In this document: positions 1-64,000 of the stretch, one piece after another
Numbering within the stretch: the first letter of the stretch is position 1
How the letters are laid out: each line of letters starts with the position of its first letter
IMG/VR virus record: IMGVR_UViG_3300020316_000005
Coordinates: 45,883 to 109,882 of that record
DNA: 64,000 bases
Direction: 5' to 3' (one strand)
Origin: a virus
Lineage: Duplodnaviria > Caudoviricetes
Notes under the pieces: generated by a model
The model's input: only the letters and a program-made list of their open reading frames with translations
Databases searched by the model: none
What the model was told of the DNA's origin: nothing
Made by a program: the position numbers and the translations under genes

Positions 1-1458
1 ACGAGGTGCGACAGATGCCCAACGCTGACCACCACCGAAATAACGCTCGTCATACTCAGAGCGGACGGAAGCAACGTTTACGTTAGGTGAACCAGAAGCG
101 TTGTCGTCAGACAGGGTGTAGTTTGCTTCGTAGCGGTTTGCGTTTGCATCGTTGATGACGTGCAGTTGACGGTCGATAGACTCGACAGTTGCCTTGTCAC
201 CAGTTCTTGTACCACCAGTCTCAGCGGTCCAGAGTGCGATCACATCGCCAACTTCCAGCACGTCAGAAGACAGTGAGTAGTTAACGTCGATCTCAATCTT
301 GCGAGTCAGTGGATCGTATGCTTTAACCTGACCTTGGACAGGGATGGAGACTGCGCTACCATCTTCTGCTCTCCAATACTCGTTGACGTTGAAGTCACCA
401 GTAATGGTTCCAGAGTCCAGAGTTGCAACGATGTTGTAACGATAGATCTTAGCGGTAGCGTTTGCTGCGCTGTAGGAAACATCAGTTGTGCTGCCGAATT
501 CCCACTCAGCAGTGGTAGGTTGTGTGAGAGACAGGATCTGGTCTGCACCAGCGTCAGTCATCACAACACGGAGGGAGTTACCGTAGAGACCAGGGTGACG
601 TGCACCGAACTTCCAGGAGTTGGAACCAGACTCAACGCTGGACTCATACTCTTCAAGGTTCTTGATGAGAGGAGCAACCACACCAGAGGAAGTGGTTTCG
701 TTGATTGTGGTCTTGGAAGCAGTAACAGTCAGTTTGGTGACGGTCTGAGAATCGGTCTGTGCTGCTGCGGTAGTACCGAGTTCGCCACGAGTGACGGTCA
801 GGTCATTACCAGAGATGCCAGAAACGCGAAGAATTTCGTCAGAGATCTTGATGTAATCGTTGATCGTCACACCCAGTGTTGCCACAGAGGTCACGGTCAG
901 AGTTGTACCACCAGCTGCCAGAGTACCGCCCTGGTTCATTGTGGTGCTTGTGCCTGCATCTTCGATCAGAGTGACAGCAGCGCCACCAGCGTGAGAAGTT
1001 GCTGCGGTTGCGAGTTGACCACGTTGGACAGTCAGGTCGTTACCAGTGATAACTGTAACGCGAAGAATTTCAGCGTCGATCAGCAAGAAATCGTTCTGTG
1101 CGATGTCTGCAGAAGATGCCACTGTCAAAGTGGTGTCCGATGCACTGAAAGTTGTGACTGTAGTCTGAGCAGTATCAATCGCGTTCTTCAGCGCGGCGCT
1201 GTTAGCACGGATGACTTTGAGGGTTCCGCCGTAAAGAAGGAACTGTGATGCTGTATACCAGTATTCGTAGTTGTAGTCGTTGGGGCGTCCAAACACAGAG
1301 AGAAGTTCTTTCTCTGATGTAATGTCAACAATCTTGTTGACGGGACCCTTTTCAAAGGAACCGACGATCACCGCAACATTATCAAGGGTTGCGTTTGCAA
1401 CCGTAGTCAGATCCTTTTCAAGAACAACGACCCCTGGCGAAAGTTGGGTAGATGCCAT
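1..1458 (-). CDS. g18: Tail sheath protein gp18, 5' part (runs off the left edge; not in the ORF track)
   Basis: Manual translation from ATG at 1458 gives MASTQLSPGVVVLEKDLTTVANATLDNVAVIVGSFEKGPV..., the typical T4-like sheath N-terminus (SPGV, GxFxKGP). It has a GGAG RBS upstream and lies downstream of g17. Confidence 0.95.
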   Translation of the reverse strand, partial: MASTQLSPGVVVLEKDLTTVANATLDNVAVIVGSFEKGPVNKIVDITSEKELLSVFGRPNDYNYEYWYTASQFLLYGGTLKVIRANSAALKNAIDTAQTTVTTFSASDTTLTVASSADIAQNDFLLIDAEILRVTVITGNDLTVQRGQLATAATSHAGGAAVTLIEDAGTSTTMNQGGTLAAGGTTLTVTSVATLGVTINDYIKISDEILRVSGISGNDLTVTRGELGTTAAAQTDSQTVTKLTVTASKTTINETTSSGVVAPLIKNLEEYESSVESGSNSWKFGARHPGLYGNSLRVVMTDAGADQILSLTQPTTAEWEFGSTTDVSYSAANATAKIYRYNIVATLDSGTITGDFNVNEYWRAEDGSAVSIPVQGQVKAYDPLTRKIEIDVNYSLSSDVLEVGDVIALWTAETGGTRTGDKATVESIDRQLHVINDANANRYEANYTLSDDNASGSPNVNVASVRSEYDERYFGGGQRWASVAPR

Positions 1459-1498
1459 TGCTTAATCTCCTGAAAATTCTTCAAATCTTTTCTAATAA

Positions 1499-1505
1499 TA
1501 TTTAG
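1499..1505 (-). promoter_or_regulatory. T4-like late promoter (CTAAATA) for g18
   Basis: TAAATA core about 40 nt upstream of the g18 start, matching the gp55-type late consensus (TA)TAAATA. Confidence 0.7.
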
Positions 1506-1544
1506 AATTACCGATGTTTCAGGAGGGGAAACAGAACGTGAACA

Positions 1545-1781
1545 TTACCAGTCTGGGTAGTCAGTTTCCAGTCTGGTTCTATATCTTCTCCTCTTCCTAC
1601 TTTTACTGACTCTCTTTATTGTGCAATACTTACACTCGTATGAATATGCTGATGGGTTCGACCCTCTATCAGGTCTTGTCTTATAGAAATGTTCTAGTAA
1701 ATCGAGCTTGCGAAGACACGTCCTGCACTGTCGTTCTTTGAACAGGAAATGCTCTAGTTCAAACTCATCATCTAGATTCAT
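1545..1781 (-). CDS. Small CxxC...CxxC zinc-ribbon hypothetical protein between g17 and g18
   Basis: Contains CRTC...CKYC; start overlaps the g17 stop. Confidence 0.75.
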   Translation of the reverse strand: MNLDDEFELEHFLFKERQCRTCLRKLDLLEHFYKTRPDRGSNPSAYSYECKYCTIKRVSKSRKRRRYRTRLETDYPDW

Positions 1782-3430
1782 CTATATTCCCACATAAAGG
1801 ATCTATCACCATACTCATCAGTATGCCACACCTGCCCTTCTGGATCGACGAATGAGGTCTCTTGTAGACCATCATCCATAAACCCAAATGGTGCCATATC
1901 TGCTTCGATCGCTTCACGCTGTTCTTGATACATCCTTGCTCGGATGTCATTATCGTGCAGTTCCTTAAAGTAATCCTGCACTGCCAACCAGGAGAACATT
2001 ACCAGACACATTGCCAAGTCATCGTGACAACCTTCTTCTGCCTGCCAGGACTGTCCTTTCTGAATGAACGTAGTCAGTTCAGCAATGATGTCATAGTCAG
2101 ACAGCAATAGTTTGTCAGCTTCAATCAACTGCTTAAGGTTAGAACATCCAACCTTCTTAACTGCGGTTGACATCTTGACTCCAAGTTGTACCTTGCCACC
2201 AGAGAATCCTTGACCAACAACCTGACCAGCACGACCACGCATTGCTGCCATCAGGAGGTTGTCATATTCAAGATCGTATTGTATGATGTCTGCAACTTGA
2301 CCACCGATGTCATTAACCTCCACAAGAACGTAAGCGTGATTATACGCTTTAGCAGTCTCAGTAATAATATCGGGGAATAGTAATGGTTTTATTTCGTTAT
2401 TTCTATACTTCGCTACCAATTTATATGGTACAGTCGTAGTATCGAAAACAGTAAATGCTGAGTAGTCACCATCGATTCCTCTGGCAACGTCAACAGTCAT
2501 CGTATAATTATGATCTTTTTCTGGTTGTGTGTAAACATCCAAACCATTACTGCTTGTTGCTGGATCATCGTATGCCATCACACGCAACTTGCTTGGCGAG
2601 ATCAGGGTATCAACAGATCCCAGGAACTCACATTCAAACTCAACACGGAACTGCTGTTCGGACGTGTTGCGGATAGTTTGTTCTTTCCACTTCTGATCTC
2701 TTCCTGGTACCTGAGACCAGTGAACTTCTGTAGGAATATATTCGTTAGTACCACGCTCGGCATCGTGCCAAAGCTTGTAGTACATATTCATCCCGTGTGG
2801 GGTAGAGATGATAATAACTTTGGTAGATTTACCAGACGAAATAGTAGGATAAACAGAACTAAAGAACTGCTCAGCAATATTATTCGGAACGAACGCAAAT
2901 TCGTCCAGAAAAATAACATTGAAAGACATACCCCTGACGGCAGAAGCAGAAGTAGATGCAGCCAGGATACGAGAGCCGTTCTCCAGTTCCACTGACCCTC
3001 GGTTCCACGCAATAATACCTTGCTGCATCCACTTAGGAAGATTCTCGTAAGAGAGTTGTAAGCGTCCAAGCATCTCTCTAGCGGTTGCTGCTTTGTTTGC
3101 GAGGATTGCGACATTAACGTTATCAGTAAAAATCACGTACCACAAAAGGTACGCTGTAACAACAGTGGACTTACCAGACTGACGAGGTAGTTTAGCAATA
3201 TTAAATCTATTCTCGTGGAAGTTTGTGACCATCTTCTCTTGAAAATCATACAAGTTGAAGTTGATCACACCCTCATCCAGAGAGACAATCTTGATATAAT
3301 TTTTGATGAAGTAGACTGGATCTTGGCTGCACTTAATAAACTCCTCCACCTGTTCAGGCGTGAAGTTAGTTGTAGCGTTTGCTTTCTTTAGGTTAGGATT
3401 ACCTAAGTATACAGATTTATCAGTCGTCAT
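1778..3430 (-). CDS. g17: Terminase large subunit gp17
   Basis: YLGNPNLK N-terminus, Walker A LPRQSGKST, Walker B IFLDEFAF, motif III ISTPHG, nuclease motifs VDVARG and HDDLAM. Confidence 0.98.
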   Translation of the reverse strand: MTTDKSVYLGNPNLKKANATTNFTPEQVEEFIKCSQDPVYFIKNYIKIVSLDEGVINFNLYDFQEKMVTNFHENRFNIAKLPRQSGKSTVVTAYLLWYVIFTDNVNVAILANKAATAREMLGRLQLSYENLPKWMQQGIIAWNRGSVELENGSRILAASTSASAVRGMSFNVIFLDEFAFVPNNIAEQFFSSVYPTISSGKSTKVIIISTPHGMNMYYKLWHDAERGTNEYIPTEVHWSQVPGRDQKWKEQTIRNTSEQQFRVEFECEFLGSVDTLISPSKLRVMAYDDPATSSNGLDVYTQPEKDHNYTMTVDVARGIDGDYSAFTVFDTTTVPYKLVAKYRNNEIKPLLFPDIITETAKAYNHAYVLVEVNDIGGQVADIIQYDLEYDNLLMAAMRGRAGQVVGQGFSGGKVQLGVKMSTAVKKVGCSNLKQLIEADKLLLSDYDIIAELTTFIQKGQSWQAEEGCHDDLAMCLVMFSWLAVQDYFKELHDNDIRARMYQEQREAIEADMAPFGFMDDGLQETSFVDPEGQVWHTDEYGDRSFMWEYR

Positions 3431-3722
3431 CTAAATGTTCATCCTCATAGGTAGATGGTTCATCAAATAATTCATCCATCTTTAATTTATGTATTCTTTC
3501 TGACAATTCTTTGTAATCCTCGTCAGGTAGTTTATCGAACTTAGCAGTCATCAGAGTTCCAGTATCTCCTTTGAGTTCAGAAATTTCAGGATGTGATTTA
3601 TAGTTTGGTTTCTTTTGATAACCAGCACGTTCCCCCATAATCATCCAACCTTGAATGACCATAGAAATAGCAATACCCATTAGTACCAACCAAGGTACAA
3701 AAAAGAGTATATGGTAATCCAT
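3420..3722 (-). CDS. Membrane-anchored hypothetical protein (DUF2973-like)
   Basis: N-terminal TM helix followed by an HPE motif as in cyanobacterial DUF2973; tightly coupled to neighbours. Confidence 0.6.
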   Translation of the reverse strand: MDYHILFFVPWLVLMGIAISMVIQGWMIMGERAGYQKKPNYKSHPEISELKGDTGTLMTAKFDKLPDEDYKELSERIHKLKMDELFDEPSTYEDEHLDDD

Positions 3723-4184
3723 TTATTCGACTAGAGTACCGTACCTTCTTCTAATCTCACGAAGCTCTTCAAAATCTTTCTTCTTTGTACCACCGTCATA
3801 TTCCCAAGCATACCCTTCGGTAATCATCTGCTCGTTCAGCGATACCTCTGCATCTCCAATATATAACCAACCAAGAAGGCGACCATACTTACCCATACCA
3901 CCAACCAGTTCAGTTCTAATACAGAGTTCATCATCGCCAGCGATAGCTCCCTCTAGTTTTTCTTTCATCCAGTTAGTAGCGTCGATTCCTAACGCCTTCT
4001 CTTCGAGATCTCTCGTTCTTTTCTCTGGCGTATCAACGCCTGCAATTCTAACTCTTTCTTTCTTGTATAAGTCAAACCCAAGATCAATGGTGACATCAAT
4101 AGTATCGCCGTCAAGAACACGGTTTATCTCCGTCACTCGGAAGTTGTAGCAGCTCTTCCTGCTCGGTGGCACCATCGCTCCCAT
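3723..4184 (-). CDS. Thermonuclease (SNase-like) family protein; start uncertain (4172-4202)
   Basis: RVLDGDTI, RVRIAGVDTPE, GKYGRLLG and NEQMITEGYA are the SNase motifs. Confidence 0.9.
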   Translation of the reverse strand: MGAMVPPSRKSCYNFRVTEINRVLDGDTIDVTIDLGFDLYKKERVRIAGVDTPEKRTRDLEEKALGIDATNWMKEKLEGAIAGDDELCIRTELVGGMGKYGRLLGWLYIGDAEVSLNEQMITEGYAWEYDGGTKKKDFEELREIRRRYGTLVE

Positions 4185-4317
4185 TAGATTCTCGCTCATC
4201 AATACCTAATATATAGACGATCACATAAAAAACACAAGCAAGAAGTATCACCAAACACCAAACGATACTCCAAGTGACATCATTTACATCTTCTAATGGG
4301 CGAAGGAAGAGATTCAC
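4111..4317 (-). CDS. Small single-TM hypothetical protein
   Basis: Hydrophobic helix WSIVWCLVILLACVFYVIVYILG; ATGA overlap with the zwf stop. Confidence 0.7.
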   Translation of the reverse strand: MNLFLRPLEDVNDVTWSIVWCLVILLACVFYVIVYILGIDERESNGSDGATEQEELLQLPSDGDKPCS

Positions 4318-5648
4318 TCAGGATACTCCCAATTTGTTATGAATTGTGTTTTGTGAGATGGTCCCCAAGTACCAGCTGTGTAGAGATATGGTGTTGTTCT
4401 AATCTTACAGTTATCTCCAACACACAGAAGATCATCTACAATACGCCAAGATTCAAGAACTTCTTCTGCGTGTACAAAGTGTGACTGATTTCCTGCCATC
4501 GCTTCATACAGAAGTTTTGTATATCCTTGACTTGCATTCTCCATTGGATAATCGTGACTGAGAGTTGCTAGTTCAACACTCTCATCAAGTCCAGGTTTCT
4601 TAATATCAATACGAATATCAAGGTGAGCATTTGGTTGGAAGCGCATTACGATACGATCGTTTGCTTCGTGTCCATCAAACAACTGCTGAGGTGGAGACTT
4701 GAGTTTTACAACAACCTCCACACAACCATATGGTAGGTTCTTTCCAGTCATATAATAGAAAGGAACTCCCTGCCATCTCCAGTTGTCAACATAAATGTCA
4801 CCCGCAACGAATGTGGGAACTTCACTGTTTGAATCAACTCCATCTTCTTCCCTATAACCAATGTATTGACCTGGGATAAGATTCTTACCAAGGCGCATTG
4901 CAGCAAGAACTTTCACCTTCTCACGACGGATTTCTCGTGCATCTAGTTTTGATGGTGGTTCCATAGCAACCAGAGAGATAATCTGAAGCAGATGATTCTG
5001 CAACATATCTCTGATAACACCTGATCCCTCATAATATTGAGACCGACCTTCACAACCGATAGTTTCAGTTGCATAGATCTGGACCTCATCTATGTAATTG
5101 CGGTTCCATAGAGGTTCCAACAGAATGTTGCTAAACCGTGTAGCAAGAATATTGTTGACAGTATCTTTGCCAAGATAATGGTCAATGCGATAGACTTGTT
5201 TTTCGCGTAAATATCGCTGAACCACAGACTGTAAATGATCAGCAGATTTATAGTCGTGCCCAAAGGGTTTCTCAATAACCACACGGGATGTTTCGGGGTT
5301 ATCGAGGAGTCCTGCTTCTTTGAGATTGATGATAGCATCTTCATATCTCTCTGGGGGTACAGATAAAAAGTAGGTTACATCTTCTGCCTGAGGTAAGCAC
5401 TGTAGAGATTCAACCTTAGTCAGGTCAGATGGTTGGTAATCGAGGTGATGCAAAAATTCTTCTGGATACTCACCAAGAGATTCCTTCCACTGCGTCACAG
5501 TAGGTTCTCTCCTGGCAGTACCAGTAATTAAAAGATTGTCTTCGAGAAGACCTCTCTCCCAAAGTTTGTGGAGTGCAGGGATAAGTTTCTTCTTACAAAG
5601 ATCACCAGTCGCACCAAAGATAACTAATTGTTTAGTGCGCTGTTCCAT
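4314..5648 (-). CDS. zwf: Glucose-6-phosphate dehydrogenase (likely start 5648 or 5657, not 5750)
   Basis: VIFGATGDL, EKPFG, RIDHYLGK, RDMLQNH and NWRWQGVPFY motifs. Confidence 0.97.
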   Translation of the reverse strand: MEQRTKQLVIFGATGDLCKKKLIPALHKLWERGLLEDNLLITGTARREPTVTQWKESLGEYPEEFLHHLDYQPSDLTKVESLQCLPQAEDVTYFLSVPPERYEDAIINLKEAGLLDNPETSRVVIEKPFGHDYKSADHLQSVVQRYLREKQVYRIDHYLGKDTVNNILATRFSNILLEPLWNRNYIDEVQIYATETIGCEGRSQYYEGSGVIRDMLQNHLLQIISLVAMEPPSKLDAREIRREKVKVLAAMRLGKNLIPGQYIGYREEDGVDSNSEVPTFVAGDIYVDNWRWQGVPFYYMTGKNLPYGCVEVVVKLKSPPQQLFDGHEANDRIVMRFQPNAHLDIRIDIKKPGLDESVELATLSHDYPMENASQGYTKLLYEAMAGNQSHFVHAEEVLESWRIVDDLLCVGDNCKIRTTPYLYTAGTWGPSHKTQFITNWEYPE

Positions 5649-5763
5649 TTCCGTCATAGTCGTCTGAGTCATAGTAATTATTTTCACCTTTTCGTATCCC
5701 GAAATAGATGGTGGATAGTACAAAGGGTACTGCTGCCCAAAGTAAGACATCAGAGAATATCAT
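5632..5763 (-). CDS. ndhP: NdhP-like small subunit of cyanobacterial NDH-1 (43 aa; not in the ORF track)
   Basis: Manual translation MIFSDVLLWAAVPFVLSTIYFGIRKGENNYYDSDDYDGNGTAH: one TM helix ending in FG, then YDSDDYDGNGTAH, matching the remembered NdhP tail (YDSDxYxGNGSAH). Confidence 0.8.
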   Translation of the reverse strand: MIFSDVLLWAAVPFVLSTIYFGIRKGENNYYDSDDYDGNGTAH

Positions 5764-5908
5764 TGTTAGGACCTAATCCAAGGGACGCAAGGTAATCAAT
5801 CCACCATTGTGGATTTTTATTATACTTCCAATTCGGAACAGGTTTTCCCTGCTCCGAATAGTATTCTTCGAGTGCACTATCTATAGTCTGTGCGATCTCC
5901 ATATTCAT
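5750..5908 (-). CDS. Small hypothetical protein (likely start 5902 or 5908)
   Basis: ORF-track frame 5750..5998 trimmed to reduce the long overlap; Trp-rich PVPNWK...PQWWIDYL. Confidence 0.6.
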   Translation of the reverse strand: MNMEIAQTIDSALEEYYSEQGKPVPNWKYNKNPQWWIDYLASLGLGPNNDIL

Positions 5909-6089
5909 CTTCCTCCGAGTCAACATCTTCATACGGGTTCTCCACAAAGGGTCCTCGTTTTCGTAGAGGTTCTTGTCTGACATAATCCGACTCAGCATTG
6001 ATAGCGGACATCCACACTGCTACTTTCATTACTATGTAGATAACCGCGAGGGGAACAAAGCATAGAAACAGTGTGAATTGTGATTTCAT
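5877..6089 (-). CDS. Small membrane protein with acidic tail
   Basis: N-terminal TM helix; ATGA coupling with the gnd stop. Confidence 0.7.
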   Translation of the reverse strand: MKSQFTLFLCFVPLAVIYIVMKVAVWMSAINAESDYVRQEPLRKRGPFVENPYEDVDSEEDEYGDRTDYR

Positions 6090-7150
6090 CTGACGTTGTG
6101 ACCTCCGAATTTGAATCGCATTCCATTGAGAACTCTGTTTGCAAAGTTACCTAATCTTCGAGAGTTGAACCTCTCAAATAGTGCAGTGCTAAGGACAGGA
6201 GTGGGAACGCCAAGATCCACAGCAGCGTGAACAGTCCAACGCCCTTCACCACTGTCTGATACTCCCCCATCAAATCTGCTAAGCTCGTGATCGCTCCGTA
6301 GTACATCAGCGGCAAGGTCAAGTAACCAAGAACCAACAACGCTACCACGACGCCAAAGCTCAGCCACCTCAGCAGTGTCAATGTCATAGCAATAGGACTC
6401 AGGGTCTGCCATAGGCGCAACCTCAGCGTCTCCTTCTTTGACGTATCTTGATCCTGCATTTGCCTCGTGGATAATGTTGAAACCTTCGGCATACGCCTGC
6501 ATAATTCCATACTCTACACCATTGTGAACCATCTTCACAAAATGACCTGCTCCAGGCGGTCCACAATGCAACCAACCGTGTTCACTACTGGACTCATAAT
6601 CATATGGGTCTGTACGAGCGGCAGATCCGATGCCTGGGGCGAGTGCCCTAAAGATAGGAGCGCAGGCGGATACTGCAGTAGTTGCACCACCAACCATAAG
6701 ACAGTATCCACGGTCCAGACCGTAAACACCACCAGAAGTGCCGCAGTCAATATATTGGATACCCAATTTAGCCAGACGCTCTGCCCTTTTCCGACTGTCC
6801 TTAAAATTGCTATTGCCGTTATCAATAATAATATCTCCTTCACTACAAAATTGTAGTAGCTCATTGATTGTGTCCTCTACGGTTTCTGCTGGTACAACCA
6901 TCATAAAAATGCCTGGTTGCTCAGAGATGATTGTCTCTCCAGACTTCTCCCCATAAATGGATTTCTTTTCCTTGACTACTTGAACAAGGCTTTCCAAAGA
7001 AGTGGTACATCCACTGATATAACCCGCTTCATATTGTTTACAAGCTTTTTCATAATTGTTTCTGTAACCGTGAACTTCAATACCTGCTTTGATCATACGA
7101 CGAGACATACCCTCGCCCATACGACCCAGACCAATCATTCCTACTTTCAT
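6086..7150 (-). CDS. gnd: 6-phosphogluconate dehydrogenase (decarboxylating, short type)
   Basis: GMIGLGRMG, IIDNGNS, DCGTSGG, GHFVKMVHNGVEY and DSGEGRWT motifs. Confidence 0.97.
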   Translation of the reverse strand: MKVGMIGLGRMGEGMSRRMIKAGIEVHGYRNNYEKACKQYEAGYISGCTTSLESLVQVVKEKKSIYGEKSGETIISEQPGIFMMVVPAETVEDTINELLQFCSEGDIIIDNGNSNFKDSRKRAERLAKLGIQYIDCGTSGGVYGLDRGYCLMVGGATTAVSACAPIFRALAPGIGSAARTDPYDYESSSEHGWLHCGPPGAGHFVKMVHNGVEYGIMQAYAEGFNIIHEANAGSRYVKEGDAEVAPMADPESYCYDIDTAEVAELWRRGSVVGSWLLDLAADVLRSDHELSRFDGGVSDSGEGRWTVHAAVDLGVPTPVLSTALFERFNSRRLGNFANRVLNGMRFKFGGHNVR

Positions 7151-7335
7151 TTTGATTCGTTAATAAAATACTCTGGTAGGGGGCATCCCTTGAAATTTTG
7201 AATCTCGTCCACAGCGAGAACGAACATAGTTACAAATCCTAAACAGAATGCAAATAGCATCTGTGGGAAGTTATAGTTACAGTCGTTTGCTGTAGGATCT
7301 TCTGGCTCATCATCGTGTGGAAATCGCATCCGCAT
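7147..7335 (-). CDS. Small single-TM hypothetical protein
   Basis: Hydrophobic segment; coupled to the PTOX stop and the gnd start. Confidence 0.65.
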   Translation of the reverse strand: MRMRFPHDDEPEDPTANDCNYNFPQMLFAFCLGFVTMFVLAVDEIQNFKGCPLPEYFINESK

Positions 7336-7835
7336 CAGATCATCTCCATTGCTTTATGTAGTTCCGCCGAATGTTCGAGTTCATCATTCAAGATCTCAAG
7401 GATCTTTTCATCAGGACCTTCCAAAGCAAGATACTTTGCATAGGTCTCTGCTGCGTGAATCTCAACCTCTTCTGCTAGATGATAAGCATACTTTGGAGCA
7501 AGAAGATAATAGACCACGTTACTCCAATAGTAGACAAGAACCAGATGATAAGCGAAAAAGCGATCAATCCAATGATCAGCTCCTCCACGTCTCTCCATTT
7601 CTTGTAAATGTTCTGTTTCATTTACCGTTTGTTGAAAGTGTTCTCTCATTAGGTAAAAATGCGTCTCGGTCCTTAGACCTAGAGACTCCCTAAAATGAAG
7701 TACACTTAGAAAGGCAAAGTATGGTGCTCGTGCAATTACCTCAAGCACCCAGAAACGTTGAAAGTATCGACCTCTATAAAGAGAATCGATTATGAAAACT
7801 GTTAAATCGAGAATTGCTGTGTTGACTTTTTTCAT
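7335..7835 (-). CDS. ptox: Plastoquinol terminal oxidase (PTOX; likely start 7835)
   Basis: RFWVLEVIARAPYF plus di-iron motifs NETEHL, EEVEIHA and DELEH. Confidence 0.95.
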   Translation of the reverse strand: MKKVNTAILDLTVFIIDSLYRGRYFQRFWVLEVIARAPYFAFLSVLHFRESLGLRTETHFYLMREHFQQTVNETEHLQEMERRGGADHWIDRFFAYHLVLVYYWSNVVYYLLAPKYAYHLAEEVEIHAAETYAKYLALEGPDEKILEILNDELEHSAELHKAMEMI

Positions 7836-7981
7836 TTGTGCTTCCTCACGAAAGGTTCCCAGTGTTCCCAACCATATTTGTGCACTAAGTGCATACCAAT
7901 GATAGGAACGAAAACTAAAAGGAAGCAGAGACTACCTAGAAAGAACTCATTGTTCACTAGGTGTCTGACGACAACTAGCAT
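7832..7981 (-). CDS. 49-aa single-TM protein (not in the ORF track)
   Basis: Manual translation MLVVVRHLVNNEFFLGSLCFLLVFVPIIGMHLVHKYGWEHWEPFVRKHK; its stop overlaps the PTOX ATG (ATGA). Confidence 0.7.
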   Translation of the reverse strand: MLVVVRHLVNNEFFLGSLCFLLVFVPIIGMHLVHKYGWEHWEPFVRKHK

Positions 7982-8129
7982 TTTCTACATACCCCTTGAA
8001 TGAATTTGACATATCACGGTACCCAGAGCCCACATAGATCTGTCCACCAACAACCGCTATGGTTGCAATGCCCCAAAAAATGTAATACCACTGGGATTTG
8101 ATTTGATGCTTTTTAGATTTTTTACACAT
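7947..8129 (-). CDS. Small single-TM hypothetical protein
   Basis: Hydrophobic helix WYYIFWGIATIAVVGGQIYVG; coupled start/stop. Confidence 0.65.
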   Translation of the reverse strand: MCKKSKKHQIKSQWYYIFWGIATIAVVGGQIYVGSGYRDMSNSFKGYVENASCRQTPSEQ

Positions 8130-8368
8130 TATGAAAGTTGATCGACAATAGGTTTAATGATGTTAATATCTATCCCTGCAAATGGTGGGATTTTGCCTAC
8201 CATTCTAAGCATTCCATCGAGAAAAGCAGCGAACACAATGGCACCTAACCATATCGAAATCAAAGATGCGTTACGGTTGTGTCTTGTGATCGCTTTATCG
8301 ATCATATACTGGGCTTCCTCTTTACTGATATAATGAGGGGGATCCAGTTTTTCAAATCTGTGAGTCAT
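8129..8368 (-). CDS. Small membrane hypothetical protein
   Basis: HNRNASLIS followed by a TM helix; coupled to the petE stop. Confidence 0.7.
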   Translation of the reverse strand: MTHRFEKLDPPHYISKEEAQYMIDKAITRHNRNASLISIWLGAIVFAAFLDGMLRMVGKIPPFAGIDINIIKPIVDQLS

Positions 8369-8691
8369 TACTCTACGTGAACAGTACCGATCATACCCGC
8401 ACCTTTATGGGGGGCACACCAATAAGTATAGTCACCAGCGTCACTAAAGACAACATCAAACTCTTCACCAGGCAGCATTGCTAGTGCCTCGTGATCAAGT
8501 TCTGGATGATCTTCCACAATCACATTGTGAGGTGGAAGCATATTATTAACGAAGTGTACTGATTCACCTGCAGCAATAGTTACCTCTGCTGGTTCAAATA
8601 CAAGGTTACCATCGTAACCCATCTGAACATCTACAGCCCAAGCAGGTGCAGAAAAGAAGAGTGTCGCTAGAAGTGCAAAGAAAAACTTCAT
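8368..8691 (-). CDS. petE: Plastocyanin
   Basis: Signal peptide ending in AWA; PPHNV and YWCAPHKGAGM supply the type-1 Cu ligands. Confidence 0.97.
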   Translation of the reverse strand: MKFFFALLATLFFSAPAWAVDVQMGYDGNLVFEPAEVTIAAGESVHFVNNMLPPHNVIVEDHPELDHEALAMLPGEEFDVVFSDAGDYTYWCAPHKGAGMIGTVHVE

Positions 8692-8717
8692 TCGATAGTT
8701 AGAAATAACTAATCTAT

Positions 8718-8933
8718 CTATATCTTCCTGATAGATCTGTAACGAGGATTTGTTTTGACTTCCTCACTAACCATCTCACCAAATTCTGTAACACATTCGC
8801 ACCATTTTTTTCTCGCTTCTATGGTTGCTTTAGTGTGTTTTGTCTCTATATTTTCAAATAACGCAAACCATTCGCACCAGAGGGAAGCACACTGATTAGA
8901 TTTTGTTTCAAGGTGCTCCTCTCTGTACGCCAA
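8718..8933 (-). CDS. Hypothetical protein
   Basis: Fills the gap on the coding strand; GGA RBS-like site upstream. Confidence 0.6.
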   Translation of the reverse strand: MAYREEHLETKSNQCASLWCEWFALFENIETKHTKATIEARKKWCECVTEFGEMVSEEVKTNPRYRSIRKI

Positions 8934-8946
8934 TCATTCCTCACTG

Positions 8947-9231
8947 CTACTCTCTATTCCACCACTGCTCTGCGCCTTCACCATATTTCTCACCAAAAGT
9001 ATCAAGATCTTGTATTCGTTTATCCCAGGTATCACCACCTGTGGATCCCTTCATAGGATTGATACATTGGTTATCTGCTAGTCTGTTGCAGACGAGACCA
9101 GCAAGATCAAGTTCATTACCCTTTACTCCTGTACCAGACCAACGGTGTTCACCATTGATCCAGGTTGCGCCACATTTCGGGCATTCCTTTCTGCTCATAA
9201 ACAGATCGGACAGCTCTTTATCAGCGGTCAT
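8947..9231 (-). CDS. Cys-containing hypothetical protein
   Basis: CPKC...LAGLVCN...CINP pattern; coupled with the upstream gene. Confidence 0.7.
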   Translation of the reverse strand: MTADKELSDLFMSRKECPKCGATWINGEHRWSGTGVKGNELDLAGLVCNRLADNQCINPMKGSTGGDTWDKRIQDLDTFGEKYGEGAEQWWNRE

Positions 9232-9442
9232 TAGGATTGTTCTCCTTGATTAGTTGTGTGTATTTGGCGGTGTCTCTAAGCAAAGATCGCTTGAGTTTCC
9301 TTTTCATCAGATACATCCTAAACCTGATCCAGGAATACCGCAACTCTAGATCCACATATGCGAATAACCTCATCGTTGCATCATACCCTGCTACAGCGAA
9401 CAGGATGGTTACAAAGACAAGGATAAGGTATACACCTGCCAT
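9221..9442 (-). CDS. Small membrane hypothetical protein
   Basis: N-terminal TM helix, basic C-terminus. Confidence 0.65.
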   Translation of the reverse strand: MAGVYLILVFVTILFAVAGYDATMRLFAYVDLELRYSWIRFRMYLMKRKLKRSLLRDTAKYTQLIKENNPNDR

Positions 9443-9481
9443 AGTGGTATCATCCAGATACAGAAATTATACCACTATTTA
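9441..9481 (-). promoter_or_regulatory. Late-promoter core TAAATA plus extended -10 (TGGTATAAT) within a 10-bp inverted repeat covering the start codon
   Basis: atagtggtat (9441-9450) and ataccactat (9469-9478) are a perfect inverted repeat; tattta at 9476-9481. Confidence 0.7.
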
Positions 9482-9486
9482 ATAAA

Positions 9487-9924
9487 TTAGCACTTCCACT
9501 TTCTAAGTGCGAGTGCTTTACGTGTTGGTTTCCCATTTTCGTCCTTCATTGGACCTTTCATACCACCCATACGGGCACAGAAAGATCTCTTACGAGGACC
9601 ACCTTCGGGTTGAGGTGCCTTCAAATCTGAACCAGGGTTCTCTCTTTCATAGGACTTACGTCCTTTCTCATTCAGACCACCAGAAGGATTCTTTCCTTCT
9701 TTGCGCTGCCAAGCACTTTCCTTGACATCAGCAGCTGCTTTTCCAGAATACTTTCTCTTTGAATTACGTTTCGCTGTATCGTCAATCTCTTTCATTTTAA
9801 GAGCGTGACTCATTTTTCTACGAATAGACGGTCTACCAATAGGAGGATTAGTCCTATCAATAACACGTGCAACCTTTAGGGCTACACCCTCGTCAAATTC
9901 GTGGAACTCAGCGAAAGTCTTCAT
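9487..9924 (-). CDS. Basic protein (DUF6321-like C-terminus) with a T4 capsid-targeting-like N-terminus
   Basis: Starts MKTFAEF; C-terminal module SAWQRKEGKNPSGGLN...SFCARM...ALRKWKC. Confidence 0.7.
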   Translation of the reverse strand: MKTFAEFHEFDEGVALKVARVIDRTNPPIGRPSIRRKMSHALKMKEIDDTAKRNSKRKYSGKAAADVKESAWQRKEGKNPSGGLNEKGRKSYERENPGSDLKAPQPEGGPRKRSFCARMGGMKGPMKDENGKPTRKALALRKWKC

Positions 9925-10064
9925 TGTTCTTGATTATGTTTTGGGTTAGAGGGGCAGTTCTCTTCGTGCTTCTCAATCCAAGTTTTAGGACGCCAATGTC
10001 CTTTGGGAGAAGTCAGACCGCAATACTGACACACATAAGTGCCATCTTCACGTCGTTCAGCCAT
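9921..10064 (-). CDS. Small C2HC zinc-finger-like protein (likely start 10064)
   Basis: CQYC...HEENC pattern; trimmed from the ORF-track frame 9921..10223. Confidence 0.6.
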   Translation of the reverse strand: MAERREDGTYVCQYCGLTSPKGHWRPKTWIEKHEENCPSNPKHNQEQ

Positions 10065-10743
10065 AGTGAAATTTCCTGTCTTTGGTTTTCTTAGGTAGTT
10101 TAGCAGATCGTACCTTCGTGGATGACGTTTCGCCATACCCTTCAGGATGTTTTCCGCCTTTTGCCTTACCGATGGAATCAGACTTAGCCTTACTTCCTTT
10201 CTCGGTATAATGTAGTTTAGCATCTTTTCCAGGCTTTTTGGTAATCACGGATTCTTGACCGTGCTTCCTACCCAGACGACGCATCACTTTACCAAAGCGG
10301 CGTCTCGACATCTTATCAGGTTTGGACGTGTGATATGAAACCTCACGACCAGTTTTACCGTCGGCATACTTGTATTCACCGACGCCTTTCTTGTGTCCGA
10401 TACCGTGCTTCTTGAGATCTTTCTCAAGACTCTTACGCTTTTCACGGTTCTTCTTCTCGTCAGAACCACGGTCAGCAGAAATGTGTCCAGTATCTTTTTT
10501 CTTTGCTTTGTCCATTGCACGTGCGAGACCACCCTCAGCAATGAAGGTTCCGAACGGCATCAAGTAGGACTGAGTTTGCATCATCATATCCGTGCTACCT
10601 CCTCTTTGGACAGTCTTTCTTTGTAGTTGTAATCTTCTCAAGTTGAGCATCAGTTGCCTACGATCAAGCATCTGCTTTTGCTTCTTAACTTGATTACCAG
10701 CACCACCTTTTTGTTGCTGTTGTTCTGGTTGATTTTCCATCAC
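10057..10743 (-). CDS. Putative SAM lyase (T3 SAMase-like) domain protein
   Basis: ISADR...N...L, GEY, REVS, QESV and AKLHY occur in the same order as the remembered T3 SAMase / Svi3-3 motifs. Confidence 0.6.
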   Translation of the reverse strand: MMENQPEQQQQKGGAGNQVKKQKQMLDRRQLMLNLRRLQLQRKTVQRGGSTDMMMQTQSYLMPFGTFIAEGGLARAMDKAKKKDTGHISADRGSDEKKNREKRKSLEKDLKKHGIGHKKGVGEYKYADGKTGREVSYHTSKPDKMSRRRFGKVMRRLGRKHGQESVITKKPGKDAKLHYTEKGSKAKSDSIGKAKGGKHPEGYGETSSTKVRSAKLPKKTKDRKFHYG

Positions 10744-11021
10744 TGACGAGCAACTTTAGTACACTTGAGACCATTACCATCGATAGTTTCGAGTGCATCT
10801 TTCTCAAGATACATAACACCGCCTGCTTCGATGCTGACAGTACGCGAACCCAGTGCAACATACTTGGTGCCATCACCACGGGCGCTAACAACAGCAGCGT
10901 CATCAATCGTCAAAACAATGGTTGCTCCAGTGTCATTCACAACACGTACAGCAGTTGCTTTGCTCAAGTTAGTTGCACTACTGAGAGTCACCTCAGCAGC
11001 CATTACTCTTACTCTATCCAT
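10740..11021 (-). CDS. Hypothetical beta-rich protein, possibly structural
   Basis: Directly downstream of a late promoter; composition suggests beta strands. Confidence 0.7.
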   Translation of the reverse strand: MDRVRVMAAEVTLSSATNLSKATAVRVVNDTGATIVLTIDDAAVVSARGDGTKYVALGSRTVSIEAGGVMYLEKDALETIDGNGLKCTKVARQ

Positions 11022-11044
11022 TTCTGATTACAGGGTGGTGTGTA

Positions 11045-11503
11045 CTATTTATCATTTTGTTTCTGTTGTTTCAGAAACTTGGCAAGTTCTGCTGTGCTAC
11101 CAACGAACATAGTGTTGTTAGTGACATTTTGTGCTGCCTTACCTTGTGGACCTTCTTCCAGTTCCTGCATCTTTTTCTGCAGGTCGATAAGTTTGTCCGT
11201 AGTGTCAGCAATATTTTTAATCATATTGCCAGCGACTTCATATGCTCTAGGAGAATCGGACTCTTGTGCTAACTCAAGAATACCGTCAACTGCCTCTTGA
11301 CCCTTTTCGATTAAAGAGTATAAGTTCCCACGAGTATATTCATAGTCTTTGGAAACTTGTTCTGATGTTGCAGCAGGAACTATCTCAGCAGTTTTTTTCT
11401 CTGCTGGTACGATTTGGGTTTCAACATCAAGAGCATCTTCAATACCCTCATACTTTTGAAACTTATTCGTCGTTTCCTGTGACTGGGTTTCTTGAGAGTC
11501 CAT
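11045..11503 (-). CDS. g16: Terminase small subunit gp16 (likely start near 11503)
   Basis: DYEYTRGNLYSLIEKGQEA, PRAYEVAG and FVGSTAEL motifs; follows g15. Confidence 0.93.
   Translation of the reverse strand: MDSQETQSQETTNKFQKYEGIEDALDVETQIVPAEKKTAEIVPAATSEQVSKDYEYTRGNLYSLIEKGQEAVDGILELAQESDSPRAYEVAGNMIKNIADTTDKLIDLQKKMQELEEGPQGKAAQNVTNNTMFVGSTAELAKFLKQQKQNDK
11046..11052 (-). promoter_or_regulatory. Late promoter ATAAATA
   Basis: Overlaps the g16 stop region, about 25 nt upstream of the next ATG. Confidence 0.7.
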
Positions 11504-12260
11504 CTGTAAATTCACTGAATAGTTCATTAAAACCAAAGTTGTCGTCTGGATCTGCCGTAATGGGATCAGGCGTGACGGTATAACGTTGTTCACGAGGTGC
11601 AGTCCTCTTAGAATCCAACGCAGTATCAACGATTGCCTTCTTGATAAGCTTATCGGTTGTATCGGTAACGGGACCGTACAGATAAGTCTTAGCGGTAAAC
11701 GACAGTGTGTAGATCAGAGTTCTACGTGTTGTATAGTCTCCCTCATAATCATCTTCATAAGATACTGAGTTGAGAGACACTGGGAAATCCTTTGATTCTC
11801 CAAGTTCAGGAACTAGGTTGATCGTGATATTGAAGAATGGTTGGAAGAACGGAAGAATCTGCTCTAGAATTTGTAGACCATCATCTTGGTTCTTCGACAT
11901 AATTGCCAGTTCAAAATCCACATTGTATGGAACTGGCATAAAGGATTTCTTAGTTTTACCGTCCGACTGAACGTGACGGAGCACCTGTGTAGGTGAAACT
12001 TTTCTGGTTGCATCGTAAGAGAATCCAGAGATCTCAAACGAGATTCTGGGCAAGGTAATCTGAATAGCGTCTTTAGTTGTCAGATCACCAACCTGTCTCA
12101 AACGAGCAAGGAATTTTTCTTTAGGACCATATGCCAAAGGCACCTTCATAACTTCAGTCTTGGATCCACTTGTTCGTTTGATCTCAATGTTATTGAAGAG
12201 TGTACCGAAAGCAACTACAGTCTTTCTAAAGATTTCATTGTAAGAGTATGTACCTAGCAT
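11463..12260 (-). CDS. g15: Tail sheath stabilizer/terminator gp15
   Basis: FGTLFNNI, KVPLAYGPKEKF, LPRISFE and QILEQILPFFQP motifs. Confidence 0.96.
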   Translation of the reverse strand: MLGTYSYNEIFRKTVVAFGTLFNNIEIKRTSGSKTEVMKVPLAYGPKEKFLARLRQVGDLTTKDAIQITLPRISFEISGFSYDATRKVSPTQVLRHVQSDGKTKKSFMPVPYNVDFELAIMSKNQDDGLQILEQILPFFQPFFNITINLVPELGESKDFPVSLNSVSYEDDYEGDYTTRRTLIYTLSFTAKTYLYGPVTDTTDKLIKKAIVDTALDSKRTAPREQRYTVTPDPITADPDDNFGFNELFSEFTDGLSRNPVTGNDE

Positions 12261-13126
12261 TAGTTAGCGCCTCCGATTTCACCGAAGGGATTGGATTGCG
12301 TAAAGTCAAGAATGGAATCTGCCTCAGTCTCAAATAATTGATTCTGATCGTATTCCGAATTTGTATTATTTAGAGTATTGTAACTGCTAGTGGTCCAGGC
12401 AGCACCAGAAGTCTGACCTGTGAGAGTCTCGGGAATAGTAAAGATGCCTGTTCTGTTATAGACTTGCAGTTGTCTATTTGCACTATCGAACGACTTGACT
12501 TCTGCCTGAACGTTGGATGTGCCACCAACAATAGTTTCACCAACAGTAAATGTACCAGTACCACCTTCTGCAAAGTTGATGGTAATGGTTTGATCCAGAT
12601 TGCGTTCGATAACATCGATTGCTTCGACGCCAGTGTCGAGATCCTCGCCGCTGTACTCGTACAGCTCACACTTGAGACCCCAGACGTGAATCTTGTTTAA
12701 CTGATAGAAAGGTTGTTCGTGCTCAACATATTGAATCTGGAACAACTTACCTGCCAGCGGGAAGTATATAAGGTCACCTTCATTAGGTCTTCCTTCTACA
12801 ACCAGGGTTGTATTGTCATCAACGAGATCTTGGAATCTCTTACGTGCAATGATGAAGTTTACCTGGTCCGAAATACGAACACCAAACTTGGAAAAGAGAT
12901 CTCCATCTCCACCAAATCCCTGAACGTTTTCTAGATACGCTTCAATTTGATATGCTGAGTCAAAAGAAGACAGAGCATCTTCGCCAAATACTTGATCCTC
13001 ACCCACCAAAGTTCTGGGGATATAATAAACGTCTGTCCCGAACATCTTAATTTGTTCGACGACAAGATCCTCCACGAGCTGCTGCTCGCCAGTTGTACCT
13101 TGAGTGAAATAGGAATTAGTAGGCAT
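12260..13126 (-). CDS. g14: Neck protein gp14
   Basis: EQIKMFG, YYIPR, FSKFG, RPNEGDLIYFP and C-terminal NPFG. Confidence 0.96.
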   Translation of the reverse strand: MPTNSYFTQGTTGEQQLVEDLVVEQIKMFGTDVYYIPRTLVGEDQVFGEDALSSFDSAYQIEAYLENVQGFGGDGDLFSKFGVRISDQVNFIIARKRFQDLVDDNTTLVVEGRPNEGDLIYFPLAGKLFQIQYVEHEQPFYQLNKIHVWGLKCELYEYSGEDLDTGVEAIDVIERNLDQTITINFAEGGTGTFTVGETIVGGTSNVQAEVKSFDSANRQLQVYNRTGIFTIPETLTGQTSGAAWTTSSYNTLNNTNSEYDQNQLFETEADSILDFTQSNPFGEIGGAN

Positions 13127-13127
13127 C

Positions 13128-13922
13128 TTATCCGATCATATCTAGGGGTGGCATTTCGTATGTAGCGCGAAGTTTCTCTTCCAGTGCTTGCAGTTCTTCA
13201 ACAGCATCACTGTAGATCTTTTCGCCATTGAGGGTAACACCACCAGGAAGTTGTACGTTTTGGAACTTCGTCAGGTTGGTACCCCAATACTTTTTGATCA
13301 GTGCAGTTGCATAATCTTTGACCCACATAGTCCCGTAGATTTTGGACCAATTAGCAGGATCAAGTGCACGCACACAATCGATAATGATATATTCATCTTC
13401 ACGGATGTCGGATAAAACATCCATATCAATGTACAGACGATTGTTGACTTGGTTATATCTTGTAGGTTTCATACCTTCCAGAAGGAAGTTGATAGTCTCC
13501 AAGTGTGTCTGAATCATAAAGTAATGATAGAACTGTGTTGATGTGAAATCAAACAAATCATTCAGTCTCAACTGGTAACGAATGTCGAACATATTCTGAG
13601 TACCTTTATCTTGGAAAGAAAAGATACCGTTGACAGAAGTTACGTGGTCGGGAACTGTAATATAATTGTTCTGTGTAAAGAACTCATTACTACCAACAGT
13701 CTCAGTGGTATTTGTCCTAAACGCATCAATCTCTGCCTGAGAGAATTGGTGCTTCAGGAAAACTTTCTCACTACCACTGTAGTGGAACTCTTGGAACATC
13801 TCGATAGTGTAATCGAGAGCATCATCAACTTGATCATCAGATACATTAACTTCCAAGACTGGTTTACCCAATCTACGGAGCGCATACTCCTTGAGTTCTG
13901 CTTTGCTTGTTGGATTAGCCAT
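13128..13922 (-). CDS. g13: Neck protein gp13
   Basis: LRRLGKPVLEVNV, WVKDYATALIK and LPGGVTLNG motifs. Confidence 0.96.
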   Translation of the reverse strand: MANPTSKAELKEYALRRLGKPVLEVNVSDDQVDDALDYTIEMFQEFHYSGSEKVFLKHQFSQAEIDAFRTNTTETVGSNEFFTQNNYITVPDHVTSVNGIFSFQDKGTQNMFDIRYQLRLNDLFDFTSTQFYHYFMIQTHLETINFLLEGMKPTRYNQVNNRLYIDMDVLSDIREDEYIIIDCVRALDPANWSKIYGTMWVKDYATALIKKYWGTNLTKFQNVQLPGGVTLNGEKIYSDAVEELQALEEKLRATYEMPPLDMIG

Positions 13923-13928
13923 TAGTTA

Positions 13929-16900
13929 TCAGCGAGTGAGAGCGGCAAGTGCTGCCTTGAGTTGAGTCACAGTTGTGATAGAAGCATCATTACCGATCGC
14001 GTTGAGAGCGGTGAAGAGATCATCAATGTCAGTATCATTGGTGTCTGCCTGCGTGCCCTGTGCAGCAGTTGCATATGCAGTGCTGTCAGTAGCAGCGGCA
14101 CTACCCAGAGTGGGTTTGCCAGTCAGGTCAGCATAAGCACCAGAGAATAATGTAGGTTTGCCAGTCAGATCTGCATATGCTCCAGAGAAGAGCGTAGGCA
14201 GGTTGCCAAGATCATTGTAGGATCCAGTGGTTGCTACGGTTGCCAGGTCACCTGGTTGTGTAGCGGAATCTGCCAGAGCACCCTGTGCAGTAGTAGCAGC
14301 GAGAGCACCGATACGAGCATCAACACGAGCCTGTGTGTAATAAAGGTTGGTGCCTTCTGCAAGATCACCAGTGTCCTTAGCAGCGAATCCTGCATCAACT
14401 CTTGCGTCAGCACGAGCTTGTGTATAGTAAAGGTTTGTTCCTTCAGTAAGATCGCCAGTATCCTTAGTAGCGAGACTTGCGTCAAAGCGTGCCTCAGTAT
14501 AGAAGATGTTCGTAGAACCTTCTGTAAGGTTGTCTGTATTGATGTCTGCGGGAACTGCGGACAACGTAAGCATATTGCCTGCGTCATCATACGTTGCCGA
14601 AATACCTGTGCCGCCAGTAATCAGGTTAGCAACACGATCATCAACTCTCTCCTCGGTGAAGTAGAGGTTGGTAGATCCTTCAGTCAGAGCATCAGTATCG
14701 TGGTTTGCGATAGAACCAACCTGAGACTGGAAGAAGGTAATGGTTCCAGTAACGTTCAAGTTACCCTGAACCTCAAAGTTCGTCGTGGAGACGAAGTTCG
14801 TAACACTCAGAGTGTTAGAGAACGGGTTGTAAGTGAGGTTCTGAGAGTCAACAAACGCACCAGTGTGACCAGTGTTTGCAGCAGCAAACATTGGATAGAA
14901 GGTGGTGTTGTTGTTCGTATTTGTAATATCAATGTTGTCTGCATTAGTTGCAGTACCTGTCACATCACCAGTCAAGTTACCAGTGATTTGACCAGTAACA
15001 CCCAGAGTGCCACCGATAGTCGTTGCTTGTGCAACGTTCAGAGTACCGTCGGTGCTGATGTTACCGTTGGTTGCAGTGATTGTGGTCTTAACACCACCGC
15101 TGCCACCGACCATAAAGTTGCCGCCAACGTTCAGTCTCTTGGAGATGGATGCACCACCAGCAGTGTAGAACGCAGCAGAAGTGTTGTTGTATCCAGTAGA
15201 GTCGGAAGACTTCAGGATACGCATAATACCGCTAACGTTAGTGGTAGAGTTCGAGTTGCTAATAGCAATCGAAGTACCGCTAAAGTCAACATTGTTATCA
15301 GCGTTAAGAACGCCAAGTTCAGTTGTTCCAGTAACGTCAAGAGCACCAGCAATATCTGTGTTACCAGTTGAAGATGCAACGACAAACTTGTTAGTATTGA
15401 TGGAGAAGTTACCACCAAGAGTCAAAGTAGACTGGAGATCCGCAACACCAGATGCTGACAGAGATGTCAGAGTTGTTGCACCAGTGACACCCAAGGTACC
15501 TGCAACAGCACTGTTACCAGTAGGTCCGTCAACAGTGAAGTTACCAGCACCAACGTCGAGGTCATCACCGATGAATGCTTTCTTGGTTACTGCAAGACCA
15601 CCAGAGGTGAAGATAGAAGCACCATTGTTGGTTGCGCTAATTGCATCACTTGAATTATTAAAACGTGCTTTCTCTGTATAAGTTTGAATGCCTGCATAGT
15701 TGACAGTTCCATCAATGACGGAGTTGCCATAAACGCGAACATCACCTTGAGCAACCAGATTGCCACCGATAGATGCACCACCCGTAACTCTAAGAGCACC
15801 GTCACCACTGTAAGAACCAGTTGTGGTTGCAGCAGATGCGTTAGTAATGGTGGTGATTCCAGTAACACCCAGGCTGTTATTGACGTTAGATGCACCACTG
15901 ACATCAAATGTGCCACCAACTGTTGTGTTAGAGGTCACTGCAAGGGTGCTAGACAGCGTTGTAGCCGCTGTTACGCCCAAAGTGCCACCGACGGTTGTAT
16001 TGCTGCTTACAGCGAGTCCTTGTTGGAGGGTTGCTTGTCCAGCAGATGTGAACGTACCTGCAACAAGAGTGTTACCAGACGAAGAGGCAACAGTAAACTT
16101 ATTAGTATTAACTCTAAAGTCGCTGGTAAGATCGAAGTCACCAGTTACATCAAGGTTGCCACCGATTGCTGTATCATCGGCAACTGAGAGGTCATCTCCC
16201 ACATAAAGATCCATACCGATGCCAGCACCGCCGCCAACGATAAGAGCACCAGAAGAAGAGTTAGTTGCGTTGGTTGTATCGAATAGTTTGATTGAACCTG
16301 CATCGATACCTGATCTTGTTCCTGAGAATGCTTCACTTGAATTTGTTGCGTTATGATAAAGAGCAAATCTTGAGGCAGAATTATCCCAACCAAAGAAACC
16401 GATCTTTGCGCTGCCAGAATAATATCTAAACTCAATACCTCTGTCCTTAGCATCTGCCTGAGAAGGAGCAGTATCGCCACCCAGAGTAAAGACGGGATCA
16501 TCCAGAGTCTGAGTTGTGGAGTTAATAGTTGTTGTAGAACCATTAACAGTCAGGTTTCCTTCCAGTACGGTGTTTCCATCAACTGTAAAGTCACCATTAA
16601 CAGTAGCGTTGTCAGTAAAGGTAGCATCGCTATTAACTGTCAATGTGTCAGAATTGGCATTACCAATAGTGACGTTGTGTGTAAATGAGGTCGGGTTGTT
16701 AAAGGTTGCCTCACCGTGGACTGTAAGGGTACCAGCAGAGTTAGAACCCTGACCCACACGTCCAATCTCGGTGTTACCAGATTCACCAAGGACACTGAAT
16801 TCAACAGTATCACCAGAATTCAGTTTACCGATGTATAGGTCATCACCAATGTGGAGGTCGGTAGCAATACCAGCACCACCATAAACTCTCAGGTTGGAAT

Positions 16901-19694
16901 TACCGTGAGTCGCATAATTAGGCGTATAAGCAATGGTTGAACCTGCACGGATTTTATATCTGACTCGCAGATAGTTCTGGGTGCTGAAGGTTTCAGTTGC
17001 GCCAAGGTCTTTCTGGTTGAGAGCACCGTTAAGATATAGATCTGAATTGAAGAGAGTGTCACCTTCAATGTAACCACCACCATCAAAGCGGAAAGCACCG
17101 TAATCGCCCCCAGAGATGACAAAATTGTCATTGGCGTCAGTGGAAATTGTTGGATCATCAGTATCTTCAAGGTGAACGAATTGGGCAACATTCAGAGTGC
17201 CTTCGATGTCAGTGTTACCATTGGTGCTACTGATTTGGAATTTGTTTGCTGTTCCATTGGTAATTGTAAATGTCTTACCAGTGGTATCCAACAGCATATT
17301 GTCGTGGAACGTGGATGCAGCATCCACATCCAAAGTGCTGTTCAGAGTTGTAGCAGCATCAACATCAAGAGTGCTGTTGAAAGTTACACCACCATCAACA
17401 TCGAGGGTGCCATCCGAATGGGTGTTGCCGTTATCAGTATCGATAACAAACTTCTCAGCAGTTCCATCAGTGATGGAGAAGACAGTATTGGGTCCAACAA
17501 CTCTTACGTCGTCTTCAAACGTGCTGTCAGAGTTGACAGTGACAGTATCGCTAGAAGCATTACCAAGAGTCACGTTGCCTTGGATATTCAGGTCACCCTG
17601 AGACAAGACATTACCGTTGGATGCAGTAACATAGAACTTGCCACTGTTTACATCCACATCACCAGCAATATCTGTGGTGCCACCGATGTAAACGTTTTCA
17701 GAAATACCAGCACCACCAGTGACCACGAGGGTTCCAGTTGTGGTGGAAGTGGATCCAGTATTTGTTGTCAGTGAAAGTGCACCTGCCTTCAGGTAAGCAT
17801 CAACTCCACTAAAGACTTCGTTAGTATTGGTTGCGTTATACAGGAATGAATAACCACCTGTACCACCGTCAAGACGAGTTACACTCTCATCCCAACCATA
17901 GAAACCAACTCTTGCTTGTGAATCATAGTAAGAGAACTCAACACCACGGTCCTTACCATCATCAGTTGTAGGAGCAGTGTCGCCACCAAGAACGATGATG
18001 GGATCATCGACTGTGATTGTCGTCGAGTTTACAGTTGTGGTTGTACCATCAACTTGGAGGTTACCACGAATCTGGACAGTACCAGTGATACCATCGTCAT
18101 CCTCAGGATCCAGAACCAACGTACCGTTGCTAGTACCAAGGTGGTTCTCTTGGAAGTAGAAATCTTCTACTTGGACTTTTGCTGCTGCGTCTGTCGCTGT
18201 GAGGACAATTCCATTATCCGCTGTAACGTTAATAATTGCAGTGCCAGAACCAGCGTTATTGGATACAATGTCAAGTACCCTATCAGTCGCAGAAGAAACA
18301 TTGTGATGAATTTTAAGTGATCCAGCGGTACGCTCAATAGTTTGAAGCGGAGTGACACCAGAACGGTCAAGAATAATCTTCTCACCACTGATGTGGGATG
18401 TTACATTGATGTCAACATCACCAGCACCACTGTTACCAGTGTTGTTAGCACCAAACAGCAGGTTACCAGAAGTGTCATTTACCTTAATATAGTTCAGGTA
18501 ATCAAAACCAGTGTGAGCATTTGCTGTTGTCAGCTCATCATCCAGTTCAAAATGCTGAACAGTATTACCATCAGTAAAGATGATTCTATTGTTCTCTAGT
18601 TGAGTATTGTCAACACCACTAAGAGCGATGGTAACGTGACCGTTTGCATCGACATCAAAGTCTTCTTGAGCAAACGAAGCAAGACCTTTCTGCTCAACAG
18701 CAGCGTTATTAAGGAATCTCCAACCGTTGTTATCGCCACTGTTATGTGTCGGTGCTGCTTGACCAGCAGTAATACCAACGTATGCTTGGTATACCCTACC
18801 GCCTTCTTCAATAATATCGTAACGATTATATGCAGTTCCAGAGTTAAATGCGGGATACTTACTGCCTTCAGTTGCCGTTGCAATGGGTACAGTCAGGGCA
18901 GCCGTGAGGCGACCATATCTATCGACGGTAAACTTAGTAGCATTAACAGTTTCGCTACCTGTACCAGAAGATGTCAGTGCTTCAGTATTATAGCTACCGA
19001 CAACAACAGTGGTATCTGCCAGGTCAATGAACGGGTTCTGAGTAGAACCATCAGGAACTGTGAAAATAATACGACCGCCACCACCAGTCAACTGTCTAGT
19101 AACAACGTTGCCCTGAGATGCACGGCAAAGAATACCAACAGTTGTCAGAGTTGACAGTGAAGTCAGGTCATCATCTAATGGTTGAGCGTCAGTGATACCG
19201 TAGTCAGACAGGGTAGACGCAAGTTCTGCACCAACAACACGACCCTGTGAGTTAACACGAACTCTAGTATAGAGTGCTTCAGCGTTAGGATCGTTGGGGT
19301 TATAGTGAGGCAGTGTCGTGATCAGCGACAGATCGGTGTTCAGGTTGAGGTTGGCAGAACCATCAAAAGAACCAGAACCAGTGATCTGACCTGTTAACTG
19401 AATCTGACGTGCGTTTGCAAGACGAGTCGCGGTAGAGGCATTACCAATCAACGTAGCAGTAATGGCACCTGCTTGGAAGTTACCGTCAGCATCACGCTTA
19501 ACAAGAGTGTTTGCAGCGTTAGACTCTGTTTCTAGTGGTCGCTCATATTTCAATGAGTTCCACGGAGTAACGCCATCACCGATTTTAATACGTGACGTGT
19601 CGATCTCGATTCCGAGTTCGCCTTGTGCAAGGATGGGGTTGATGTTTGCCCACTGCTGAGCACCATCACGCCTTAATTGAATTCTATTTGCCAT
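13929..19694 (-). CDS. Long tail or neck fibre protein (1921 aa)
   Basis: Mtd-N-like start (RIQLRRD...W...NPILAQGELG...KIGDG); G/T/S-rich beta repeats; EGxTNLYYT repeats; lies next to g13. Confidence 0.85.
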   Translation of the reverse strand: MANRIQLRRDGAQQWANINPILAQGELGIEIDTSRIKIGDGVTPWNSLKYERPLETESNAANTLVKRDADGNFQAGAITATLIGNASTATRLANARQIQLTGQITGSGSFDGSANLNLNTDLSLITTLPHYNPNDPNAEALYTRVRVNSQGRVVGAELASTLSDYGITDAQPLDDDLTSLSTLTTVGILCRASQGNVVTRQLTGGGGRIIFTVPDGSTQNPFIDLADTTVVVGSYNTEALTSSGTGSETVNATKFTVDRYGRLTAALTVPIATATEGSKYPAFNSGTAYNRYDIIEEGGRVYQAYVGITAGQAAPTHNSGDNNGWRFLNNAAVEQKGLASFAQEDFDVDANGHVTIALSGVDNTQLENNRIIFTDGNTVQHFELDDELTTANAHTGFDYLNYIKVNDTSGNLLFGANNTGNSGAGDVDINVTSHISGEKIILDRSGVTPLQTIERTAGSLKIHHNVSSATDRVLDIVSNNAGSGTAIINVTADNGIVLTATDAAAKVQVEDFYFQENHLGTSNGTLVLDPEDDDGITGTVQIRGNLQVDGTTTTVNSTTITVDDPIIVLGGDTAPTTDDGKDRGVEFSYYDSQARVGFYGWDESVTRLDGGTGGYSFLYNATNTNEVFSGVDAYLKAGALSLTTNTGSTSTTTGTLVVTGGAGISENVYIGGTTDIAGDVDVNSGKFYVTASNGNVLSQGDLNIQGNVTLGNASSDTVTVNSDSTFEDDVRVVGPNTVFSITDGTAEKFVIDTDNGNTHSDGTLDVDGGVTFNSTLDVDAATTLNSTLDVDAASTFHDNMLLDTTGKTFTITNGTANKFQISSTNGNTDIEGTLNVAQFVHLEDTDDPTISTDANDNFVISGGDYGAFRFDGGGYIEGDTLFNSDLYLNGALNQKDLGATETFSTQNYLRVRYKIRAGSTIAYTPNYATHGNSNLRVYGGAGIATDLHIGDDLYIGKLNSGDTVEFSVLGESGNTEIGRVGQGSNSAGTLTVHGEATFNNPTSFTHNVTIGNANSDTLTVNSDATFTDNATVNGDFTVDGNTVLEGNLTVNGSTTTINSTTQTLDDPVFTLGGDTAPSQADAKDRGIEFRYYSGSAKIGFFGWDNSASRFALYHNATNSSEAFSGTRSGIDAGSIKLFDTTNATNSSSGALIVGGGAGIGMDLYVGDDLSVADDTAIGGNLDVTGDFDLTSDFRVNTNKFTVASSSGNTLVAGTFTSAGQATLQQGLAVSSNTTVGGTLGVTAATTLSSTLAVTSNTTVGGTFDVSGASNVNNSLGVTGITTITNASAATTTGSYSGDGALRVTGGASIGGNLVAQGDVRVYGNSVIDGTVNYAGIQTYTEKARFNNSSDAISATNNGASIFTSGGLAVTKKAFIGDDLDVGAGNFTVDGPTGNSAVAGTLGVTGATTLTSLSASGVADLQSTLTLGGNFSINTNKFVVASSTGNTDIAGALDVTGTTELGVLNADNNVDFSGTSIAISNSNSTTNVSGIMRILKSSDSTGYNNTSAAFYTAGGASISKRLNVGGNFMVGGSGGVKTTITATNGNISTDGTLNVAQATTIGGTLGVTGQITGNLTGDVTGTATNADNIDITNTNNNTTFYPMFAAANTGHTGAFVDSQNLTYNPFSNTLSVTNFVSTTNFEVQGNLNVTGTITFFQSQVGSIANHDTDALTEGSTNLYFTEERVDDRVANLITGGTGISATYDDAGNMLTLSAVPADINTDNLTEGSTNIFYTEARFDASLATKDTGDLTEGTNLYYTQARADARVDAGFAAKDTGDLAEGTNLYYTQARVDARIGALAATTAQGALADSATQPGDLATVATTGSYNDLGNLPTLFSGAYADLTGKPTLFSGAYADLTGKPTLGSAAATDSTAYATAAQGTQADTNDTDIDDLFTALNAIGNDASITTVTQLKAALAALTR
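14099..14700 (-). repeat. Intragenic repeats in the fibre C-terminus
   Basis: 42-nt tandem units encoding LFSGAYADLTGKPT, and four TDxLxEGxTNxYxT units. Confidence 0.8.
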
Positions 19695-19742
19695 TTGTAA
19701 TTCAGTTAATATCCGCTGGACGGACAGAATATGCCTCTGTGA

Positions 19743-19750
19743 TATTTATA
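19743..19750 (-). promoter_or_regulatory. Late promoter TATAAATA for the fibre/neck operon
   Basis: Perfect T4 late consensus about 50 nt upstream of the fibre ATG. Confidence 0.85.
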
Positions 19751-19756
19751 CGCAAT

Positions 19757-19778
19757 AAAAAAGGACCCTTGCGGGTCC
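19757..19778 (-). terminator. Rho-independent terminator
   Basis: GGACCC-GCAA-GGGTCC followed by TTTTTT on the minus strand. Confidence 0.9.
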
Positions 19779-19786
19779 AAAGGTTA

Positions 19787-19990
19787 TCAAACGTCCGCGT
19801 TATCAACCTCATCAGGTTGTGCGAGATACTCTAGCGTCTCGATTGCACCCAGAAGCTTAAGTGCTTGATTTTCATTTGCTTTGATTTGGTCTACCATTTT
19901 CTTGTTATCTTCAAGAAGTTGCTGGTAGCGTGCTTTGAAATCACCAAGGAGTTTTTCCTGGTCAACGTTTTCAGATACGTCAGCTGTCAT
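19787..19990 (-). CDS. Small coiled-coil hypothetical protein
   Basis: Heptad-like sequence; directly followed by the terminator. Confidence 0.75.
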   Translation of the reverse strand: MTADVSENVDQEKLLGDFKARYQQLLEDNKKMVDQIKANENQALKLLGAIETLEYLAQPDEVDNADV

Positions 19991-20216
19991 TACGATGCTC
20001 CAATAATTTGTGTAGTAGGGATTTGATTTCCGACAAATCAGATTTTAGCACATCCACCTCGTCTTTCAACGAGTCGATCTGCTCATTCCTCTTTTTCCTT
20101 GCTTTAGCAGCAGTTCCAGGAGGGGTTGCTTTTGTATTTAGAATAGCACCAGATGAGGTATCCCGAACCAAATCGGGATGTCCCTCAACGTGGAGAAAGT
20201 TTTTCTTAGAGGTCAC
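19980..20216 (-). CDS. Small hypothetical protein downstream of the VrlC-like gene
   Basis: VEGHPDLVRDTSSGAILN plus a coiled coil; coupled to neighbours. Confidence 0.8.
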   Translation of the reverse strand: MTSKKNFLHVEGHPDLVRDTSSGAILNTKATPPGTAAKARKKRNEQIDSLKDEVDVLKSDLSEIKSLLHKLLEHRNDS

Positions 20217-23200
20217 TCAGAGCCATTACGCGAAGGTTTCTAATATTAGGAACGTACGCTTGGTTCTTAGATGTCATAATAATCTTGACCTGTGCAGCAG
20301 TAAATTCTGCATTACTTTCAAGACTATACTCTAGATCGCGCAGGAGGTAAGATTCAGTCTTCTGGACTGTCTTATCCTCTTTACCGTTTCCGTTAAAATA
20401 TGTATAACCGATCTCATCGAAGGCAAGCGAGGTGCCAACGGGGAGAATCCTGTACATAACGTAAATCTCAGTGTCAGGATGACGCCAAGCTTCAAATTGA
20501 ACCTTCAAAGTATTTGCAGCATTCAGAAGATTAACCTGCTTAGTAATGTAAACAGCATCATTCTTGTCACCAGCGTTCTTCTCAGCATCAGAACTTGTTT
20601 GTGGAAGTTCGTTGATTCTATTGGAGGTGGTGATCAAAGAGCAACGATCAGTATCAATCACAGGAGTAATTGCTTCGTTCTCTGTGCTCATCAGCAGTTC
20701 CATAGTCAGTGACTTAGCACCACTCAACTTAGCATCTTCATTCACCTGGGAACAAACCAGTTTGGGGAATGTGAGATAGTTGTCTTCGTTCGCGATAACG
20801 TCAAGATAGACGCCATCGTTAATGAAGGATGCATTATCAGTGTTTGCACCATCTTTGATTGATGTTGCAGAAACTGCGTTGAATCTAGGAATAACATCAG
20901 TTTCAGGGAAGTTGTTCATCTGAATCTGAGGCAGGAATTGCTCAAACTGGATGTTCTGAGTTGCAGTAACATTAAATCCACCGTTGTTAATTCCGTTAGT
21001 GGAAACGGATGTAACTGCCAACTTGTAGCTGTCCAGAGTGGGTGCACCAATCTGGGTGTGCAGTTTGTTAATCTCAGTCAGAGGAATACCGTCAAGGTTG
21101 TAGCATTCAACGATACTGTTGGAAGAGTGGACAAGAGCAGTAGTTCCTGCCTTACCACGTGATCCAGAAGGAAGTGTGATGATCTTACCGTCATCGGAGA
21201 TATTGCTATATTCAATAATCTCAAAGTGACGTTGACCAACTTCGGGGTCGCGAATGATGATATAACCAGGGTTGCTAGTTGCAACACCCTGTCCATTGAT
21301 GATTGTGTGGAATGCAGATGCATCAGCAACGTGCAACTGGAATGTACCAGACACACCATCAGCAGCAGTAATACCGTTTGTATGGTATGCAGAGTCAATA
21401 ATTGTGGGAGAAACCTCAGAGATAACTCCTTCAATCTTCACGTTGTTTGCTGTATCGTGCATACAGTGGTTTGCGTGATGCACGGTGATCTCAGTTGCTT
21501 TGTTAAAGTAAGAGATCGGAGCAGCAGGATAATCATTGATGTCATCACCACTGGTAGCAACACCGCCAGCAGCAATAGTACCAGAACCAGTTGTAACAGA
21601 ATCGATTGTTTGAGTGACTGCATCACCAGCAGTGAATGTTCCAGTCACGGACTTAATGGTAACAACACCAGTACCAGAGTTCCATTCAGTCACGATACCA
21701 GATGCACCCTGACCATTTGTAATACTCTGATCTGTTTGGAATGTACCCGTCACACCAGACAATGTGATGTTTGCAATAGATCTAGAAGAAACCAATCTAT
21801 AGATGAAGTTTTGTCCAGATGCAACACCTTCACGGAAACTACCCTGAACATCATCCAAGATGATATAAGCGTTAGACGAACCTTGGACACCTTGGACAAC
21901 TTCGCGAACAATCGCAGAAGGAACAGGTGAAGTATCAGTCTGAGTAATCTCAGCACCGATAGTGAAGTTTGCAACGTGATCAGAAAGGATAACCTTAATC
22001 TCTGGTTTCAGAGTTTCAATCGGGTTATTGCGAAGCTGTGAAATCCCAGCGTTGCCGAGAGCGAGCTCAGCGTTATTAAACACAGCAGTACCAGTTGTGT
22101 TCGGTGTAAACTCCGCTTTGTACAGCACAAACTTGAGGTCTTCGTACTGGTCAGCGGTCCAGGTTGATGCGTTCTGTGACTTGAAGAGGACACCTGCATA
22201 TGGTTGCTCAGAAATCGTTCTGTCGCTTGTCACGTCATCTTCACCCATTCTGGAGATCCAGAGTTTATATTCGTTAGAGTCAGACAGAACAACGAGACAA
22301 TACTCGCGGTTCTCTGTGACATAGATGGGAGAAGCGAAGTTGAATCTGGTAGCAACTGTGCCATTTTCAGACAGATTGATCTGTGAAGGCAGAAGAGTTG
22401 TATCCGAGAAGGCAAGAACCTTCGTGGTCGGATAACCATTTGCCATCTCACGAACCTGAACGGAAACAGGAATCTTCTCGTCTCTTGTGTTGAAGTACAA
22501 ATCGCAACCAGTCAGGAATGCACCACCCTTAGACTCAACCAAGAAGGATTGTGCCAGGGGATCGTACCAACCAGTATCACGAGTAGATGTGCTGCTGTTA
22601 TCAACCGTACGGTTCTGAGTAACAGTATCTCTAACCAGTTCTGCATTTCTAACAGCAAGAATAGTTTGCTGCTTAGTTTCCAGAATACCCGATGCAACGT
22701 AGTTTGCGTTTGCAGCAGAGTCAACCTGACCAGGAATACGAGAGTCATTCGCAGAAGTTGTCAAACGAATAACACGAGTACCAGTCGCAAATCTAGGGTT
22801 GGTGCTTACAGCAGGATTCGGAATCCACATAATACCTTGGAGGTCACCGTTGGTGTTTGCCACCAAACGCTTCTTCTTAACCACGGCACGAGCACCAGAG
22901 GTTTGACCAACAAGAATTTCAGTCTCAATAGGGTTGCCGTAGAAGTCGCCTTGGACAGTCTCCGACATAATCTTGGTGTTGATATTCAAGAGAGGTGTCG
23001 TCGATGCATAGGAGCTAGGCAGCTCAGACTTATCATACGGAGACAGACCATCGTCAAATCCATTGTTAGGATCGACAAGGATGAGTCTACATCCAGATGT
23101 CTGACCAATAACAGTCTCTCCAGTAACAAACGGGGTATCGTTTGTACGAACGTCATCAACAGGATTCTTGATAACTTCGATCAGTTTTGGAGTTGTATAG

Positions 23201-26200
23201 AAGTTAACGTCAACGTTATCAATGAAAGAATAGAATCTGGTGTTGGGCTTCAGACGCTGAATTGAAAATGCAATGTTTCTGGAGCGAATGAACGGAATCA
23301 CTGTTCTTTCGATCGTGTTATCACCCAGTGACTGACGGTCAACTCTAGGCACAACACGTGTTCTCAAACCAGTTCTAGTCTGGTTACGAATGTTAATGTT
23401 AACAGTTCTAGTAATTCTTCTAATAAATGGCCAGTTACCACGACGCATAAACTGAGAAGTTGTTCTAGAGGAGTTGGAAGACCAGTTGGTTCTCCAAGCA
23501 TTCCATTGAACAGGAGCAAAACCAGTGTTCTGGTCAGCACCAAGACGGAGCATAGTCGCTGTAAAGTCTCCTTCCAGGTTCACAACACGGTCAGGAGCAC
23601 GACGAGTATCCACCCAGTCATCAGAAGAGGGGAACAAGTCAAGACGACCGATGTATGCAAACACGTTGAACGGGTTGACGTTCTCAACACGGGATGCATA
23701 GGGTTGAACGATGAACTGAATCTGCTCATATGGAAGAGTCAGAGTTCCAGTTTCGTGCAGAGTAACACCAGTTGATGCTGTCTCGTTGAACTGCAACGGA
23801 ACGTTCGTAGTGTAGTGAGAAGGACGGAGTTCTCCTTTACCAAAGTCGATAGAGCAAGCAAAGTCTTGCTGAGTAGTATCAGCAGAATCAAATGATGTAA
23901 AGCTATCAACTAGGAATCCATTCTTGAACTTATCGAAACCATCACTATCCTTAACAGATGTGGTGCTAGTTTCAAGTTCAAGCAGACTCAAAGAGGTGTA
24001 ATATTCGAGGTTGTCAACACGTCTTTCGATGTGACCAATGTCACGCATTGTGAAACGACGATTGTTCTCTCTAACAATATGGACGTTCTCAGGTCCATAA
24101 CCATATGCTTCGTGATAGAAGGTTGCCAGAAGCATTGCATTATCAATGTCAGCAGGAATATCTTCCGACTCACCAGCAATACCTTTAACAATCTTAAATT
24201 CTTGCTGGTCAGTCAGGAACATCTTGTCGATTCTGCCAACAAAATAATCGTAGTCACAACGGAAATCGGATTCGGGTTTCGGAATATCGATAACCGTAGC
24301 GTTGTTTGCAACACCACCAGATGAGAAACCACGATCTTTGAAGTCCAAAGATGCACAGTTTACATAATACGGGCTACCAACAGTACCAGAACCAGATAGA
24401 ACAGGAGTAACAGCAGGTCTGAAATCAAGGACATCTCTAAGTTCACGGGTTTCACCTAAGATCTTAACTGAAGGAATATCCTTGTAGTTGATACCAACAT
24501 AAGATTGAGATGCAAAATAGTCACCCGTTGCTTCGTGGGTGAATCTATCAAACACAATCATCAACTTACGAAGTGGTTTGGTTGAACCAGCAAAACGAAT
24601 CATCTTAGAGATGTCGTAGAAATGACCTTGCTGGTTGGGATCAAGGAAGAATGTATCGGTAATATTTCTGGAACCGTTGTTAACAGAACCATCGGCGTCG
24701 TTAATCAGACCAGAAATGACATTACCATTAGCATCAAAACCACGGACAGTTTCACCCAGAGTGAAGAAGTTGTCATTCTCATAAACAAAGTGGCAGACAT
24801 AAGACACTGGGTTGAAGTTCACAACACGTGCTTTTGCCTTAGAAGTCAAACCTTCAATGATAGTACCCTTTTGGAAGATGGTTGCATCCTGCATCGTCAG
24901 ATGAGGAATTTGCGCTGCATTGTCATCCAGAGATTCATAAACAGCGTGAATCTTGTAAACGTCAGTAGAACCGAGAGAGATCTCATCATCTTCGATACGT
25001 GTTCCATACAAGGAACCATATGTCAGACCATACTTAACGTTATCAGAAGAGTTTGAAGTTCTTTCGACCTTCATCACTTCCATCTGGGTTGCGTTCTTAA
25101 GTTTCTTCTCCGCTTGGTTCTTGGAGACAGAAGCAATCAAACGACAGGTAGAGACACCAGACAGACCAGAGACGGTCAGAGATGTTCTAGGAGTACCAGT
25201 AGAGTTGAATGTAATATTGGATTCAATATCAATCAAAGTGCCTGCTGTAGGAGCAAGAGACACCAGTTGATAGTGATCCTTATCATATGCCAGGAACTGT
25301 TCGTCAGCAGGCAGAGAGATCGTAAAGTCATTTGCACCAGTAACAGTGATGTCATCAAAGGAACGTGCAACGATTGCAGATTCATCACTAATATTGTTGA
25401 TCGATTCCTTAGGCATCTCGATCATCAGATCAGCAGTCTCTTTGTCATAGACTTGAGCACGCTGTCTCACCAAGAATGCATAGTCACCAGCTGCCAGTCC
25501 GTTACCGCTGTAACTAGCAGTGGTTGCGTTAGTAATTTTGTTGTCAATATTTGTACTGACAGTGCTAATTAGATTGATTTGGAATGTATCAGTACCATTT
25601 GCAGTCAAGATGTCACCAGGACGAATGTCCAGAGTGAAGTTAGACTGTGTACCAGTCAATGTACCAGTAGCACCGCTGCTGCTGATGTTGAAGTTACTAC
25701 CAAGGATAAGTGTCTCACTATCCAAGATAAAGTCACCAGCAAATGTAATAGAGTTTGTGTCAGGGTCTCTACCAGTGATACCTTTAGCATCAGTAATCTC
25801 AAACGAGAACATATCGTTGAGTGTACCGATTTCAACTCCATCACGTTCAATAACTTCACCTGCACGGAAGTTACCATACACCTGATAGACATTAAACATC
25901 TGTCCACCAACAACATCTGCCTCAACAAATGCCTTTGCCTTGGAGCTACGACCACGAATAACGTGACCTTGGGACAGAGTAACAGCAGCATCCATCTTGA
26001 AGATGGTTAGTGGCTGAATATCAAACAGGTATGCTTTGAATACAGTTGAAGTGGAGTTTACATTAGTACCACTATGGTATTCATATGCTGCAACACGTGC
26101 TAGACCAATAACACGACCAGATGCGGTCAGAGCATTATTGGGTGCAACATCACGGAGCTCAACAACCTGATAGTTTGCAGTAATACCAGTACCATTGATG

Positions 26201-27420
26201 ATGGGAGAACCCTTCACGTTGTTCATCAGCATATAGTTGCCGAGTTCAAACGGAATAATCGAGTTCTGGAGACCAACAGTTGTTCTGGGTTTGATCAGGT
26301 CAACATATGTGGGTGCAAGAGTTTCAGACTCAAAACCACGGACATATGCTTTACCAGGACCAACCTCAACACAATAGTGTGCTTCAGAAGATTCAATACC
26401 ATCAGGTGAATTCACACCAGGCAGATAAACACCATCATTGACACCATCATTCTGGTGCTCTCTAACACGGATGTCAAAGTCACGAACGGTATAATCACCA
26501 GATTCGTCGTATGTTCTTCTAGCAAGTTCTCTTGCCAGTTCGTTATATGCGCTTCTCTCAACGAATGTCTCGATCTGAGACTTGTTAATTCTTAAAAGTT
26601 CGATGAAATTCTTATCAGTATCATCATCGATAACTTTTTTGACTAGACTGGTTCTAATTCTAAATCTATGAGCACCAGGTGCCGAATAGTTAGAAGTACC
26701 AGTAGCGTTATCGTTTAGACTCGGATCGTCTTCAGGAGTAACGATCGATTCAAAGATTTCTAGACCAACCCTATAAGAAGGATCGTTTGTATATTGATCA
26801 AGAATAATGGTCTGTTCGTCAACATCGACGAAGTAACCACGGATGAAGTACACACCCTTAGCAACAGATGCAGTCGAACCAACAGCAGTAGCATTAGTTG
26901 GGAGCAACTGAGAGAAAGGAGTTCCGATCTCAATCAGGGAGTTGCCATAAGTGATCTCATTATCACAAATCAACTGCTCGTTATTAACGAAAGTGTTGAT
27001 GTCACTATCATCACCACCAGAGGTCAGATACTTAAGATACAGTGTGATATATCCACGCTCAGAGGTAGCAGCAGGGATAGAGAACAAAACCTTTGCTCTA
27101 ACACCTGTTGTCAGACCTTCAATGATCTTACCATCGAGTTGTTGTCTATATTGCTCAACGTCAGAACCCAAGAAGGATTCCTGCAGCAGAACTGCCTTAG
27201 CGTCCAGATCGTAACCAATCTGACCAGGGATGACCATACTGCCATCCTTGAACATATGCGTACCAAACGATTCAATCTGATTCTGCATCAGAGATTGAAG
27301 CGTAGTCAGTTCACGCGCCTGAATGGGGTACCCAGGACGGAATAGCACTCGGTAAAAATTGTTCTCCTTATCGAAGTCGTCGAAATATGGAGAGATGTTC
27401 AGATTGGTATTCTGAGGCAT
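20206..27420 (-). CDS. VrlC-like / DUF4815 large virion structural protein (2404 aa)
   Basis: PYFDDFD...YRVLFRPG...QARELT start; APGAHR, ARRTYDESGDY, MRDIGHIERRVDNLEYYTSL and DPLAQSF motifs. Confidence 0.9.
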   Translation of the reverse strand: MPQNTNLNISPYFDDFDKENNFYRVLFRPGYPIQARELTTLQSLMQNQIESFGTHMFKDGSMVIPGQIGYDLDAKAVLLQESFLGSDVEQYRQQLDGKIIEGLTTGVRAKVLFSIPAATSERGYITLYLKYLTSGGDDSDINTFVNNEQLICDNEITYGNSLIEIGTPFSQLLPTNATAVGSTASVAKGVYFIRGYFVDVDEQTIILDQYTNDPSYRVGLEIFESIVTPEDDPSLNDNATGTSNYSAPGAHRFRIRTSLVKKVIDDDTDKNFIELLRINKSQIETFVERSAYNELARELARRTYDESGDYTVRDFDIRVREHQNDGVNDGVYLPGVNSPDGIESSEAHYCVEVGPGKAYVRGFESETLAPTYVDLIKPRTTVGLQNSIIPFELGNYMLMNNVKGSPIINGTGITANYQVVELRDVAPNNALTASGRVIGLARVAAYEYHSGTNVNSTSTVFKAYLFDIQPLTIFKMDAAVTLSQGHVIRGRSSKAKAFVEADVVGGQMFNVYQVYGNFRAGEVIERDGVEIGTLNDMFSFEITDAKGITGRDPDTNSITFAGDFILDSETLILGSNFNISSSGATGTLTGTQSNFTLDIRPGDILTANGTDTFQINLISTVSTNIDNKITNATTASYSGNGLAAGDYAFLVRQRAQVYDKETADLMIEMPKESINNISDESAIVARSFDDITVTGANDFTISLPADEQFLAYDKDHYQLVSLAPTAGTLIDIESNITFNSTGTPRTSLTVSGLSGVSTCRLIASVSKNQAEKKLKNATQMEVMKVERTSNSSDNVKYGLTYGSLYGTRIEDDEISLGSTDVYKIHAVYESLDDNAAQIPHLTMQDATIFQKGTIIEGLTSKAKARVVNFNPVSYVCHFVYENDNFFTLGETVRGFDANGNVISGLINDADGSVNNGSRNITDTFFLDPNQQGHFYDISKMIRFAGSTKPLRKLMIVFDRFTHEATGDYFASQSYVGINYKDIPSVKILGETRELRDVLDFRPAVTPVLSGSGTVGSPYYVNCASLDFKDRGFSSGGVANNATVIDIPKPESDFRCDYDYFVGRIDKMFLTDQQEFKIVKGIAGESEDIPADIDNAMLLATFYHEAYGYGPENVHIVRENNRRFTMRDIGHIERRVDNLEYYTSLSLLELETSTTSVKDSDGFDKFKNGFLVDSFTSFDSADTTQQDFACSIDFGKGELRPSHYTTNVPLQFNETASTGVTLHETGTLTLPYEQIQFIVQPYASRVENVNPFNVFAYIGRLDLFPSSDDWVDTRRAPDRVVNLEGDFTATMLRLGADQNTGFAPVQWNAWRTNWSSNSSRTTSQFMRRGNWPFIRRITRTVNINIRNQTRTGLRTRVVPRVDRQSLGDNTIERTVIPFIRSRNIAFSIQRLKPNTRFYSFIDNVDVNFYTTPKLIEVIKNPVDDVRTNDTPFVTGETVIGQTSGCRLILVDPNNGFDDGLSPYDKSELPSSYASTTPLLNINTKIMSETVQGDFYGNPIETEILVGQTSGARAVVKKKRLVANTNGDLQGIMWIPNPAVSTNPRFATGTRVIRLTTSANDSRIPGQVDSAANANYVASGILETKQQTILAVRNAELVRDTVTQNRTVDNSSTSTRDTGWYDPLAQSFLVESKGGAFLTGCDLYFNTRDEKIPVSVQVREMANGYPTTKVLAFSDTTLLPSQINLSENGTVATRFNFASPIYVTENREYCLVVLSDSNEYKLWISRMGEDDVTSDRTISEQPYAGVLFKSQNASTWTADQYEDLKFVLYKAEFTPNTTGTAVFNNAELALGNAGISQLRNNPIETLKPEIKVILSDHVANFTIGAEITQTDTSPVPSAIVREVVQGVQGSSNAYIILDDVQGSFREGVASGQNFIYRLVSSRSIANITLSGVTGTFQTDQSITNGQGASGIVTEWNSGTGVVTIKSVTGTFTAGDAVTQTIDSVTTGSGTIAAGGVATSGDDINDYPAAPISYFNKATEITVHHANHCMHDTANNVKIEGVISEVSPTIIDSAYHTNGITAADGVSGTFQLHVADASAFHTIINGQGVATSNPGYIIIRDPEVGQRHFEIIEYSNISDDGKIITLPSGSRGKAGTTALVHSSNSIVECYNLDGIPLTEINKLHTQIGAPTLDSYKLAVTSVSTNGINNGGFNVTATQNIQFEQFLPQIQMNNFPETDVIPRFNAVSATSIKDGANTDNASFINDGVYLDVIANEDNYLTFPKLVCSQVNEDAKLSGAKSLTMELLMSTENEAITPVIDTDRCSLITTSNRINELPQTSSDAEKNAGDKNDAVYITKQVNLLNAANTLKVQFEAWRHPDTEIYVMYRILPVGTSLAFDEIGYTYFNGNGKEDKTVQKTESYLLRDLEYSLESNAEFTAAQVKIIMTSKNQAYVPNIRNLRVMALSDL

Positions 27421-27424
27421 TGTT

Positions 27425-28960
27425 TTAGAACTCTACTACGATCTTAATGTCTTCAATTTGGTCGCCAGCACGGGAGATTGCTCTCCTATTGTCTATGTAG
27501 ATAACTTTTCCTGAGTCCTTTTTCACTTCAGGTTTGGCGTAACCAGAGGTGAATGACATACCCAAATCATACTCAGTGTTGTTAATAACACGAGTTGCTT
27601 CACCAGGAACAATCGGGAAGTTAATATCTGGATCGGCAGAAGTACCAGAACCAGAACCAACGACGGTGTTACCACCATCAAACACGGTCTTACTACCAGA
27701 AATTTCGGGGAAGATACCGTCAACTCTGTTCTGATAGAACTTCAGAACTTTTGTTGTGGAGTTCCAGGAAACAACACGACCTCTAGCAGTCACTTGCTGA
27801 CCACCAATAGTACGAGTCTGTGTAATAATTTCGTCTGTGTTAAACGAACCTGTGAAATCTGGGGAGAAAATCACAGCGTTAGTAGCAGAAAGCGTAATAG
27901 CATCTGCCAATTCTTCTGTACCATACTTGAGGGGGTTCAGAACCAAACCGATACGTCTGTAGTCGTTATCAGTCGGGAAGTCGCCCGAACCTTCATCGTA
28001 GGTAAACTTAGTGTTAATCATCACACGGAAACCACCAAGTTCAACTTGGGGACCTGATCCGTGACCACCTTTCGGGGGAATGATAACGTCGATAGCACCA
28101 CCAGATCCAGTACCAGCACCGATACCGTTCACTTCATCGATGATGACTTTACCGAAGGAGTAGTTAGATCCACCTGATGTAACCGTTGCAGATACGATTC
28201 TACCGCCGTCAACAACGATAGAAATACGACCACCTGTACCATCGCCCTTAATCGGTACGTTCTCATAGGTACCATTATTATATCCAGAACCAGAAGACTG
28301 AATAACAACGGTGTCAATCTCACCACCAACAGCGTCAGAGATAACAGCGGTGTCACTCAAAACTGGCATATAGTCGCCAGAGAAAAACTTCAGCACCTGT
28401 CCCACAGGCACAGTGAACATATACTTCCAACGATAACCATCTGCGGTGGTAATAATAGAAGTAGATGTACCAGTAGGTTCAACAGTAGAAGGTTTACCGT
28501 TGGGATCGCTAGGAGATGTACCGTTGTAGATACACTTGTAGCACTGATACGAAGAGTTCACCACATAGAAGTCTGCATCATATAGTTTGGTAGCACCAGA
28601 AGATGCAGTTTTGGAGGATGAATAGTCGTGACGATACATATCGTACACATAACCCAAACCACCAGTGGTTTGCTCAGGGGGAATCCAGTCAATACGACGA
28701 ATAACCTGAATAGCATCGTTCGCAAGAACACGCTTCATCGAGATCATATCGTCAAAAGAATCCGAAAATTCTTGGAATGAATCGACTGGGGTAGGAGGAT
28801 TATTCTCGTTATCCCATTCCTGAGGGCGTCCAATGAACACATACAGGCGATCACGATTCGCACCAGCAGCGATGTCACTCTGGTTCTTATCGGGACCTTC
28901 CAGAGACTTGATGAATTTTTCCGCAGTAAAAATTCTAAATTGGTCAGTAAGTAGTGCCAT
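27425..28960 (-). CDS. g8: Baseplate wedge subunit gp8
   Basis: YVFIGRPQEW, YDMYRHDY, YKCIYNG, DGYRWKY and C-terminal EDIKIVVEF. Confidence 0.92.
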   Translation of the reverse strand: MALLTDQFRIFTAEKFIKSLEGPDKNQSDIAAGANRDRLYVFIGRPQEWDNENNPPTPVDSFQEFSDSFDDMISMKRVLANDAIQVIRRIDWIPPEQTTGGLGYVYDMYRHDYSSSKTASSGATKLYDADFYVVNSSYQCYKCIYNGTSPSDPNGKPSTVEPTGTSTSIITTADGYRWKYMFTVPVGQVLKFFSGDYMPVLSDTAVISDAVGGEIDTVVIQSSGSGYNNGTYENVPIKGDGTGGRISIVVDGGRIVSATVTSGGSNYSFGKVIIDEVNGIGAGTGSGGAIDVIIPPKGGHGSGPQVELGGFRVMINTKFTYDEGSGDFPTDNDYRRIGLVLNPLKYGTEELADAITLSATNAVIFSPDFTGSFNTDEIITQTRTIGGQQVTARGRVVSWNSTTKVLKFYQNRVDGIFPEISGSKTVFDGGNTVVGSGSGTSADPDINFPIVPGEATRVINNTEYDLGMSFTSGYAKPEVKKDSGKVIYIDNRRAISRAGDQIEDIKIVVEF

Positions 28961-28982
28961 TGAACAGAATCTACCTTCTCTT

Positions 28983-28990
28983 TATTTATA
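28983..28990 (-). promoter_or_regulatory. Late promoter TATAAATA for g8
   Basis: Perfect consensus about 22 nt upstream of the ATG. Confidence 0.85.
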
Positions 28991-28994
28991 GGGG

Positions 28995-30869
28995 TTAGTC
29001 GGGTTCGTTTCTGACGAATGTTGGGAAATTGATCTCTTGGATCGTTCCCACAACACCAGATGATCCACCCGTTATTAGTTCGTTCTTGTTCCAAAGGTAA
29101 TTACCTGAGTTTGGAACAATGGATCCGACAGTCAATACCTTGGTTGCATAATTCCAACCTTCAACTGTCGCGGAGATACCTGTAATCGAACCTGTTACAG
29201 TTTCACCGATGGTATAGTTACCAGTGGTTGGTGCAAGAAGTCTGAATGTAAACTCAACTGTTGCATCGTGTACATCACCATCACCCAACTGTCCAGCGAT
29301 GGACACTGTGGGTGCAAGAGGTGGGTTGGAACCATCAGACATTTGGTCACCAACAGCAAACAGAGTAGTGTTCTGTCCACCAACTGTCTCTTCAATACCA
29401 TACAGAGAAGATGCGATACCACCATCAAGGTTGATCTCGCCTTCAAAGTCTGTATTTGTGTTGATCAAATCGGGAATACCATCACCAAGTCCTTGCAATT
29501 CCGCAATATCTTCAAACGATCTGTCTTGGATATAACTGATAGGAACCGTTAAAGTGACGATTCTTTCACCAATATCTTCCACAGTATTGTGTGGTGCAAC
29601 ACCAGTGGCAGACGCTGAGGACACACCACCAGTGAAGTCAATAACCTGTGACTTGACCTGGGAAGATCCACCATCAATAAAAGCAAGTTCATCAACCTCA
29701 AAGACGAGGTAGAGTGCTCTCTGAGATGGAATCCAGTCGTAAACACGAGCAATCTTGTTGGATGCACTCTCAGTTGTTCTAACAACCCTGTCGCCAACGT
29801 TGAAATTGTACTGAGACACCCCGTAACTGTCATTTGCCAGTGAGTCCAGAGTTACTTTCTGATCGTATCTGAAGTTAAGAGCACGGTCGCAACCTGTGAA
29901 CGAGGTAAGTGTTTTACCCGTATATCTAATAACCTCTCTTCCGACAAGAATTTTGCCTGAACCAGGGTAAGGAGTAGTCGTCTGTACATAGATGGTAGTG
30001 TCGTTTTCACCAACATCTCCCAACAAACCAGTTACATTATATAAATTTGAGTTGAAAGATTGTCTGTTCCTAGAAGCTCTAGTGAGGTTGGTCTTTCTAG
30101 TAAACAGAACCTGGGGGTTAGATGAATAACCGCCGCCGCCATCAAGAATATCGATGGATTCAATAGCGCCCAGATTCAGGTTGGCAACTGCTCTGGCACC
30201 AGAACCACCACCACCATTCAGAAGAATGACAGGGGGAGTTTCATAGAATTCACCAGGGTTGGTGACTCTAACTTGTTTAACAACACCGAATTCATCAACC
30301 TCAGCAACACCAGTAGCACCTTGACCGCCGCCACCAGAAACAATGAGGTTAATATCTCCGAGTTCATAGTTTGAACCTGGTTGTTCCAGGGACAAACCAG
30401 TAATCAGACCTGTAACTGGACGTAATTCAGCTCCAGATCCGCCACCGCCTCTAACAACGGCAGTTGTCTCATCATTAAAATAGAAATCACCATTAGACAA
30501 AACTTGTATATACTGAATCGATCCAGCAGGAGCGATAACAGTACCATCAGGTGCTAACTGATCAGTCTCGTATAGAATTGCTTTTGCTTCAGCACCAGCA
30601 CCGTCACCAACGGTACTGATGTCAATTCTAAATGGATCGTAACCTTCACCTGGGTCGAGAACTTTAACTGCAGCAATCTGACCATTCTGAATGACTGGTT
30701 CTAAGATTGCTTCGCGGATTGGTGTACCGCAATTAGCAATTTTTAATTCTGGTGGGTCTGATGCATTATACCCACTCCCACCATCGTTTACGAAAACGTC
30801 TTTAACGCCAAAGATGGAATTAAAGACGGGTTCAATTACAGCACCAGATCCAGGAACAGTTCTCGGCAT
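28995..30869 (-). CDS. Baseplate-region structural protein with GSGY/GGGGSGA repeats
   Basis: Same repeat type as in the gp7-like giant; located in the baseplate cluster. Confidence 0.8.
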   Translation of the reverse strand: MPRTVPGSGAVIEPVFNSIFGVKDVFVNDGGSGYNASDPPELKIANCGTPIREAILEPVIQNGQIAAVKVLDPGEGYDPFRIDISTVGDGAGAEAKAILYETDQLAPDGTVIAPAGSIQYIQVLSNGDFYFNDETTAVVRGGGGSGAELRPVTGLITGLSLEQPGSNYELGDINLIVSGGGGQGATGVAEVDEFGVVKQVRVTNPGEFYETPPVILLNGGGGSGARAVANLNLGAIESIDILDGGGGYSSNPQVLFTRKTNLTRASRNRQSFNSNLYNVTGLLGDVGENDTTIYVQTTTPYPGSGKILVGREVIRYTGKTLTSFTGCDRALNFRYDQKVTLDSLANDSYGVSQYNFNVGDRVVRTTESASNKIARVYDWIPSQRALYLVFEVDELAFIDGGSSQVKSQVIDFTGGVSSASATGVAPHNTVEDIGERIVTLTVPISYIQDRSFEDIAELQGLGDGIPDLINTNTDFEGEINLDGGIASSLYGIEETVGGQNTTLFAVGDQMSDGSNPPLAPTVSIAGQLGDGDVHDATVEFTFRLLAPTTGNYTIGETVTGSITGISATVEGWNYATKVLTVGSIVPNSGNYLWNKNELITGGSSGVVGTIQEINFPTFVRNEPD

Positions 30870-30872
30870 TTA

Positions 30873-32555
30873 TCAACGAATATCAAGTGTACCATTCATA
30901 GCAGAGTGTGCAGTACACTGATAGTACAGTGTAGTTGGAGCATCGTGAGGAACTGTGAAAGTCTGAACACCAGACTCAGAACCAGTGATACCAGCAGTAT
31001 ATGCACTTTGACCCAGACCAGTAGTGGACTGGATTCTCAATGGGTGAGCACCGCCACCTACGTTATTCAAAACGTATGTAAATCCACGATACAGAACGAT
31101 CGTTGCATTACTCACACCAGGACCAACAAACCCAGGACCCTGAACTGTGTAAGCAGAAGATCCACCTGCTGGGGAGAATCTGAAGAGTAGTGCAGGAGAG
31201 GGTTGATGAATAGTTGCGTTATCGTGACCTTTGATGATGGATGCACCTACAGGAGCATTACCCATCTGACGACGGAATCCTTGGTCAACGTCTTGGAAGT
31301 TAGTACCATCGTTTGCGATCTGCAACTCACCGTTGGTATCGATCTTGATACGCTTAGTTCCAACCTTAATCTCAGCATCTGTAGGGAGAACTAGGTTATC
31401 GTCGGTGTCAATAGCGATCTTCTTGGTTCCACCAGAACCGAAACGAATTTCAGCGCCAGTAGGAATCTCAAGGTTGCCGCTACCATCAAACTTGATTGCC
31501 TTGTTAGCATCAGCACCAAAACGGATGTCTGTTCCAGCAGCAAGATCGAGGTTACCGTTTGCGTCAATAGCAATCGTCTTGGTTGAAGCAATGTCACCAA
31601 AACGGATAGAGCTGTTAGCAGGCAGTTCTAAAATGCCATCACCATCGATGGACATTGTACGACCAGCACCAAAGGAAAGCGGTTGACCACCAAGATCAAT
31701 CGCACCACCTTCATCAAAAGAAACGAGGTTGTTGACAGAAGTGATATGAATATCACCAGTAACATTCAGTTCTTGAGATTGGTTTGCACCTGCAGCAGTA
31801 ACACGAATAAAACCACGTGCACCGCCATTCTCAGCAGTAAAGTCTACAAAATCTGCTACAAACTTAGCACCAGAAGGATCAGCGAACTCCAACTTAGTGC
31901 CAGCCTTCATTGCACTAAAACGAGTGCGGAACTTTTCCTCTGCAGTTGAGTTCTCGGAAGCAAGCTTAGAAGCAACAGTACGAGTAGCACCAGTATCAAT
32001 GCTATTCACAGTATGAACTTGCTTTTTCTTTCTCTGCAGTTCTTGTGTTGTTGGGTCAGAGGAAAGCGCGGTATCACCCAAGTAAATGGTTGAATCGCTC
32101 AGATAGATGTCACGAAACTTGAGTGTAGAAGAACCGATGTCGTAAGTTTCGTTTGTATTAGGAAGGAAGTGGGTGTCAATAACAACGTTACCCGATCCAT
32201 TGTTTGACAGGTTCGTGATAGACGAACCTCCACCTCCACCGCCTTGTAAGTCGTCTCCAGGTTGCCAACGTGCATTAGCATCGTTCCATTTCAGAACCTG
32301 ACCGTTAGTGACTCCACTAACATCAATGTCTGTCAGGTTAGAAACTGCAAGTTGTCCTTCGGTGAAGACGCTGCCATTCCACTTCAGAACCTGATTGGTA
32401 GACGGAGAACCAATACTAATCTGCAGGTTGGTGTTATCACCCAGAGCGGTGTACAACTCATTGATGACGTTATTCAGTTTAATAGCGCCGTCTCTGAGGG
32501 TATCTCCAGTTCCGTCATTAGCGGAAACGCCAATATTCAGATTCTGCTTAGCCAT
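30873..32555 (-). CDS. gp9/gp10-like baseplate tail-fibre connector with a C-terminal cupredoxin-like domain
   Basis: N-terminus KQNLNIG...NDGTGDTLRDG (gp9/10 type); C-terminus HPLRI...LYYQCTAHSAMNG. Confidence 0.8.
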   Translation of the reverse strand: MAKQNLNIGVSANDGTGDTLRDGAIKLNNVINELYTALGDNTNLQISIGSPSTNQVLKWNGSVFTEGQLAVSNLTDIDVSGVTNGQVLKWNDANARWQPGDDLQGGGGGGSSITNLSNNGSGNVVIDTHFLPNTNETYDIGSSTLKFRDIYLSDSTIYLGDTALSSDPTTQELQRKKKQVHTVNSIDTGATRTVASKLASENSTAEEKFRTRFSAMKAGTKLEFADPSGAKFVADFVDFTAENGGARGFIRVTAAGANQSQELNVTGDIHITSVNNLVSFDEGGAIDLGGQPLSFGAGRTMSIDGDGILELPANSSIRFGDIASTKTIAIDANGNLDLAAGTDIRFGADANKAIKFDGSGNLEIPTGAEIRFGSGGTKKIAIDTDDNLVLPTDAEIKVGTKRIKIDTNGELQIANDGTNFQDVDQGFRRQMGNAPVGASIIKGHDNATIHQPSPALLFRFSPAGGSSAYTVQGPGFVGPGVSNATIVLYRGFTYVLNNVGGGAHPLRIQSTTGLGQSAYTAGITGSESGVQTFTVPHDAPTTLYYQCTAHSAMNGTLDIR

Positions 32556-32579
32556 AATAGGGGGGTTTTTCTACAGTTT

Positions 32580-32586
32580 TATTTAT
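32580..32586 (-). promoter_or_regulatory. Late promoter ATAAATA
   Basis: Overlaps the upstream stop codon, about 25 nt before the ATG. Confidence 0.65.
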
Positions 32587-34325
32587 GTAAGGTCAAACTC
32601 ATAGCTGGTGCTGTCTAATCTGATAGAAGTTGTTGTAAAACCAGGGTTTGTATTGTCTCTATCAAATGTGACTGCGGTAACATCATATCTTCCATTAGTA
32701 TCGTCAAACTTGAGAATCGATGTGTAATCAATCTGTGACTCACTACCAGTGACAGTGAGAATAACAAGGTTTGATGCCAAAGGAGAGTTTTGTGCTTGTT
32801 GGGGAGCACCAATAGGTCCAGTGAGGATACATCTGTACCTATACCCCGTCATATACGCCAGAGCAACAAATGAATATGTTGATGAGGTTGCACCACTAAC
32901 GTTTGACCACGCAAAGCCACCGTCAGTAGATACTTGCCATTGATAATTTATAGGTCCGTTTTCAGGTTCGACGATTGCCAAGACCGAAAATTGTTGAGTA
33001 CCACCTGCTGCAATAGTTGCATTAGTTGGTTGATTATTGATAACGAGAGAGGGAGGTTCTGCTGGTCCACCACCTTCACCACCGCCTTGTTCACCACCAC
33101 CCGATTCTTCCTGACCAATACCTTGGTTTGCAGGAATGTTCAGTGCCTCTTTCGATGCAAGACCAAACATATATGGGAACTTAGGTTCCAAAAACTTGTT
33201 AGGTCTAGTGGTAACGACAGCATTATTTGCCATACCAGAGTGATTTACACAGTAATAGTAAATCGTTGCTGGAGCATCATTAGGAACAACAATTTGAGTA
33301 TATGCTCCTGCTTGTCCAGCCTCACCAACTACAGTAACTCCATTGGTATATTCTTGCCCACCAGCGTGGGTACCATTGAGTTGAGTAGAAAAACGAATGG
33401 AGTGACTAGCATTTGATGCATCACTTTGATCAAACTTGTAAGTGCTACCACGAACAAACTCTAGATCAGGATATAGATTGCCATCCAAACGGTATTTATT
33501 ACCATCACTTTCACTTGTTACGGTTACAGTATATGTGATGTTCTCAGATTCATCTGGGAACACTGTGACAAAATAAGCAAATGTTCCTAAGGGGAACTCA
33601 GGAGTTTTTGCAAACCTTCCGTTAAATGAATCTAGGTGTCTTCCAGGAATAGACTCGTCATACACAAAATCCTGCATAAAGGATCCTGCAGGGTATGTGC
33701 TATAAGAAGGTCTATTTACTGCTTCAGTTTCTCTGAGTTTATACCCAGGTTTCATAATCTGCACAGCAGATTCATTATCATTTGGATCGGAGTATCCATA
33801 GGGTCCATAAACAGGATACCCATCAAAACAATAACCAAGAATCTTGGAGTGCCCATCAGGGTGACGAAGGTTATCACCTTGGAACTGAGTCAAACCATAA
33901 TAATCATTATATCCAGCAATCACCTGGTTTGCTTTCCAGCAATCCATAAAATGAGCATCGTGATAGTGGTATTGCCCCGATTGCTCAGGGTGACCACCAC
34001 ATTCATCCTCACCAAAATTAACCTGTGGATTGTGTCCAGCAGCAATCCAGTTAAATCCCGCTGGAGGATCTCCACCATCACCAGCACTGGGATTAAAGAG
34101 TGCAACACCATTTGCTGCAATACCAACAATACCTAAAGGTACAGTAGATCCTCCAGATGTATTATCACCGCCTCTATCTGTAAAAGCGTGACTAAAGGTA
34201 TAACTTGTAACTGAGTTTGGGTTATTTGCATTAGGGAACGTTCCGTAACTGACTGGTGTTGGTAATCCATCACCCGTTACCGTTAGGATGTCTGTTACTG
34301 CGTTGTAAGAACCTGTTGCTGCCAT
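32583..34325 (-). CDS. YHYH-domain structural protein with cupredoxin-like and Ig-like domains
   Basis: GIAANGV, GGHP...GQYHYH, HSKILG...DGYPVYGPYG; YYYCVNHSGM; YQWQ...YRYRC Ig-like motif. Confidence 0.85.
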   Translation of the reverse strand: MAATGSYNAVTDILTVTGDGLPTPVSYGTFPNANNPNSVTSYTFSHAFTDRGGDNTSGGSTVPLGIVGIAANGVALFNPSAGDGGDPPAGFNWIAAGHNPQVNFGEDECGGHPEQSGQYHYHDAHFMDCWKANQVIAGYNDYYGLTQFQGDNLRHPDGHSKILGYCFDGYPVYGPYGYSDPNDNESAVQIMKPGYKLRETEAVNRPSYSTYPAGSFMQDFVYDESIPGRHLDSFNGRFAKTPEFPLGTFAYFVTVFPDESENITYTVTVTSESDGNKYRLDGNLYPDLEFVRGSTYKFDQSDASNASHSIRFSTQLNGTHAGGQEYTNGVTVVGEAGQAGAYTQIVVPNDAPATIYYYCVNHSGMANNAVVTTRPNKFLEPKFPYMFGLASKEALNIPANQGIGQEESGGGEQGGGEGGGPAEPPSLVINNQPTNATIAAGGTQQFSVLAIVEPENGPINYQWQVSTDGGFAWSNVSGATSSTYSFVALAYMTGYRYRCILTGPIGAPQQAQNSPLASNLVILTVTGSESQIDYTSILKFDDTNGRYDVTAVTFDRDNTNPGFTTTSIRLDSTSYEFDLT

Positions 34326-34330
34326 AGCAG

Positions 34331-34522
34331 TTACATATTAGAGAAGTTATAGTCCATAATCATTGCAAACAAACTCGATTTCAACTGCTGAAGATACACT
34401 TGCTCTTCAGCAGGTCGAGCAGGAGAACCAGGCCAAATCTCAATTAAATATGATATAGAGTTGTGAAGAGCACGAATTTCATCAATGCTCATCGACCACT
34501 GGATGGTGAATTCTTCGTCCAT
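34331..34522 (-). CDS. Small hypothetical protein
   Basis: WPGSPARPAEEQ motif; fills the gap; TAAATA just upstream. Confidence 0.75.
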   Translation of the reverse strand: MDEEFTIQWSMSIDEIRALHNSISYLIEIWPGSPARPAEEQVYLQQLKSSLFAMIMDYNFSNM

Positions 34523-34530
34523 AATGCTAT

Positions 34531-37500
34531 TTAGTTGTCGTCAAAGATCTGGTCTGAGGTGAATCCTGGGATCACGGTTGCACCGATATTGATCGTTAGG
34601 ACTGCAGAGTTGGAGAGCGTTGGAGTTGCGCCCGCTGCAGTGAGACCACATCTGAACTCGTCACCACCATCACCTTGAGTTGTAGCACTCGTAGTGTAAG
34701 TTGGGCTAGTTGCGCCTGGGATGTTAGTCCAGGAAGTTGTTCCATAGTCCTTCTTCTGCCACTGGTAAGCGATTGTACCGCCTGCAGGGTTAGTGGAAGC
34801 GACCACGGTGAACGATGCGGTTTGTCCTTGGTTGACAGTTGTGTTAACTGGTTGAGATTCGATGACGATTGCCTGTTCGCCCTGTGCCTCAGTTTCGCCA
34901 GGAGGAACGTAATTCGGATCGTAGATGTCAATACCACCGTTGAGAGGAGCACCAGTAGGTGCGAAGAAGTTGTCTGCAACAGTCGTGTTGACTGCAACGG
35001 TAGGTTGAACATAACCCTGACCTGCGTTCTTCACGTCAATGCGTGCGAGACCAACAAGTGCCTTAATGCGTGCACCAAAACCAGAGGAGGAAATCACATC
35101 AACCTGTGGGCGTGAACTGTAACCATCACCAGAGTTGGTAAGAATTGCCTTGGTAACGCGACCCTTTTCAATCTCTGCCAACGCTTGACCGTTACGACCG
35201 CGAACAGCGCCTGAGTATTCAAACGTGATCAGGGAGTTGGAAGATTCAATCAGAGCAACCTCTCTATTCTCGTCCTCACCTTCGATCTGCAGAATGTCAC
35301 CCGATTCGATCGGAGGAACGACGGTTGCCGCGATAACGTCAACGTCAGAACCGATGTAGGAGAAGGCAACGAAGGTCGAACCTGCGCGAGGAATCTCGGA
35401 GAAGATGATTCTAGAACCAACGATCTCGAAACCAATTCCAGGTTCCTGAATAACACCGTTCAACTGACAGATGATGTTATTCTCAGGTCTAATCGTGTTG
35501 GACTGAACACCTTCAGTCAGAGTCAGTGAGTAGAACACACCACCCAGTTTCAGGTTGAAGGAGTTCCTCAACGAGTCGAAGTCGAAGGAGATGTCATCCA
35601 ACTGTCTCAGTTTACCCACGTAGACGCCGTGGAACGTGGAGTTGATAGCAGGTGCTTCAGTGAACTGAATGTTGTCAGAGAATGCCGTGTAAGCGTTGTT
35701 ACCGCCAGGAGGTTGGAGGATACCATTCACGAAGATCATCATATGACCTGCGGGATCTGGGAAGTAAGGAGTTCCGTTCTCAGTGGTCAACTTGAAGTTC
35801 TGTTGAGAACCATCAAAACCACGGAAGAATCTCTTCACGCGCCCGCGTAAGTATTTCGCCCCACCACAAGCACCTTGGAATCCAAAGTCACCAATAATCT
35901 GAGAGTTCTTCTGGAATGTTCCCCTAGTATCTTCCAGGTGGATAATCAGACGAAGACCAACTTGTTCAATCTTCGCGACCTTACCATATGCAGAAGTCGG
36001 TGTGATTGTAACGTTAGAGATCGCGCTGGTGTAAACACTTGGGAAGTTAGAACCAGGAGGAATCTTGGCAAGTTGATATGCAGTATTGTTTGCAATAGCA
36101 GTCAGGTCATTACTCAAATCGTTAATGATACCAATGTATCTGTTCGTCTCGTTAGCGAGGTAAACGTGATTGTTATCAGTATCGTGCTCGGTAACCACGA
36201 AGGTGTGACCCACAGACTGACCTGCGTTTTGGAGTTGCAGCACGTCACCGACCTCGAATGTGTCTGTAACACCAGTATCAGTGGTCAAACTTGCATACGT
36301 GAAGCGTGTGATCTCTGTAGAGTGCAGATACTCACCAAATCCAGGAAGAATATTAAATCCTTCAATATCAATGATCTGATCGGTAACAGAACCGTAGATA
36401 ACATCTCTCTCCTTGAATTCGCCTTTGACAGTTTCGATGTCAAATGTAACGCGACCAAGTTGGTTAGCGGTAAGAGCACCGTCATTATTACGGACGATTA
36501 GTGCATTTGCCTTACCAGAATCTTCTTTGGAGTAAATGATGTCAGTTGCAATGAACTCACCCTTGTCGAAGTTGACCAGGATTCTATCGTCGGGAATACT
36601 TGTGATCGATGCTTGTGCACCGCTAGTAGTTCCCTCAATAACATCACCTTGCTGGAATTGACCACCATTGACGATGAGTTTGACGTAACCCGTACCAGTT
36701 GCTCCAGTAGAAGCGAGCAACGTTGAGGTATTTCCAGTAGCACCCTGAACAACCACAGTTTCACCAAGAGTGAAGAAGGTTTCAGTTGTGACATTAACTT
36801 CTGCGTGCTTAACCTTGTACATAACCTCTGCGAGGTTGTCCTGAATACGGATAACCTCACCGTATGCACCCGAAGAAGTGCCATAGAAGATGTCAGCAGG
36901 TTGAATACCACCAGTGATAGGAGTAGGAATGACACGATCACCATATGTAGTGGCAATTCTGTCAATACCGCTCTCACGCAAGCAGACGAGAGTGTGAATT
37001 TGACCTGCAGTTCCAGGTGTCAGACTTGTAATCTTGTGACCATCGATATATTCTGCCAACCAAATGGTATTTGCAGTCGTATCGGGGTGAATATAATATT
37101 GCGTGAATGTAAGTTCAGCAATATTGCTACCGAGAACTTGATAATTGACTCTATCGTATGCCTCAAACGGATGACCCGCAGCAGTGATAGAACCGTTGGT
37201 ATTGACTGCAACACCAGCGTCGAAGGACTGCTTAAGGATAACTGTCGGAGGAGTAGAACGCAGCAGAGCAGTCTGAATAAAATGATCAAGTTGATCGATC
37301 TTATGCTCAGCGTAAACAGTTGGGCGAAGTTCGCGATCCGTGTACGTGGGTTCCTGATTGTAAACACCAGGAGTAGTTGCTCTCTGACCAATGATTTCCT
37401 TACAGAAATCTTTAATTGCAGTTGCGTGATAGATCAAATAAGTTCTGAAGACGCCAGGGAATGCAATAAAGTTACCCTCAGCATCGAACCAAGAGTTAAC

Positions 37501-40500
37501 GAGTTGCAGGGTTGCAGCATTACCATCGGTGAGCAAGTCGTAAATGAATGCTTTACGGATAGCACTACCGTATGCTTCATCACCACCATAACCACTATAC
37601 TGCTGAGCAGTCTTGTAGTATGCCTCACGGTTGATGTAATTATCGTTGATAATGAGCAGACGTGCTGCCTGACGATACATCTCACCTGCTCTACCCAGAG
37701 TATCCTCAAGAAGATCGAAGAGAACATTGGAAGCAGATCTAACGTTGTAGCAAAGACCACCACCATTATTCAGAGTGTTACCAGTTGCCTTGGTGGTTCT
37801 AACGAGACCACTATTTGTCAACCAGTTGCCGCTACCTGCTGCAGCAGTTTCAACGACGTTGATCACGTAAGAGAACAGGGTGTCAATAGAAGCAGAAACC
37901 AGAGCACAGTCACCGTTACCTGCCATATCATAGGTAATATCGATGTCACGTCTGAGTGCACGCTCACCAGTAAGTGGCCACTCATCAGGAAGTGTTCTCG
38001 TCACACCATTCAGATAAGCCTGAGGGTTAGCAGTTTGCGTGAACAGGTTGATAGGAATACCCATCAGTGTTGTAACTGCTGCTGCCTCATTCTGGCAAGT
38101 AGGGTTAGCACTGTCAGTTGTGATTGTGCTGTCAATCGCTTGAGTTCCTTCTGTTGTACCGTTGGTTGTAACAGACTGATTTCTGAGAACCTCAATAGCA
38201 ATATCGCGTGCCTGTTCCATAATGTACTTGGTCTCAGTTGCCTGAGAAAGCACGTGAACAACTGCGTTAGCGTTGCTGATGTAGAACTCAGTTGCGTAGT
38301 ACATCTTGTTGTTGCCACCGTGCTTCAAGTTGAAGATCAGAGCATTCAGGATGTCAATAACGTCGTCAACACAGTTCTGATAACCACCAGGGATGACGAG
38401 AGAAGGATAGTTTGTGATGCCACGTCCAACTGCAGTTGTAGCAATGAATCTAAGGTTATTTTCAATGCTATTTGCAGAATCGTAGAAACCATTTGCAGTT
38501 GCATTGTTATCATAATCACCGCGAGGGACGCCACCGCCACCGCCGCCACCAAGAGCACCACCGCCTCCAGTGGACTCCTCGAAGGGATTAAACCCAAGCT
38601 TGTTGCGGATCGCGAGAATTGACATATCACGTGCCAACTTATAGGCGTGAACAGTCTCTGCAGATTGATTGGTAACGTGCTGCAGACCCATCTGAGTATC
38701 CAGATAGAGTGCAGATGCGTCGTAAGACTTCTCGTTTACTGTGAATCTGAGGTCGTGGCAGACTGCATTGATGTAATCAACCAGGTCATCTTCACAGTTG
38801 ACCTTACCACCAGGAACTTTGAATCCATTATGCTTAAACGCAGAGGTCTTCATAACCAGATCAACCGCTTCCTCAGCGATGATACGTGCATTTGCCTCTA
38901 GGATGTTTGCAGAATCAAGTGCACGATCGGTACCAGAGAAGATGTGGGGATCGGGAGGATAGAAAGTGCTCTCAGTAATTTCAGCACCATCAACACTGTA
39001 GTTGACAGCAGGATCGTAAACCTTTCTGTATGCGGGGAGGTCAGTGTACTGATACTGATAGAAATCGTTAATTGTTTGAGCGTTAGTTCCAGTCAGGTTA
39101 GCAATGTTCTCATTACGACCAACCAACAGGTTTTCCAGTGCTTTACCACACAGGAACTTCACATCTTCAAATGCATCCAGCATAGGAAGAAGTTCACCTT
39201 CAATGTAGTTGATGTCTTCTTGACTATCCAGGTAAGAATCGATAATACCTTGGATATTGGAGTTACCACCAGTAATCAAGTCACCAGCAACAGCAGGGAT
39301 AATGTGATCTCTGAGATCTCGGATGCACTTCTCTCTGTTGGGGATAGTGAGTTTGCTTTGCTGATAGAACGCAATGTTGACAAGCCATTTCTCTTCCAGC
39401 ATTGCCACTGCCTCATCAGCAATAGACTTACGGTTGAAGTAGAGAAGGTCAGCACCATCACGGAATCTGTGACCAGTTGGAGCAATAACATCCAACATAT
39501 TGTCAATCAGATCAGTAATAAAGGTTGTGATTTGAGAAGACGCTGGTGAAGAGAAGTAGTTGGGAACACGAATTCTGTCGGTATATTCACCAGTCAGATC
39601 ATCTTGGTTTGCAGTGATAACATCAATACAGATCTTACCAACTTCACGCCAGGTATAGATGGACTGGAGAAGTTCACCATTCACGTGCTTCAGAGCACCA
39701 GATCCTTCCAGGTATCCACGACCTGCAACGATAGTGTTGAAGTTGCCACCATAACGAAGATCGTTAATGATTGCGGGGATGATAAAGGAGTGAGTATCAC
39801 GGAGACACTTGTCGGTACCTGTAGTAGCGAGACCAACGTCTCCAGGAATAACAAAGTCAGGATACTTTGCCTTCATACGACCAACTGCTTCTTCTGCAAT
39901 CCAGAAGCGGTTCTTATCAATGATCTCAGCACATTCACGATAATCATCGCGAGAAACATCAACTTCCTCAGTCATAATCTCACTACGCCACAGTTCAACA
40001 CCGTCAGCAGTTGCAGAAGAGATTATGGTCTGACCATAAGTCGCGTAGATTGCAGTAGTTTCCATCGGGAACGGTTGACTACCGTTAAGACCGAATGTGA
40101 CATCAAGACCTTCGTATATTGTAGTGTATACGGTGGGGGGAGTAAAAGTAGAAGAATATGCAGCGGATTTTCTGATGACCATTTGGTCCAGATGTCCGTC
40201 ATAGGTTTCACCATTGTTCCAAGCAGCACCAACCTTGAACGCTGTATCGCCATAGTCGTTATTGTCGGTATAATCAGAACCGACTTGCGTACCGTTCACG
40301 AACATCTTAGTAACGTTCGATGCACGGGAAACAGCGATGTGATACCAGGTATCGATGGTTGTGATAGCACCAGTAGCAGTGATATGGTCACCAGCACCAG
40401 TACCATAACGGAGAGAGGTTCCACTCATAAAGATTGTTGGTGCAACGCTTGAAGATGTGGGACGAGCGTCGATAATTCTTTGAACACCAGTTACGCTGTC

Positions 40501-43500
40501 AGGGCGAATCCAAGCTTCAATAGTGAAGTCGGCAGTACCAAAATTGACTCTTTGGTCAGCAATCATATCAATTTTGCTACCAGATCCACTGAAATCAAGA
40601 GATCCAGGTCCAACACCAAATGTAATGTTGTCTACGGAGACGTTTGCATAGGTAATCTTGGAGTTGGTGATATACTCATTTCCAGAGAACGAACCAGTAA
40701 CACCCTTGGTGTAGATCCACTTGTTACCAGCATTTGTACCGATAATTTCGGCGGTAGCACCAGAGGTGATACCCTTCATCGTGTCACCGAAGTTGAAGAA
40801 TCCACCAGAAGACTTATTACTATAGTTGTGCTTGATAGAACGAATAGTTTCGTTATCTTCAAACGCATAAGGGGGTTCAACACGAGTAACATTACTGATA
40901 GACCACTGATAGGTTGCAGGATCTGCACCTGTAGGATCTTGCAAAGAATCTGTAATGATCTTAATAAAGTTGGTAACAGCAGATGTCTGACTCACGCAAG
41001 CAGTGCTGCTACCGATAGATGTTCTACCATCAGCATAGTTTGCTTGAGGTGCAGTCTTGGTATATGCTGCTTCAAATGCTGCCAAAGTTCCAGGAGATGC
41101 TGTAGTACCCAGAGCATTGATGGGAATATCCATCAGAGTTGTAATTGCAGCAGCAACTGCTTGACAAGTCGGGTTAGCAGGATCGGCAGTAATAGAAGTG
41201 TCAGTCACTTGGTTCCAACCGTGGGAACCTTGCTTAACAACAGCTTCGTTTCTCATAATGCTGATTGCCATCGCCTTTGCCTTGGTGAAGGCATTTACGG
41301 TGTCATCTTCATAGCCAGCAACGTGTGCACCTGCCATATAGTAACGAGTTGCATCGTAAACGAAATCATTACCACCGTGTGCCAAGTTATATGCCATCGA
41401 CTCAACCATATCCACGATGTCGGACAGGCAGTTAACATCTCCACCAGGAACTGTCAGAGATGGATTCTGCACCTTAGCGTAGTGCAGTGATTCGTGTGCG
41501 ATATACCACTTGTTAGCAAGGATCAGTGTACGAGCGTCAGCGTGACTGTTGCTAACAACTTCATATTCAGGAGTTAGAGTCAGATCCTTCCACTGAGTCA
41601 GATTTGTATACTCAGTATCAATATTCTCCATTCTGATGCACTTCAGAGCAAGATCTCTTGCTGCGTTCATTGCATAGATGGTTTGAGGAACTGCACCGTC
41701 AAGATGGTAGATTGCCTGGTTCTGGACATATGTGTTAGCAATATCCCAGATCTCAGAGTTGCCATCAAACTCAAGTTGCCAAGCAGCTGCGTTGATAACA
41801 TCAACGATGTCATCCATACAATCCTGATTACCACCAACACTATTGATACTAAAGGAGGGGTAGAAATTCAACATATCACCCACGGCTTCTTCAGCAATGA
41901 AGCGTGCATTCTTCACCAATGCGTCAGATGCGTTCTTAGCACGAGTATCAGTAACTTGCTTGAGAGAAGAGTTGCCGAAGTAAATCTTCTTCAATCTGAT
42001 ATTGGTTCCAGGTGCAAAATCGGTACCAGTCAGCTGATCGTAACGAATTTCTTGGTTGCGAACAGACTCAAAGTCAAGGAAATCTTGGTTATTAGGAGTC
42101 TCAAGATCATTGAGTTCTGTTGGGTTAATAACAGTTTCACCAATGTCGTCAAGAATGACGTTCGGGAATGTTGTTGAGGGAACTCTCTGGAAGACAAGAG
42201 CAAAGAACGAAGATGCAGGAGACAAATCAACCTGGTCAATAACCTGATTGCTAGTATCATCGGTATATGGAGCGATGACAGTAACAGTTGCGGCAATTTT
42301 AGATCTGGAAGAGTAGATAACATCGTTGAACTTGATGTTAAATTCACCAGTCTCAAACTTATCAGTACCAGAAGTACGAGAAACGACCAAATCAGTACCA
42401 ATAACACCACCAGACAAGTTATTTTCTTCAATAATTGCAAAGTCGCCCTTGAGGTTGGTGATTCTCTCACCTTGTTCAAAGATCGTCTTAGAAGTAACGG
42501 GGTTTACAGTTGCAAGAGTGGAGTTGAATCCAGTTGCACTACTCAGAATTTGTTCGTTGGTTTGGAATGTACCTTCAATATCAAAAACATCGATGTAGTC
42601 AACACCAGAATCAATAACAGTTGCGGTTGCCTCAGAAACAATACCTCTAACAGTATTACCAGTCAGCGGGAAGATACCACCAATATTGCTGAACGTTAAA
42701 CGGGTCAGAGAAATTTGAGAATATGTAAGTTCACGGAATTTAATTCTAGAAGGTGCCTTTGGAGGTTCAGAGAACACAATAGAAGGACCAGCAGTAGAGA
42801 ATGATTCTTGAGGTGCCTGTGCAACACCGTTAATCAACACAAACATCTGAGTTTCAGTTGCTGTGATAGATTCACCCTCAACATTCAGCGGGAACTGAGT
42901 TTTAATACCATTGAAGTCACCAGAAACATCATCGATCTTCTTAACGATAGAGGTTAGAATTTCCTCAGAGTTAGTAAGTCTCTTCTGTCTGAAAAGTACC
43001 TCAGTGTTATTGAACTGGGTATAGATCGGTTGTGCGTTAGCAAATGATGTAATTTCATTGATATTAGTGAAGGAGTTGATATTAACTTCCTTGATCAAGT
43101 CGGAAATAACTTTACGACCCGAAATATCCTTACCACCCGTGATTGCTAGTTCACCGAAGAGGTTGAAACCAACAGGGTGATTTGTTTCCAGAACAGACTT
43201 TCTCCAGTCGTTAATAGGTGTCTGAGACTTAATAACGTAAGAGAAGTTCTGATAGAAATAAGAATCTTGGATCTTCTGAACGATTTCGGAGGGTTTACCC
43301 ACGTCATCGATAAACTGACCAGGTGTATTAGTCAGAGATGCAATGTTCAGAGTACCGCGAGCAATAGACAGGTTATCAACCAAACCAGATGCACGAGACA
43401 CCTGACCAGTTACACGCTCACCTTCTTTCCAGATACCATCATAGTTTTCAAGTTTCAGGATACGAGGACCGATCTGCCAACCTTCGTTAGTAGAAACATA

Positions 43501-46500
43501 ACCAGTTGCAGATGCAAGTTCCAGCGAAGAACCCTGATAAACAAGTTCACCTTCAAGGAATCTGGAGGTTTCAACGATTGCAGTCGCTTGACCACCGAAC
43601 ACTTCGGTCAACAGAACCTGACGACCTTCACCTTGAGTCAAGAATGTGATGAAAGAACCAGATTCTGCATCAAGTTTGGTCAGTGCAATACGAAGTTGGT
43701 CGGATTCCAAAGAGTTTTGCTCACCAGCGATTGCATAGTAAGTCTGATTAGGGTTCAAGCTAACCAAACCTGCAGAACTCGGTTTCGGCAAAATACCAAC
43801 CGTAGAACCAAGATCTTCTGCTCTCAACTGCACTTCTGCACCAGTTGTGATGCCGTGCGGGAAGTTGAACTGCAAATAACCCAAGTCAACGTTGACAACG
43901 TAGTTAAATTCAGACTTCAGGGTAACAGTCGGTTCGGAAGAATAACCAGAACCAGGGTTTTTGATGATAACTTCAGAAAGTCTGTTGTTCTTGACGATTG
44001 CTTCTGCTTCTGCACCAGATCCACCGCCACCACTGATAACCACAGCAGGAACGGAGGTGTAACCAGAACCAGGATCGGTGATCTTGATTTCTGACAGAAT
44101 AGCGGTATTAAACAGTTGAAGGTTGACAGGGAAAGTAATTTCGGGTCTCAGAGTATAGTCGTGAGAATAACCGAAACCAAATTCGTTGTTCTTCAGCTTC
44201 TTAATCTTACCGATGCTCTTACCTTGCAGGAACACCGATGCACCCGAACCTTCATCAGGAATCACAACTTCAAGTTGTGCACCAGAACCTGCAAGCAGGG
44301 GTCCAAGGATGCCAGGAATAGCATCAACGTCGATAGATGCAGTTTTATATCCTTTACCAGCAGACGTGAGAGTGACATCGGTGATAACACCAGTGAAATC
44401 TCCATCATCCTGAACTGTAATGTTACAACTTGCACCTTCACCATCACCAGTAATAGGTACGTTGTAATAAATACCGTTCACATATTCAGTACCACCGTTG
44501 AGAATACGAACTTTTTCGATCTCTCTGTTCGATGCGATGTCTGTAACGATGGGAAGTTTCTGGTAGAAACCACCTGGGTTGACAAGCTTGATGCTTGCAA
44601 TAGGTCCAATCGCTTTTGGAGAGGTTGTAGAATAGAGGGAACGTGGGTTTCCAAACTCATTATTACCAACGGGAGCGATAGTCTTCTCAGGTTCAACGAG
44701 AAGTGGGAAATCGAAGGTAGTTCCTTGAGTTCCAGTTGCAGAAACTCTAAATCTACCAGAATAAGGACTCTGGATAACGTCAATAAAGGATCCTTCACCA
44801 ACAGGAGAGTCTGCTCCAGTTCTAGATGGATCAAAATAGTATGAAATGTTGGTAACAGAGTCTGTAACGATGAATTTAACCAACGGAGTAGGCGAATCAT
44901 CGTCAGTTAGACCAGGTGTACCCTCTCTAATGATGTTAATAAACGGATATTCCAGTTTGTACTGATTATCCTTAGAGAAAGACAGATAATAACCGAGGTT
45001 TGATGGATCATCCAGGTCAAAAATGTACTGGTGATAGCGAACAAACAGCAGTTTGGGGTGCTTGGCGTAGATATTGACGTTGGAAACAGAAGAACCTGTG
45101 CCTGAGAATGTGGGATCCTGAACAGCAGTTGCTCTCAAACGGAATGTAAACTCTCTAGAACTAAAGACTTCTTCAACAAAGAAGGATCCGTTGTAGTCAT
45201 TAGTGGCAAATCTCTCTGTAAAGATGATTTCATTTGCCTCAAAGTTGTGTCTGCTGTTAGCAGAGCAGTATACAAGGTCCGTATTTGCAAGAGCAGAAGC
45301 AGGAATAACGTCTTTGTCAAGTGTAGCAATCAAAGAGAACTTCTTGACACCGATCAATCCAGCAAATGTAGCAATCTTGCCAGTTGCATCAACAGTAAAT
45401 TGCAGGTTGACTGCATCTGCGTCAATGGTGTCGCCCTTAATAAAGGTGGAATCACCATAGATTTCTTCAATCTTAATAGTATAATCTTCTGCAGCAAATG
45501 CTCTCCACGAAGTAAACGCTCCCAGAGTGCTGCCATTGTAAGCAGTATTTGCCAGATCAACGTCGAAACTGCCAGAAACACTGGTGAAAGACCAGTTGAC
45601 ATTACCATCGGTCACAATACCAGTGGTGTGCTCTGGTTCCAAAGGACCAGAAACGCCTGTAGAAGTTGCAGTGTAAACCTTACCAGCATTGTAAACAACA
45701 TCACCAACAGTATATGAGAAGTTCTCAACCCATTGAGGTGTTGTAGTTTCAACAGTGAAGTTACGATCAAGAGTATTGATGTCACCTGCCGTTGACTTCA
45801 GGAGTTTTGTGGTGTCAAAGTTACCAATAATCTTACCGATCTTTGCATAGTTTGTTCCAGCTTCAACGATTGTTCCATATGCAGAAACAACATCGCTTCC
45901 ACCAATCACAGAATACTGCTGTAGGATAGAACCTTTAGTGAAAGATGCAGGTTGATTGAATGTAAGCGTCTTAACAAGGTCAATACTGTTATACTTTGCA
46001 TCACGCAAGTAGAACTTGGGAATGACAGTTGCAGAAAGTAGAAGCTTCGTACCACCCTGTGTAGGAATAGTTGCAGTTCTCTCACTATACTTCTCTGAAG
46101 TATCTGTAAATGTGTAGATACCAGGAACGTGAGTGGAGGTTACATCAGAATAATCAAGAATCTGAATACCTGCAGGACCAATAACCCAAGGATTGATAGT
46201 AACGGGTTGGGTATTAAACGTATAACCACTCTCAGCGGCGGTTACAAGAGTGTGACCTGTCTCAACATCATCAAGGTTAAAGGTGCCAAGTTTCGTCTTG
46301 TCCTTATCAATCTTGTAGAGGAATGCTTGAGTTGCGCTGTTTGTACCAGCAACAACTGCAGCGGTAAATGAATCGTTATATTTGAATGCTGGGGTGACAA
46401 CAAAGTTATCAACCCATCCCATCCAGGTATTGGTGGAATTCGGTGTGGATACAGGTCCAAGGGTTGCATCCTTAAGATTGACATCAACAGTTGTGCTCAA

Positions 46501-49500
46501 AGTTTCGAGAGCAAGTGTACCGTTAATGAAAACACGATAACGATAGTTACCAACACCAGGACGCTCCTTAGTGAATGCAACGTGAACGAAGCTTTCACCA
46601 TTGAACGCTGCACGATAAGTTGCTGCAGCAGAATATGTTGTGGATCCTCCAATATCAATAAACACCTTACCATTATTGGCATCTGATTGATCAGCAATAA
46701 GACCACACTTAACAGTGTTGCTCAGAGCATCAGAAACAGAGAAGAACTCAGGTTCAGTGTTATTTGCAGTGTAGGTAGCTGCAGGCATTGCGAAATAAGC
46801 TTCAGATGCCCACTCAGTTGCTACATCAGAACCATATTGAAGAACAAGTGAGTTGAAGTCTGTGATCTGAACAGAAGATGCACCATCTTGCTTTTTAGAA
46901 GTATCGATAGTTGCAAAGGCAGGATCATACCAAGCCTTGTTCGTACCAGTTTTCAGAGTGTCATTGTAAGTTTCATCAAGCAGATTATCGGCAGTGTTCC
47001 AGTTGAAGATTGCAAGTTGATCTGCTTCAACCTTATTACCGATAACAACTGTGTCGCCAGAGTTATCACTTGACAAGTCAACAGCGTGATAACCAATACC
47101 ACTACTCTCACTTGCAGAGGAAGCACTGATAATGTTGCCACTATTCCAAGAAATCTTCAGAGTTGTGGACTGAACATCATTAAATGCCTTAGTGACAGAG
47201 ACTCCAAGGTCAATGTTACCAAACACGTCGAACTTAATACCAGCATTGTGGCATCCATCATAGGTTCCAGTAGGAACATAAATCTTGTGCTCAACAGGTG
47301 TAGTGTAGTCATTATTATCAAACTTGACGTACAACACACCATAATTCTTGTCCTGAGCATTCACAGCAGTTGCTGCGACATATACAGCACCATATTCATC
47401 AATGGTGAAGGTGGGGTGCATAAACTTGTATGCGCCACTCTCAATTTTCTTTGCCCACTGCAGTTCAACAGTTGCAGTATCGTAGTAAGTTTCACCAAGA
47501 ATAATATCACTTGCACCAGCAGGATCAGAAATACCGATGAACATAAAGGTGTCATTGGATTTCCATTGGAGATCCACCAGATGCTCACTACCACTTTCAG
47601 AAGCAATCTTACGCTTCTCCATAATGGTGCCGTCAATATCCAGCAGTGCTACCCACATATCGTCGGGAGCAAGGGAGTTTGCATCGGTATAACCACCAAT
47701 CATCACCCTACCATCTTGATCTAGGGCAATAGATGATGCATAGTCACGTCTGGTGCTACCAGAGATACCAGCAATATCACGTTGCCACTGGATAATACCA
47801 TCAGGGTTGTTAGCATTATCGAAACCAGATCTATACTTAGCAACAACAACGTCAGGATTGTGTGTAAGGTTAACACTGTTGGGGACAGTCTCACCAACAA
47901 CATAGATGTTGTGGGGATTGCTGTTTTCAACATACAGTGCTTTCCATTCCAAACTCTTGGTCCCTGATGCGGGAACAGTTGGGAACAATGTACGCTGCCA
48001 GAGAAGACGACCATCGCTGTTGAACTTAGCGAGGATACCAGCGGTATCACCGTCAGACTTTACAGTTTTACCACAAACATAGATTGTCCTGTCATCTGCA
48101 ACTTTAACATCAGTGATAGTAGTTGTAGATGCATTTTCCTTCAAGAAGGACAGGAAGTAAGTTGCTTTCTTAAATCTCTGTGGGTGAGAGACACGAATTT
48201 GAGGGGGTTCGTCCTTATCGTATCCAGAACCAGAGTTAATAATATTAACAGTGTTAACAGCACCCGCTTCTGTTCTTGGGATGTCAATTCTAAAGTCTTG
48301 ACCAGTGGAAGAGATAACCTCATATGTGGGAGGTAGTTCTTCGGAGTAACCAGAACCAGCTTGAGTAACAGTAACAGATTCAACACCAGAGATGACCTTA
48401 ACCTTAAAGGTCTTGTTGGTATCGTCGATAATAGGTGTACTTTGGACGATAACTTCATCGCCAACACGCAATTCGTGCTCATCGGGAGTGGTGATACGTC
48501 CATAAGGAGTATCATTTGACATATAACTGGAATAACCAGAAATTGTCAGACCCTTAACAGCATCAACTTTTGCAGATGCACCGAAACCTTCAGTGCCCTC
48601 ATTATCAAAGTACAGTTTGTCACTGACTTTATAGGAGATACCAGGGTTCTCAATAACAAATCCGTCAACTTGAGCATCCTCAAACTTGGTAGTTGTTTCA
48701 ATGTCAATGTCAACTTCAGAACGAGTAGAAACTCTAGGATAGTAATCAAAGAGTTGCAGGACAGGTTCTTCAGCAATATTGATTGTTGCGGTAGATTCAT
48801 CACCATCAATGATACCGTTTCTGTTAGTATCTTCGATTTCAAAGATTAGATCAAGACCTTCTTCTGTAACAAGAGTATCGGTGTCTTGGTTGGGTTGACG
48901 GTCAATATCAATATCAACATCCTCATATGGATCACGGAAGCGAACCACATCTGCTGGGATATTAGTCTGAACAGCATTCTGAGAGTAGTTCCACTGATCG
49001 GGAGAAGAATACAGTTGAGGACCGCAAACATACGGGAAAACTGGATTACCGAAGTCAGATGCATCAATAGAAACAAAGTATGCATACACACCCTCGGGGA
49101 ACTGTGGTGTTTTACAGAAACGACCGTTATATTGGTCTAGATCGCCCTCTTGGAAGACATACTCATAGTCATCAATGAATGAACCCGCAGGATAGTCAGT
49201 GAGAAGTGGACCATCTGCACGCACAGGGTTTGGATTTGTTGCAGCATCATATACCAGTGCATCCTTAACCTTGTAAGAAGAACGGATTCTTCTAATGCCA
49301 GAAGACTGGTCGGTAGCATCGATATAACCATATGGACCATAAATCGGGTTACCATCAAATGCCCATCCAAGAATTGGGGAGTGAACATAACCAGTAGACA
49401 GTTCTTGGAGTTGACCAGTTGACTGATTTCTGAACACGTTGTCTCCAAGAACGTATCTCAGTTGCTTAGGATCGGAAACGTGTGCATATTCACCGCCATA

Positions 49501-52500
49501 TTGGGTGTTATATCCAGCAAACACGTAACCACGCGCTGCGTCAAAGTTCAGAGACAGTTCATCTTGAAGGTTACGAGTCCATTCAAAGACATTTGCAGAG
49601 AATTGTGCTTGCTCACCAATAGATTCAAGGCGGATGGTAGTCATTCCAGTGGAATAACCAATACCTCTGTTTACAACAGTAACGCCAATAACCTTACCTC
49701 TATCCTCACCAATGGTACCAATAGTTGCTCTAGCAACAGCACCATAACCATCACCATTGATAACAACTTCAGGTGCAGTGGTATATCCTCTACCAGCAGC
49801 AATGATAGCGATAGAAACGATACGACCATTGATAATAATTGGTTGTGCAACAGCACCTTCACCCGAATTCAGTTTAATTTCAGGAGATAGTGTGTACGAG
49901 CTACCAGAGTTGGTAACAGATACGGATTGAATCGGACCACGAACTGATGCTGTTGCAGTACAACCTGTTCCACCCCCACCAGAAACAGAAACGGTGGGTT
50001 GTGATGTATATCCTTGACCTGGCGATTCGACCAGAATTCTACTAACTACACCATTGGTAATAACAGCGGTAGCAGTAGCGCCGAATCCACCACCACCCAC
50101 GATAGAAACAAGAGGGCTGCTAGTGTAACCAGTACCGCCAGAAGTAACTTCGATTTCATAAAGAGATCCATTGACGACAACAGTTGCTGCACCACCAGAT
50201 CCACCGCCACCATTGACTTCAATGACTGGTGGAGATGCTGCGTCATAACCCTTACCAGGATTATCGATGGTGATACTCGTCACACCACCGAACTTAATCT
50301 TGCTATTGGATTTATAGGACCAAGCGGAAACGCCGTTAACCCAAGCACCAACAGGACCAAACTTGACATCTTCACGCTTAGAAACTGTGTTAATGACGCG
50401 AGGAATACGAATCAGTTTGCGCTGGTTACCAGGAAGCAGTGCAGATCCAAGGAAAGGACCAACCTCATAGTTGGGAATACCAGATGAAGCAATATATGAA
50501 TACTGCTCATTGAAGAAAGTGTTCTGGACGTTAGTGGTAAAGTCCTTAATAGCGATGTTGATACCGCTTTCTGAGGACTTACCTTTGTTCAGATCAACTG
50601 AAAGAAGGATATTACCTTGGGGAGCATTAGGTGCTGGTTGTGGAATATTGTATTCAAATACAGTATTGCTCAAACGAGATGTCACCAGGAATGTGCCGTT
50701 GAACACTGTTGGGTTTGCACCATAGATGGTAACAGAGTCACCAACCAACAAACCGTGGTTATTGGAGCAAGTAACAGTTGCAGTTTGGTTATTGAGACCA
50801 CCAGGGACAATACCAGTAACCTGAATCAGTTTCTTAACGTTGTACAACCAAGATGTGATTCTTTGATCGTCACTTGTAGAACCAAGAGACGCAACATTCA
50901 GTTTGTCACCAGGCAGATAGTAAGAACCTGTGTCGGAAAGAACCGTAGACTTAGCGTCTGCAATACCCAGAACGCGCAGTTTCAGTTCATTTGTCGCACC
51001 CCGATTGACATAAACAAAGACATCGGAGTAAATTTGCGTGCCAGCATCCCAATCTTCTACAACACCGTTCTTAGAACGAGTACATTCAATGAACTGGTTG
51101 AGTGTTTTTTCCTTATATTGAACAACTTCTTCATCATTGATACGGATTGTTCCGTTTCTTTCTGGCCAACCAATCGTAGAGTCAACCGTAATAATACTTT
51201 CTGTAGTGTCAAGTGCCTCAACCAGAGTCGTCTTATACGGAATAGAGAACTGACCTTGCAGAGTTTCTTCAGAAATTGCGAGTTCATACACGGTGCCTAC
51301 ACCAGTATTGATCGCAATCACGTTTTCAATCAGTGCAGATGCCGCGCCAACAGTCGTATCAACCGCATCTCGGTATTGGAACAACTGTGAATCCAGCAAA
51401 TCACGCGGATCACCACTCAAAAGTTCCGCACGAAGGACGGTATCGACGTTCCAAGTTGCGGCAGATGGTTTGATAACCTCATCTTTCGGGTATGAAACAT
51501 CAACATTCTCCGAGAACAGCATCTTGAACAGATACTGTGTGGAGATTTTCGTACCTTTTGAAGAGTAGAAGTCGCTGATCGTCTTAATGATCTGCGGAGC
51601 ATTTACTTTATTATAGTCAATTTCTGCATTTGGCAGATACTGATTGATATATCTACGATAAAGTTCCTTGGCAAACAGGTTGTCAAGGTTGTGAATAGTC
51701 GAACCAACAGCGTGAGAAGACTGAATTGTGTCGGACTCTTTGCTGTAAATTTGGTTTCCTTTCTGAGAATACGCTGAAACAGCGGAAACACCACGCTTAC
51801 AATTTACAAAAGCAGAGGGTTGATAACCAGATCCAGCGTTATGAATAGTGAAACCAGTAATTTCACCAAAACCAACATCACAAGATGCCTCAGGTGCAGG
51901 AGGTGCAGCGATGAAAACCTTTGGAGGTTCAGTATCGGAGTAACCCTCACCGAAACTGGTAATGTTGATGTCGGTGATTTCACCGTTAAAGATGGTAGCA
52001 ACTGCTGTTGCACCAGTACCACCAATAGGATTATTAGCAACGTCTTTGCGGTTATCGACGATATACACAGAAGGTGCATCGGTATAACCTTTACCACCAG
52101 TCAACAGTTCGATGTTGGTGACTCTGCCACCAGTAACATTCACATCGAGAATCTGTGCGCCAACAGGATCAATGATTTTTGCTCTAGGAACAGTTTCGTA
52201 TCCTTGACCACCACTGAGAACTTCAATTCTGTCGAGTCTACCGTCAGCATCGAGGTGTGCCATAACGGATGCAACGATTGCATTTGAACCCGTTGGAGGA
52301 TCGATGTATACGAGAGGAGCAGTAGTATATCCACCACCACGATCAACAACAGTGAAAGAATCTGCATCGATTCTTCCATCTGTCAAAGTGGGACCACTGA
52401 TGATTGCACCACCAGGATTCGTGAACTTAATAGAAGGAATTCTGTCATATCCAGAACCAGAAGACAGAACATTCAGCTGAACGACACCTTCAATGTCATC

Positions 52501-53673
52501 ACTAACAGTTGCAGTGATTCTAGCAGTTTTACCTTCGGGATCTGCAGGAGCATCGACTTCAACCAATGGTGGGTTGTTTGCGCTATAACCTTGACCAGAA
52601 AACAGAAGACTAACATTCTTGATACCATTGACAAGTGCCTCTGCAGTAGCATCGCTACCAGTACCAAGGTTTGATGCAATAGTAACCTTGGGAGAGAAAC
52701 TCATTCTGTATCCAGAACCACCATCCTTAACGATGATGTCTTCTACTTCACCATTTTGAACTTTGACGACTGCTTCGGCATCAGCACCGAATTCGGGAGC
52801 GATCAGTTCGACAGATCTAACATCAACTGTCGATCCTGCACCAAGAGTTTCTTTGAAAATGATCTTGTCTTCAAAGATCGTGAATTCTTCAAAGGGTCTC
52901 TTCTCAACTCTATTAACGACAACAATCGAAGCAATCGTTGACAGTGGTTGATAAGGTTGAGTATTTCTTGTAAGATGGAACTGATTAGAATCAGCAGCAA
53001 CAGAAATAGGGTCCAGAGAACGGACAGGAACGCTTGTATAACCAATCAGGTACCTGATAGTATTAAGAGCACCAGTAAGAGCACCTGTAGGCGCTACAGG
53101 AGGGTTTACAAAGCGAATACGATCACCCTCAACAAAATAGTCCCTATTTGGGAACTGAAATTCATTATTGACGATAACCAGCAGGTGATCAGCAGATTGT
53201 GGCGAAACTGGGTCACCCAACAGTTTCAGATTAAATTCTGTGGTAGAACCGTCGAACTGAGATGAAATCGGTTCAAATTCTTGAATCTTACGATCAAATT
53301 CTTCTTTATTAACACCAGGAGTGAAAACAACGTCTGGCGAATGTGTGATCGACTCGTAATATATGATCTCATCGTCGATCTTGAGTGTGCCGTCCTTCTC
53401 AAGGAAGTAGTTTACGTTTTCGGCAACAATAGTATTTTGATATGGGTCAACCGCGCTCAGAACAGCAGATTCCGAAGACAGGAAGTTAGGATCAAACTCA
53501 CCAGAACCGATGTCCGTATATCTCAAGATATTGTTGAGAATATCGTACGGACGACCAGGTTTCTCTTGCGAACGGTAATATTCGGCAAGAAGATTGACAA
53601 ACTGTTCGTTGTCTTCCTTAATGAATGCAGGAATTTGATCCTGTACTCTCTGAGATACGGTTACTGCCTTCAT
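34531..53673 (-). CDS. Giant gp7-like baseplate wedge initiator / multidomain virion protein (6380 aa)
   Basis: Follows g6. gp7-like segments (FYSSKGT...LFKMLF; IQDSYFYQNFSYVIKS...HPVGF), GSGY repeats, a YHYH-like segment, a beta-propeller-like segment, LamG-like domains, helical repeats and a C-terminal Ig-like domain. Confidence 0.88.
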   Translation of the reverse strand: MKAVTVSQRVQDQIPAFIKEDNEQFVNLLAEYYRSQEKPGRPYDILNNILRYTDIGSGEFDPNFLSSESAVLSAVDPYQNTIVAENVNYFLEKDGTLKIDDEIIYYESITHSPDVVFTPGVNKEEFDRKIQEFEPISSQFDGSTTEFNLKLLGDPVSPQSADHLLVIVNNEFQFPNRDYFVEGDRIRFVNPPVAPTGALTGALNTIRYLIGYTSVPVRSLDPISVAADSNQFHLTRNTQPYQPLSTIASIVVVNRVEKRPFEEFTIFEDKIIFKETLGAGSTVDVRSVELIAPEFGADAEAVVKVQNGEVEDIIVKDGGSGYRMSFSPKVTIASNLGTGSDATAEALVNGIKNVSLLFSGQGYSANNPPLVEVDAPADPEGKTARITATVSDDIEGVVQLNVLSSGSGYDRIPSIKFTNPGGAIISGPTLTDGRIDADSFTVVDRGGGYTTAPLVYIDPPTGSNAIVASVMAHLDADGRLDRIEVLSGGQGYETVPRAKIIDPVGAQILDVNVTGGRVTNIELLTGGKGYTDAPSVYIVDNRKDVANNPIGGTGATAVATIFNGEITDINITSFGEGYSDTEPPKVFIAAPPAPEASCDVGFGEITGFTIHNAGSGYQPSAFVNCKRGVSAVSAYSQKGNQIYSKESDTIQSSHAVGSTIHNLDNLFAKELYRRYINQYLPNAEIDYNKVNAPQIIKTISDFYSSKGTKISTQYLFKMLFSENVDVSYPKDEVIKPSAATWNVDTVLRAELLSGDPRDLLDSQLFQYRDAVDTTVGAASALIENVIAINTGVGTVYELAISEETLQGQFSIPYKTTLVEALDTTESIITVDSTIGWPERNGTIRINDEEVVQYKEKTLNQFIECTRSKNGVVEDWDAGTQIYSDVFVYVNRGATNELKLRVLGIADAKSTVLSDTGSYYLPGDKLNVASLGSTSDDQRITSWLYNVKKLIQVTGIVPGGLNNQTATVTCSNNHGLLVGDSVTIYGANPTVFNGTFLVTSRLSNTVFEYNIPQPAPNAPQGNILLSVDLNKGKSSESGINIAIKDFTTNVQNTFFNEQYSYIASSGIPNYEVGPFLGSALLPGNQRKLIRIPRVINTVSKREDVKFGPVGAWVNGVSAWSYKSNSKIKFGGVTSITIDNPGKGYDAASPPVIEVNGGGGSGGAATVVVNGSLYEIEVTSGGTGYTSSPLVSIVGGGGFGATATAVITNGVVSRILVESPGQGYTSQPTVSVSGGGGTGCTATASVRGPIQSVSVTNSGSSYTLSPEIKLNSGEGAVAQPIIINGRIVSIAIIAAGRGYTTAPEVVINGDGYGAVARATIGTIGEDRGKVIGVTVVNRGIGYSTGMTTIRLESIGEQAQFSANVFEWTRNLQDELSLNFDAARGYVFAGYNTQYGGEYAHVSDPKQLRYVLGDNVFRNQSTGQLQELSTGYVHSPILGWAFDGNPIYGPYGYIDATDQSSGIRRIRSSYKVKDALVYDAATNPNPVRADGPLLTDYPAGSFIDDYEYVFQEGDLDQYNGRFCKTPQFPEGVYAYFVSIDASDFGNPVFPYVCGPQLYSSPDQWNYSQNAVQTNIPADVVRFRDPYEDVDIDIDRQPNQDTDTLVTEEGLDLIFEIEDTNRNGIIDGDESTATINIAEEPVLQLFDYYPRVSTRSEVDIDIETTTKFEDAQVDGFVIENPGISYKVSDKLYFDNEGTEGFGASAKVDAVKGLTISGYSSYMSNDTPYGRITTPDEHELRVGDEVIVQSTPIIDDTNKTFKVKVISGVESVTVTQAGSGYSEELPPTYEVISSTGQDFRIDIPRTEAGAVNTVNIINSGSGYDKDEPPQIRVSHPQRFKKATYFLSFLKENASTTTITDVKVADDRTIYVCGKTVKSDGDTAGILAKFNSDGRLLWQRTLFPTVPASGTKSLEWKALYVENSNPHNIYVVGETVPNSVNLTHNPDVVVAKYRSGFDNANNPDGIIQWQRDIAGISGSTRRDYASSIALDQDGRVMIGGYTDANSLAPDDMWVALLDIDGTIMEKRKIASESGSEHLVDLQWKSNDTFMFIGISDPAGASDIILGETYYDTATVELQWAKKIESGAYKFMHPTFTIDEYGAVYVAATAVNAQDKNYGVLYVKFDNNDYTTPVEHKIYVPTGTYDGCHNAGIKFDVFGNIDLGVSVTKAFNDVQSTTLKISWNSGNIISASSASESSGIGYHAVDLSSDNSGDTVVIGNKVEADQLAIFNWNTADNLLDETYNDTLKTGTNKAWYDPAFATIDTSKKQDGASSVQITDFNSLVLQYGSDVATEWASEAYFAMPAATYTANNTEPEFFSVSDALSNTVKCGLIADQSDANNGKVFIDIGGSTTYSAAATYRAAFNGESFVHVAFTKERPGVGNYRYRVFINGTLALETLSTTVDVNLKDATLGPVSTPNSTNTWMGWVDNFVVTPAFKYNDSFTAAVVAGTNSATQAFLYKIDKDKTKLGTFNLDDVETGHTLVTAAESGYTFNTQPVTINPWVIGPAGIQILDYSDVTSTHVPGIYTFTDTSEKYSERTATIPTQGGTKLLLSATVIPKFYLRDAKYNSIDLVKTLTFNQPASFTKGSILQQYSVIGGSDVVSAYGTIVEAGTNYAKIGKIIGNFDTTKLLKSTAGDINTLDRNFTVETTTPQWVENFSYTVGDVVYNAGKVYTATSTGVSGPLEPEHTTGIVTDGNVNWSFTSVSGSFDVDLANTAYNGSTLGAFTSWRAFAAEDYTIKIEEIYGDSTFIKGDTIDADAVNLQFTVDATGKIATFAGLIGVKKFSLIATLDKDVIPASALANTDLVYCSANSRHNFEANEIIFTERFATNDYNGSFFVEEVFSSREFTFRLRATAVQDPTFSGTGSSVSNVNIYAKHPKLLFVRYHQYIFDLDDPSNLGYYLSFSKDNQYKLEYPFINIIREGTPGLTDDDSPTPLVKFIVTDSVTNISYYFDPSRTGADSPVGEGSFIDVIQSPYSGRFRVSATGTQGTTFDFPLLVEPEKTIAPVGNNEFGNPRSLYSTTSPKAIGPIASIKLVNPGGFYQKLPIVTDIASNREIEKVRILNGGTEYVNGIYYNVPITGDGEGASCNITVQDDGDFTGVITDVTLTSAGKGYKTASIDVDAIPGILGPLLAGSGAQLEVVIPDEGSGASVFLQGKSIGKIKKLKNNEFGFGYSHDYTLRPEITFPVNLQLFNTAILSEIKITDPGSGYTSVPAVVISGGGGSGAEAEAIVKNNRLSEVIIKNPGSGYSSEPTVTLKSEFNYVVNVDLGYLQFNFPHGITTGAEVQLRAEDLGSTVGILPKPSSAGLVSLNPNQTYYAIAGEQNSLESDQLRIALTKLDAESGSFITFLTQGEGRQVLLTEVFGGQATAIVETSRFLEGELVYQGSSLELASATGYVSTNEGWQIGPRILKLENYDGIWKEGERVTGQVSRASGLVDNLSIARGTLNIASLTNTPGQFIDDVGKPSEIVQKIQDSYFYQNFSYVIKSQTPINDWRKSVLETNHPVGFNLFGELAITGGKDISGRKVISDLIKEVNINSFTNINEITSFANAQPIYTQFNNTEVLFRQKRLTNSEEILTSIVKKIDDVSGDFNGIKTQFPLNVEGESITATETQMFVLINGVAQAPQESFSTAGPSIVFSEPPKAPSRIKFRELTYSQISLTRLTFSNIGGIFPLTGNTVRGIVSEATATVIDSGVDYIDVFDIEGTFQTNEQILSSATGFNSTLATVNPVTSKTIFEQGERITNLKGDFAIIEENNLSGGVIGTDLVVSRTSGTDKFETGEFNIKFNDVIYSSRSKIAATVTVIAPYTDDTSNQVIDQVDLSPASSFFALVFQRVPSTTFPNVILDDIGETVINPTELNDLETPNNQDFLDFESVRNQEIRYDQLTGTDFAPGTNIRLKKIYFGNSSLKQVTDTRAKNASDALVKNARFIAEEAVGDMLNFYPSFSINSVGGNQDCMDDIVDVINAAAWQLEFDGNSEIWDIANTYVQNQAIYHLDGAVPQTIYAMNAARDLALKCIRMENIDTEYTNLTQWKDLTLTPEYEVVSNSHADARTLILANKWYIAHESLHYAKVQNPSLTVPGGDVNCLSDIVDMVESMAYNLAHGGNDFVYDATRYYMAGAHVAGYEDDTVNAFTKAKAMAISIMRNEAVVKQGSHGWNQVTDTSITADPANPTCQAVAAAITTLMDIPINALGTTASPGTLAAFEAAYTKTAPQANYADGRTSIGSSTACVSQTSAVTNFIKIITDSLQDPTGADPATYQWSISNVTRVEPPYAFEDNETIRSIKHNYSNKSSGGFFNFGDTMKGITSGATAEIIGTNAGNKWIYTKGVTGSFSGNEYITNSKITYANVSVDNITFGVGPGSLDFSGSGSKIDMIADQRVNFGTADFTIEAWIRPDSVTGVQRIIDARPTSSSVAPTIFMSGTSLRYGTGAGDHITATGAITTIDTWYHIAVSRASNVTKMFVNGTQVGSDYTDNNDYGDTAFKVGAAWNNGETYDGHLDQMVIRKSAAYSSTFTPPTVYTTIYEGLDVTFGLNGSQPFPMETTAIYATYGQTIISSATADGVELWRSEIMTEEVDVSRDDYRECAEIIDKNRFWIAEEAVGRMKAKYPDFVIPGDVGLATTGTDKCLRDTHSFIIPAIINDLRYGGNFNTIVAGRGYLEGSGALKHVNGELLQSIYTWREVGKICIDVITANQDDLTGEYTDRIRVPNYFSSPASSQITTFITDLIDNMLDVIAPTGHRFRDGADLLYFNRKSIADEAVAMLEEKWLVNIAFYQQSKLTIPNREKCIRDLRDHIIPAVAGDLITGGNSNIQGIIDSYLDSQEDINYIEGELLPMLDAFEDVKFLCGKALENLLVGRNENIANLTGTNAQTINDFYQYQYTDLPAYRKVYDPAVNYSVDGAEITESTFYPPDPHIFSGTDRALDSANILEANARIIAEEAVDLVMKTSAFKHNGFKVPGGKVNCEDDLVDYINAVCHDLRFTVNEKSYDASALYLDTQMGLQHVTNQSAETVHAYKLARDMSILAIRNKLGFNPFEESTGGGGALGGGGGGGVPRGDYDNNATANGFYDSANSIENNLRFIATTAVGRGITNYPSLVIPGGYQNCVDDVIDILNALIFNLKHGGNNKMYYATEFYISNANAVVHVLSQATETKYIMEQARDIAIEVLRNQSVTTNGTTEGTQAIDSTITTDSANPTCQNEAAAVTTLMGIPINLFTQTANPQAYLNGVTRTLPDEWPLTGERALRRDIDITYDMAGNGDCALVSASIDTLFSYVINVVETAAAGSGNWLTNSGLVRTTKATGNTLNNGGGLCYNVRSASNVLFDLLEDTLGRAGEMYRQAARLLIINDNYINREAYYKTAQQYSGYGGDEAYGSAIRKAFIYDLLTDGNAATLQLVNSWFDAEGNFIAFPGVFRTYLIYHATAIKDFCKEIIGQRATTPGVYNQEPTYTDRELRPTVYAEHKIDQLDHFIQTALLRSTPPTVILKQSFDAGVAVNTNGSITAAGHPFEAYDRVNYQVLGSNIAELTFTQYYIHPDTTANTIWLAEYIDGHKITSLTPGTAGQIHTLVCLRESGIDRIATTYGDRVIPTPITGGIQPADIFYGTSSGAYGEVIRIQDNLAEVMYKVKHAEVNVTTETFFTLGETVVVQGATGNTSTLLASTGATGTGYVKLIVNGGQFQQGDVIEGTTSGAQASITSIPDDRILVNFDKGEFIATDIIYSKEDSGKANALIVRNNDGALTANQLGRVTFDIETVKGEFKERDVIYGSVTDQIIDIEGFNILPGFGEYLHSTEITRFTYASLTTDTGVTDTFEVGDVLQLQNAGQSVGHTFVVTEHDTDNNHVYLANETNRYIGIINDLSNDLTAIANNTAYQLAKIPPGSNFPSVYTSAISNVTITPTSAYGKVAKIEQVGLRLIIHLEDTRGTFQKNSQIIGDFGFQGACGGAKYLRGRVKRFFRGFDGSQQNFKLTTENGTPYFPDPAGHMMIFVNGILQPPGGNNAYTAFSDNIQFTEAPAINSTFHGVYVGKLRQLDDISFDFDSLRNSFNLKLGGVFYSLTLTEGVQSNTIRPENNIICQLNGVIQEPGIGFEIVGSRIIFSEIPRAGSTFVAFSYIGSDVDVIAATVVPPIESGDILQIEGEDENREVALIESSNSLITFEYSGAVRGRNGQALAEIEKGRVTKAILTNSGDGYSSRPQVDVISSSGFGARIKALVGLARIDVKNAGQGYVQPTVAVNTTVADNFFAPTGAPLNGGIDIYDPNYVPPGETEAQGEQAIVIESQPVNTTVNQGQTASFTVVASTNPAGGTIAYQWQKKDYGTTSWTNIPGATSPTYTTSATTQGDGGDEFRCGLTAAGATPTLSNSAVLTINIGATVIPGFTSDQIFDDN
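37300..41950 (-). repeat. Tandem phycobiliprotein-like helical repeats inside the giant protein (interrupted by a LamG-like domain)
   Basis: 6-7 copies of A..I..N...IA.EA....(Y)P...PGG...C..D....I....L..GGN. Confidence 0.65.
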
Positions 53674-53702
53674 CTGCTGGTATAGGCTATCTTATGGGTT
53701 TA

Positions 53703-55784
53703 TTAGAAGCAGGACTCGAACTCGGGGAGTTCAAACACTACTGTCGGATAATCAATGATATTTAGTGGGGTTCCGTCGAAGTTAATTGGAGTGAAGTCGA
53801 ACGGATCGAAGGTAGGAACGTTAGTTCCGTCAATGGTATAGTCAATAGTTTGAACGGTCGGGTTGAAGATCGCAGGATCAACACCTGTGCCAACATTGAT
53901 GTTGGAAGAAGCGGGAAGAACCGTCACTGGGATGCGATTTGTACCATCAGGTGTATTTGCAACGTTAATAGGACCAACGCAGACGATACCGTTCTTGTAA
54001 TCGACTGTGCCAACGTTGCGCTTCAAGATGACTTCTTTTTCATCGAGTTTTGTCACCATAATCAGATTTCCGTACCCATCATCACGAAGATTCACAGGAA
54101 GCAGAGCAGATGTATCATTTTCAAGCAGAACTGCGGAAGAAATTTGACCAGCAGTGAGAGTTGTCTGAAGATTCAGGAGATTTTCCGTATATCCCGTGGA
54201 ATAGAACGTTCCACTCTTGACAGTCGAGTATTTGGGAATACAACTTCCATCTCCAGATCCATCACCCTTGTCTCCACCAGACAAATCGTTTGGATTTGCA
54301 ATTTCATTACCAAAGTCGAGACATTGTGTGAAAGTTTGTCCAAAATCAAATCCTTCCACGTTCATACCCAAAGTCATATGGGTAACGTTGCCGCTAATAG
54401 AAGGATCGGAATCATCAATCATTGATTGATAAGCTGAGATGTCCACACGTCCATTAAAACGTGTTGCTTCCGCCTGACTGTTGTATTGATCGATTGCAGC
54501 AAGAATTTTGGTAGCAATTTCATTGTTTGACAGATTTGTCTTGTTGCCATCGAAGAATGCCCAAGTTTTGGGACGAATGTACAGTGAAGTTGGGTCAATA
54601 ATCACTGGTTCGATCGATGCAATCGAATATTTCAACAAATCAGTCTTAATTCTCTTCTTAGTGCTACTATTCAACGATGCACCAGACTTTGTACGGATAG
54701 CGATATACACTTTTCCGTAAATTGGCGGATTTAGACGTTCTCCACCGTATGCAGTAACAGATCTTGCCTGAGAATACACTTTTTTAGTGATGAACTCATA
54801 ATCAGACTCTGTAACCGCTCTGTTCTGACTGTTAAACGCTCTAGGAGCGTTGAATTTGATGCTCAGGGTAGATTCTACGTCTGCACCATCTTGTGCGCCG
54901 TCTACGGTCGCCATAGAGAGGTTGGCAGCAGGAACTAGGCGTCCTTCAGAGTCAATGACTCGTCCAACAAAGTTAAATCTCTTACAACCATTACCAGCAG
55001 GTCCTTCCGTACGGACATAGGACATTCTGATCACCTCACCAGCAATCAGTTCACGACAAATGACACCATCGCCAAACACAACGTTGTATCTTTGGTCATC
55101 TGCCTCTTCTAGGAAGTAACCACGAGTGGTTCCATCCACATCAACGATGTTTTGAACAAGGTTATAGGTGTCAATCTCTTCAGATGTTGCATTAGGAGAG
55201 ATAGAAACACGCAGAAGGTCTGTATCGACCTGATCAGAGGGGATAGGATATGATCTCTGCTTAACATCAGTAACTGTGTACTCATAATCAAGACTATTGC
55301 CCTGATAAATCACCACTTTCTCGAAGGTAGCAACACCATCAGCTTGATTTACGGTCACTGAGAGCGCCTGTGGCAGCGTAAAGGTGAAACTTGCACCAGA
55401 TGTACTAGAAACGAACACATCGCCCTTCTGGAGTTCCACAGACTGGGGATATGCGGTGCTAGAACCAATAACTTGTGTCTGTACAGCAAATCTGACACAC
55501 GCTTTTGGCGCTTTTATGGATTTTGGTGTATAATTCAGTTGCTTTGCAATCTTGACAACATTGTCTCTAATAGTTGCCGATTCCAAAAATGCCTCGTTCA
55601 TCGCCATATTGGCATTGAACGCAGCGTAGTATGTGTTATATGATAGAACGTCCAGCAAATAAGACGCAGCGGAACCTTCAAAGTCGTAATCAGTGAACTC
55701 AGTACGAGTTCTCAGATAGGATCTGATTGATTCACGAATCTCTGTAAAATCTAGAGATGTAAGATTAGATGGTATTGCTGCCAT
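53703..55784 (-). CDS. g6: Baseplate wedge subunit gp6
   Basis: LDF...FTDYDFEGS...LLDVLSYNTYY, QNRAVTESDY and GTVDYKNG motifs. Confidence 0.95.
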   Translation of the reverse strand: MAAIPSNLTSLDFTEIRESIRSYLRTRTEFTDYDFEGSAASYLLDVLSYNTYYAAFNANMAMNEAFLESATIRDNVVKIAKQLNYTPKSIKAPKACVRFAVQTQVIGSSTAYPQSVELQKGDVFVSSTSGASFTFTLPQALSVTVNQADGVATFEKVVIYQGNSLDYEYTVTDVKQRSYPIPSDQVDTDLLRVSISPNATSEEIDTYNLVQNIVDVDGTTRGYFLEEADDQRYNVVFGDGVICRELIAGEVIRMSYVRTEGPAGNGCKRFNFVGRVIDSEGRLVPAANLSMATVDGAQDGADVESTLSIKFNAPRAFNSQNRAVTESDYEFITKKVYSQARSVTAYGGERLNPPIYGKVYIAIRTKSGASLNSSTKKRIKTDLLKYSIASIEPVIIDPTSLYIRPKTWAFFDGNKTNLSNNEIATKILAAIDQYNSQAEATRFNGRVDISAYQSMIDDSDPSISGNVTHMTLGMNVEGFDFGQTFTQCLDFGNEIANPNDLSGGDKGDGSGDGSCIPKYSTVKSGTFYSTGYTENLLNLQTTLTAGQISSAVLLENDTSALLPVNLRDDGYGNLIMVTKLDEKEVILKRNVGTVDYKNGIVCVGPINVANTPDGTNRIPVTVLPASSNINVGTGVDPAIFNPTVQTIDYTIDGTNVPTFDPFDFTPINFDGTPLNIIDYPTVVFELPEFESCF

Positions 55785-55786
55785 TT

Positions 55787-56194
55787 TTAGGTGGGCTCCA
55801 GCAGGAAGTCTACGGTTTGTACAAGGGTTTCACCAATAATTGTGTAATCAATTTCAACTTGCAGTTCGTTTGCACCTTCATAGGTCATACGAACTTCATT
55901 GACTGTCACTCTAGGTTCAAGTCTGATAATAGTATTGATGATTTCTTCTTTGAGCTCTTCGATCATAAAGACATCAAAGTTCTCAAAAAGCATTTCACGA
56001 AGTCTTGACCCTATGTTTGGTTGAAAGGGTCTTTCACCATAACCAGTTAAGATTAGATTCTTAATCGATTGCTTGATAGCATTCTCATTTTTAACCACAG
56101 CAAAATCCTCGGTATTAGGGTTTGCCAACATCCCAATACCGAGGTCTCTAAATTCGCGAGATAAATTTCGTTCTGCCTTAAAACGGTATGCCAT
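55787..56194 (-). CDS. g25: Baseplate wedge subunit gp25
   Basis: AIKQSIKNLILT..GERPFQP..GS and EPRV motifs. Confidence 0.95.
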   Translation of the reverse strand: MAYRFKAERNLSREFRDLGIGMLANPNTEDFAVVKNENAIKQSIKNLILTGYGERPFQPNIGSRLREMLFENFDVFMIEELKEEIINTIIRLEPRVTVNEVRMTYEGANELQVEIDYTIIGETLVQTVDFLLEPT

Positions 56195-56388
56195 TAAGTG
56201 TCAAGTTGTTCGACGTAATCATCGAAACCTCCTTCACCGCCACATTGTTTAGATAAACGATCCGCAGGGGGATCGTTGGGTTTCTTTTTTGATCTGTTTA
56301 GGTATTTATCAGAGCGGGGGTCGGTTATTAAAACCATCCCGCTCTTAATGAACTCTTGTCCCTGGTCTGGAATTGGTGAGTTAGCCAT
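56194..56388 (-). CDS. Small hypothetical protein
   Basis: Coupled to the g25 start (TAATG); contains an internal ATAAATA at 56303-56309. Confidence 0.7.
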   Translation of the reverse strand: MANSPIPDQGQEFIKSGMVLITDPRSDKYLNRSKKKPNDPPADRLSKQCGGEGGFDDYVEQLDT

Positions 56389-56545
56389 TGTTATTTAGAA
56401 CGTATGTGGGTGGGTGAAAAGCACAATACTCGTTGAAGGTGATTTTCATCTCTTTGTTTGTGAGACCGCAATGGTCTGCAGCTTTAGGAAGGTTCCACTT
56501 TGCAGACCACAGCATCTCCATTGCTTTACGTGTCTCTGGACGCAC
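56381..56545 (-). CDS. 54-aa small protein, possibly HTH-like (GTG start; not in the ORF track)
   Basis: Manual translation MRPETRKAMEMLWSAKWNLPKAADHCGLTNKEMKITFNEYCAFHPPTYVLNNNG; TAGTG overlap with the upstream stop. Confidence 0.7.
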   Translation of the reverse strand: MRPETRKAMEMLWSAKWNLPKAADHCGLTNKEMKITFNEYCAFHPPTYVLNNNG

Positions 56546-56691
56546 TATTTACCTTGCCCCCTGTAGCGTTTCTTCGCCTTATTGCCACTAGATGCAGCGT
56601 ACTTGGTGTGCTGTCCTGATCCCTGCCGCGTCTTTTTGGGTTTTGTCTCAATGAGTTTCTGTCCAGAGAGACCTACTTTTGCTCGTGCCAT
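56545..56691 (-). CDS. 48-aa highly basic protein (not in the ORF track)
   Basis: Manual translation MARAKVGLSGQKLIETKPKKTRQGSGQHTKYAASSGNKAKKRYRGQGK. Confidence 0.75.
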   Translation of the reverse strand: MARAKVGLSGQKLIETKPKKTRQGSGQHTKYAASSGNKAKKRYRGQGK

Positions 56692-56714
56692 AGTGATTGG
56701 TGTGGTACTCAGTA

Positions 56715-56723
56715 ATTATATCA
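56715..56723 (-). promoter_or_regulatory. Extended -10 sigma70-type promoter (TGATATAAT)
   Basis: TGnTATAAT about 24 nt upstream of the 48-aa ORF. Confidence 0.55.
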
Positions 56724-56727
56724 CGAA

Positions 56728-57261
56728 TTAGCAGGAAAGCACATTAGGAGATCCGTATGCAATAACACTTGAACAAGGGTAACTTGCGCCAGGTGCTCCG
56801 ATTCCAAGCGGATCAAGCATTCGTGCAATGGGAACTTTGAATGCATACACACTCATTGTTGTTGCTTCCGCAAGTCTAGCGTGTCCGACACCTCCCATAT
56901 CCTCCACAGAGAGCATACTACAAGTCGTAGGAGTGGGAATGATACACATTGCCTTACCACAAGGGCAAGAGTAGTTAATAATATTGGTACCAAACGATGT
57001 ATGTGGTGTAAACATATCACCGAAAATCATAATCGGGAGGAAGTTCACAAGAACTGTCGCTCTCAATGGGTTGATTGCAGTCAATGGGATCAGTGGCATT
57101 GGTGGCCACATACAAGTCTTATCCTTCACAATAATACTGAGAGGGATAGGTGGTGTACCACAAGACTGCCACATATGAATAGTCGCAGGAATCGGAATAC
57201 CGTGTCCAGAGCAAGGCAATCCATTGATTGAGGCTACTGGTTTGTTAATTCCTAATGCCAT
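56728..57261 (-). CDS. PAAR-like spike tip protein (gp5.4-like), extended
   Basis: CSGHG, TVLVN.LP....GD....H, GH, V.....PIAR..D and C...IA.GSPNV follow the PAAR repeat pattern. Confidence 0.75.
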   Translation of the reverse strand: MALGINKPVASINGLPCSGHGIPIPATIHMWQSCGTPPIPLSIIVKDKTCMWPPMPLIPLTAINPLRATVLVNFLPIMIFGDMFTPHTSFGTNIINYSCPCGKAMCIIPTPTTCSMLSVEDMGGVGHARLAEATTMSVYAFKVPIARMLDPLGIGAPGASYPCSSVIAYGSPNVLSC

Positions 57262-60200
57262 TAGGTCAAATCACACTCATCAAAGTATGGATTTCCATAA
57301 TTGTCCAATGTCGTTGACAAAAGTCGCGTAGAACCAGTTGCCCAGTTCTTCCAATGCATTGTTCCATTTACGGGTCCTAGTTCTATATAGGGACCATCCT
57401 CTGACAATTTGCCTGAGTCAAACGCGATTGTTGAGTGAATAACGTTTCTCAGTGCCCAGTTTCCGAATCCACAACTTCCAAAAAAGTCATTATTGTTACA
57501 AGGATCGGATGCGCTGATGCCATTTCCATTAGAATCGTATCCTCCATAAACATTCAGCACACCATCTGCAACAAAGTTGTGCCAGTTGTCATTAGGAAAC
57601 TTACCACCACTGCAATTAGCGAGTGTTAGTTGAGTATATGGGACATTATTTTGACCAATTTCTACATCATTTGCATCAACGAGGATTTGGTTGAAGAATA
57701 AACCTGTGTAAACGTTAATATTATCTCCAATCCAAGTGCTAAGTTGTCCCAACTCCACGTTTGATGTTGATAGAGTAGCACCAGGACCATTAAAGTCGAA
57801 GGTATTCTCATCACCAGAGGTCGGTACGAACTCATACTGCCCGTTTCCTGTGCTGTAGCAGCGTCCTTTTACGTTTGACCCTCTAGTACAGGCGTGTGTC
57901 TTGTAACCGCCCGTCACGGGGCGTCCAGCGGTCAATGTGGGTTTAGGCAGCCACTTCAACCAAGCCAAGAATCTCTGGTTTACTGCTTCACTAACACCAG
58001 TGACATCACCTTCAATGGTCATTGTCACACGAATAGTTGCCTCTTCTTTCTTACTACCGCAATACTTGAATGGCATCCATCCATAAGTTCTCTCTTTTCC
58101 GTCAGTATCGAACGCTGTATATGGACAAGGAACATCAAAAAAGCGTTTTACCATATAAAGATTCGCTTGATCCATCTCAATACAGTCTCCTCCGAAGATT
58201 CCACGGAGACCTTGAGTCATTTTAGCGTTGATTTGACCCGTATTCTTCGTAGAATTCTGCTTTGCACTAGCAAGAAACGCATTATTTTGGTTCCAATTTG
58301 GGTCTTGCTGTGAGACATTACCCCAAAGTGACTCCAAATCGGTAAAAGTGTTGATGTCGTGCCAGTTTTCACCGATATTTGGGTTAATACAGATCTTAGG
58401 AATGACATTTTCGCAGAATTTTGTCTTCTCTTTGATGTCAATATCCGTGCTTTTGATGTATCCAGTCACATAAGATGTCTGAATTGGGTTTTTTAGTGTG
58501 CCAAGTGCTTGTCCAGCACTCTTATACATCTCATCAAAACCAGCTCTTACATCTGGATCAGGAATTCCACCCGATTTAATGGATCTTTGAACCTCATCAT
58601 CAGTAATATTTGCGCTCTCACCAACAACAATGTCCTCTCTAGTCTCGGTTTCACGCTCAACAACCTGCACATACACCTCTTCACCAGGTTGATACCCCGC
58701 GCCTTTGTCGGTAATTGTGACAGATTTGACGCAACCCTCTTCATTTACAGTAACTGTACCCTTCGCTTGGCGGAAGTTACCCGTAAAATTGTCTTCAGTA
58801 ATGTATTGTTGTGTCTGAATGTTGCGTGCAACCTCTTGTGCTGCACGCTCTGTGGAGTCAAATTCGTCTGATGACTCAAGATTGATCGCATAATCAACCT
58901 CAAAGTCGTCTTCAAACGCTTCTGGAACGTTTTTTGCCGTATCTGAGAACCCTTCTTCGCGCACAATATCGGGAATACCAATAATCAGTGACGGATTTAC
59001 ATAATCTTTGCCCGCATTTATGATTTCAATGCGCCCAATCTGTCCTTTGTTATTGATAATTGCCTTCAGAACTGCCACATCCAGCGTTCTTTTTGGAATC
59101 AGTGCCTTATTATCGATCTCTACACGGTAATATGACAGTTTTTTGGGAAATTCATACACACCAAAGAACGCAACCTTGTCTTTGATGCCATATCCTGCCA
59201 AAACAGAAGCAGTTGCACCATCATCTGATGTGATATTCTGCAGATAAGTGAATTCATTGCCCTTTGCTTTACCCTCTTTGAACAACTTCATATAACCACA
59301 CTTCAATTCATCACCGAAGTATCGTACTTTCATAATTGTCCAGTTGTTGAGAGACTCCCCAACACGGAAAGCACCAGTAGCAGACGTATAACGGAAGAAG
59401 ATCATCTCTTCATCTGTACCAACAGTCCAGAATGAGTCTCCTTGACTACCGTGTTCAGTGCTATCCACTGTCATTGAGGTTCTCTTGGTTACCCAAGCGT
59501 CTTGACGCATCTCATAGTACAAGGAGTGGTACCTAACATTAGGTACACACTCTGTTTGACTTCTTTGAGGGCAACACGGAGCATCTGTAGTAGTAAAGTT
59601 GATACCATAGATGGGTCCATTGAACGGAAATGACGTATCATACAGATAATAGACAAATTGACCCTCAAAACAGTCGTGAAAACCAAGAAATCTTGGCATT
59701 GCCGCTTTGACAGCACCATTTTTGCCGTAAAACCACTCAAAGTTGGCATTTGTACTGATTAGTTCCGCATTATTTGGATCACCCCACCCTTCTTGAGCAG
59801 GAGTTGCCTCTGGTTCGTCGTGATAACGTGCTTTTGACCAAGTTTGGTTGTATTGATACCACCCATTGCGGTCAACTTCGCCAGTATTGTACGCTTTACC
59901 CGATGTTTCGACTCTTTTACGGTTTCTAGGCGCTCCACCAGTCCAAACATAGCAGAAAATGCCTTGATAGACGTACTCACCCTGCCTTACCTCCCTTGGA
60001 GGGATAGGTCCACCAGATAAATTGACTTCAACAGCAGGATTGATGGTGTAAAAGTCATCAACATCACCATCTGCATTCTTTCTATAGTGATAGAGTGCCG
60101 TTGGCATCTCATTTACGAAACTTACTCCCGCACTGGTCGCTGCAGCAACACTTGGGAACCCGTATCCAAGCAACTTCTGTCCACCAGAAGTAGAGAGATA

Positions 60201-60626
60201 ACTATTTTTGTCGCCACCATTCCAAGCAACATACACAGGAATAGAACCAGATACGTTGCTCTTGTTGAGTTGAAAATAGTCTTGTCCACTACGAGGTTCA
60301 ATATTATATCTCTTTCTTTCTTGAGGAATGTCTTTAGGAATCTTTTCCTTATGATAATAAAAATGATCCTCCCAACGACCACTGTAGAAACGATAGACCG
60401 CTCTACGGTCTGCATCGCAAAACTCTACACAAGTCTCGGTAGGATCACCAATATAGAAGACTTCATCCCTGCCAAATGCATATGAACCTGGTCCAGAGCC
60501 CTCAATCTCAATCTGATAACCACTTCCAAAGGAGGGGTGTTCATCAGATGTATAGGTTCTATCATAGTCTTCAGAATCTACAGGATTCGGATAACTACGA
60601 CCAGTTTCAATAATGTAGGCTGGCAT
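57261..60626 (-). CDS. Large virion structural protein (1121 aa)
   Basis: Coupled to the PAAR-like gene; VYRFY...DHFY and LYHY...DDFYT repeats (DUF5648-like); GxGY spacer motifs. Confidence 0.75.
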   Translation of the reverse strand: MPAYIIETGRSYPNPVDSEDYDRTYTSDEHPSFGSGYQIEIEGSGPGSYAFGRDEVFYIGDPTETCVEFCDADRRAVYRFYSGRWEDHFYYHKEKIPKDIPQERKRYNIEPRSGQDYFQLNKSNVSGSIPVYVAWNGGDKNSYLSTSGGQKLLGYGFPSVAAATSAGVSFVNEMPTALYHYRKNADGDVDDFYTINPAVEVNLSGGPIPPREVRQGEYVYQGIFCYVWTGGAPRNRKRVETSGKAYNTGEVDRNGWYQYNQTWSKARYHDEPEATPAQEGWGDPNNAELISTNANFEWFYGKNGAVKAAMPRFLGFHDCFEGQFVYYLYDTSFPFNGPIYGINFTTTDAPCCPQRSQTECVPNVRYHSLYYEMRQDAWVTKRTSMTVDSTEHGSQGDSFWTVGTDEEMIFFRYTSATGAFRVGESLNNWTIMKVRYFGDELKCGYMKLFKEGKAKGNEFTYLQNITSDDGATASVLAGYGIKDKVAFFGVYEFPKKLSYYRVEIDNKALIPKRTLDVAVLKAIINNKGQIGRIEIINAGKDYVNPSLIIGIPDIVREEGFSDTAKNVPEAFEDDFEVDYAINLESSDEFDSTERAAQEVARNIQTQQYITEDNFTGNFRQAKGTVTVNEEGCVKSVTITDKGAGYQPGEEVYVQVVERETETREDIVVGESANITDDEVQRSIKSGGIPDPDVRAGFDEMYKSAGQALGTLKNPIQTSYVTGYIKSTDIDIKEKTKFCENVIPKICINPNIGENWHDINTFTDLESLWGNVSQQDPNWNQNNAFLASAKQNSTKNTGQINAKMTQGLRGIFGGDCIEMDQANLYMVKRFFDVPCPYTAFDTDGKERTYGWMPFKYCGSKKEEATIRVTMTIEGDVTGVSEAVNQRFLAWLKWLPKPTLTAGRPVTGGYKTHACTRGSNVKGRCYSTGNGQYEFVPTSGDENTFDFNGPGATLSTSNVELGQLSTWIGDNINVYTGLFFNQILVDANDVEIGQNNVPYTQLTLANCSGGKFPNDNWHNFVADGVLNVYGGYDSNGNGISASDPCNNNDFFGSCGFGNWALRNVIHSTIAFDSGKLSEDGPYIELGPVNGTMHWKNWATGSTRLLSTTLDNYGNPYFDECDLT

Positions 60627-60880
60627 TAGTCACTGTTAAGTTTCTCTTCCAGTGTATTTATTCTGGAATAGAGATCGTCAAAGATCTGACGTAGGTTTGA
60701 ATACTCAGTGTGACCTGGGATCTTGTACTGAATCATATCAGCACCCCTCTGGAGGAACGCTTCTGTCGATTGACTACGTTCCGCGAGAGTCTTGATGCTC
60801 TCAGCGATCTTGCCAAATCTCCATTCAATCTCCTCCTCATAGGATTCAAACTCTGGAACAGCAGGTGGTGTTTGGGTCAT
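60626..60880 (-). CDS. Small coiled-coil hypothetical protein
   Basis: Coupled to both neighbours. Confidence 0.7.
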   Translation of the reverse strand: MTQTPPAVPEFESYEEEIEWRFGKIAESIKTLAERSQSTEAFLQRGADMIQYKIPGHTEYSNLRQIFDDLYSRINTLEEKLNSD

Positions 60881-61689
60881 TTTACAAAAAAGGTTTCGAG
60901 GGTTGGGGTTTCTTTGGGTTTTGAAGTCGTGACACGTGCCTGAATAGGATTACCGTGACTACCTCCACGTGCAATCAATGCCGCACGGTTGTTATCGCCC
61001 CCAGTAGTGCGACGAAGTTTGAATACTCTATTGTCAAGTGAGTTCTGTTCTTCACCACTATGATCGACTTCAAACATAGGGTTCATCCACAGTTTGCCTT
61101 CCTTAGGCATAGAGTGCCATCTCATTGCTTCTAGCATCTCTGCAGGAACATCAGGATCCACCTCATAGATGGGTGCCCAGGTGTCAATGACAAGTCTATG
61201 GATAGGTAGGTCCTTCTCTTGTCTTTCAGATGAAGGAGACTGTTTAGTCTTTGCCTCATCCAACCAGATTGGTTCCAGTAAACCCCAGTGCACTACCTTC
61301 AGGAAGAGTTTCCAGTGATAGTCTTCAACTGCTGCGTTCTTCCCTTTATTAGGTGAACCGAACTTCTTCATCTTACCGTTACAGACACGGTTCTCGTCAT
61401 AACCCCACCGATTACCCGAACGATACAATGGCGTACGGTTATGGCGGATATGACTAATCACACGCCCTAAGTTACTGACGTGATACCACGGTAGGATAAT
61501 CTCCTTACCGTATTCTACTACACGCGCTAGTTTCCACTTCTCCCCAGGTAGGGACGTAACTAGCTCTCCTGGTACTGTATATGCTATATCGAGTATATCT
61601 TTTAGTTCAGTGTTTTGTCTAGTGCCTTTTGGTTGTATGAAGTTTGGATTGTAATCGTAGTCTGGATCGAAGTTTGTGCCAAATGTCAT
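60877..61689 (-). CDS. NUMOD4/HNH-type homing endonuclease-like protein
   Basis: EKWK...YHVSNLGRV (NUMOD4-like); IHRLV...EVDH...DNRV..L...T..DN (HNH-like). Confidence 0.7.
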   Translation of the reverse strand: MTFGTNFDPDYDYNPNFIQPKGTRQNTELKDILDIAYTVPGELVTSLPGEKWKLARVVEYGKEIILPWYHVSNLGRVISHIRHNRTPLYRSGNRWGYDENRVCNGKMKKFGSPNKGKNAAVEDYHWKLFLKVVHWGLLEPIWLDEAKTKQSPSSERQEKDLPIHRLVIDTWAPIYEVDPDVPAEMLEAMRWHSMPKEGKLWMNPMFEVDHSGEEQNSLDNRVFKLRRTTGGDNNRAALIARGGSHGNPIQARVTTSKPKETPTLETFFVK

Positions 61690-61706
61690 AGTATGTTTAA
61701 TGTATT

Positions 61707-61759
61707 AGTATAGGGAAAACGCTCGCGGGGGGTGCCCCTAGAACCGTTTTACTTCCCCT
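61707..61759 (-). promoter_or_regulatory. -10 element TATACT with an upstream GC-rich stem, in front of the HNH gene
   Basis: TATACT at 61707-61712; AGGG..AAAACG / CGTTTT-CCCT arms enclose GGGG-CACC-CCCC. Confidence 0.5.
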
Positions 61760-61765
61760 TATATA

Positions 61766-62317
61766 TCAGAAATAATTCAAATTTAGGACAAAACGAAACT
61801 TCTGGTCAGTTGTAGATGTGCCAGCGTGTGGTGTATCAACAGGGAAACGAACAAGTCGGTTCTCTACCGAGTTCACCTTCGTACCGTCCTTGAAGAAGGT
61901 ATAACCATCGCAGGTATTCAGATAGAACACCGCAGTGGTTGCCCCCTCAAAGTCGTTCATACCATACTCTCCACAGTCTGTGTGATAGTCATACTCTATC
62001 ATACTATCTGTGTGATGGTTCAAATTTGCTTTGATCCGTATTAAGGCACGAGGTCGCAAGTAGTTAATGAGAGGTAAGATGTATTCCCACTCCTGGGATT
62101 GTGGTCTACCTAACTCATAGAACTTATGCACCATTTGCCAGTTGTATAATTCCTTCGCTTGTAGTTCTGGATCAAATGCACGAGCAACGTGCATCACCTT
62201 CGCGTGATTCAGATACCAAGGAAAACATTGATCTCCACAGATCTGTTCTTGCATCTTGTAGAACAAATCTTCAGGCAAGAAATTGTCAATTACCTCCAAC
62301 GAAGGGACTGTCATCAT
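61766..62317 (-). CDS. 2OG-Fe(II) oxygenase
   Basis: VIDNFL, HTD (HxD), FYLN, HAG and R.VLN motifs. Confidence 0.9.
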   Translation of the reverse strand: MMTVPSLEVIDNFLPEDLFYKMQEQICGDQCFPWYLNHAKVMHVARAFDPELQAKELYNWQMVHKFYELGRPQSQEWEYILPLINYLRPRALIRIKANLNHHTDSMIEYDYHTDCGEYGMNDFEGATTAVFYLNTCDGYTFFKDGTKVNSVENRLVRFPVDTPHAGTSTTDQKFRFVLNLNYF

Positions 62318-62492
62318 ACTCTCCTAGTTTTTCACGAATAGAACGCCATAATGCTTGTACTTTCTCTAACTCCTTGCCACCACAAACATCTGCCTTGTAG
62401 ATAAGAGCCCACTTACCTGAGTTACAAATAAGTTTACGCTCTTCATCAGTGAGAGAGATCTCCCACTTAGATGTCGCACTCGCCTTTTTCAT
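62286..62492 (-). CDS. Small hypothetical protein (likely start 62492)
   Basis: Trimmed ORF-track frame; AGGA RBS-like site upstream. Confidence 0.55.
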   Translation of the reverse strand: MKKASATSKWEISLTDEERKLICNSGKWALIYKADVCGGKELEKVQALWRSIREKLGEYDDSPFVGGN

Positions 62493-62637
62493 AAAAGTTC
62501 CTGGAGGATTCAAGTTGCTGTAGAATCTTGTCGCATTCATTATAGCGTCTTTCCTTAAAAGGTCCAATCGCATTCATCTGATAGTAACGAACAGCATCAA
62601 AGATCAGTTTCTTCTGGTCTAATGTCAGTTTATTCAT
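62467..62637 (-). CDS. 56-aa hypothetical protein (not in the ORF track)
   Basis: Manual translation MNKLTLDQKKLIFDAVRYYQMNAIGPFKERRYNECDKILQQLESSRNFYEKGECDI; overlaps the upstream stop. Confidence 0.65.
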   Translation of the reverse strand: MNKLTLDQKKLIFDAVRYYQMNAIGPFKERRYNECDKILQQLESSRNFYEKGECDI

Positions 62638-62791
62638 CCAGTTTAGTCACAACAAGGGTTTCATCATCGACTTGGTATTGTAGTGTATCCCCAATGAGCC
62701 ATCCAAGTTCTTCTGTTAACTCATCGGGTAGTGTGACAAAGAGATCGCCGTGGTCATCTTCGTCAATCGTAAGAATAAATCTACGAGACAT
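62630..62791 (-). CDS. AbrB/MazE/SpoVT-like small DNA-binding protein (53 aa; not in the ORF track)
   Basis: Manual translation MSRRFILTIDEDDHGDLFVTLPDELTEELGWLIGDTLQYQVDDETLVVTKLDE shows the LP....LGW..GD.L signature. Confidence 0.75.
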   Translation of the reverse strand: MSRRFILTIDEDDHGDLFVTLPDELTEELGWLIGDTLQYQVDDETLVVTKLDE

Positions 62792-63206
62792 CCCGTTTCC
62801 TAATAACATACATTGTTGAAGCTATGTATGTTTGAACTTTTTCCACGCGACTAATATCAAATGCTTTGTGATGTAAGATGTAACCATCTCCTAGGTACAG
62901 TGCCCCGTGATTCAACCGATTGCTGCCGAGGTTCATCAGCAACACATCATATTTTTTCAAATCTCCGAGGTCGAACTGCTCACCCATCTCTGATTCCCTG
63001 AACACCTCCCATCCTTCGTCCTCCCAGAGGTCCCTCAGGAACGCTCGGTGGTTGAATGAATAGTCTTCCTTACACTCGTGGATGCCCAGAGCGATTCCAA
63101 CGTCATACAGCAGGCGGAAACACCCACCTCCTCGTTGTCCTCCCCACTCCCTTCCGAGGAACTCAGAATACTCTTCCTCAAATGCTAGACGGACTCTTTT
63201 GGTCAT
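62781..63206 (-). CDS. NlpC/P60 (C40) peptidase-like protein
   Basis: W.G...GGCF (catalytic Cys), DVLLM and NHGALYLGDGYILHH (His) motifs. Confidence 0.8.
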   Translation of the reverse strand: MTKRVRLAFEEEYSEFLGREWGGQRGGGCFRLLYDVGIALGIHECKEDYSFNHRAFLRDLWEDEGWEVFRESEMGEQFDLGDLKKYDVLLMNLGSNRLNHGALYLGDGYILHHKAFDISRVEKVQTYIASTMYVIRKRDVS

Positions 63207-63324
63207 TTTTTACCAGAAAAAAATTTTGTATATGGGGGGACCCATAAATGCGTTTTCGATAATATATGCGACCCTATACTGTTGTAGGTTGCAGAGCGGG
63301 TCCCTTTTTAATATGCGAAAAATG

Positions 63325-63513
63325 TCAATAACCCTCGGAGGATTGCACGTGGTAGCACATACCCTCCGAGACGCAATAATTCAATAGTTTATGATACTTA
63401 GTGTACCACGGTTCGATTTCAGTGTCAAGCACAAATTGTGCCCATTCCACTAACTCCGAAGGAGGCAGAGATTGTGCCTCCATTAGTTCACATAAGAACT
63501 CAAATCGTTTCAT
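63325..63513 (-). CDS. Small hypothetical protein
   Basis: ATGA coupling with the upstream acidic ORF. Confidence 0.65.
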   Translation of the reverse strand: MKRFEFLCELMEAQSLPPSELVEWAQFVLDTEIEPWYTKYHKLLNYCVSEGMCYHVQSSEGY

Positions 63514-63656
63514 TCTTGTGTAGTGTAATCGATGTCAATATCTCCCCCTGATTGATCATCAAATTCGAGATCTTCAAAGACATCATCCGAATCATCTTCG
63601 AGGAATTCATCTATCCAATCGTTGTCTAGTTGTTGATACTCATTAGGGTCAACCAT
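63510..63656 (-). CDS. 48-aa very acidic protein (not in the ORF track)
   Basis: Manual translation MVDPNEYQQLDNDWIDEFLEDDSDDVFEDLEFDDQSGGDIDIDYTTQE; GGAG RBS upstream; ATGA coupling downstream. Confidence 0.7.
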   Translation of the reverse strand: MVDPNEYQQLDNDWIDEFLEDDSDDVFEDLEFDDQSGGDIDIDYTTQE

Positions 63657-63843
63657 TGAATACATCTCCGTCGAAATCATTGTTGTCTAGTTGTTGCTTA
63701 CTGTTTGTTCGATTGTGTTGTTCACCCTTGTATGTGTCATTGAATTGATCATACTTAGTGCGGGTTCTTGTTGATCGTTTTTCCCTCAAAGATTTCGGTC
63801 TATTTGACCTATACGTGTCGTTGCGTTTGTAAGTGCGACCCAT
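63649..63843 (-). CDS. Small protein with a basic N-terminus and acidic tail
   Basis: First ORF after a near-consensus sigma70 promoter. Confidence 0.7.
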   Translation of the reverse strand: MGRTYKRNDTYRSNRPKSLREKRSTRTRTKYDQFNDTYKGEQHNRTNSKQQLDNNDFDGDVFNG

Positions 63844-63884
63844 CAGATTGTCGGCAATAATGTGCAGAACTGGACTACTTAGGA

Positions 63885-63913
63885 ACTATAAGGAAAACCT
63901 CCGAAAATGTCAA
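63885..63913 (-). promoter_or_regulatory. Early sigma70-type promoter
   Basis: TTGACA-17 nt-TATAGT. Confidence 0.8.
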
Positions 63914-63947
63914 TAGTTTGTGTGAATTTCTCTTCGTCCTCTAAGTG

Positions 63948-63976
63948 TTGACAACTGTCTCGCGATAGAGTAGAGT
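63948..63976 (+). promoter_or_regulatory. Divergent sigma70-type promoter
   Basis: TTGACA-17 nt-TAGAGT. Confidence 0.55.
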
Positions 63977-64000
63977 CTAAGGTCACATCAGTTCCGTACA

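Follow-up and report, generated by a model that had tools for sequence, protein, structure and literature searches.

Phages are known to use SAM lyases, expressed early, against restriction and BREX. Those of the T3 SAMase and Svi3-3 type are trimers with active sites at the subunit interfaces, and they split SAM into 5'-methylthioadenosine and homoserine lactone. Anti-restriction proteins can also be packaged in the phage head and injected with the DNA, as are the Dar proteins of phage P1, and IPI* of T4 is an anti-restriction cargo. The T4 proteins IPI, IPII, IPIII and Alt are loaded by a capsid-targeting sequence and cut by gp21. Here we analyse a 64,000-nt stretch ("the window") of a 110-kb T4-like cyanomyovirus record, in which a putative SAM-lyase domain follows a peptide almost identical to the T4 head-loading tag, so that injection of the enzyme along with the phage DNA is probable.

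The window protein has the fold and the order of ligand residues in common with T3 SAMase (gene 0.3) and Svi3-3 (PDB 8BB1, 7OCK, 6ZM9 and 6ZNB), and its presumed reaction and its anti-restriction or anti-BREX rationale would be the same. In a T3 infection the enzyme is the earliest protein to be made, and it lacks a targeting peptide, whereas the window enzyme is encoded in a probably late structural operon and follows a tag-like peptide. The window protein is far more basic than the T3 and Svi3-3 enzymes and, unlike them, has relatives that often carry the lyase as the C-terminal module of proteins of 400-1000 aa. Its homologue gp6 of Synechococcus phage S-CREM2 has a tag-like peptide at its true N-terminus, whereas the peptide of the window protein is internal; the gp6 gene does not sit between g16 and g17 but in an early-region cluster, where it adjoins a dam methylase, and gp6 has a 240-aa C-terminal extension, unlike the window protein. 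In the S-CREM2 paper, neither gp21 nor the capsid-targeting sequence of T4 is connected with gp6 (PMC10665884). The determinants that the window peptide shares with the T4 tags, and that the family shares as well, are an aromatic residue at position 4, F at 7, I or L at 8 and E at 10, with a small residue coming next. The T4 internal proteins and the window protein are also alike in being basic and in having a cognate Peptidase_S77 in the genome; the window cargo would be an enzyme of another family, and the T4 tag is N-terminal whereas the window peptide is internal. With P1 Dar the window protein shares the concept, while the proteins are unrelated, the loading route differs and Dar depletes no metabolite.

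The locus and its putative SAM lyase

The gene lies on the same strand as the late g13-g14-g15-g16 module, within it and translationally coupled. The features of this run are:

11046..11053, minus strand: late-promoter-like motif GATAAATA, overlapping the g16 stop codon, 24 nt upstream of the ATG at 11021
10740..11021, minus strand: 93-aa ORF, first gene of the coupled run, homologue of SSZBM1_195
10057..10743, minus strand: putative SAM-lyase ORF, 228 aa from GTG 10743 or 227 aa from ATG 10740
9921..10064, minus strand: candidate zinc-ribbon ORF, 47 aa (MAERREDGTYVCQYCG..), translationally coupled on both sides
9487..9924, minus strand: DUF6321 protein, 145 aa (PF19846, E = 1e-25), with the tag-like N-terminus MKTFAEFHEFDE/G (here and below, a slash marks the junction)

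The 93-aa ORF is 79% identical to SSZBM1_195 (E = 4e-45), an abundant virion protein with the third-highest emPAI in the S-SZBM1 virion proteome. The 47-aa ORF has zinc-ribbon Pfam matches, all of them weak. The cyanomyovirus late-promoter consensus is NATAAATA (PMC2984593). The initial annotation had placed a late promoter at 11046, where ATAAATA does occur (11046-11052, minus strand) 24 nt before ATG 11021, in a motif conserved in S-SZBM1. ATAAATA-type sites at 28989 and 32586 (minus strand) have the same 22-24 nt spacing upstream of ORFs of 511 and 560 aa, and this regular distance from three ATGs is suggestive. In number, the motif is no commoner than chance predicts (8 ATAAATA in the window vs 7.4 expected), and we set enrichment aside as evidence for a late promoter.

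ORF 10057-10743 is real and probably starts at ATG 10740, encoding 227 aa. This ATG overlaps the stop of the upstream gene as TGATG, and for that reason we favour it over GTG 10743. Other gene callers report 227-aa and 176-aa forms, every one of them unnamed.

The product had been called a T3 SAMase-like lyase from its sequence, and a Pfam match, the predicted fold and the conserved SAM-binding residues support its membership of the SAM-lyase family (PF23780; T3 SAMase/Svi3-3). PF23780 matches residues 88-195 with 30.4 bits, only just over the cut-off of 28 (E = 4e-7), and it matches 51/55 relatives, at best with E = 6e-10. The best PDB matches of the AlphaFold model are T3 SAM lyase and Svi3-3, whose fold is alpha/beta. 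VIA-align gives Z = 10.9 to T3 SAM lyase 8BB1_E (rmsd 2.3 A over 102 aa), 10.9 to 7OCK_A and 9.0 to Svi3-3 6ZNB; with a model of the mature domain, the top 7 Foldseek matches are SAM lyases (7/7; TM 0.62/0.67 to 8BB1_E). Generic ferredoxin-like folds reach Z of about 8.7, a level over which the margin of the SAM lyases is modest. The SAM-AMP lyase 9GAD shares the fold at Z = 6.5, and the true SAM lyases score clearly higher. Sequence identity to the T3 and Svi3-3 enzymes is 12-18%. Searches of PDB-chain sequences, with the protein and with a 55-sequence profile, find no SAM lyase, and hhalign of that profile against T3 gp0.3 finds nothing; the link to solved structures comes from Pfam, fold and motifs. 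The resemblance is beyond chance, given the PF23780 E-value of 4e-7, the near-invariant motifs in 55 relatives and the top-ranked fold. The family also conserves a C-terminal tail (residues 192-228).

The predicted mature domain and its candidate ligand residues are:

10060..10533, minus strand: predicted mature SAM lyase, residues 71-228 (158 aa, pI 10.3, 30% K+R)
10372..10380, minus strand: G122-E-Y124, corresponding to Svi3-3 Gly56/Tyr58; G and Y invariant in 55 sequences
10336..10344, minus strand: E134-V-S136, corresponding to Svi3-3 Glu69/Ser71; E invariant and S nearly invariant in 55 sequences
10249..10257, minus strand: Q163-E164-S165, corresponding to Svi3-3 Gln104-Glu105-Ser106; Q and E invariant and S nearly so in 55 sequences

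In Svi3-3, Gly56 packs on the ribose, Tyr58 makes a cation-pi contact with the sulfonium and Gln104-Glu105-Ser106 bind the methionine moiety, and an E69Q mutant loses activity about 4500-fold (PMC7877911). The GxY, ExS and QES of the window protein come in the Svi3-3 order with similar spacing, on the strands of a predicted hairpin and on the strand that follows. The T3 motifs GCY, EEKT, EQDCV and AGLVYAKG, cited in the initial annotation, do occur in the translation of T3 gene 0.3 (NC_003298), and their order is that of GEY, REVS, GQESV and AKLHYTEKG in the window protein. The strings quoted there lie in the ORF where they were placed (GEY 10372-10380, QESV 10246-10257, MPFGTFIAE 10534-10560), with one correction of position: REVSY is present and starts at 10347, and the 10342-47 given for it spans RE only.

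The tag-like peptide and its recurrence

Two features precede the predicted mature domain:

10564..10740, minus strand: N-terminal extension (residues 2-60), made up of a predicted helix of basic character (..RRQLMLNLRRLQLQRK..) and then TDMMMQT
10534..10563, minus strand: capsid-targeting-like peptide LMPFGTFIAE, residues 61-70, with a predicted gp21 cut after E70 (I-A-E/G)

Experiments in T4 assign capsid targeting to tag residues 4 and 7, and processing to 8 and 10. LMPFGTFIAE has F, F, I and E at positions 4, 7, 8 and 10. T4 IPII and IPIII begin MKTYQEFIAE/A; the tag is confirmed from ipII and ipIII of NC_000866 and in the literature. Short relatives of the window protein begin MKTFKQFIAE/GG. 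The family logo, built from 114 unique junctions, reads (M/T)K(S/T)F.(E/Q)F(L/I)AE, and the best members match the T4 tag at 8/10 positions. E70 and G71 are nearly invariant in the family, and the E70 junction is the only [LI]xE site in the ORF. The peptide region has low pLDDT and lies outside both the confidently folded core of the AlphaFold model and the PF23780 model. At the family level, these comparisons support LMPFGTFIAE as a homologue of the T4 capsid-targeting sequence.

The earlier proposal of a capsid-targeting-like peptide ahead of the domain thus stands as to the T4 determinants at 4, 7, 8 and 10 and fails as to position. T4 experiments defined the tag as an N-terminal signal, and here a conserved 60-residue extension precedes a peptide at residues 61-70 of 228. 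Because the tag is internal, we describe the window protein as one that would work like capsid-targeted cargo, not as a member of the T4 internal proteins. The extension, in which AlphaFold predicts a helix at 14-45, recurs ahead of DUF6321 in two other loci (L028 and L032), from which we take it to be coding; by sequence, it is a reusable linker module.

Among relatives, the junction Glu falls within the first 21 residues in 54/135 called genes, and 25/54 distant short members begin with a tag-like peptide. Most relatives carry the peptide deep inside large fusion proteins, 250-900 residues in, where its first codon is not one that can start translation; in these proteins, cleavage site or linker are the only roles open to it. 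A long ORF has a single copy of the strict motif, at the junction with the SAM lyase; the exceptions are L079 with two sites and L090/L091 with three. With this distribution, a model in which the fused relatives are polyproteins with a tag-like site between every module is supported only weakly, and we rejected it.

The peptide also occurs on other proteins. The DUF6321 neighbour is probably a second capsid cargo. No other ORF of the 110-kb record has a tag-like motif at its start, and we therefore rejected the idea that such a peptide is a generic N-terminus in this phage. Of 120 DUF6321 relatives, at least 35 begin with tag-like peptides, such as MKTYTEFVAE, and in other phages DUF6321 is fused to the SAM lyase. 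In S-CREM2, a tag-like peptide heads ORF6 (SAM lyase), ORF13, ORF14 (kinase) and ORF154 (cytidylyltransferase), and ORF12 (nuclease) has one near its start; all of these (5/5) are in the published virion proteome, vs 52/221 ORFs overall. By these sequence contexts, the tag-like peptide is portable between unrelated cyanophage proteins. The maturation model in the initial annotation called for a gp21-type protease, and a Peptidase_S77 gene (gp21, PF03420) is present in the same genome, with 123 bits at G000:C1:41482-41928; gp23 of this genome carries VLTE/A near residue 52. The T4 internal proteins have pI 8.9-9.5, vs 10.3 for the predicted mature SAM lyase.

Proposed virion delivery and competing readings

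The explanation we favour, and hold to be moderately likely, is a late-made, head-packaged, gp21-matured SAM lyase that would be injected with the DNA and blunt host restriction. For the window protein we infer catalysis, cleavage, packaging and ejection, and also the defence target, in the following way. A basic SAM lyase would be made late from the g16-g17 structural operon, and the peptide would draw the precursor into the assembling prohead core. There gp21 would cut after Glu70 (I-A-E/G), and the 158-aa mature enzyme would stay in the head with the DNA. At the next infection it would be ejected into the cell ahead of any phage gene expression, and would turn SAM into methylthioadenosine plus homoserine lactone; SAM-dependent defences, type I restriction-modification and BREX among them, would then be starved. 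A lyase preloaded in the capsid would act before any phage transcription. Preloading would also keep the enzyme away from the phage's own methylase in late infection. The genome encodes a SAM-dependent Dam-like methylase, so that unrestrained SAM depletion would hurt the phage itself, and this is a point against the explanation.

The virion evidence comes from relatives. S-CREM2 gp6 (OR473000) and the window protein share 38% identity across 140 aa (E = 9e-14). The gp6 protein matches PF23780 with 70 bits and begins with the tag-like peptide MKDFDSFLEE. It is annotated 'S-adenosyl-L-methionine hydrolase (virion protein)' and was detected with 19 peptides by mass spectrometry of purified virions; its authors proposed in 2023 that gp6 is delivered into the host to counter restriction-modification, and they warn that non-structural virion proteins may be contaminants (PMC10665884). 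The idea of a virion-carried SAM hydrolase in a T4-like cyanophage is therefore already published (PMC10665884). Among the papers searched, that one alone links a SAM hydrolase with virions (PMC10665884), and none links 'capsid targeting sequence' with cyanophages or mentions DUF6321 or PF23780; the link of a virion SAM hydrolase to a T4-type tag appears to be unreported. The SAM-lyase homologue SSZBM1_194 is absent from the 30 proteins detected in S-SZBM1 virions. The mature SAM-lyase domain yields just four tryptic peptides of at least 7 residues, and this makes the non-detection weak evidence.

That non-detection would fit an active SAM lyase that stays unpackaged and cytoplasmic in the producing cell, with FxxFIxE a conserved linker or N-terminal element only. 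So would the internal position of the peptide in the window protein and most relatives, and the fact that a long ORF has essentially one copy of it, at a constant 23 residues ahead of GHISAD, from which we conclude that it is co-inherited with the domain. A linker, however, would have to account for the same peptide heading DUF6321, a kinase, a cytidylyltransferase and a nuclease, the last three of them in S-CREM2 virions, for its match to the T4 tag at up to 8/10 positions, and for its place outside the confident fold core and the Pfam model. The 19 gp6 peptides in S-CREM2 virions speak against an unpackaged enzyme, and late cytoplasmic destruction of SAM conflicts with the phage's own Dam-like methylase; we regard this reading as rather unlikely. 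We think it quite improbable, and the least probable of the readings weighed here, that the product, though packaged as a basic internal protein of the head, has a SAM-lyase fold that is non-catalytic or has another role, such as DNA condensation, binding and inhibition of the host SAM synthetase as by T3 SAMase, or cleavage of a SAM derivative such as SAM-AMP. Its appeal lies in the extreme basicity of the mature domain (30% K+R, pI 10.3), which resembles the DNA-associated T4 internal proteins, in the solution of T3 SAM lyase in complex with the SAM synthetase MetK (7OCK, 8BB1), in the fold shared with SAM-AMP lyases (9GAD, Z = 6.5) and in the C-terminal tail at 192-228, which has no assigned role. 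The methionine- and ribose-binding residues of Svi3-3 are, however, invariant or nearly so across the family, so that a purely structural protein is not expected, and true SAM lyases score clearly above SAM-AMP lyases.

A further alternative concerns the start. The functional product might begin internally, at M53, TTG61 or ATG62, which would place the tag-like peptide at the true N-terminus or close to it, as it is in T4, and leave the upstream 52-60 codons as a separate or dispensable reading. An AGGAGGT lies 9 nt upstream of the ATG of M53, tag positions 1-2 are occupied by TTG-ATG, some gene callers report the 176-aa form, and many relatives begin exactly at the tag-like peptide. Against this, the GGAGG before M53 is missing in two relatives (L024 and L027) and the operon's other genes have no Shine-Dalgarno sequences, for which reasons we rejected M53 as the main model. 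The segment upstream of M53 runs in frame with no stop and recurs elsewhere as a conserved protein module, the TGATG shared with the preceding gene speaks for the 227-aa start, and fused relatives mostly have something other than a start codon at tag position 1. On balance an internal start is very unlikely.

Wider occurrence

Beyond the favoured explanation of head packaging and injection, the T4 capsid-targeting and gp21 system may be conserved across the split between coliphage T4 and the marine cyanomyoviruses. It would there define a hypervariable injected cargo (SAM lyase, DUF6321 and DUF3008 modules, kinases, cytidylyltransferases, nucleases), encoded either as separate tagged genes, as in the window, or as large fused precursors that the prohead protease would cut at the tag-like junction, setting the SAM lyase free. 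We put this forward tentatively, as a proposal with slightly less than an even chance of being right. If true, the peptide would allow the set of proteins that uncultured marine phages inject to be predicted from nothing more than their sequences. The conserved tag offers a simple rule by which injected proteins can be picked out from the sequences of T4-like marine phages, and it suggests a use for the T4 packaging tag in cyanophage engineering.

The gene is present, under the label 'hypothetical', in widely studied cyanophages, among them P-SSM2, P-SSM4, P-SSM7, S-SSM5, P-RSM4, S-TIM4 and P-TIM40, and for this reason the enzyme may bear on the outcome of infections of Prochlorococcus and Synechococcus, the most abundant marine phototrophs.

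Identity of the predicted enzyme

The protein encoded at 10057-10743 (-) matches the Pfam family PF23780 (S-AdoMet_lyase) at residues 88-195 with 30.4 bits (E = 4e-7), above the cut-off of 28 bits, and the family also matches 51/55 aligned relatives. Residues are numbered from the GTG at 10743, which is one more than from the ATG at 10740. The S-CREM2 cyanophage homologue gp6, annotated as a SAM hydrolase, scores 70 bits, and its alignment with the window protein spans 140 residues at 38% identity (E = 9e-14). The AlphaFold model, based on a 55-sequence alignment, is confident in its core (pLDDT about 85-93 at residues 82-192), and its best Foldseek matches in the PDB are Svi3-3 (6ZNB, 6ZM9; E = 2e-4) and the T3 SAM lyase (7OCK, 8BB1), the two enzymes against which the initial annotation had proposed a structural check. 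The VIA-align Z-score is 10.9 with both 8BB1_E (rmsd 2.3 Å, 102 residues) and 7OCK_A, and 9.0 with 6ZNB, versus about 8.7 or less for generic ferredoxin-like folds. When the predicted mature domain is modelled alone, all seven top fold matches are SAM lyases. Its TM-scores to the T3 enzyme are 0.62/0.67 over 156 columns, and therefore the conserved C-terminal tail belongs to the shared fold. This tail (residues 192-228, window 10060-10170 (-)) is highly conserved as G..GKHP.GYGET..T..R..KLP......HYG; its pLDDT is low in the full-length model, and the mature-domain model matches it to the C-terminal portion of the T3 enzyme.

In Svi3-3, Gly56, Tyr58, Glu69 and Gln104 are conserved among active SAM lyases, Ser71, Glu105 and Ser106 likewise touch SAM, and the E69Q mutation lowers activity about 4500-fold (PMC7877911). 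The window protein has, in the same order, G122-E-Y124, E134-V-S136 and Q163-E-S165, placed on a predicted beta-hairpin and the next strand, and across 55 relatives G122/Y124, E134/S136 and Q163-E-S165 show little or no variation. The T3 motifs GCY, EEKT, EQDCV and AGLVYAKG, listed in the initial annotation, are indeed present in gene 0.3 translated from NC_003298, in an order matching the window motifs. Pure sequence searches against PDB chains, with the window protein or its family, find no SAM lyase, and hhalign against the T3 enzyme finds nothing; the link to solved SAM lyases is therefore made by Pfam, fold and ligand motifs together. On these three, the protein very probably belongs to the SAM-lyase family, with catalysis predicted, as the initial annotation had putatively called it. 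The strings it quoted are all found at or adjoining their positions in the ORF, which confirms the observation.

A peptide resembling the T4 capsid-targeting sequence

In T4, a 10-residue peptide described in the literature sends proteins into the prohead and is then taken off by the prohead protease gp21. The IPII and IPIII proteins in NC_000866 begin with MKTYQEFIAE|A, the tag that had been cited for T4, and IPI with MKTFKEF...ITE|A. Mutants assign targeting to residues 4 and 7 and processing to residues 8 and 10 (PMC9026906). The window protein, with L61-M-P-F64-G-T-F67-I68-A-E70|G71, keeps 4/4 of these determinants. E70 and G71 are nearly invariant in relatives, and I-A-E70 is the sole [LI]xE site within the ORF. 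Many of the 120 near relatives are short (165-180 aa) and begin with MKTFKQFIAE|GG, MKSFKQFIAE|GN or MLSFKEFIAE|GG. The logo of 114 unique junctions reads (M/T)K(S/T)F.(E/Q)F(L/I)AE, and the members closest to T4 share 8/10 positions with it. A search of 1.84 billion cluster representatives puts the family at 298 members (E <= 1e-3); of its distant short members, 25/54 likewise begin with the strict motif. The peptide lies outside the PF23780 model, and AlphaFold leaves it unfolded and at low confidence. The predicted mature enzyme (158 aa, pI 10.3, 30% Lys+Arg) is basic, as T4 internal proteins are. Shortly beyond the window, the same genome encodes gp21 (Peptidase_S77, 123 bits); in the major capsid protein of this phage, VLTE|A stands at the place where T4-like capsid proteins are cut.

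We consider it likely that the window protein is packaged via this peptide and gp21. The reading of the peptide before the lyase domain as capsid-targeting-like is supported by the determinants, the gp21 gene and the virion homologue gp6, but 60 residues precede it, whereas the tag is N-terminal in T4 internal proteins. Because of this internal position, we treat the window protein as a proposed functional analogue of T4 capsid-targeted cargo and do not place it in that class.

Fused relatives and other probable cargo

In most of the 80 related viral contigs, the SAM-lyase domain forms the C-terminal end of basic 400-1040-aa proteins, whose other segments are DUF3008, DUF6321-like and serine-rich. 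The peptide sits exactly at the SAM-lyase junction (..QKTYREFIAE|GN or ..TLSFSAFLAE|GN, for example). In most cases it does not open with a start codon, and any role that it has here must be post-translational; the simplest would be that of a gp21 cleavage site from which the enzyme is released. Each long ORF has the strict motif once (54 observed versus 0.7 in shuffles; these proteins are homologues, not independent cases), except in the related loci L079, with a second site near the N-terminus, and L090/L091, where it stands on both sides of the SAM lyase and before DUF6321. Architectures vary in L028, L032 and L090: in some, the SAM lyase is first or in the middle, and after it come a Cys-rich module (..KDACYHKVKSRYKVWPSAYASG..), DUF6321 and, between these two, an RRQLxLNRQKLQLQ helix linker. 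Three tag-like motifs are present in L090.

A targeting signal is expected to transfer among unrelated cargo, and this peptide does so. The adjacent DUF6321 gene begins with MKTFAEFHEFDE|G, the sole ORF to begin with the motif in the 110-kb record; at least 35/120 DUF6321 relatives begin with such peptides (for instance MISFKEYLNE, MKTYTEFVAE and MKLFKEFISE), and DUF6321 is fused to SAM lyase in other phages. The DUF6321 protein is probably a second capsid cargo. A scan of the whole S-CREM2 record for the motif near ORF starts gives five ORFs.

Peptide-bearing ORFs of S-CREM2
ORF6, SAM lyase, begins MKDFDSFLEE
ORF12, large nuclease, ..LRFASFMAE|A about 20 residues in (internal)
ORF13, small ORF, begins MKDLHSFLTE (L replaces the first F)
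ORF14, kinase, begins VKRFDAFLTE
ORF154, cytidylyltransferase, begins MKNFSSFLTE

The consensus of ORF12, 13, 14 and 154 (loci L015 and L016) is MK.F..FL.E. The virion proteome published for S-CREM2 (PMC10665884) holds 52/221 ORFs, among them all five of these, an outcome with a chance of about 7 in 10,000. The five include 4/6 of the 'non-structural' virion proteins that puzzled its authors, and whose presence the peptide would explain.

The window protein is a member of a described enzyme family already covered by Pfam, although all cyanophage copies in GenBank except S-CREM2 gp6 are labelled 'hypothetical'. A virion-carried SAM hydrolase countering restriction was proposed for S-CREM2 in 2023 (PMC10665884). 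Our literature search found no link of a cyanophage SAM lyase to the T4 capsid-targeting sequence and gp21, and no description of the peptide's portability among cyanophage cargo or of fused-precursor forms with SAM lyase. The interpretation in the initial annotation, a late-made, head-packaged and protease-matured SAM lyase injected with the DNA, is supported; on balance we favor the combined explanation of a SAM lyase packaged through the tag-like peptide and gp21.

Gene model, probable late expression and the phage's own methylase

The IMG/VR record that contains the window is a T4-like cyanomyovirus (109.9 kb, an estimated 62% complete).

Genes around the SAM-lyase ORF
12260-13126 (-), g14 neck protein
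11463-12260 (-), g15
11045-11629 (-), g16 small terminase
10740-11021 (-), 93-aa ORF, homologue of SSZBM1_195, first of the coupled run
10057-10743 (-), SAM-lyase ORF
9921-10064 (-), 47-aa zinc-ribbon ORF
9487-9924 (-), DUF6321 protein

The ends of the last four overlap (TGATG, ATGGCTGA and ATGA), and therefore they form a translationally coupled run. The start of the window ORF is most likely the ATG at 10740, giving 227 aa. The 60 residues preceding the peptide hold a predicted helix (..RRQLMLNLRRLQLQRK..) and then TDMMMQT; the module recurs as the linker before DUF6321 in L028 and L032, and from sequence comparison is a true coding module. An internal start would be permitted by AGGAGG 9 nt before M53 and by TTG-ATG at peptide positions 1-2, and some gene callers give a 176-aa form; we judge it unlikely, since the AGGAGG is not kept in relatives.

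The late promoter claimed at 11046 corresponds to GATAAATA at 11046-11053 (-), which fits the cyanomyovirus late-promoter consensus NATAAATA (PMC2984593), stands 24 nt ahead of the ATG that opens the run and is kept in S-SZBM1. On the same strand, two further sites precede large ORFs by 22 and 24 nt. Within the window the motif is no commoner than expected by chance, and the site overlaps the g16 stop codon, so the promoter is plausible rather than proven. Late expression is better argued from the place of the gene among the late structural genes.

Against packaging, SSZBM1_194, the 707-aa homologue in cyanophage S-SZBM1, is absent among the 30 proteins detected in its virions, where the homologue of the small upstream ORF is abundant; this negative is weak, because trypsin would release just four peptides of at least 7 residues from the mature domain of the window protein. 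The phage of the window also encodes a Dam-like D12 N6-adenine DNA methyltransferase outside the window (G000:C1:21677-22408 (-) on the full record, 115 bits), and therefore would both need and destroy SAM. S-CREM2 shares the pairing, with a Dam-like methyltransferase two genes from gp6. A late-made enzyme would be sequestered in proheads and delivered in limited dose at the next infection, which would reconcile making both.

The 93-aa ORF, 79% identical to SSZBM1_195 (third by emPAI in the S-SZBM1 virion proteome), is by this homology a predicted, unannotated small virion protein heading the run. The zinc-ribbon ORF is of CxxC...HxxxC type and overlaps both the SAM-lyase and DUF6321 genes; in S-SZBM1, the 45-aa ORF SSZBM1_193 follows the SAM-lyase gene, a likeness in position only. 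Shortly downstream, on the border of the auxiliary-gene island between g16 and g17, a plastocyanin-like ORF (8368-8691 (-)) carries a signal peptide and a copper-site motif.

Follow-up and report, generated by a model that had tools for sequence, protein, structure and literature searches.

The 64,000-nucleotide stretch analysed here (the window) raises the question why a cyanophage baseplate protein should contain repeats resembling phycobiliproteins (PBPs), and whether these repeats carry bilin. The original prediction had described six intact repeats and one degenerate, Cys-less repeat within a virion protein of 6380 aa. All peptides quoted there are found in the translation of 34531-53673 (-), the nine Cys codon coordinates agree exactly with the sequence, and the repeat count was reproduced by profile search. 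The features of the locus are listed below, with coordinates in the window.

34531..53673, (-): gene of the giant virion protein (6380 aa), occupying the position of T4 gp7 within the baseplate module (ORF list and translation)
53703..55784, (-): gp6-like baseplate wedge subunit, upstream neighbour (PHROG 219, E 5e-193)
41560..41955, (-): unit 1, predicted PBP-fold domain; Cys3952 (41818-41820), Cys84-like, motif CMDD (hmmsearch E 7e-40; six-unit alignment)
41164..41559, (-): unit 2, beta-like; Cys4082 (41428-41430), motif CLSD; second Cys, Cys4170 (41164-41166), in 'NPTC' (hmmsearch E 5e-39)
41113..41163, (-): helix resembling helix H, with Cys4170 as its cap (assigned from the homologous unit 6, in which the corresponding helix has a high-confidence model)
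40996-40998, (-): Cys4226 of a further Cys-capped helix after unit 2
40171..40554, (-): concanavalin/LamG-like domain that separates unit pair 1-2 from pair 3-4 (Pfam PF13385, E 7e-18, 65.7 bits)
39553..39957, (-): unit 3; Cys4623 (39805-39807), canonical motif KCLRD (PF00502 alone; AF2; VIA)
39055..39477, (-): unit 4; Cys4783 (39325-39327), motif KCIRD (hmmsearch E 2e-32)
38596..38931, (-): unit 5; Cys4960 (38794-38796), motif CEDD; Gly-rich linker behind the unit (hmmsearch E 1e-29)
38095..38502, (-): unit 6, beta-like; Cys5101 (38371-38373), motif CVDD; second Cys, Cys5193 (38095-38097), in 'NPTC' (hmmsearch E 1e-40; AF2; VIA; Foldseek)
38044..38094, (-): helix H of unit 6, beginning right after Cys5193 (model residues 145-161, pLDDT 82-97)
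37687..37908, (-): two more Cys-capped helices, with Cys5256 in 'GDC' (37906-37908) and Cys5308 (37750-37752), both similar to helix H of PBP beta
37330..37686, (-): unit 7, degenerate; Ala in place of the Cys and Lys in place of the Asp at +3 (hmmsearch E 8e-15; translation)

The array, six intact units and the degenerate unit, spans 37330-41955. A profile HMM of the units, searched against the six-frame translation of the whole window, returned exactly seven matches, with E-values of about 1e-29 to 1e-40 for the intact units and 8e-15 for unit 7; the match of unit 5 covers profile positions 4-111 only. As all seven fall in the giant ORF and none elsewhere in the window at E<=10, the array resemblance is not due to chance. 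Six or seven units are likewise retained in 19 related IMG/VR contigs.

The giant gene directly follows the gp6-like wedge gene, itself preceded by a PAAR gene, and is followed by gp8-like and gp10-like genes; it thus occupies the position after gp6 that is characteristic of T4 gp7-type gene order. The protein matches PHROG families 701 and 18802 ('virion structural protein'), its PHROG matches being named merely 'virion structural protein' or 'tail fiber', and matches PF23786 (baseplate wedge) weakly (E 0.0016, 18.4 bits, below the cut-off of 27). Homologues are annotated as gp7 in P-SSM4 and as 'structural protein, putative fiber' in Syn9 (gp101). These cyanophage counterparts, including PHROG 701, share with T4 gp7 the slot directly after the gp6-like wedge gene and the virion structural annotation. 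They differ in size, with about 1000 aa for T4 gp7 versus 6380 aa for the giant protein, and we know of no PBP-like domain described in T4 gp7.

At the sequence level, the units are remote homologues of PBPs. PF00502 matched the whole region with an E-value of 1.2e-8 (35.5 bits); singly, only unit 3 exceeded the cut-off (22.5 bits against 22.2, profile positions 33-84), the five other intact units falling below it. A six-unit profile searched against the PDB gave 53 matches, all PBPs (best E 8.5e-4). With a profile built from 108 diverse phage units the best E-value improved to 6.9e-6 and all 60 of the matches listed were PBPs, the phage Cys aligning with Cys84, RD with Arg86/Asp87 and GG with Gly100-101. 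In a profile of the two-Cys units, the second Cys (Cys4170, Cys5193) aligned with the 'PGDC' Cys of PC beta, i.e. beta Cys153/155, the domain score of this stretch by itself being not significant. The significant match is limited to PBP residues ~33-103, and the identity of the units to PBPs is only 10-24%. As in PBP alpha and beta subunits (PF00502: CpcA/B, ApcA/B, CpeA/B), globin-like helices A-H are predicted, with helix B, the 'PGG' loop and helix E in register. Unlike the free PBP subunits of 160-180 aa, the phage units are concatenated within the 6380-aa virion protein.

Structure prediction points the same way. AF2 models were obtained for unit 3 (core pLDDT above 90) and unit 6 (core pLDDT 85-97). 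In VIA comparisons, unit 3 was closest to ApcB (Z 12.4, 113 aa aligned, rmsd 3.8), with PBPs at ranks 1-5 and 7-9, and unit 6 to phycoerythrin beta (Z 15.5, 153 residues against chain residues 22-184, rmsd 4.4), with PBPs at all of the top eight ranks; globin sensors ranked below PBPs (Z 8-10.7). VIA Z values of 12-15 are in the range that helical bundles can reach via chance arrangement. The Foldseek top lists contained only PBPs for both models, for unit 6 exclusively PBP beta chains, at weak individual E-values of 0.1 and 1e-3. The structural alignment of unit 6 includes helix H and extends to the C-terminus of the PBP chains. According to these models, the units adopt the PBP globin fold with helices A, B, E, F, G and H, in line with the globin-like fold that had been expected; homology, AF2, VIA and Foldseek together support the reading of the giant protein as a baseplate or fibre protein built of such domains.

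The N-terminal X-Y helix hairpin of the PBP alpha/beta heterodimer is absent: profile and structural alignments begin at PBP residue ~18-34, and units 1 and 2 are contiguous, so that no space remains for it. Without this hairpin, neither a canonical alpha/beta monomer nor an (alpha-beta)3 ring would form; since the units are also covalently concatenated, assembly into (alpha-beta)3 discs or phycobilisome rods appears unlikely from the sequence. A comparable case is the PB domain of ApcE, the phycobilisome core-membrane linker, in which a PBP fold forms part of a large multidomain protein and tolerates a large loop insertion (VIA Z 11.7 for unit 3; Z 13.5 for unit 6, with an rmsd of 2.1 over 117 aa). 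ApcE attaches its bilin autocatalytically and thereby provides a precedent for lyase-free loading. It differs in being a cellular protein that anchors the antenna and has a single PB domain, against seven in the phage baseplate protein, and its insertion is the PB loop, whereas orthologues of the giant protein carry theirs between helices G and H. The bilin domain of photocobilin (PDB 8j2y, 8j2w; VIA Z 9.8-10.8) likewise combines a globin-like bilin-binding fold with light input in a non-antenna protein, but scores below PBPs, lacks a sequence-level match and belongs to cellular photoreceptors, not virion proteins.

The residues of the bilin site are retained. All six intact units possess the Cys84 and Asp87 equivalents. 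That of the propionate-binding Arg86 is confined to units 3 and 4, with Asp or Ser in its place in units 1, 2, 5 and 6 (CMDD, CLSD, CEDD, CVDD), Asp being a frequent departure from PBPs at this position. An equivalent of beta-Cys155 opens helix H in units 2 and 6. In a survey of 520 distinct units from ~177 cyanophage loci, the Cys is kept in 91%, the Asp at +3 in 96% and the Arg in 54% of units; 'DD' types make up 25% of Cys-bearing units, and Arg86 is lost in ~40% of all Cys-bearing units. The Cys and Asp columns are among the most conserved, though units share merely 20-30% identity. The two residues are lost together across the family: Asp is present in 474/474 Cys-bearing units versus 26/46 Cys-less ones, and unit 7 has lost both. 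A second, beta-155-like Cys in a 'DP...P-x-x-C' context recurs in ~40% of units. The superposition originally proposed stands for the main Cys on Cys84 and, in units 2 and 6, for the 'PTC' Cys on beta-Cys155; the 'GDC' Cys (37906-08) lies in a second copy of the Cys-capped helix, whose place in the fold AF2 did not settle. The Cys5256 and Cys5308 helix motifs are conserved across distant cyanophage lineages, and AF2 places these helices with low confidence (pLDDT 35-59).

The repeats are almost confined to cyanophages among 50,697 phage records: the matching records number 349 and 415 and come almost entirely from cyanophages, and the SAR11 phage HTVC008M, assigned by NCBI to the same virus family, has no units. 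An equal abundance in phages of non-photosynthetic hosts, named beforehand as evidence against a bilin-related role, was thus not observed.

No bilin or lyase genes (PF05996, PF06206, PF01126) were detected in the window, as previously noted, nor in the whole 109,882-base contig, which is ~62% complete. Co-occurrence was assessed in 21 named phage genomes. CpeT, a lyase homologue, was found in 15/16 unit-bearing genomes versus 0/4 unit-less genomes tested for it, the unit-less genomes representing only two to four lineages, so that this correlation and the one with light described below rest on few independent events. In ACG-2014i, S-PM2, Syn1 and S-RSM4, cpeT lies just upstream of a unit-rich fibre gene. 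Units occur without a CpeT match in a close relative that is 94% complete, and CpeT is likewise missing from S-SKS1, which possesses a two-Cys unit. Of the associations suggested earlier, that with cpeT was borne out, while pebS, pcyA and ho1 do not track the units. In the same 21 genomes, the presence of units did not follow that of bilin reductases, and P-SSM2 and S-SSM7 possess reductases and lack units; the units are therefore not the sole reason for phage bilin genes. The target of phage CpeT and the reason for cyanophage bilin synthesis genes, especially in Prochlorococcus phages, have been called unresolved or a mystery (PMC3037559).

The distribution of units also parallels light-dependent adsorption. 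P-HM1 and P-HM2, which do not adsorb in the dark, have six units each, and P-SSM2 and P-SSP7, which do (PMC6628666), have none; units are present in S-PM2, another phage that needs light for adsorption. Light-dependent adsorption of cyanomyoviruses has been ascribed to unknown light-induced receptor or tail-fibre changes (PMC6628666, PMC2984593).

We propose that the gp7-slot baseplate or fibre protein of this T4-like cyanomyovirus contains seven globin-like PBP-fold domains (helices A to H, no X-Y hairpin), which would have arisen by capture of a phycobiliprotein gene and its tandem multiplication and would now form part of the outer baseplate. At least some units could be chromophorylated during virion assembly in the pigment-rich host cytoplasm; that bilin is attached appears to us a little short of an even chance. 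Host lyases of the S/U type, or autocatalysis of the kind known from ApcE, may load the Cys84-like site, and the phage-encoded CpeT, a homologue of T-type lyases, may load the Cys155-like one. A bilin-carrying baseplate could give light input to adsorption. Homology, fold, conservation of the site, gene position, distribution and the association with cpeT rest on the results above; bilin attachment, the lyase involved and any effect of light are inferred, as are the chromophorylation, light sensing and antenna mimicry originally suggested. The far-reaching version, in which most T4-like cyanophage baseplates carry covalent bilins, partly CpeT-loaded, as a virion photoreceptor permitting adsorption or baseplate triggering only in light, we consider unlikely. 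We are not aware of any report of a coloured or fluorescent cyanophage virion.

The PBP fold could instead have been captured as a rigid, pigment-free helical block of the baseplate periphery or fibre, with Cys and Asp serving folding or inter-unit packing. Phage fibres commonly recruit foreign folds, and the number of units per protein, from 1 to 36, the other domains that orthologues carry between helices G and H, the absence of Arg86 from 4/6 intact units and many others of the family, and the missing X-Y hairpin are all consistent with such a module. It leaves unexplained why two PBP ligand-contacting residues should be among the most conserved columns of so divergent units, why they are lost together and why a beta-155-like Cys recurs, and it gives no reason to expect the units to co-occur and be syntenic with cpeT. 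We regard it as a serious possibility, yet one clearly below even.

Alternatively, the conserved Cys could have another chemistry, forming inter-unit or subunit disulfides that lock the extracellular baseplate, or binding a metal or other ligand together with Asp (Asp-Asp in 'DD' units). Conserved Cys of extracellular particles such as virions often form disulfides; the units are paired (1-2, 3-4, 5-6), as many as three Cys-capped helices come after a pair, and the CxDD variant sets two acidic residues beside the Cys. This explanation is nevertheless quite improbable in our view: no partner Cys is conserved within a unit, the additional Cys of the last helix is found in 3/6 units and does not form a conserved column, and the Cys84 and Cys155 sites of PBPs are far apart. 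That a helical repeat merely resembles PBP helix B, loop and helix E by chance or convergence would fit with the single, marginal passage of the Pfam cut-off and the restricted extent of the significant match. Against it, E-values improved as the phage profile was diversified, every listed PDB match was a PBP in the same register, and template-free prediction yielded the PBP globin fold in full, helix H included, with PBPs ranked first; this reading is very improbable.

A literature search found no paper on these PBP-fold domains. If the bilin-photoreceptor reading were true, one mechanism would explain the role of phage cpeT, the bilin reductases of Prochlorococcus phages and the light-only adsorption of some cyanophages, three questions that have stood for 15 to 20 years; a PBP-fold array in the baseplate, with intact attachment residues and tracking cpeT, offers a concrete handle on all three in cultured phages such as S-PM2, P-HM2 and Syn9. 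If pigment is present, this would be, to our knowledge, the first virion reported with a photoreceptor chromophore; if it is absent, the array would still show plainly that a virus took over an antenna protein of its host and remodelled it into a structural part of the virion.

All peptides quoted in the original prediction were found in the translation of the giant ORF, and every Cys codon coordinate given there was exact on checking. Alignment with MAFFT of 141-residue pieces centred on the six Cys revealed a genuine repeat with the shared motifs N..fIAEEAV, yP.l.vPGG, C.DD, L..GGN and an invariant Tyr. The predicted count of six intact repeats and one degenerate repeat was reproduced by the unit-profile HMM, which gave exactly seven matches in the six-frame translation of the whole window and no others at E<=10; the six strong units had E-values of 1e-30 to 1e-40.

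Giant ORF and its units (window coordinates)
34531-53673 (-), giant ORF, 19,143 bases, 6380 residues (ORF list and translation)
41560-41955 (-), unit 1, strong profile HMM match; Arg replaced by Asp or Ser
41164-41559 (-), unit 2, strong profile HMM match; two-Cys (Cys4170); Arg replaced by Asp or Ser
39553-39957 (-), unit 3, strong profile HMM match; canonical K-C-x-R-D
39055-39477 (-), unit 4, strong profile HMM match; canonical K-C-x-R-D
38596-38931 (-), unit 5, strong profile HMM match; Arg replaced by Asp or Ser
38095-38502 (-), unit 6, strong profile HMM match; two-Cys (Cys5193); Arg replaced by Asp or Ser
37330-37686 (-), unit 7, degenerate, profile HMM E 8e-15; Cys replaced by Ala and the Asp three residues on by Lys

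The units are arranged in pairs (1-2, 3-4, 5-6). Pairs 1-2 and 3-4 are separated by a LamG-like domain (PF13385, E 7e-18), and the same unit layout is kept in 19 related IMG/VR contigs. Units 5 and 6 are joined by a Gly-rich linker followed by P-R-G-D (about 38515-38580, minus strand), the RGD being also present in the orthologous locus L003. The N-terminal third of the protein contains a YHYH domain (PF14240, E 4e-30; 49060-49605, minus strand; residues 1357-1538), and the translation also shows many short repeats in tandem at residues about 300-620 and 1130-1330 (about 49700-52800, minus strand), each about 35-45 residues long and closing with a G-x-G-Y motif (e.g. GGSGY, GSGYD, GGGYT, GQGYE).

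For homology to phycobiliproteins (PBPs), the Pfam Phycobilisome family PF00502 matched the region with an E-value of 1.2e-8 (35.5 bits); among units run singly it matched unit 3 only, which scored 22.5 bits at profile positions 33-84 (cut-off 22.2). Weak Pfam matches of single units to FliL, Alfin and DUF4867 were under their cut-offs and were ignored. A phmmer search of all PDB sequences with unit 3 gave 29 weak matches; PBPs and engineered fluorescent proteins derived from them made up 26 of these, with the Cys on Cys81/84. The profile of the six units gave 53 matches in the PDB, all PBPs (best E 8.5e-4). Three single-protein scans brought together 520 distinct units, contributed by about 177 cyanophage loci, and 108 of these units, each less than 70% identical to the others, were used for a more diverse profile; its best E-value against the PDB was 6.9e-6, and PBPs were all of the 60 matches shown. 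The register was constant, with profile positions 6-69 on PBP residues about 33-103, the Cys on Cys84, R-D on Arg86-Asp87 and G-G on Gly100-101. Such a signal, which grows stronger as the query diversifies and never leaves one family, is what true remote homology produces.

Structure prediction with AF2 was performed for unit 3 with the unit alignment, using a target that ended before the last helix, and for unit 6 with the 140 residues after it. Unit 3 was modeled as five helices with a core pLDDT above 90. Against 48,161 representative chains, VIA-align placed ApcB (Z 12.4, 113 aa), far-red APC, the ApcE bilin domain, phycoerythrin beta and phycoerythrin alpha in the lead, with generic globins and globin sensors coming after these at Z 6-8, and the top list of about 50 in Foldseek consisted of PBPs throughout (E near 0.1). 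The unit 6 model was confident for residues 11-180 (pLDDT 85-97), and its helix at residues 145-161 starts directly after Cys5193. VIA-align superposed 153 of its residues on chain residues 22-184 of phycoerythrin beta (Z 15.5), and the best eight chains were all PBPs (Z 11.9-15.5), globin sensors following at 10.7. Foldseek returned PBP chains only, almost all beta subunits, with E about 1e-3 at best. As the Foldseek E-values were weak, weight was given instead to the restriction of the rankings to a single family, to the VIA Z-scores and to the sequence profiles; for a helical domain, a VIA Z of 12-15 is indecisive alone, and we consider it decisive for the predicted fold jointly with the profiles. 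The units begin at helix A, and the PBP X-Y hairpin is missing. The look-alikes of unit 6 in the ESM Atlas were clusters without names, scoring 0.85 at most, and were uninformative.

The most conserved columns of the 520 units include the Cys (91%), the Asp at +3 (96%), D-L..G-G-N and a Tyr; at +2, Arg is kept in 54% and Asp stands instead in 26%. The Asp at +3 is present in 474 of 474 Cys-bearing units versus 26 of 46 Cys-less units (Fisher p 9e-24, which overstates independence, as the units are related). About 40% of the units have a second Cys downstream of the first, at a distance of 87-102 residues and in contexts such as D-P...P-G/T-x-C; a profile of 40 two-Cys units aligns it with Cys153/155 of phycocyanin beta, the Cys of 'PGDC', the stretch by itself not being significant.

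The two-Cys units are followed by extra Cys-capped amphipathic helices, for which AF2 placed no position in the model of unit 6 plus 140 residues:
37687-37908 (-), two more Cys-capped helices past unit 6 (Cys5256 'GDC', Cys5308), three in a row after this unit
40996-40998 (-), one more Cys-capped helix past unit 2 (Cys4226)
Their motifs are kept in distant lineages and resemble helix H of PBP beta subunits, and these helices could be the H helices of adjacent units in a displaced position. The orthologues L003 (4900-6480), L004 and L013 carry a beta-rich insertion of ~530 residues between helices G and H of unit 6, with repeated '...FTCDxDGN...YPRP' motifs, that is, another domain nested in the PBP-fold domain. 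The latter thus tolerates nesting, which it has in common with the ApcE domain.

The window belongs to an IMG/VR virus contig of 109,882 bases, with an estimated completeness of 62%. The giant ORF has the following neighbours:
Directly upstream, gp6-like baseplate wedge subunit (PHROG 219, E 5e-193)
56728-57261 (-), PAAR-repeat protein (PHROG 281, E 1e-21), two genes upstream, presumably a gp5.4-like spike tip
Downstream, gp8- and gp10-like wedge/connector genes
20206-27420 (-), downstream, giant structural gene, 2404 aa (PHROG 358), no PBP-like unit
13929-19694 (-), downstream, giant structural gene, 1921 aa (PHROG 697), no PBP-like unit
Flanked by gp6-like and PAAR-repeat genes upstream and gp8- and gp10-like genes downstream, the giant ORF therefore occupies the T4 gp7 slot of the baseplate module. 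Relatives are annotated as 'gp7 baseplate wedge initiator' in P-SSM4 and P-HM1, as 'structural protein, putative fiber' (gp101) in Syn9 and as 'short tail fiber' in ACG-2014i. The original prediction had also offered mimicry of host antenna proteins. Such mimicry within the cell was set aside, because a baseplate protein in the gp7 slot would not be expected to pass into the host; no finding spoke in its favour.

The region matched none of 50,697 phage records in Megablast; the phage is represented in metagenomes only, its nearest isolate in these records at the protein level being P-RSM6 (53% identity). With tblastn, unit 3 matched 349 of the 50,697 records, all named Synechococcus, Prochlorococcus or 'Cyanophage' save one 'Marine' record, and a 22-unit library protein matched 415, nearly all cyanophages. 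The sole Pelagibacter record among the 415, HTVC008M, was rejected as a carrier, since the profile search found no unit in it. The unit profile matched 1552 of 1.84 billion representative proteins at E<=0.001, with as many as 36 matched stretches each (P0003); a T4-like baseplate context surrounds the 23-unit protein P0002. One of the ten top library matches, on a contig of 2-5 kb, bears the label of a Nanopelagicaceae MAG and is presumably a mis-binned phage fragment.

The unit profile was run on 21 named genomes, 20 of them also with PF06206 (CpeT) and PF05996 (bilin reductase) and P-SSP7 for units only, which yielded none. Units and CpeT occur together in 15 genomes (S-PM2, P-HM1, P-HM2, S-ShM2, S-SM1, P-RSM4, Syn33, Syn19, Syn1, S-SSM5, P-SSM7, P-SSM4, S-RSM4, Syn9, ACG-2014i), units without CpeT in one (S-SKS1, one unit retaining both Cys) and neither in four (HTVC008M, P-SSM2, S-SM2, S-SSM7); no case of CpeT without units was found among the 20. 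The hand-calculated Fisher p of this association is about 0.001, with the unit-less genomes representing perhaps three lineages. In ACG-2014i, S-PM2, Syn1 and S-RSM4, a full-length cpeT lies directly upstream of the unit-rich fibre gene. The S-SKS1 unit is located in a 928-aa ORF (locus L199; NC_020851.1, 17352-17792, minus strand), and this phage stands outside Kyanoviridae in the NCBI taxonomy. The co-occurrence with pebS/pcyA that the original prediction had proposed to check did not hold: a reductase was found in 5 of 16 unit-bearing versus 2 of 4 unit-less genomes, and was rejected as a general partner of the units. By isolation host, it is present in 5/5 Prochlorococcus and 0/11 Synechococcus phages among the 16 unit-bearing ones. 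Neither CpeT nor reductase is encoded on the whole, incomplete contig, which extends the earlier observation that the window lacks bilin synthesis and lyase genes. Two near-complete relatives of this lineage both have a reductase, and CpeT is present in one and absent from the other (94% complete).

It is well supported that the units are PBP-derived domains with a conserved attachment site, situated in a baseplate protein and restricted to cyanophages; a literature search found no published description of them. That they carry bilin is a tentative reading, with four points in its favour: the residues constrained are exactly those that contact the ligand, Cys and Asp are lost together, a second, beta-type site is present, and the units are linked to cpeT. 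Against it, Arg86 is frequently lost, exceptions run in both directions, and we know of no report of pigment. The units could instead form a structural module without pigment, a possibility we take seriously while holding it doubtful; that the Cys has been put to another use appears improbable.

Light-dependent adsorption as a phenomenon is cited in PMC2984593, and has been ascribed to unknown alterations affecting receptors or tail fibres (Liu et al., 2019; PMC6628666). In the same study, P-HM1 and P-HM2 did not adsorb in the dark, P-SSM2 did, and adsorption of P-SSP7 was not stimulated by light (Liu et al., 2019; PMC6628666). The unit counts of these phages, a small sample of two lineages versus two, are 6 for P-HM1, 6 for P-HM2 and 0 for both P-SSM2 and P-SSP7. 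In the unit-profile search, 13 units were found in S-PM2, which is reportedly the model for light-dependent adsorption.
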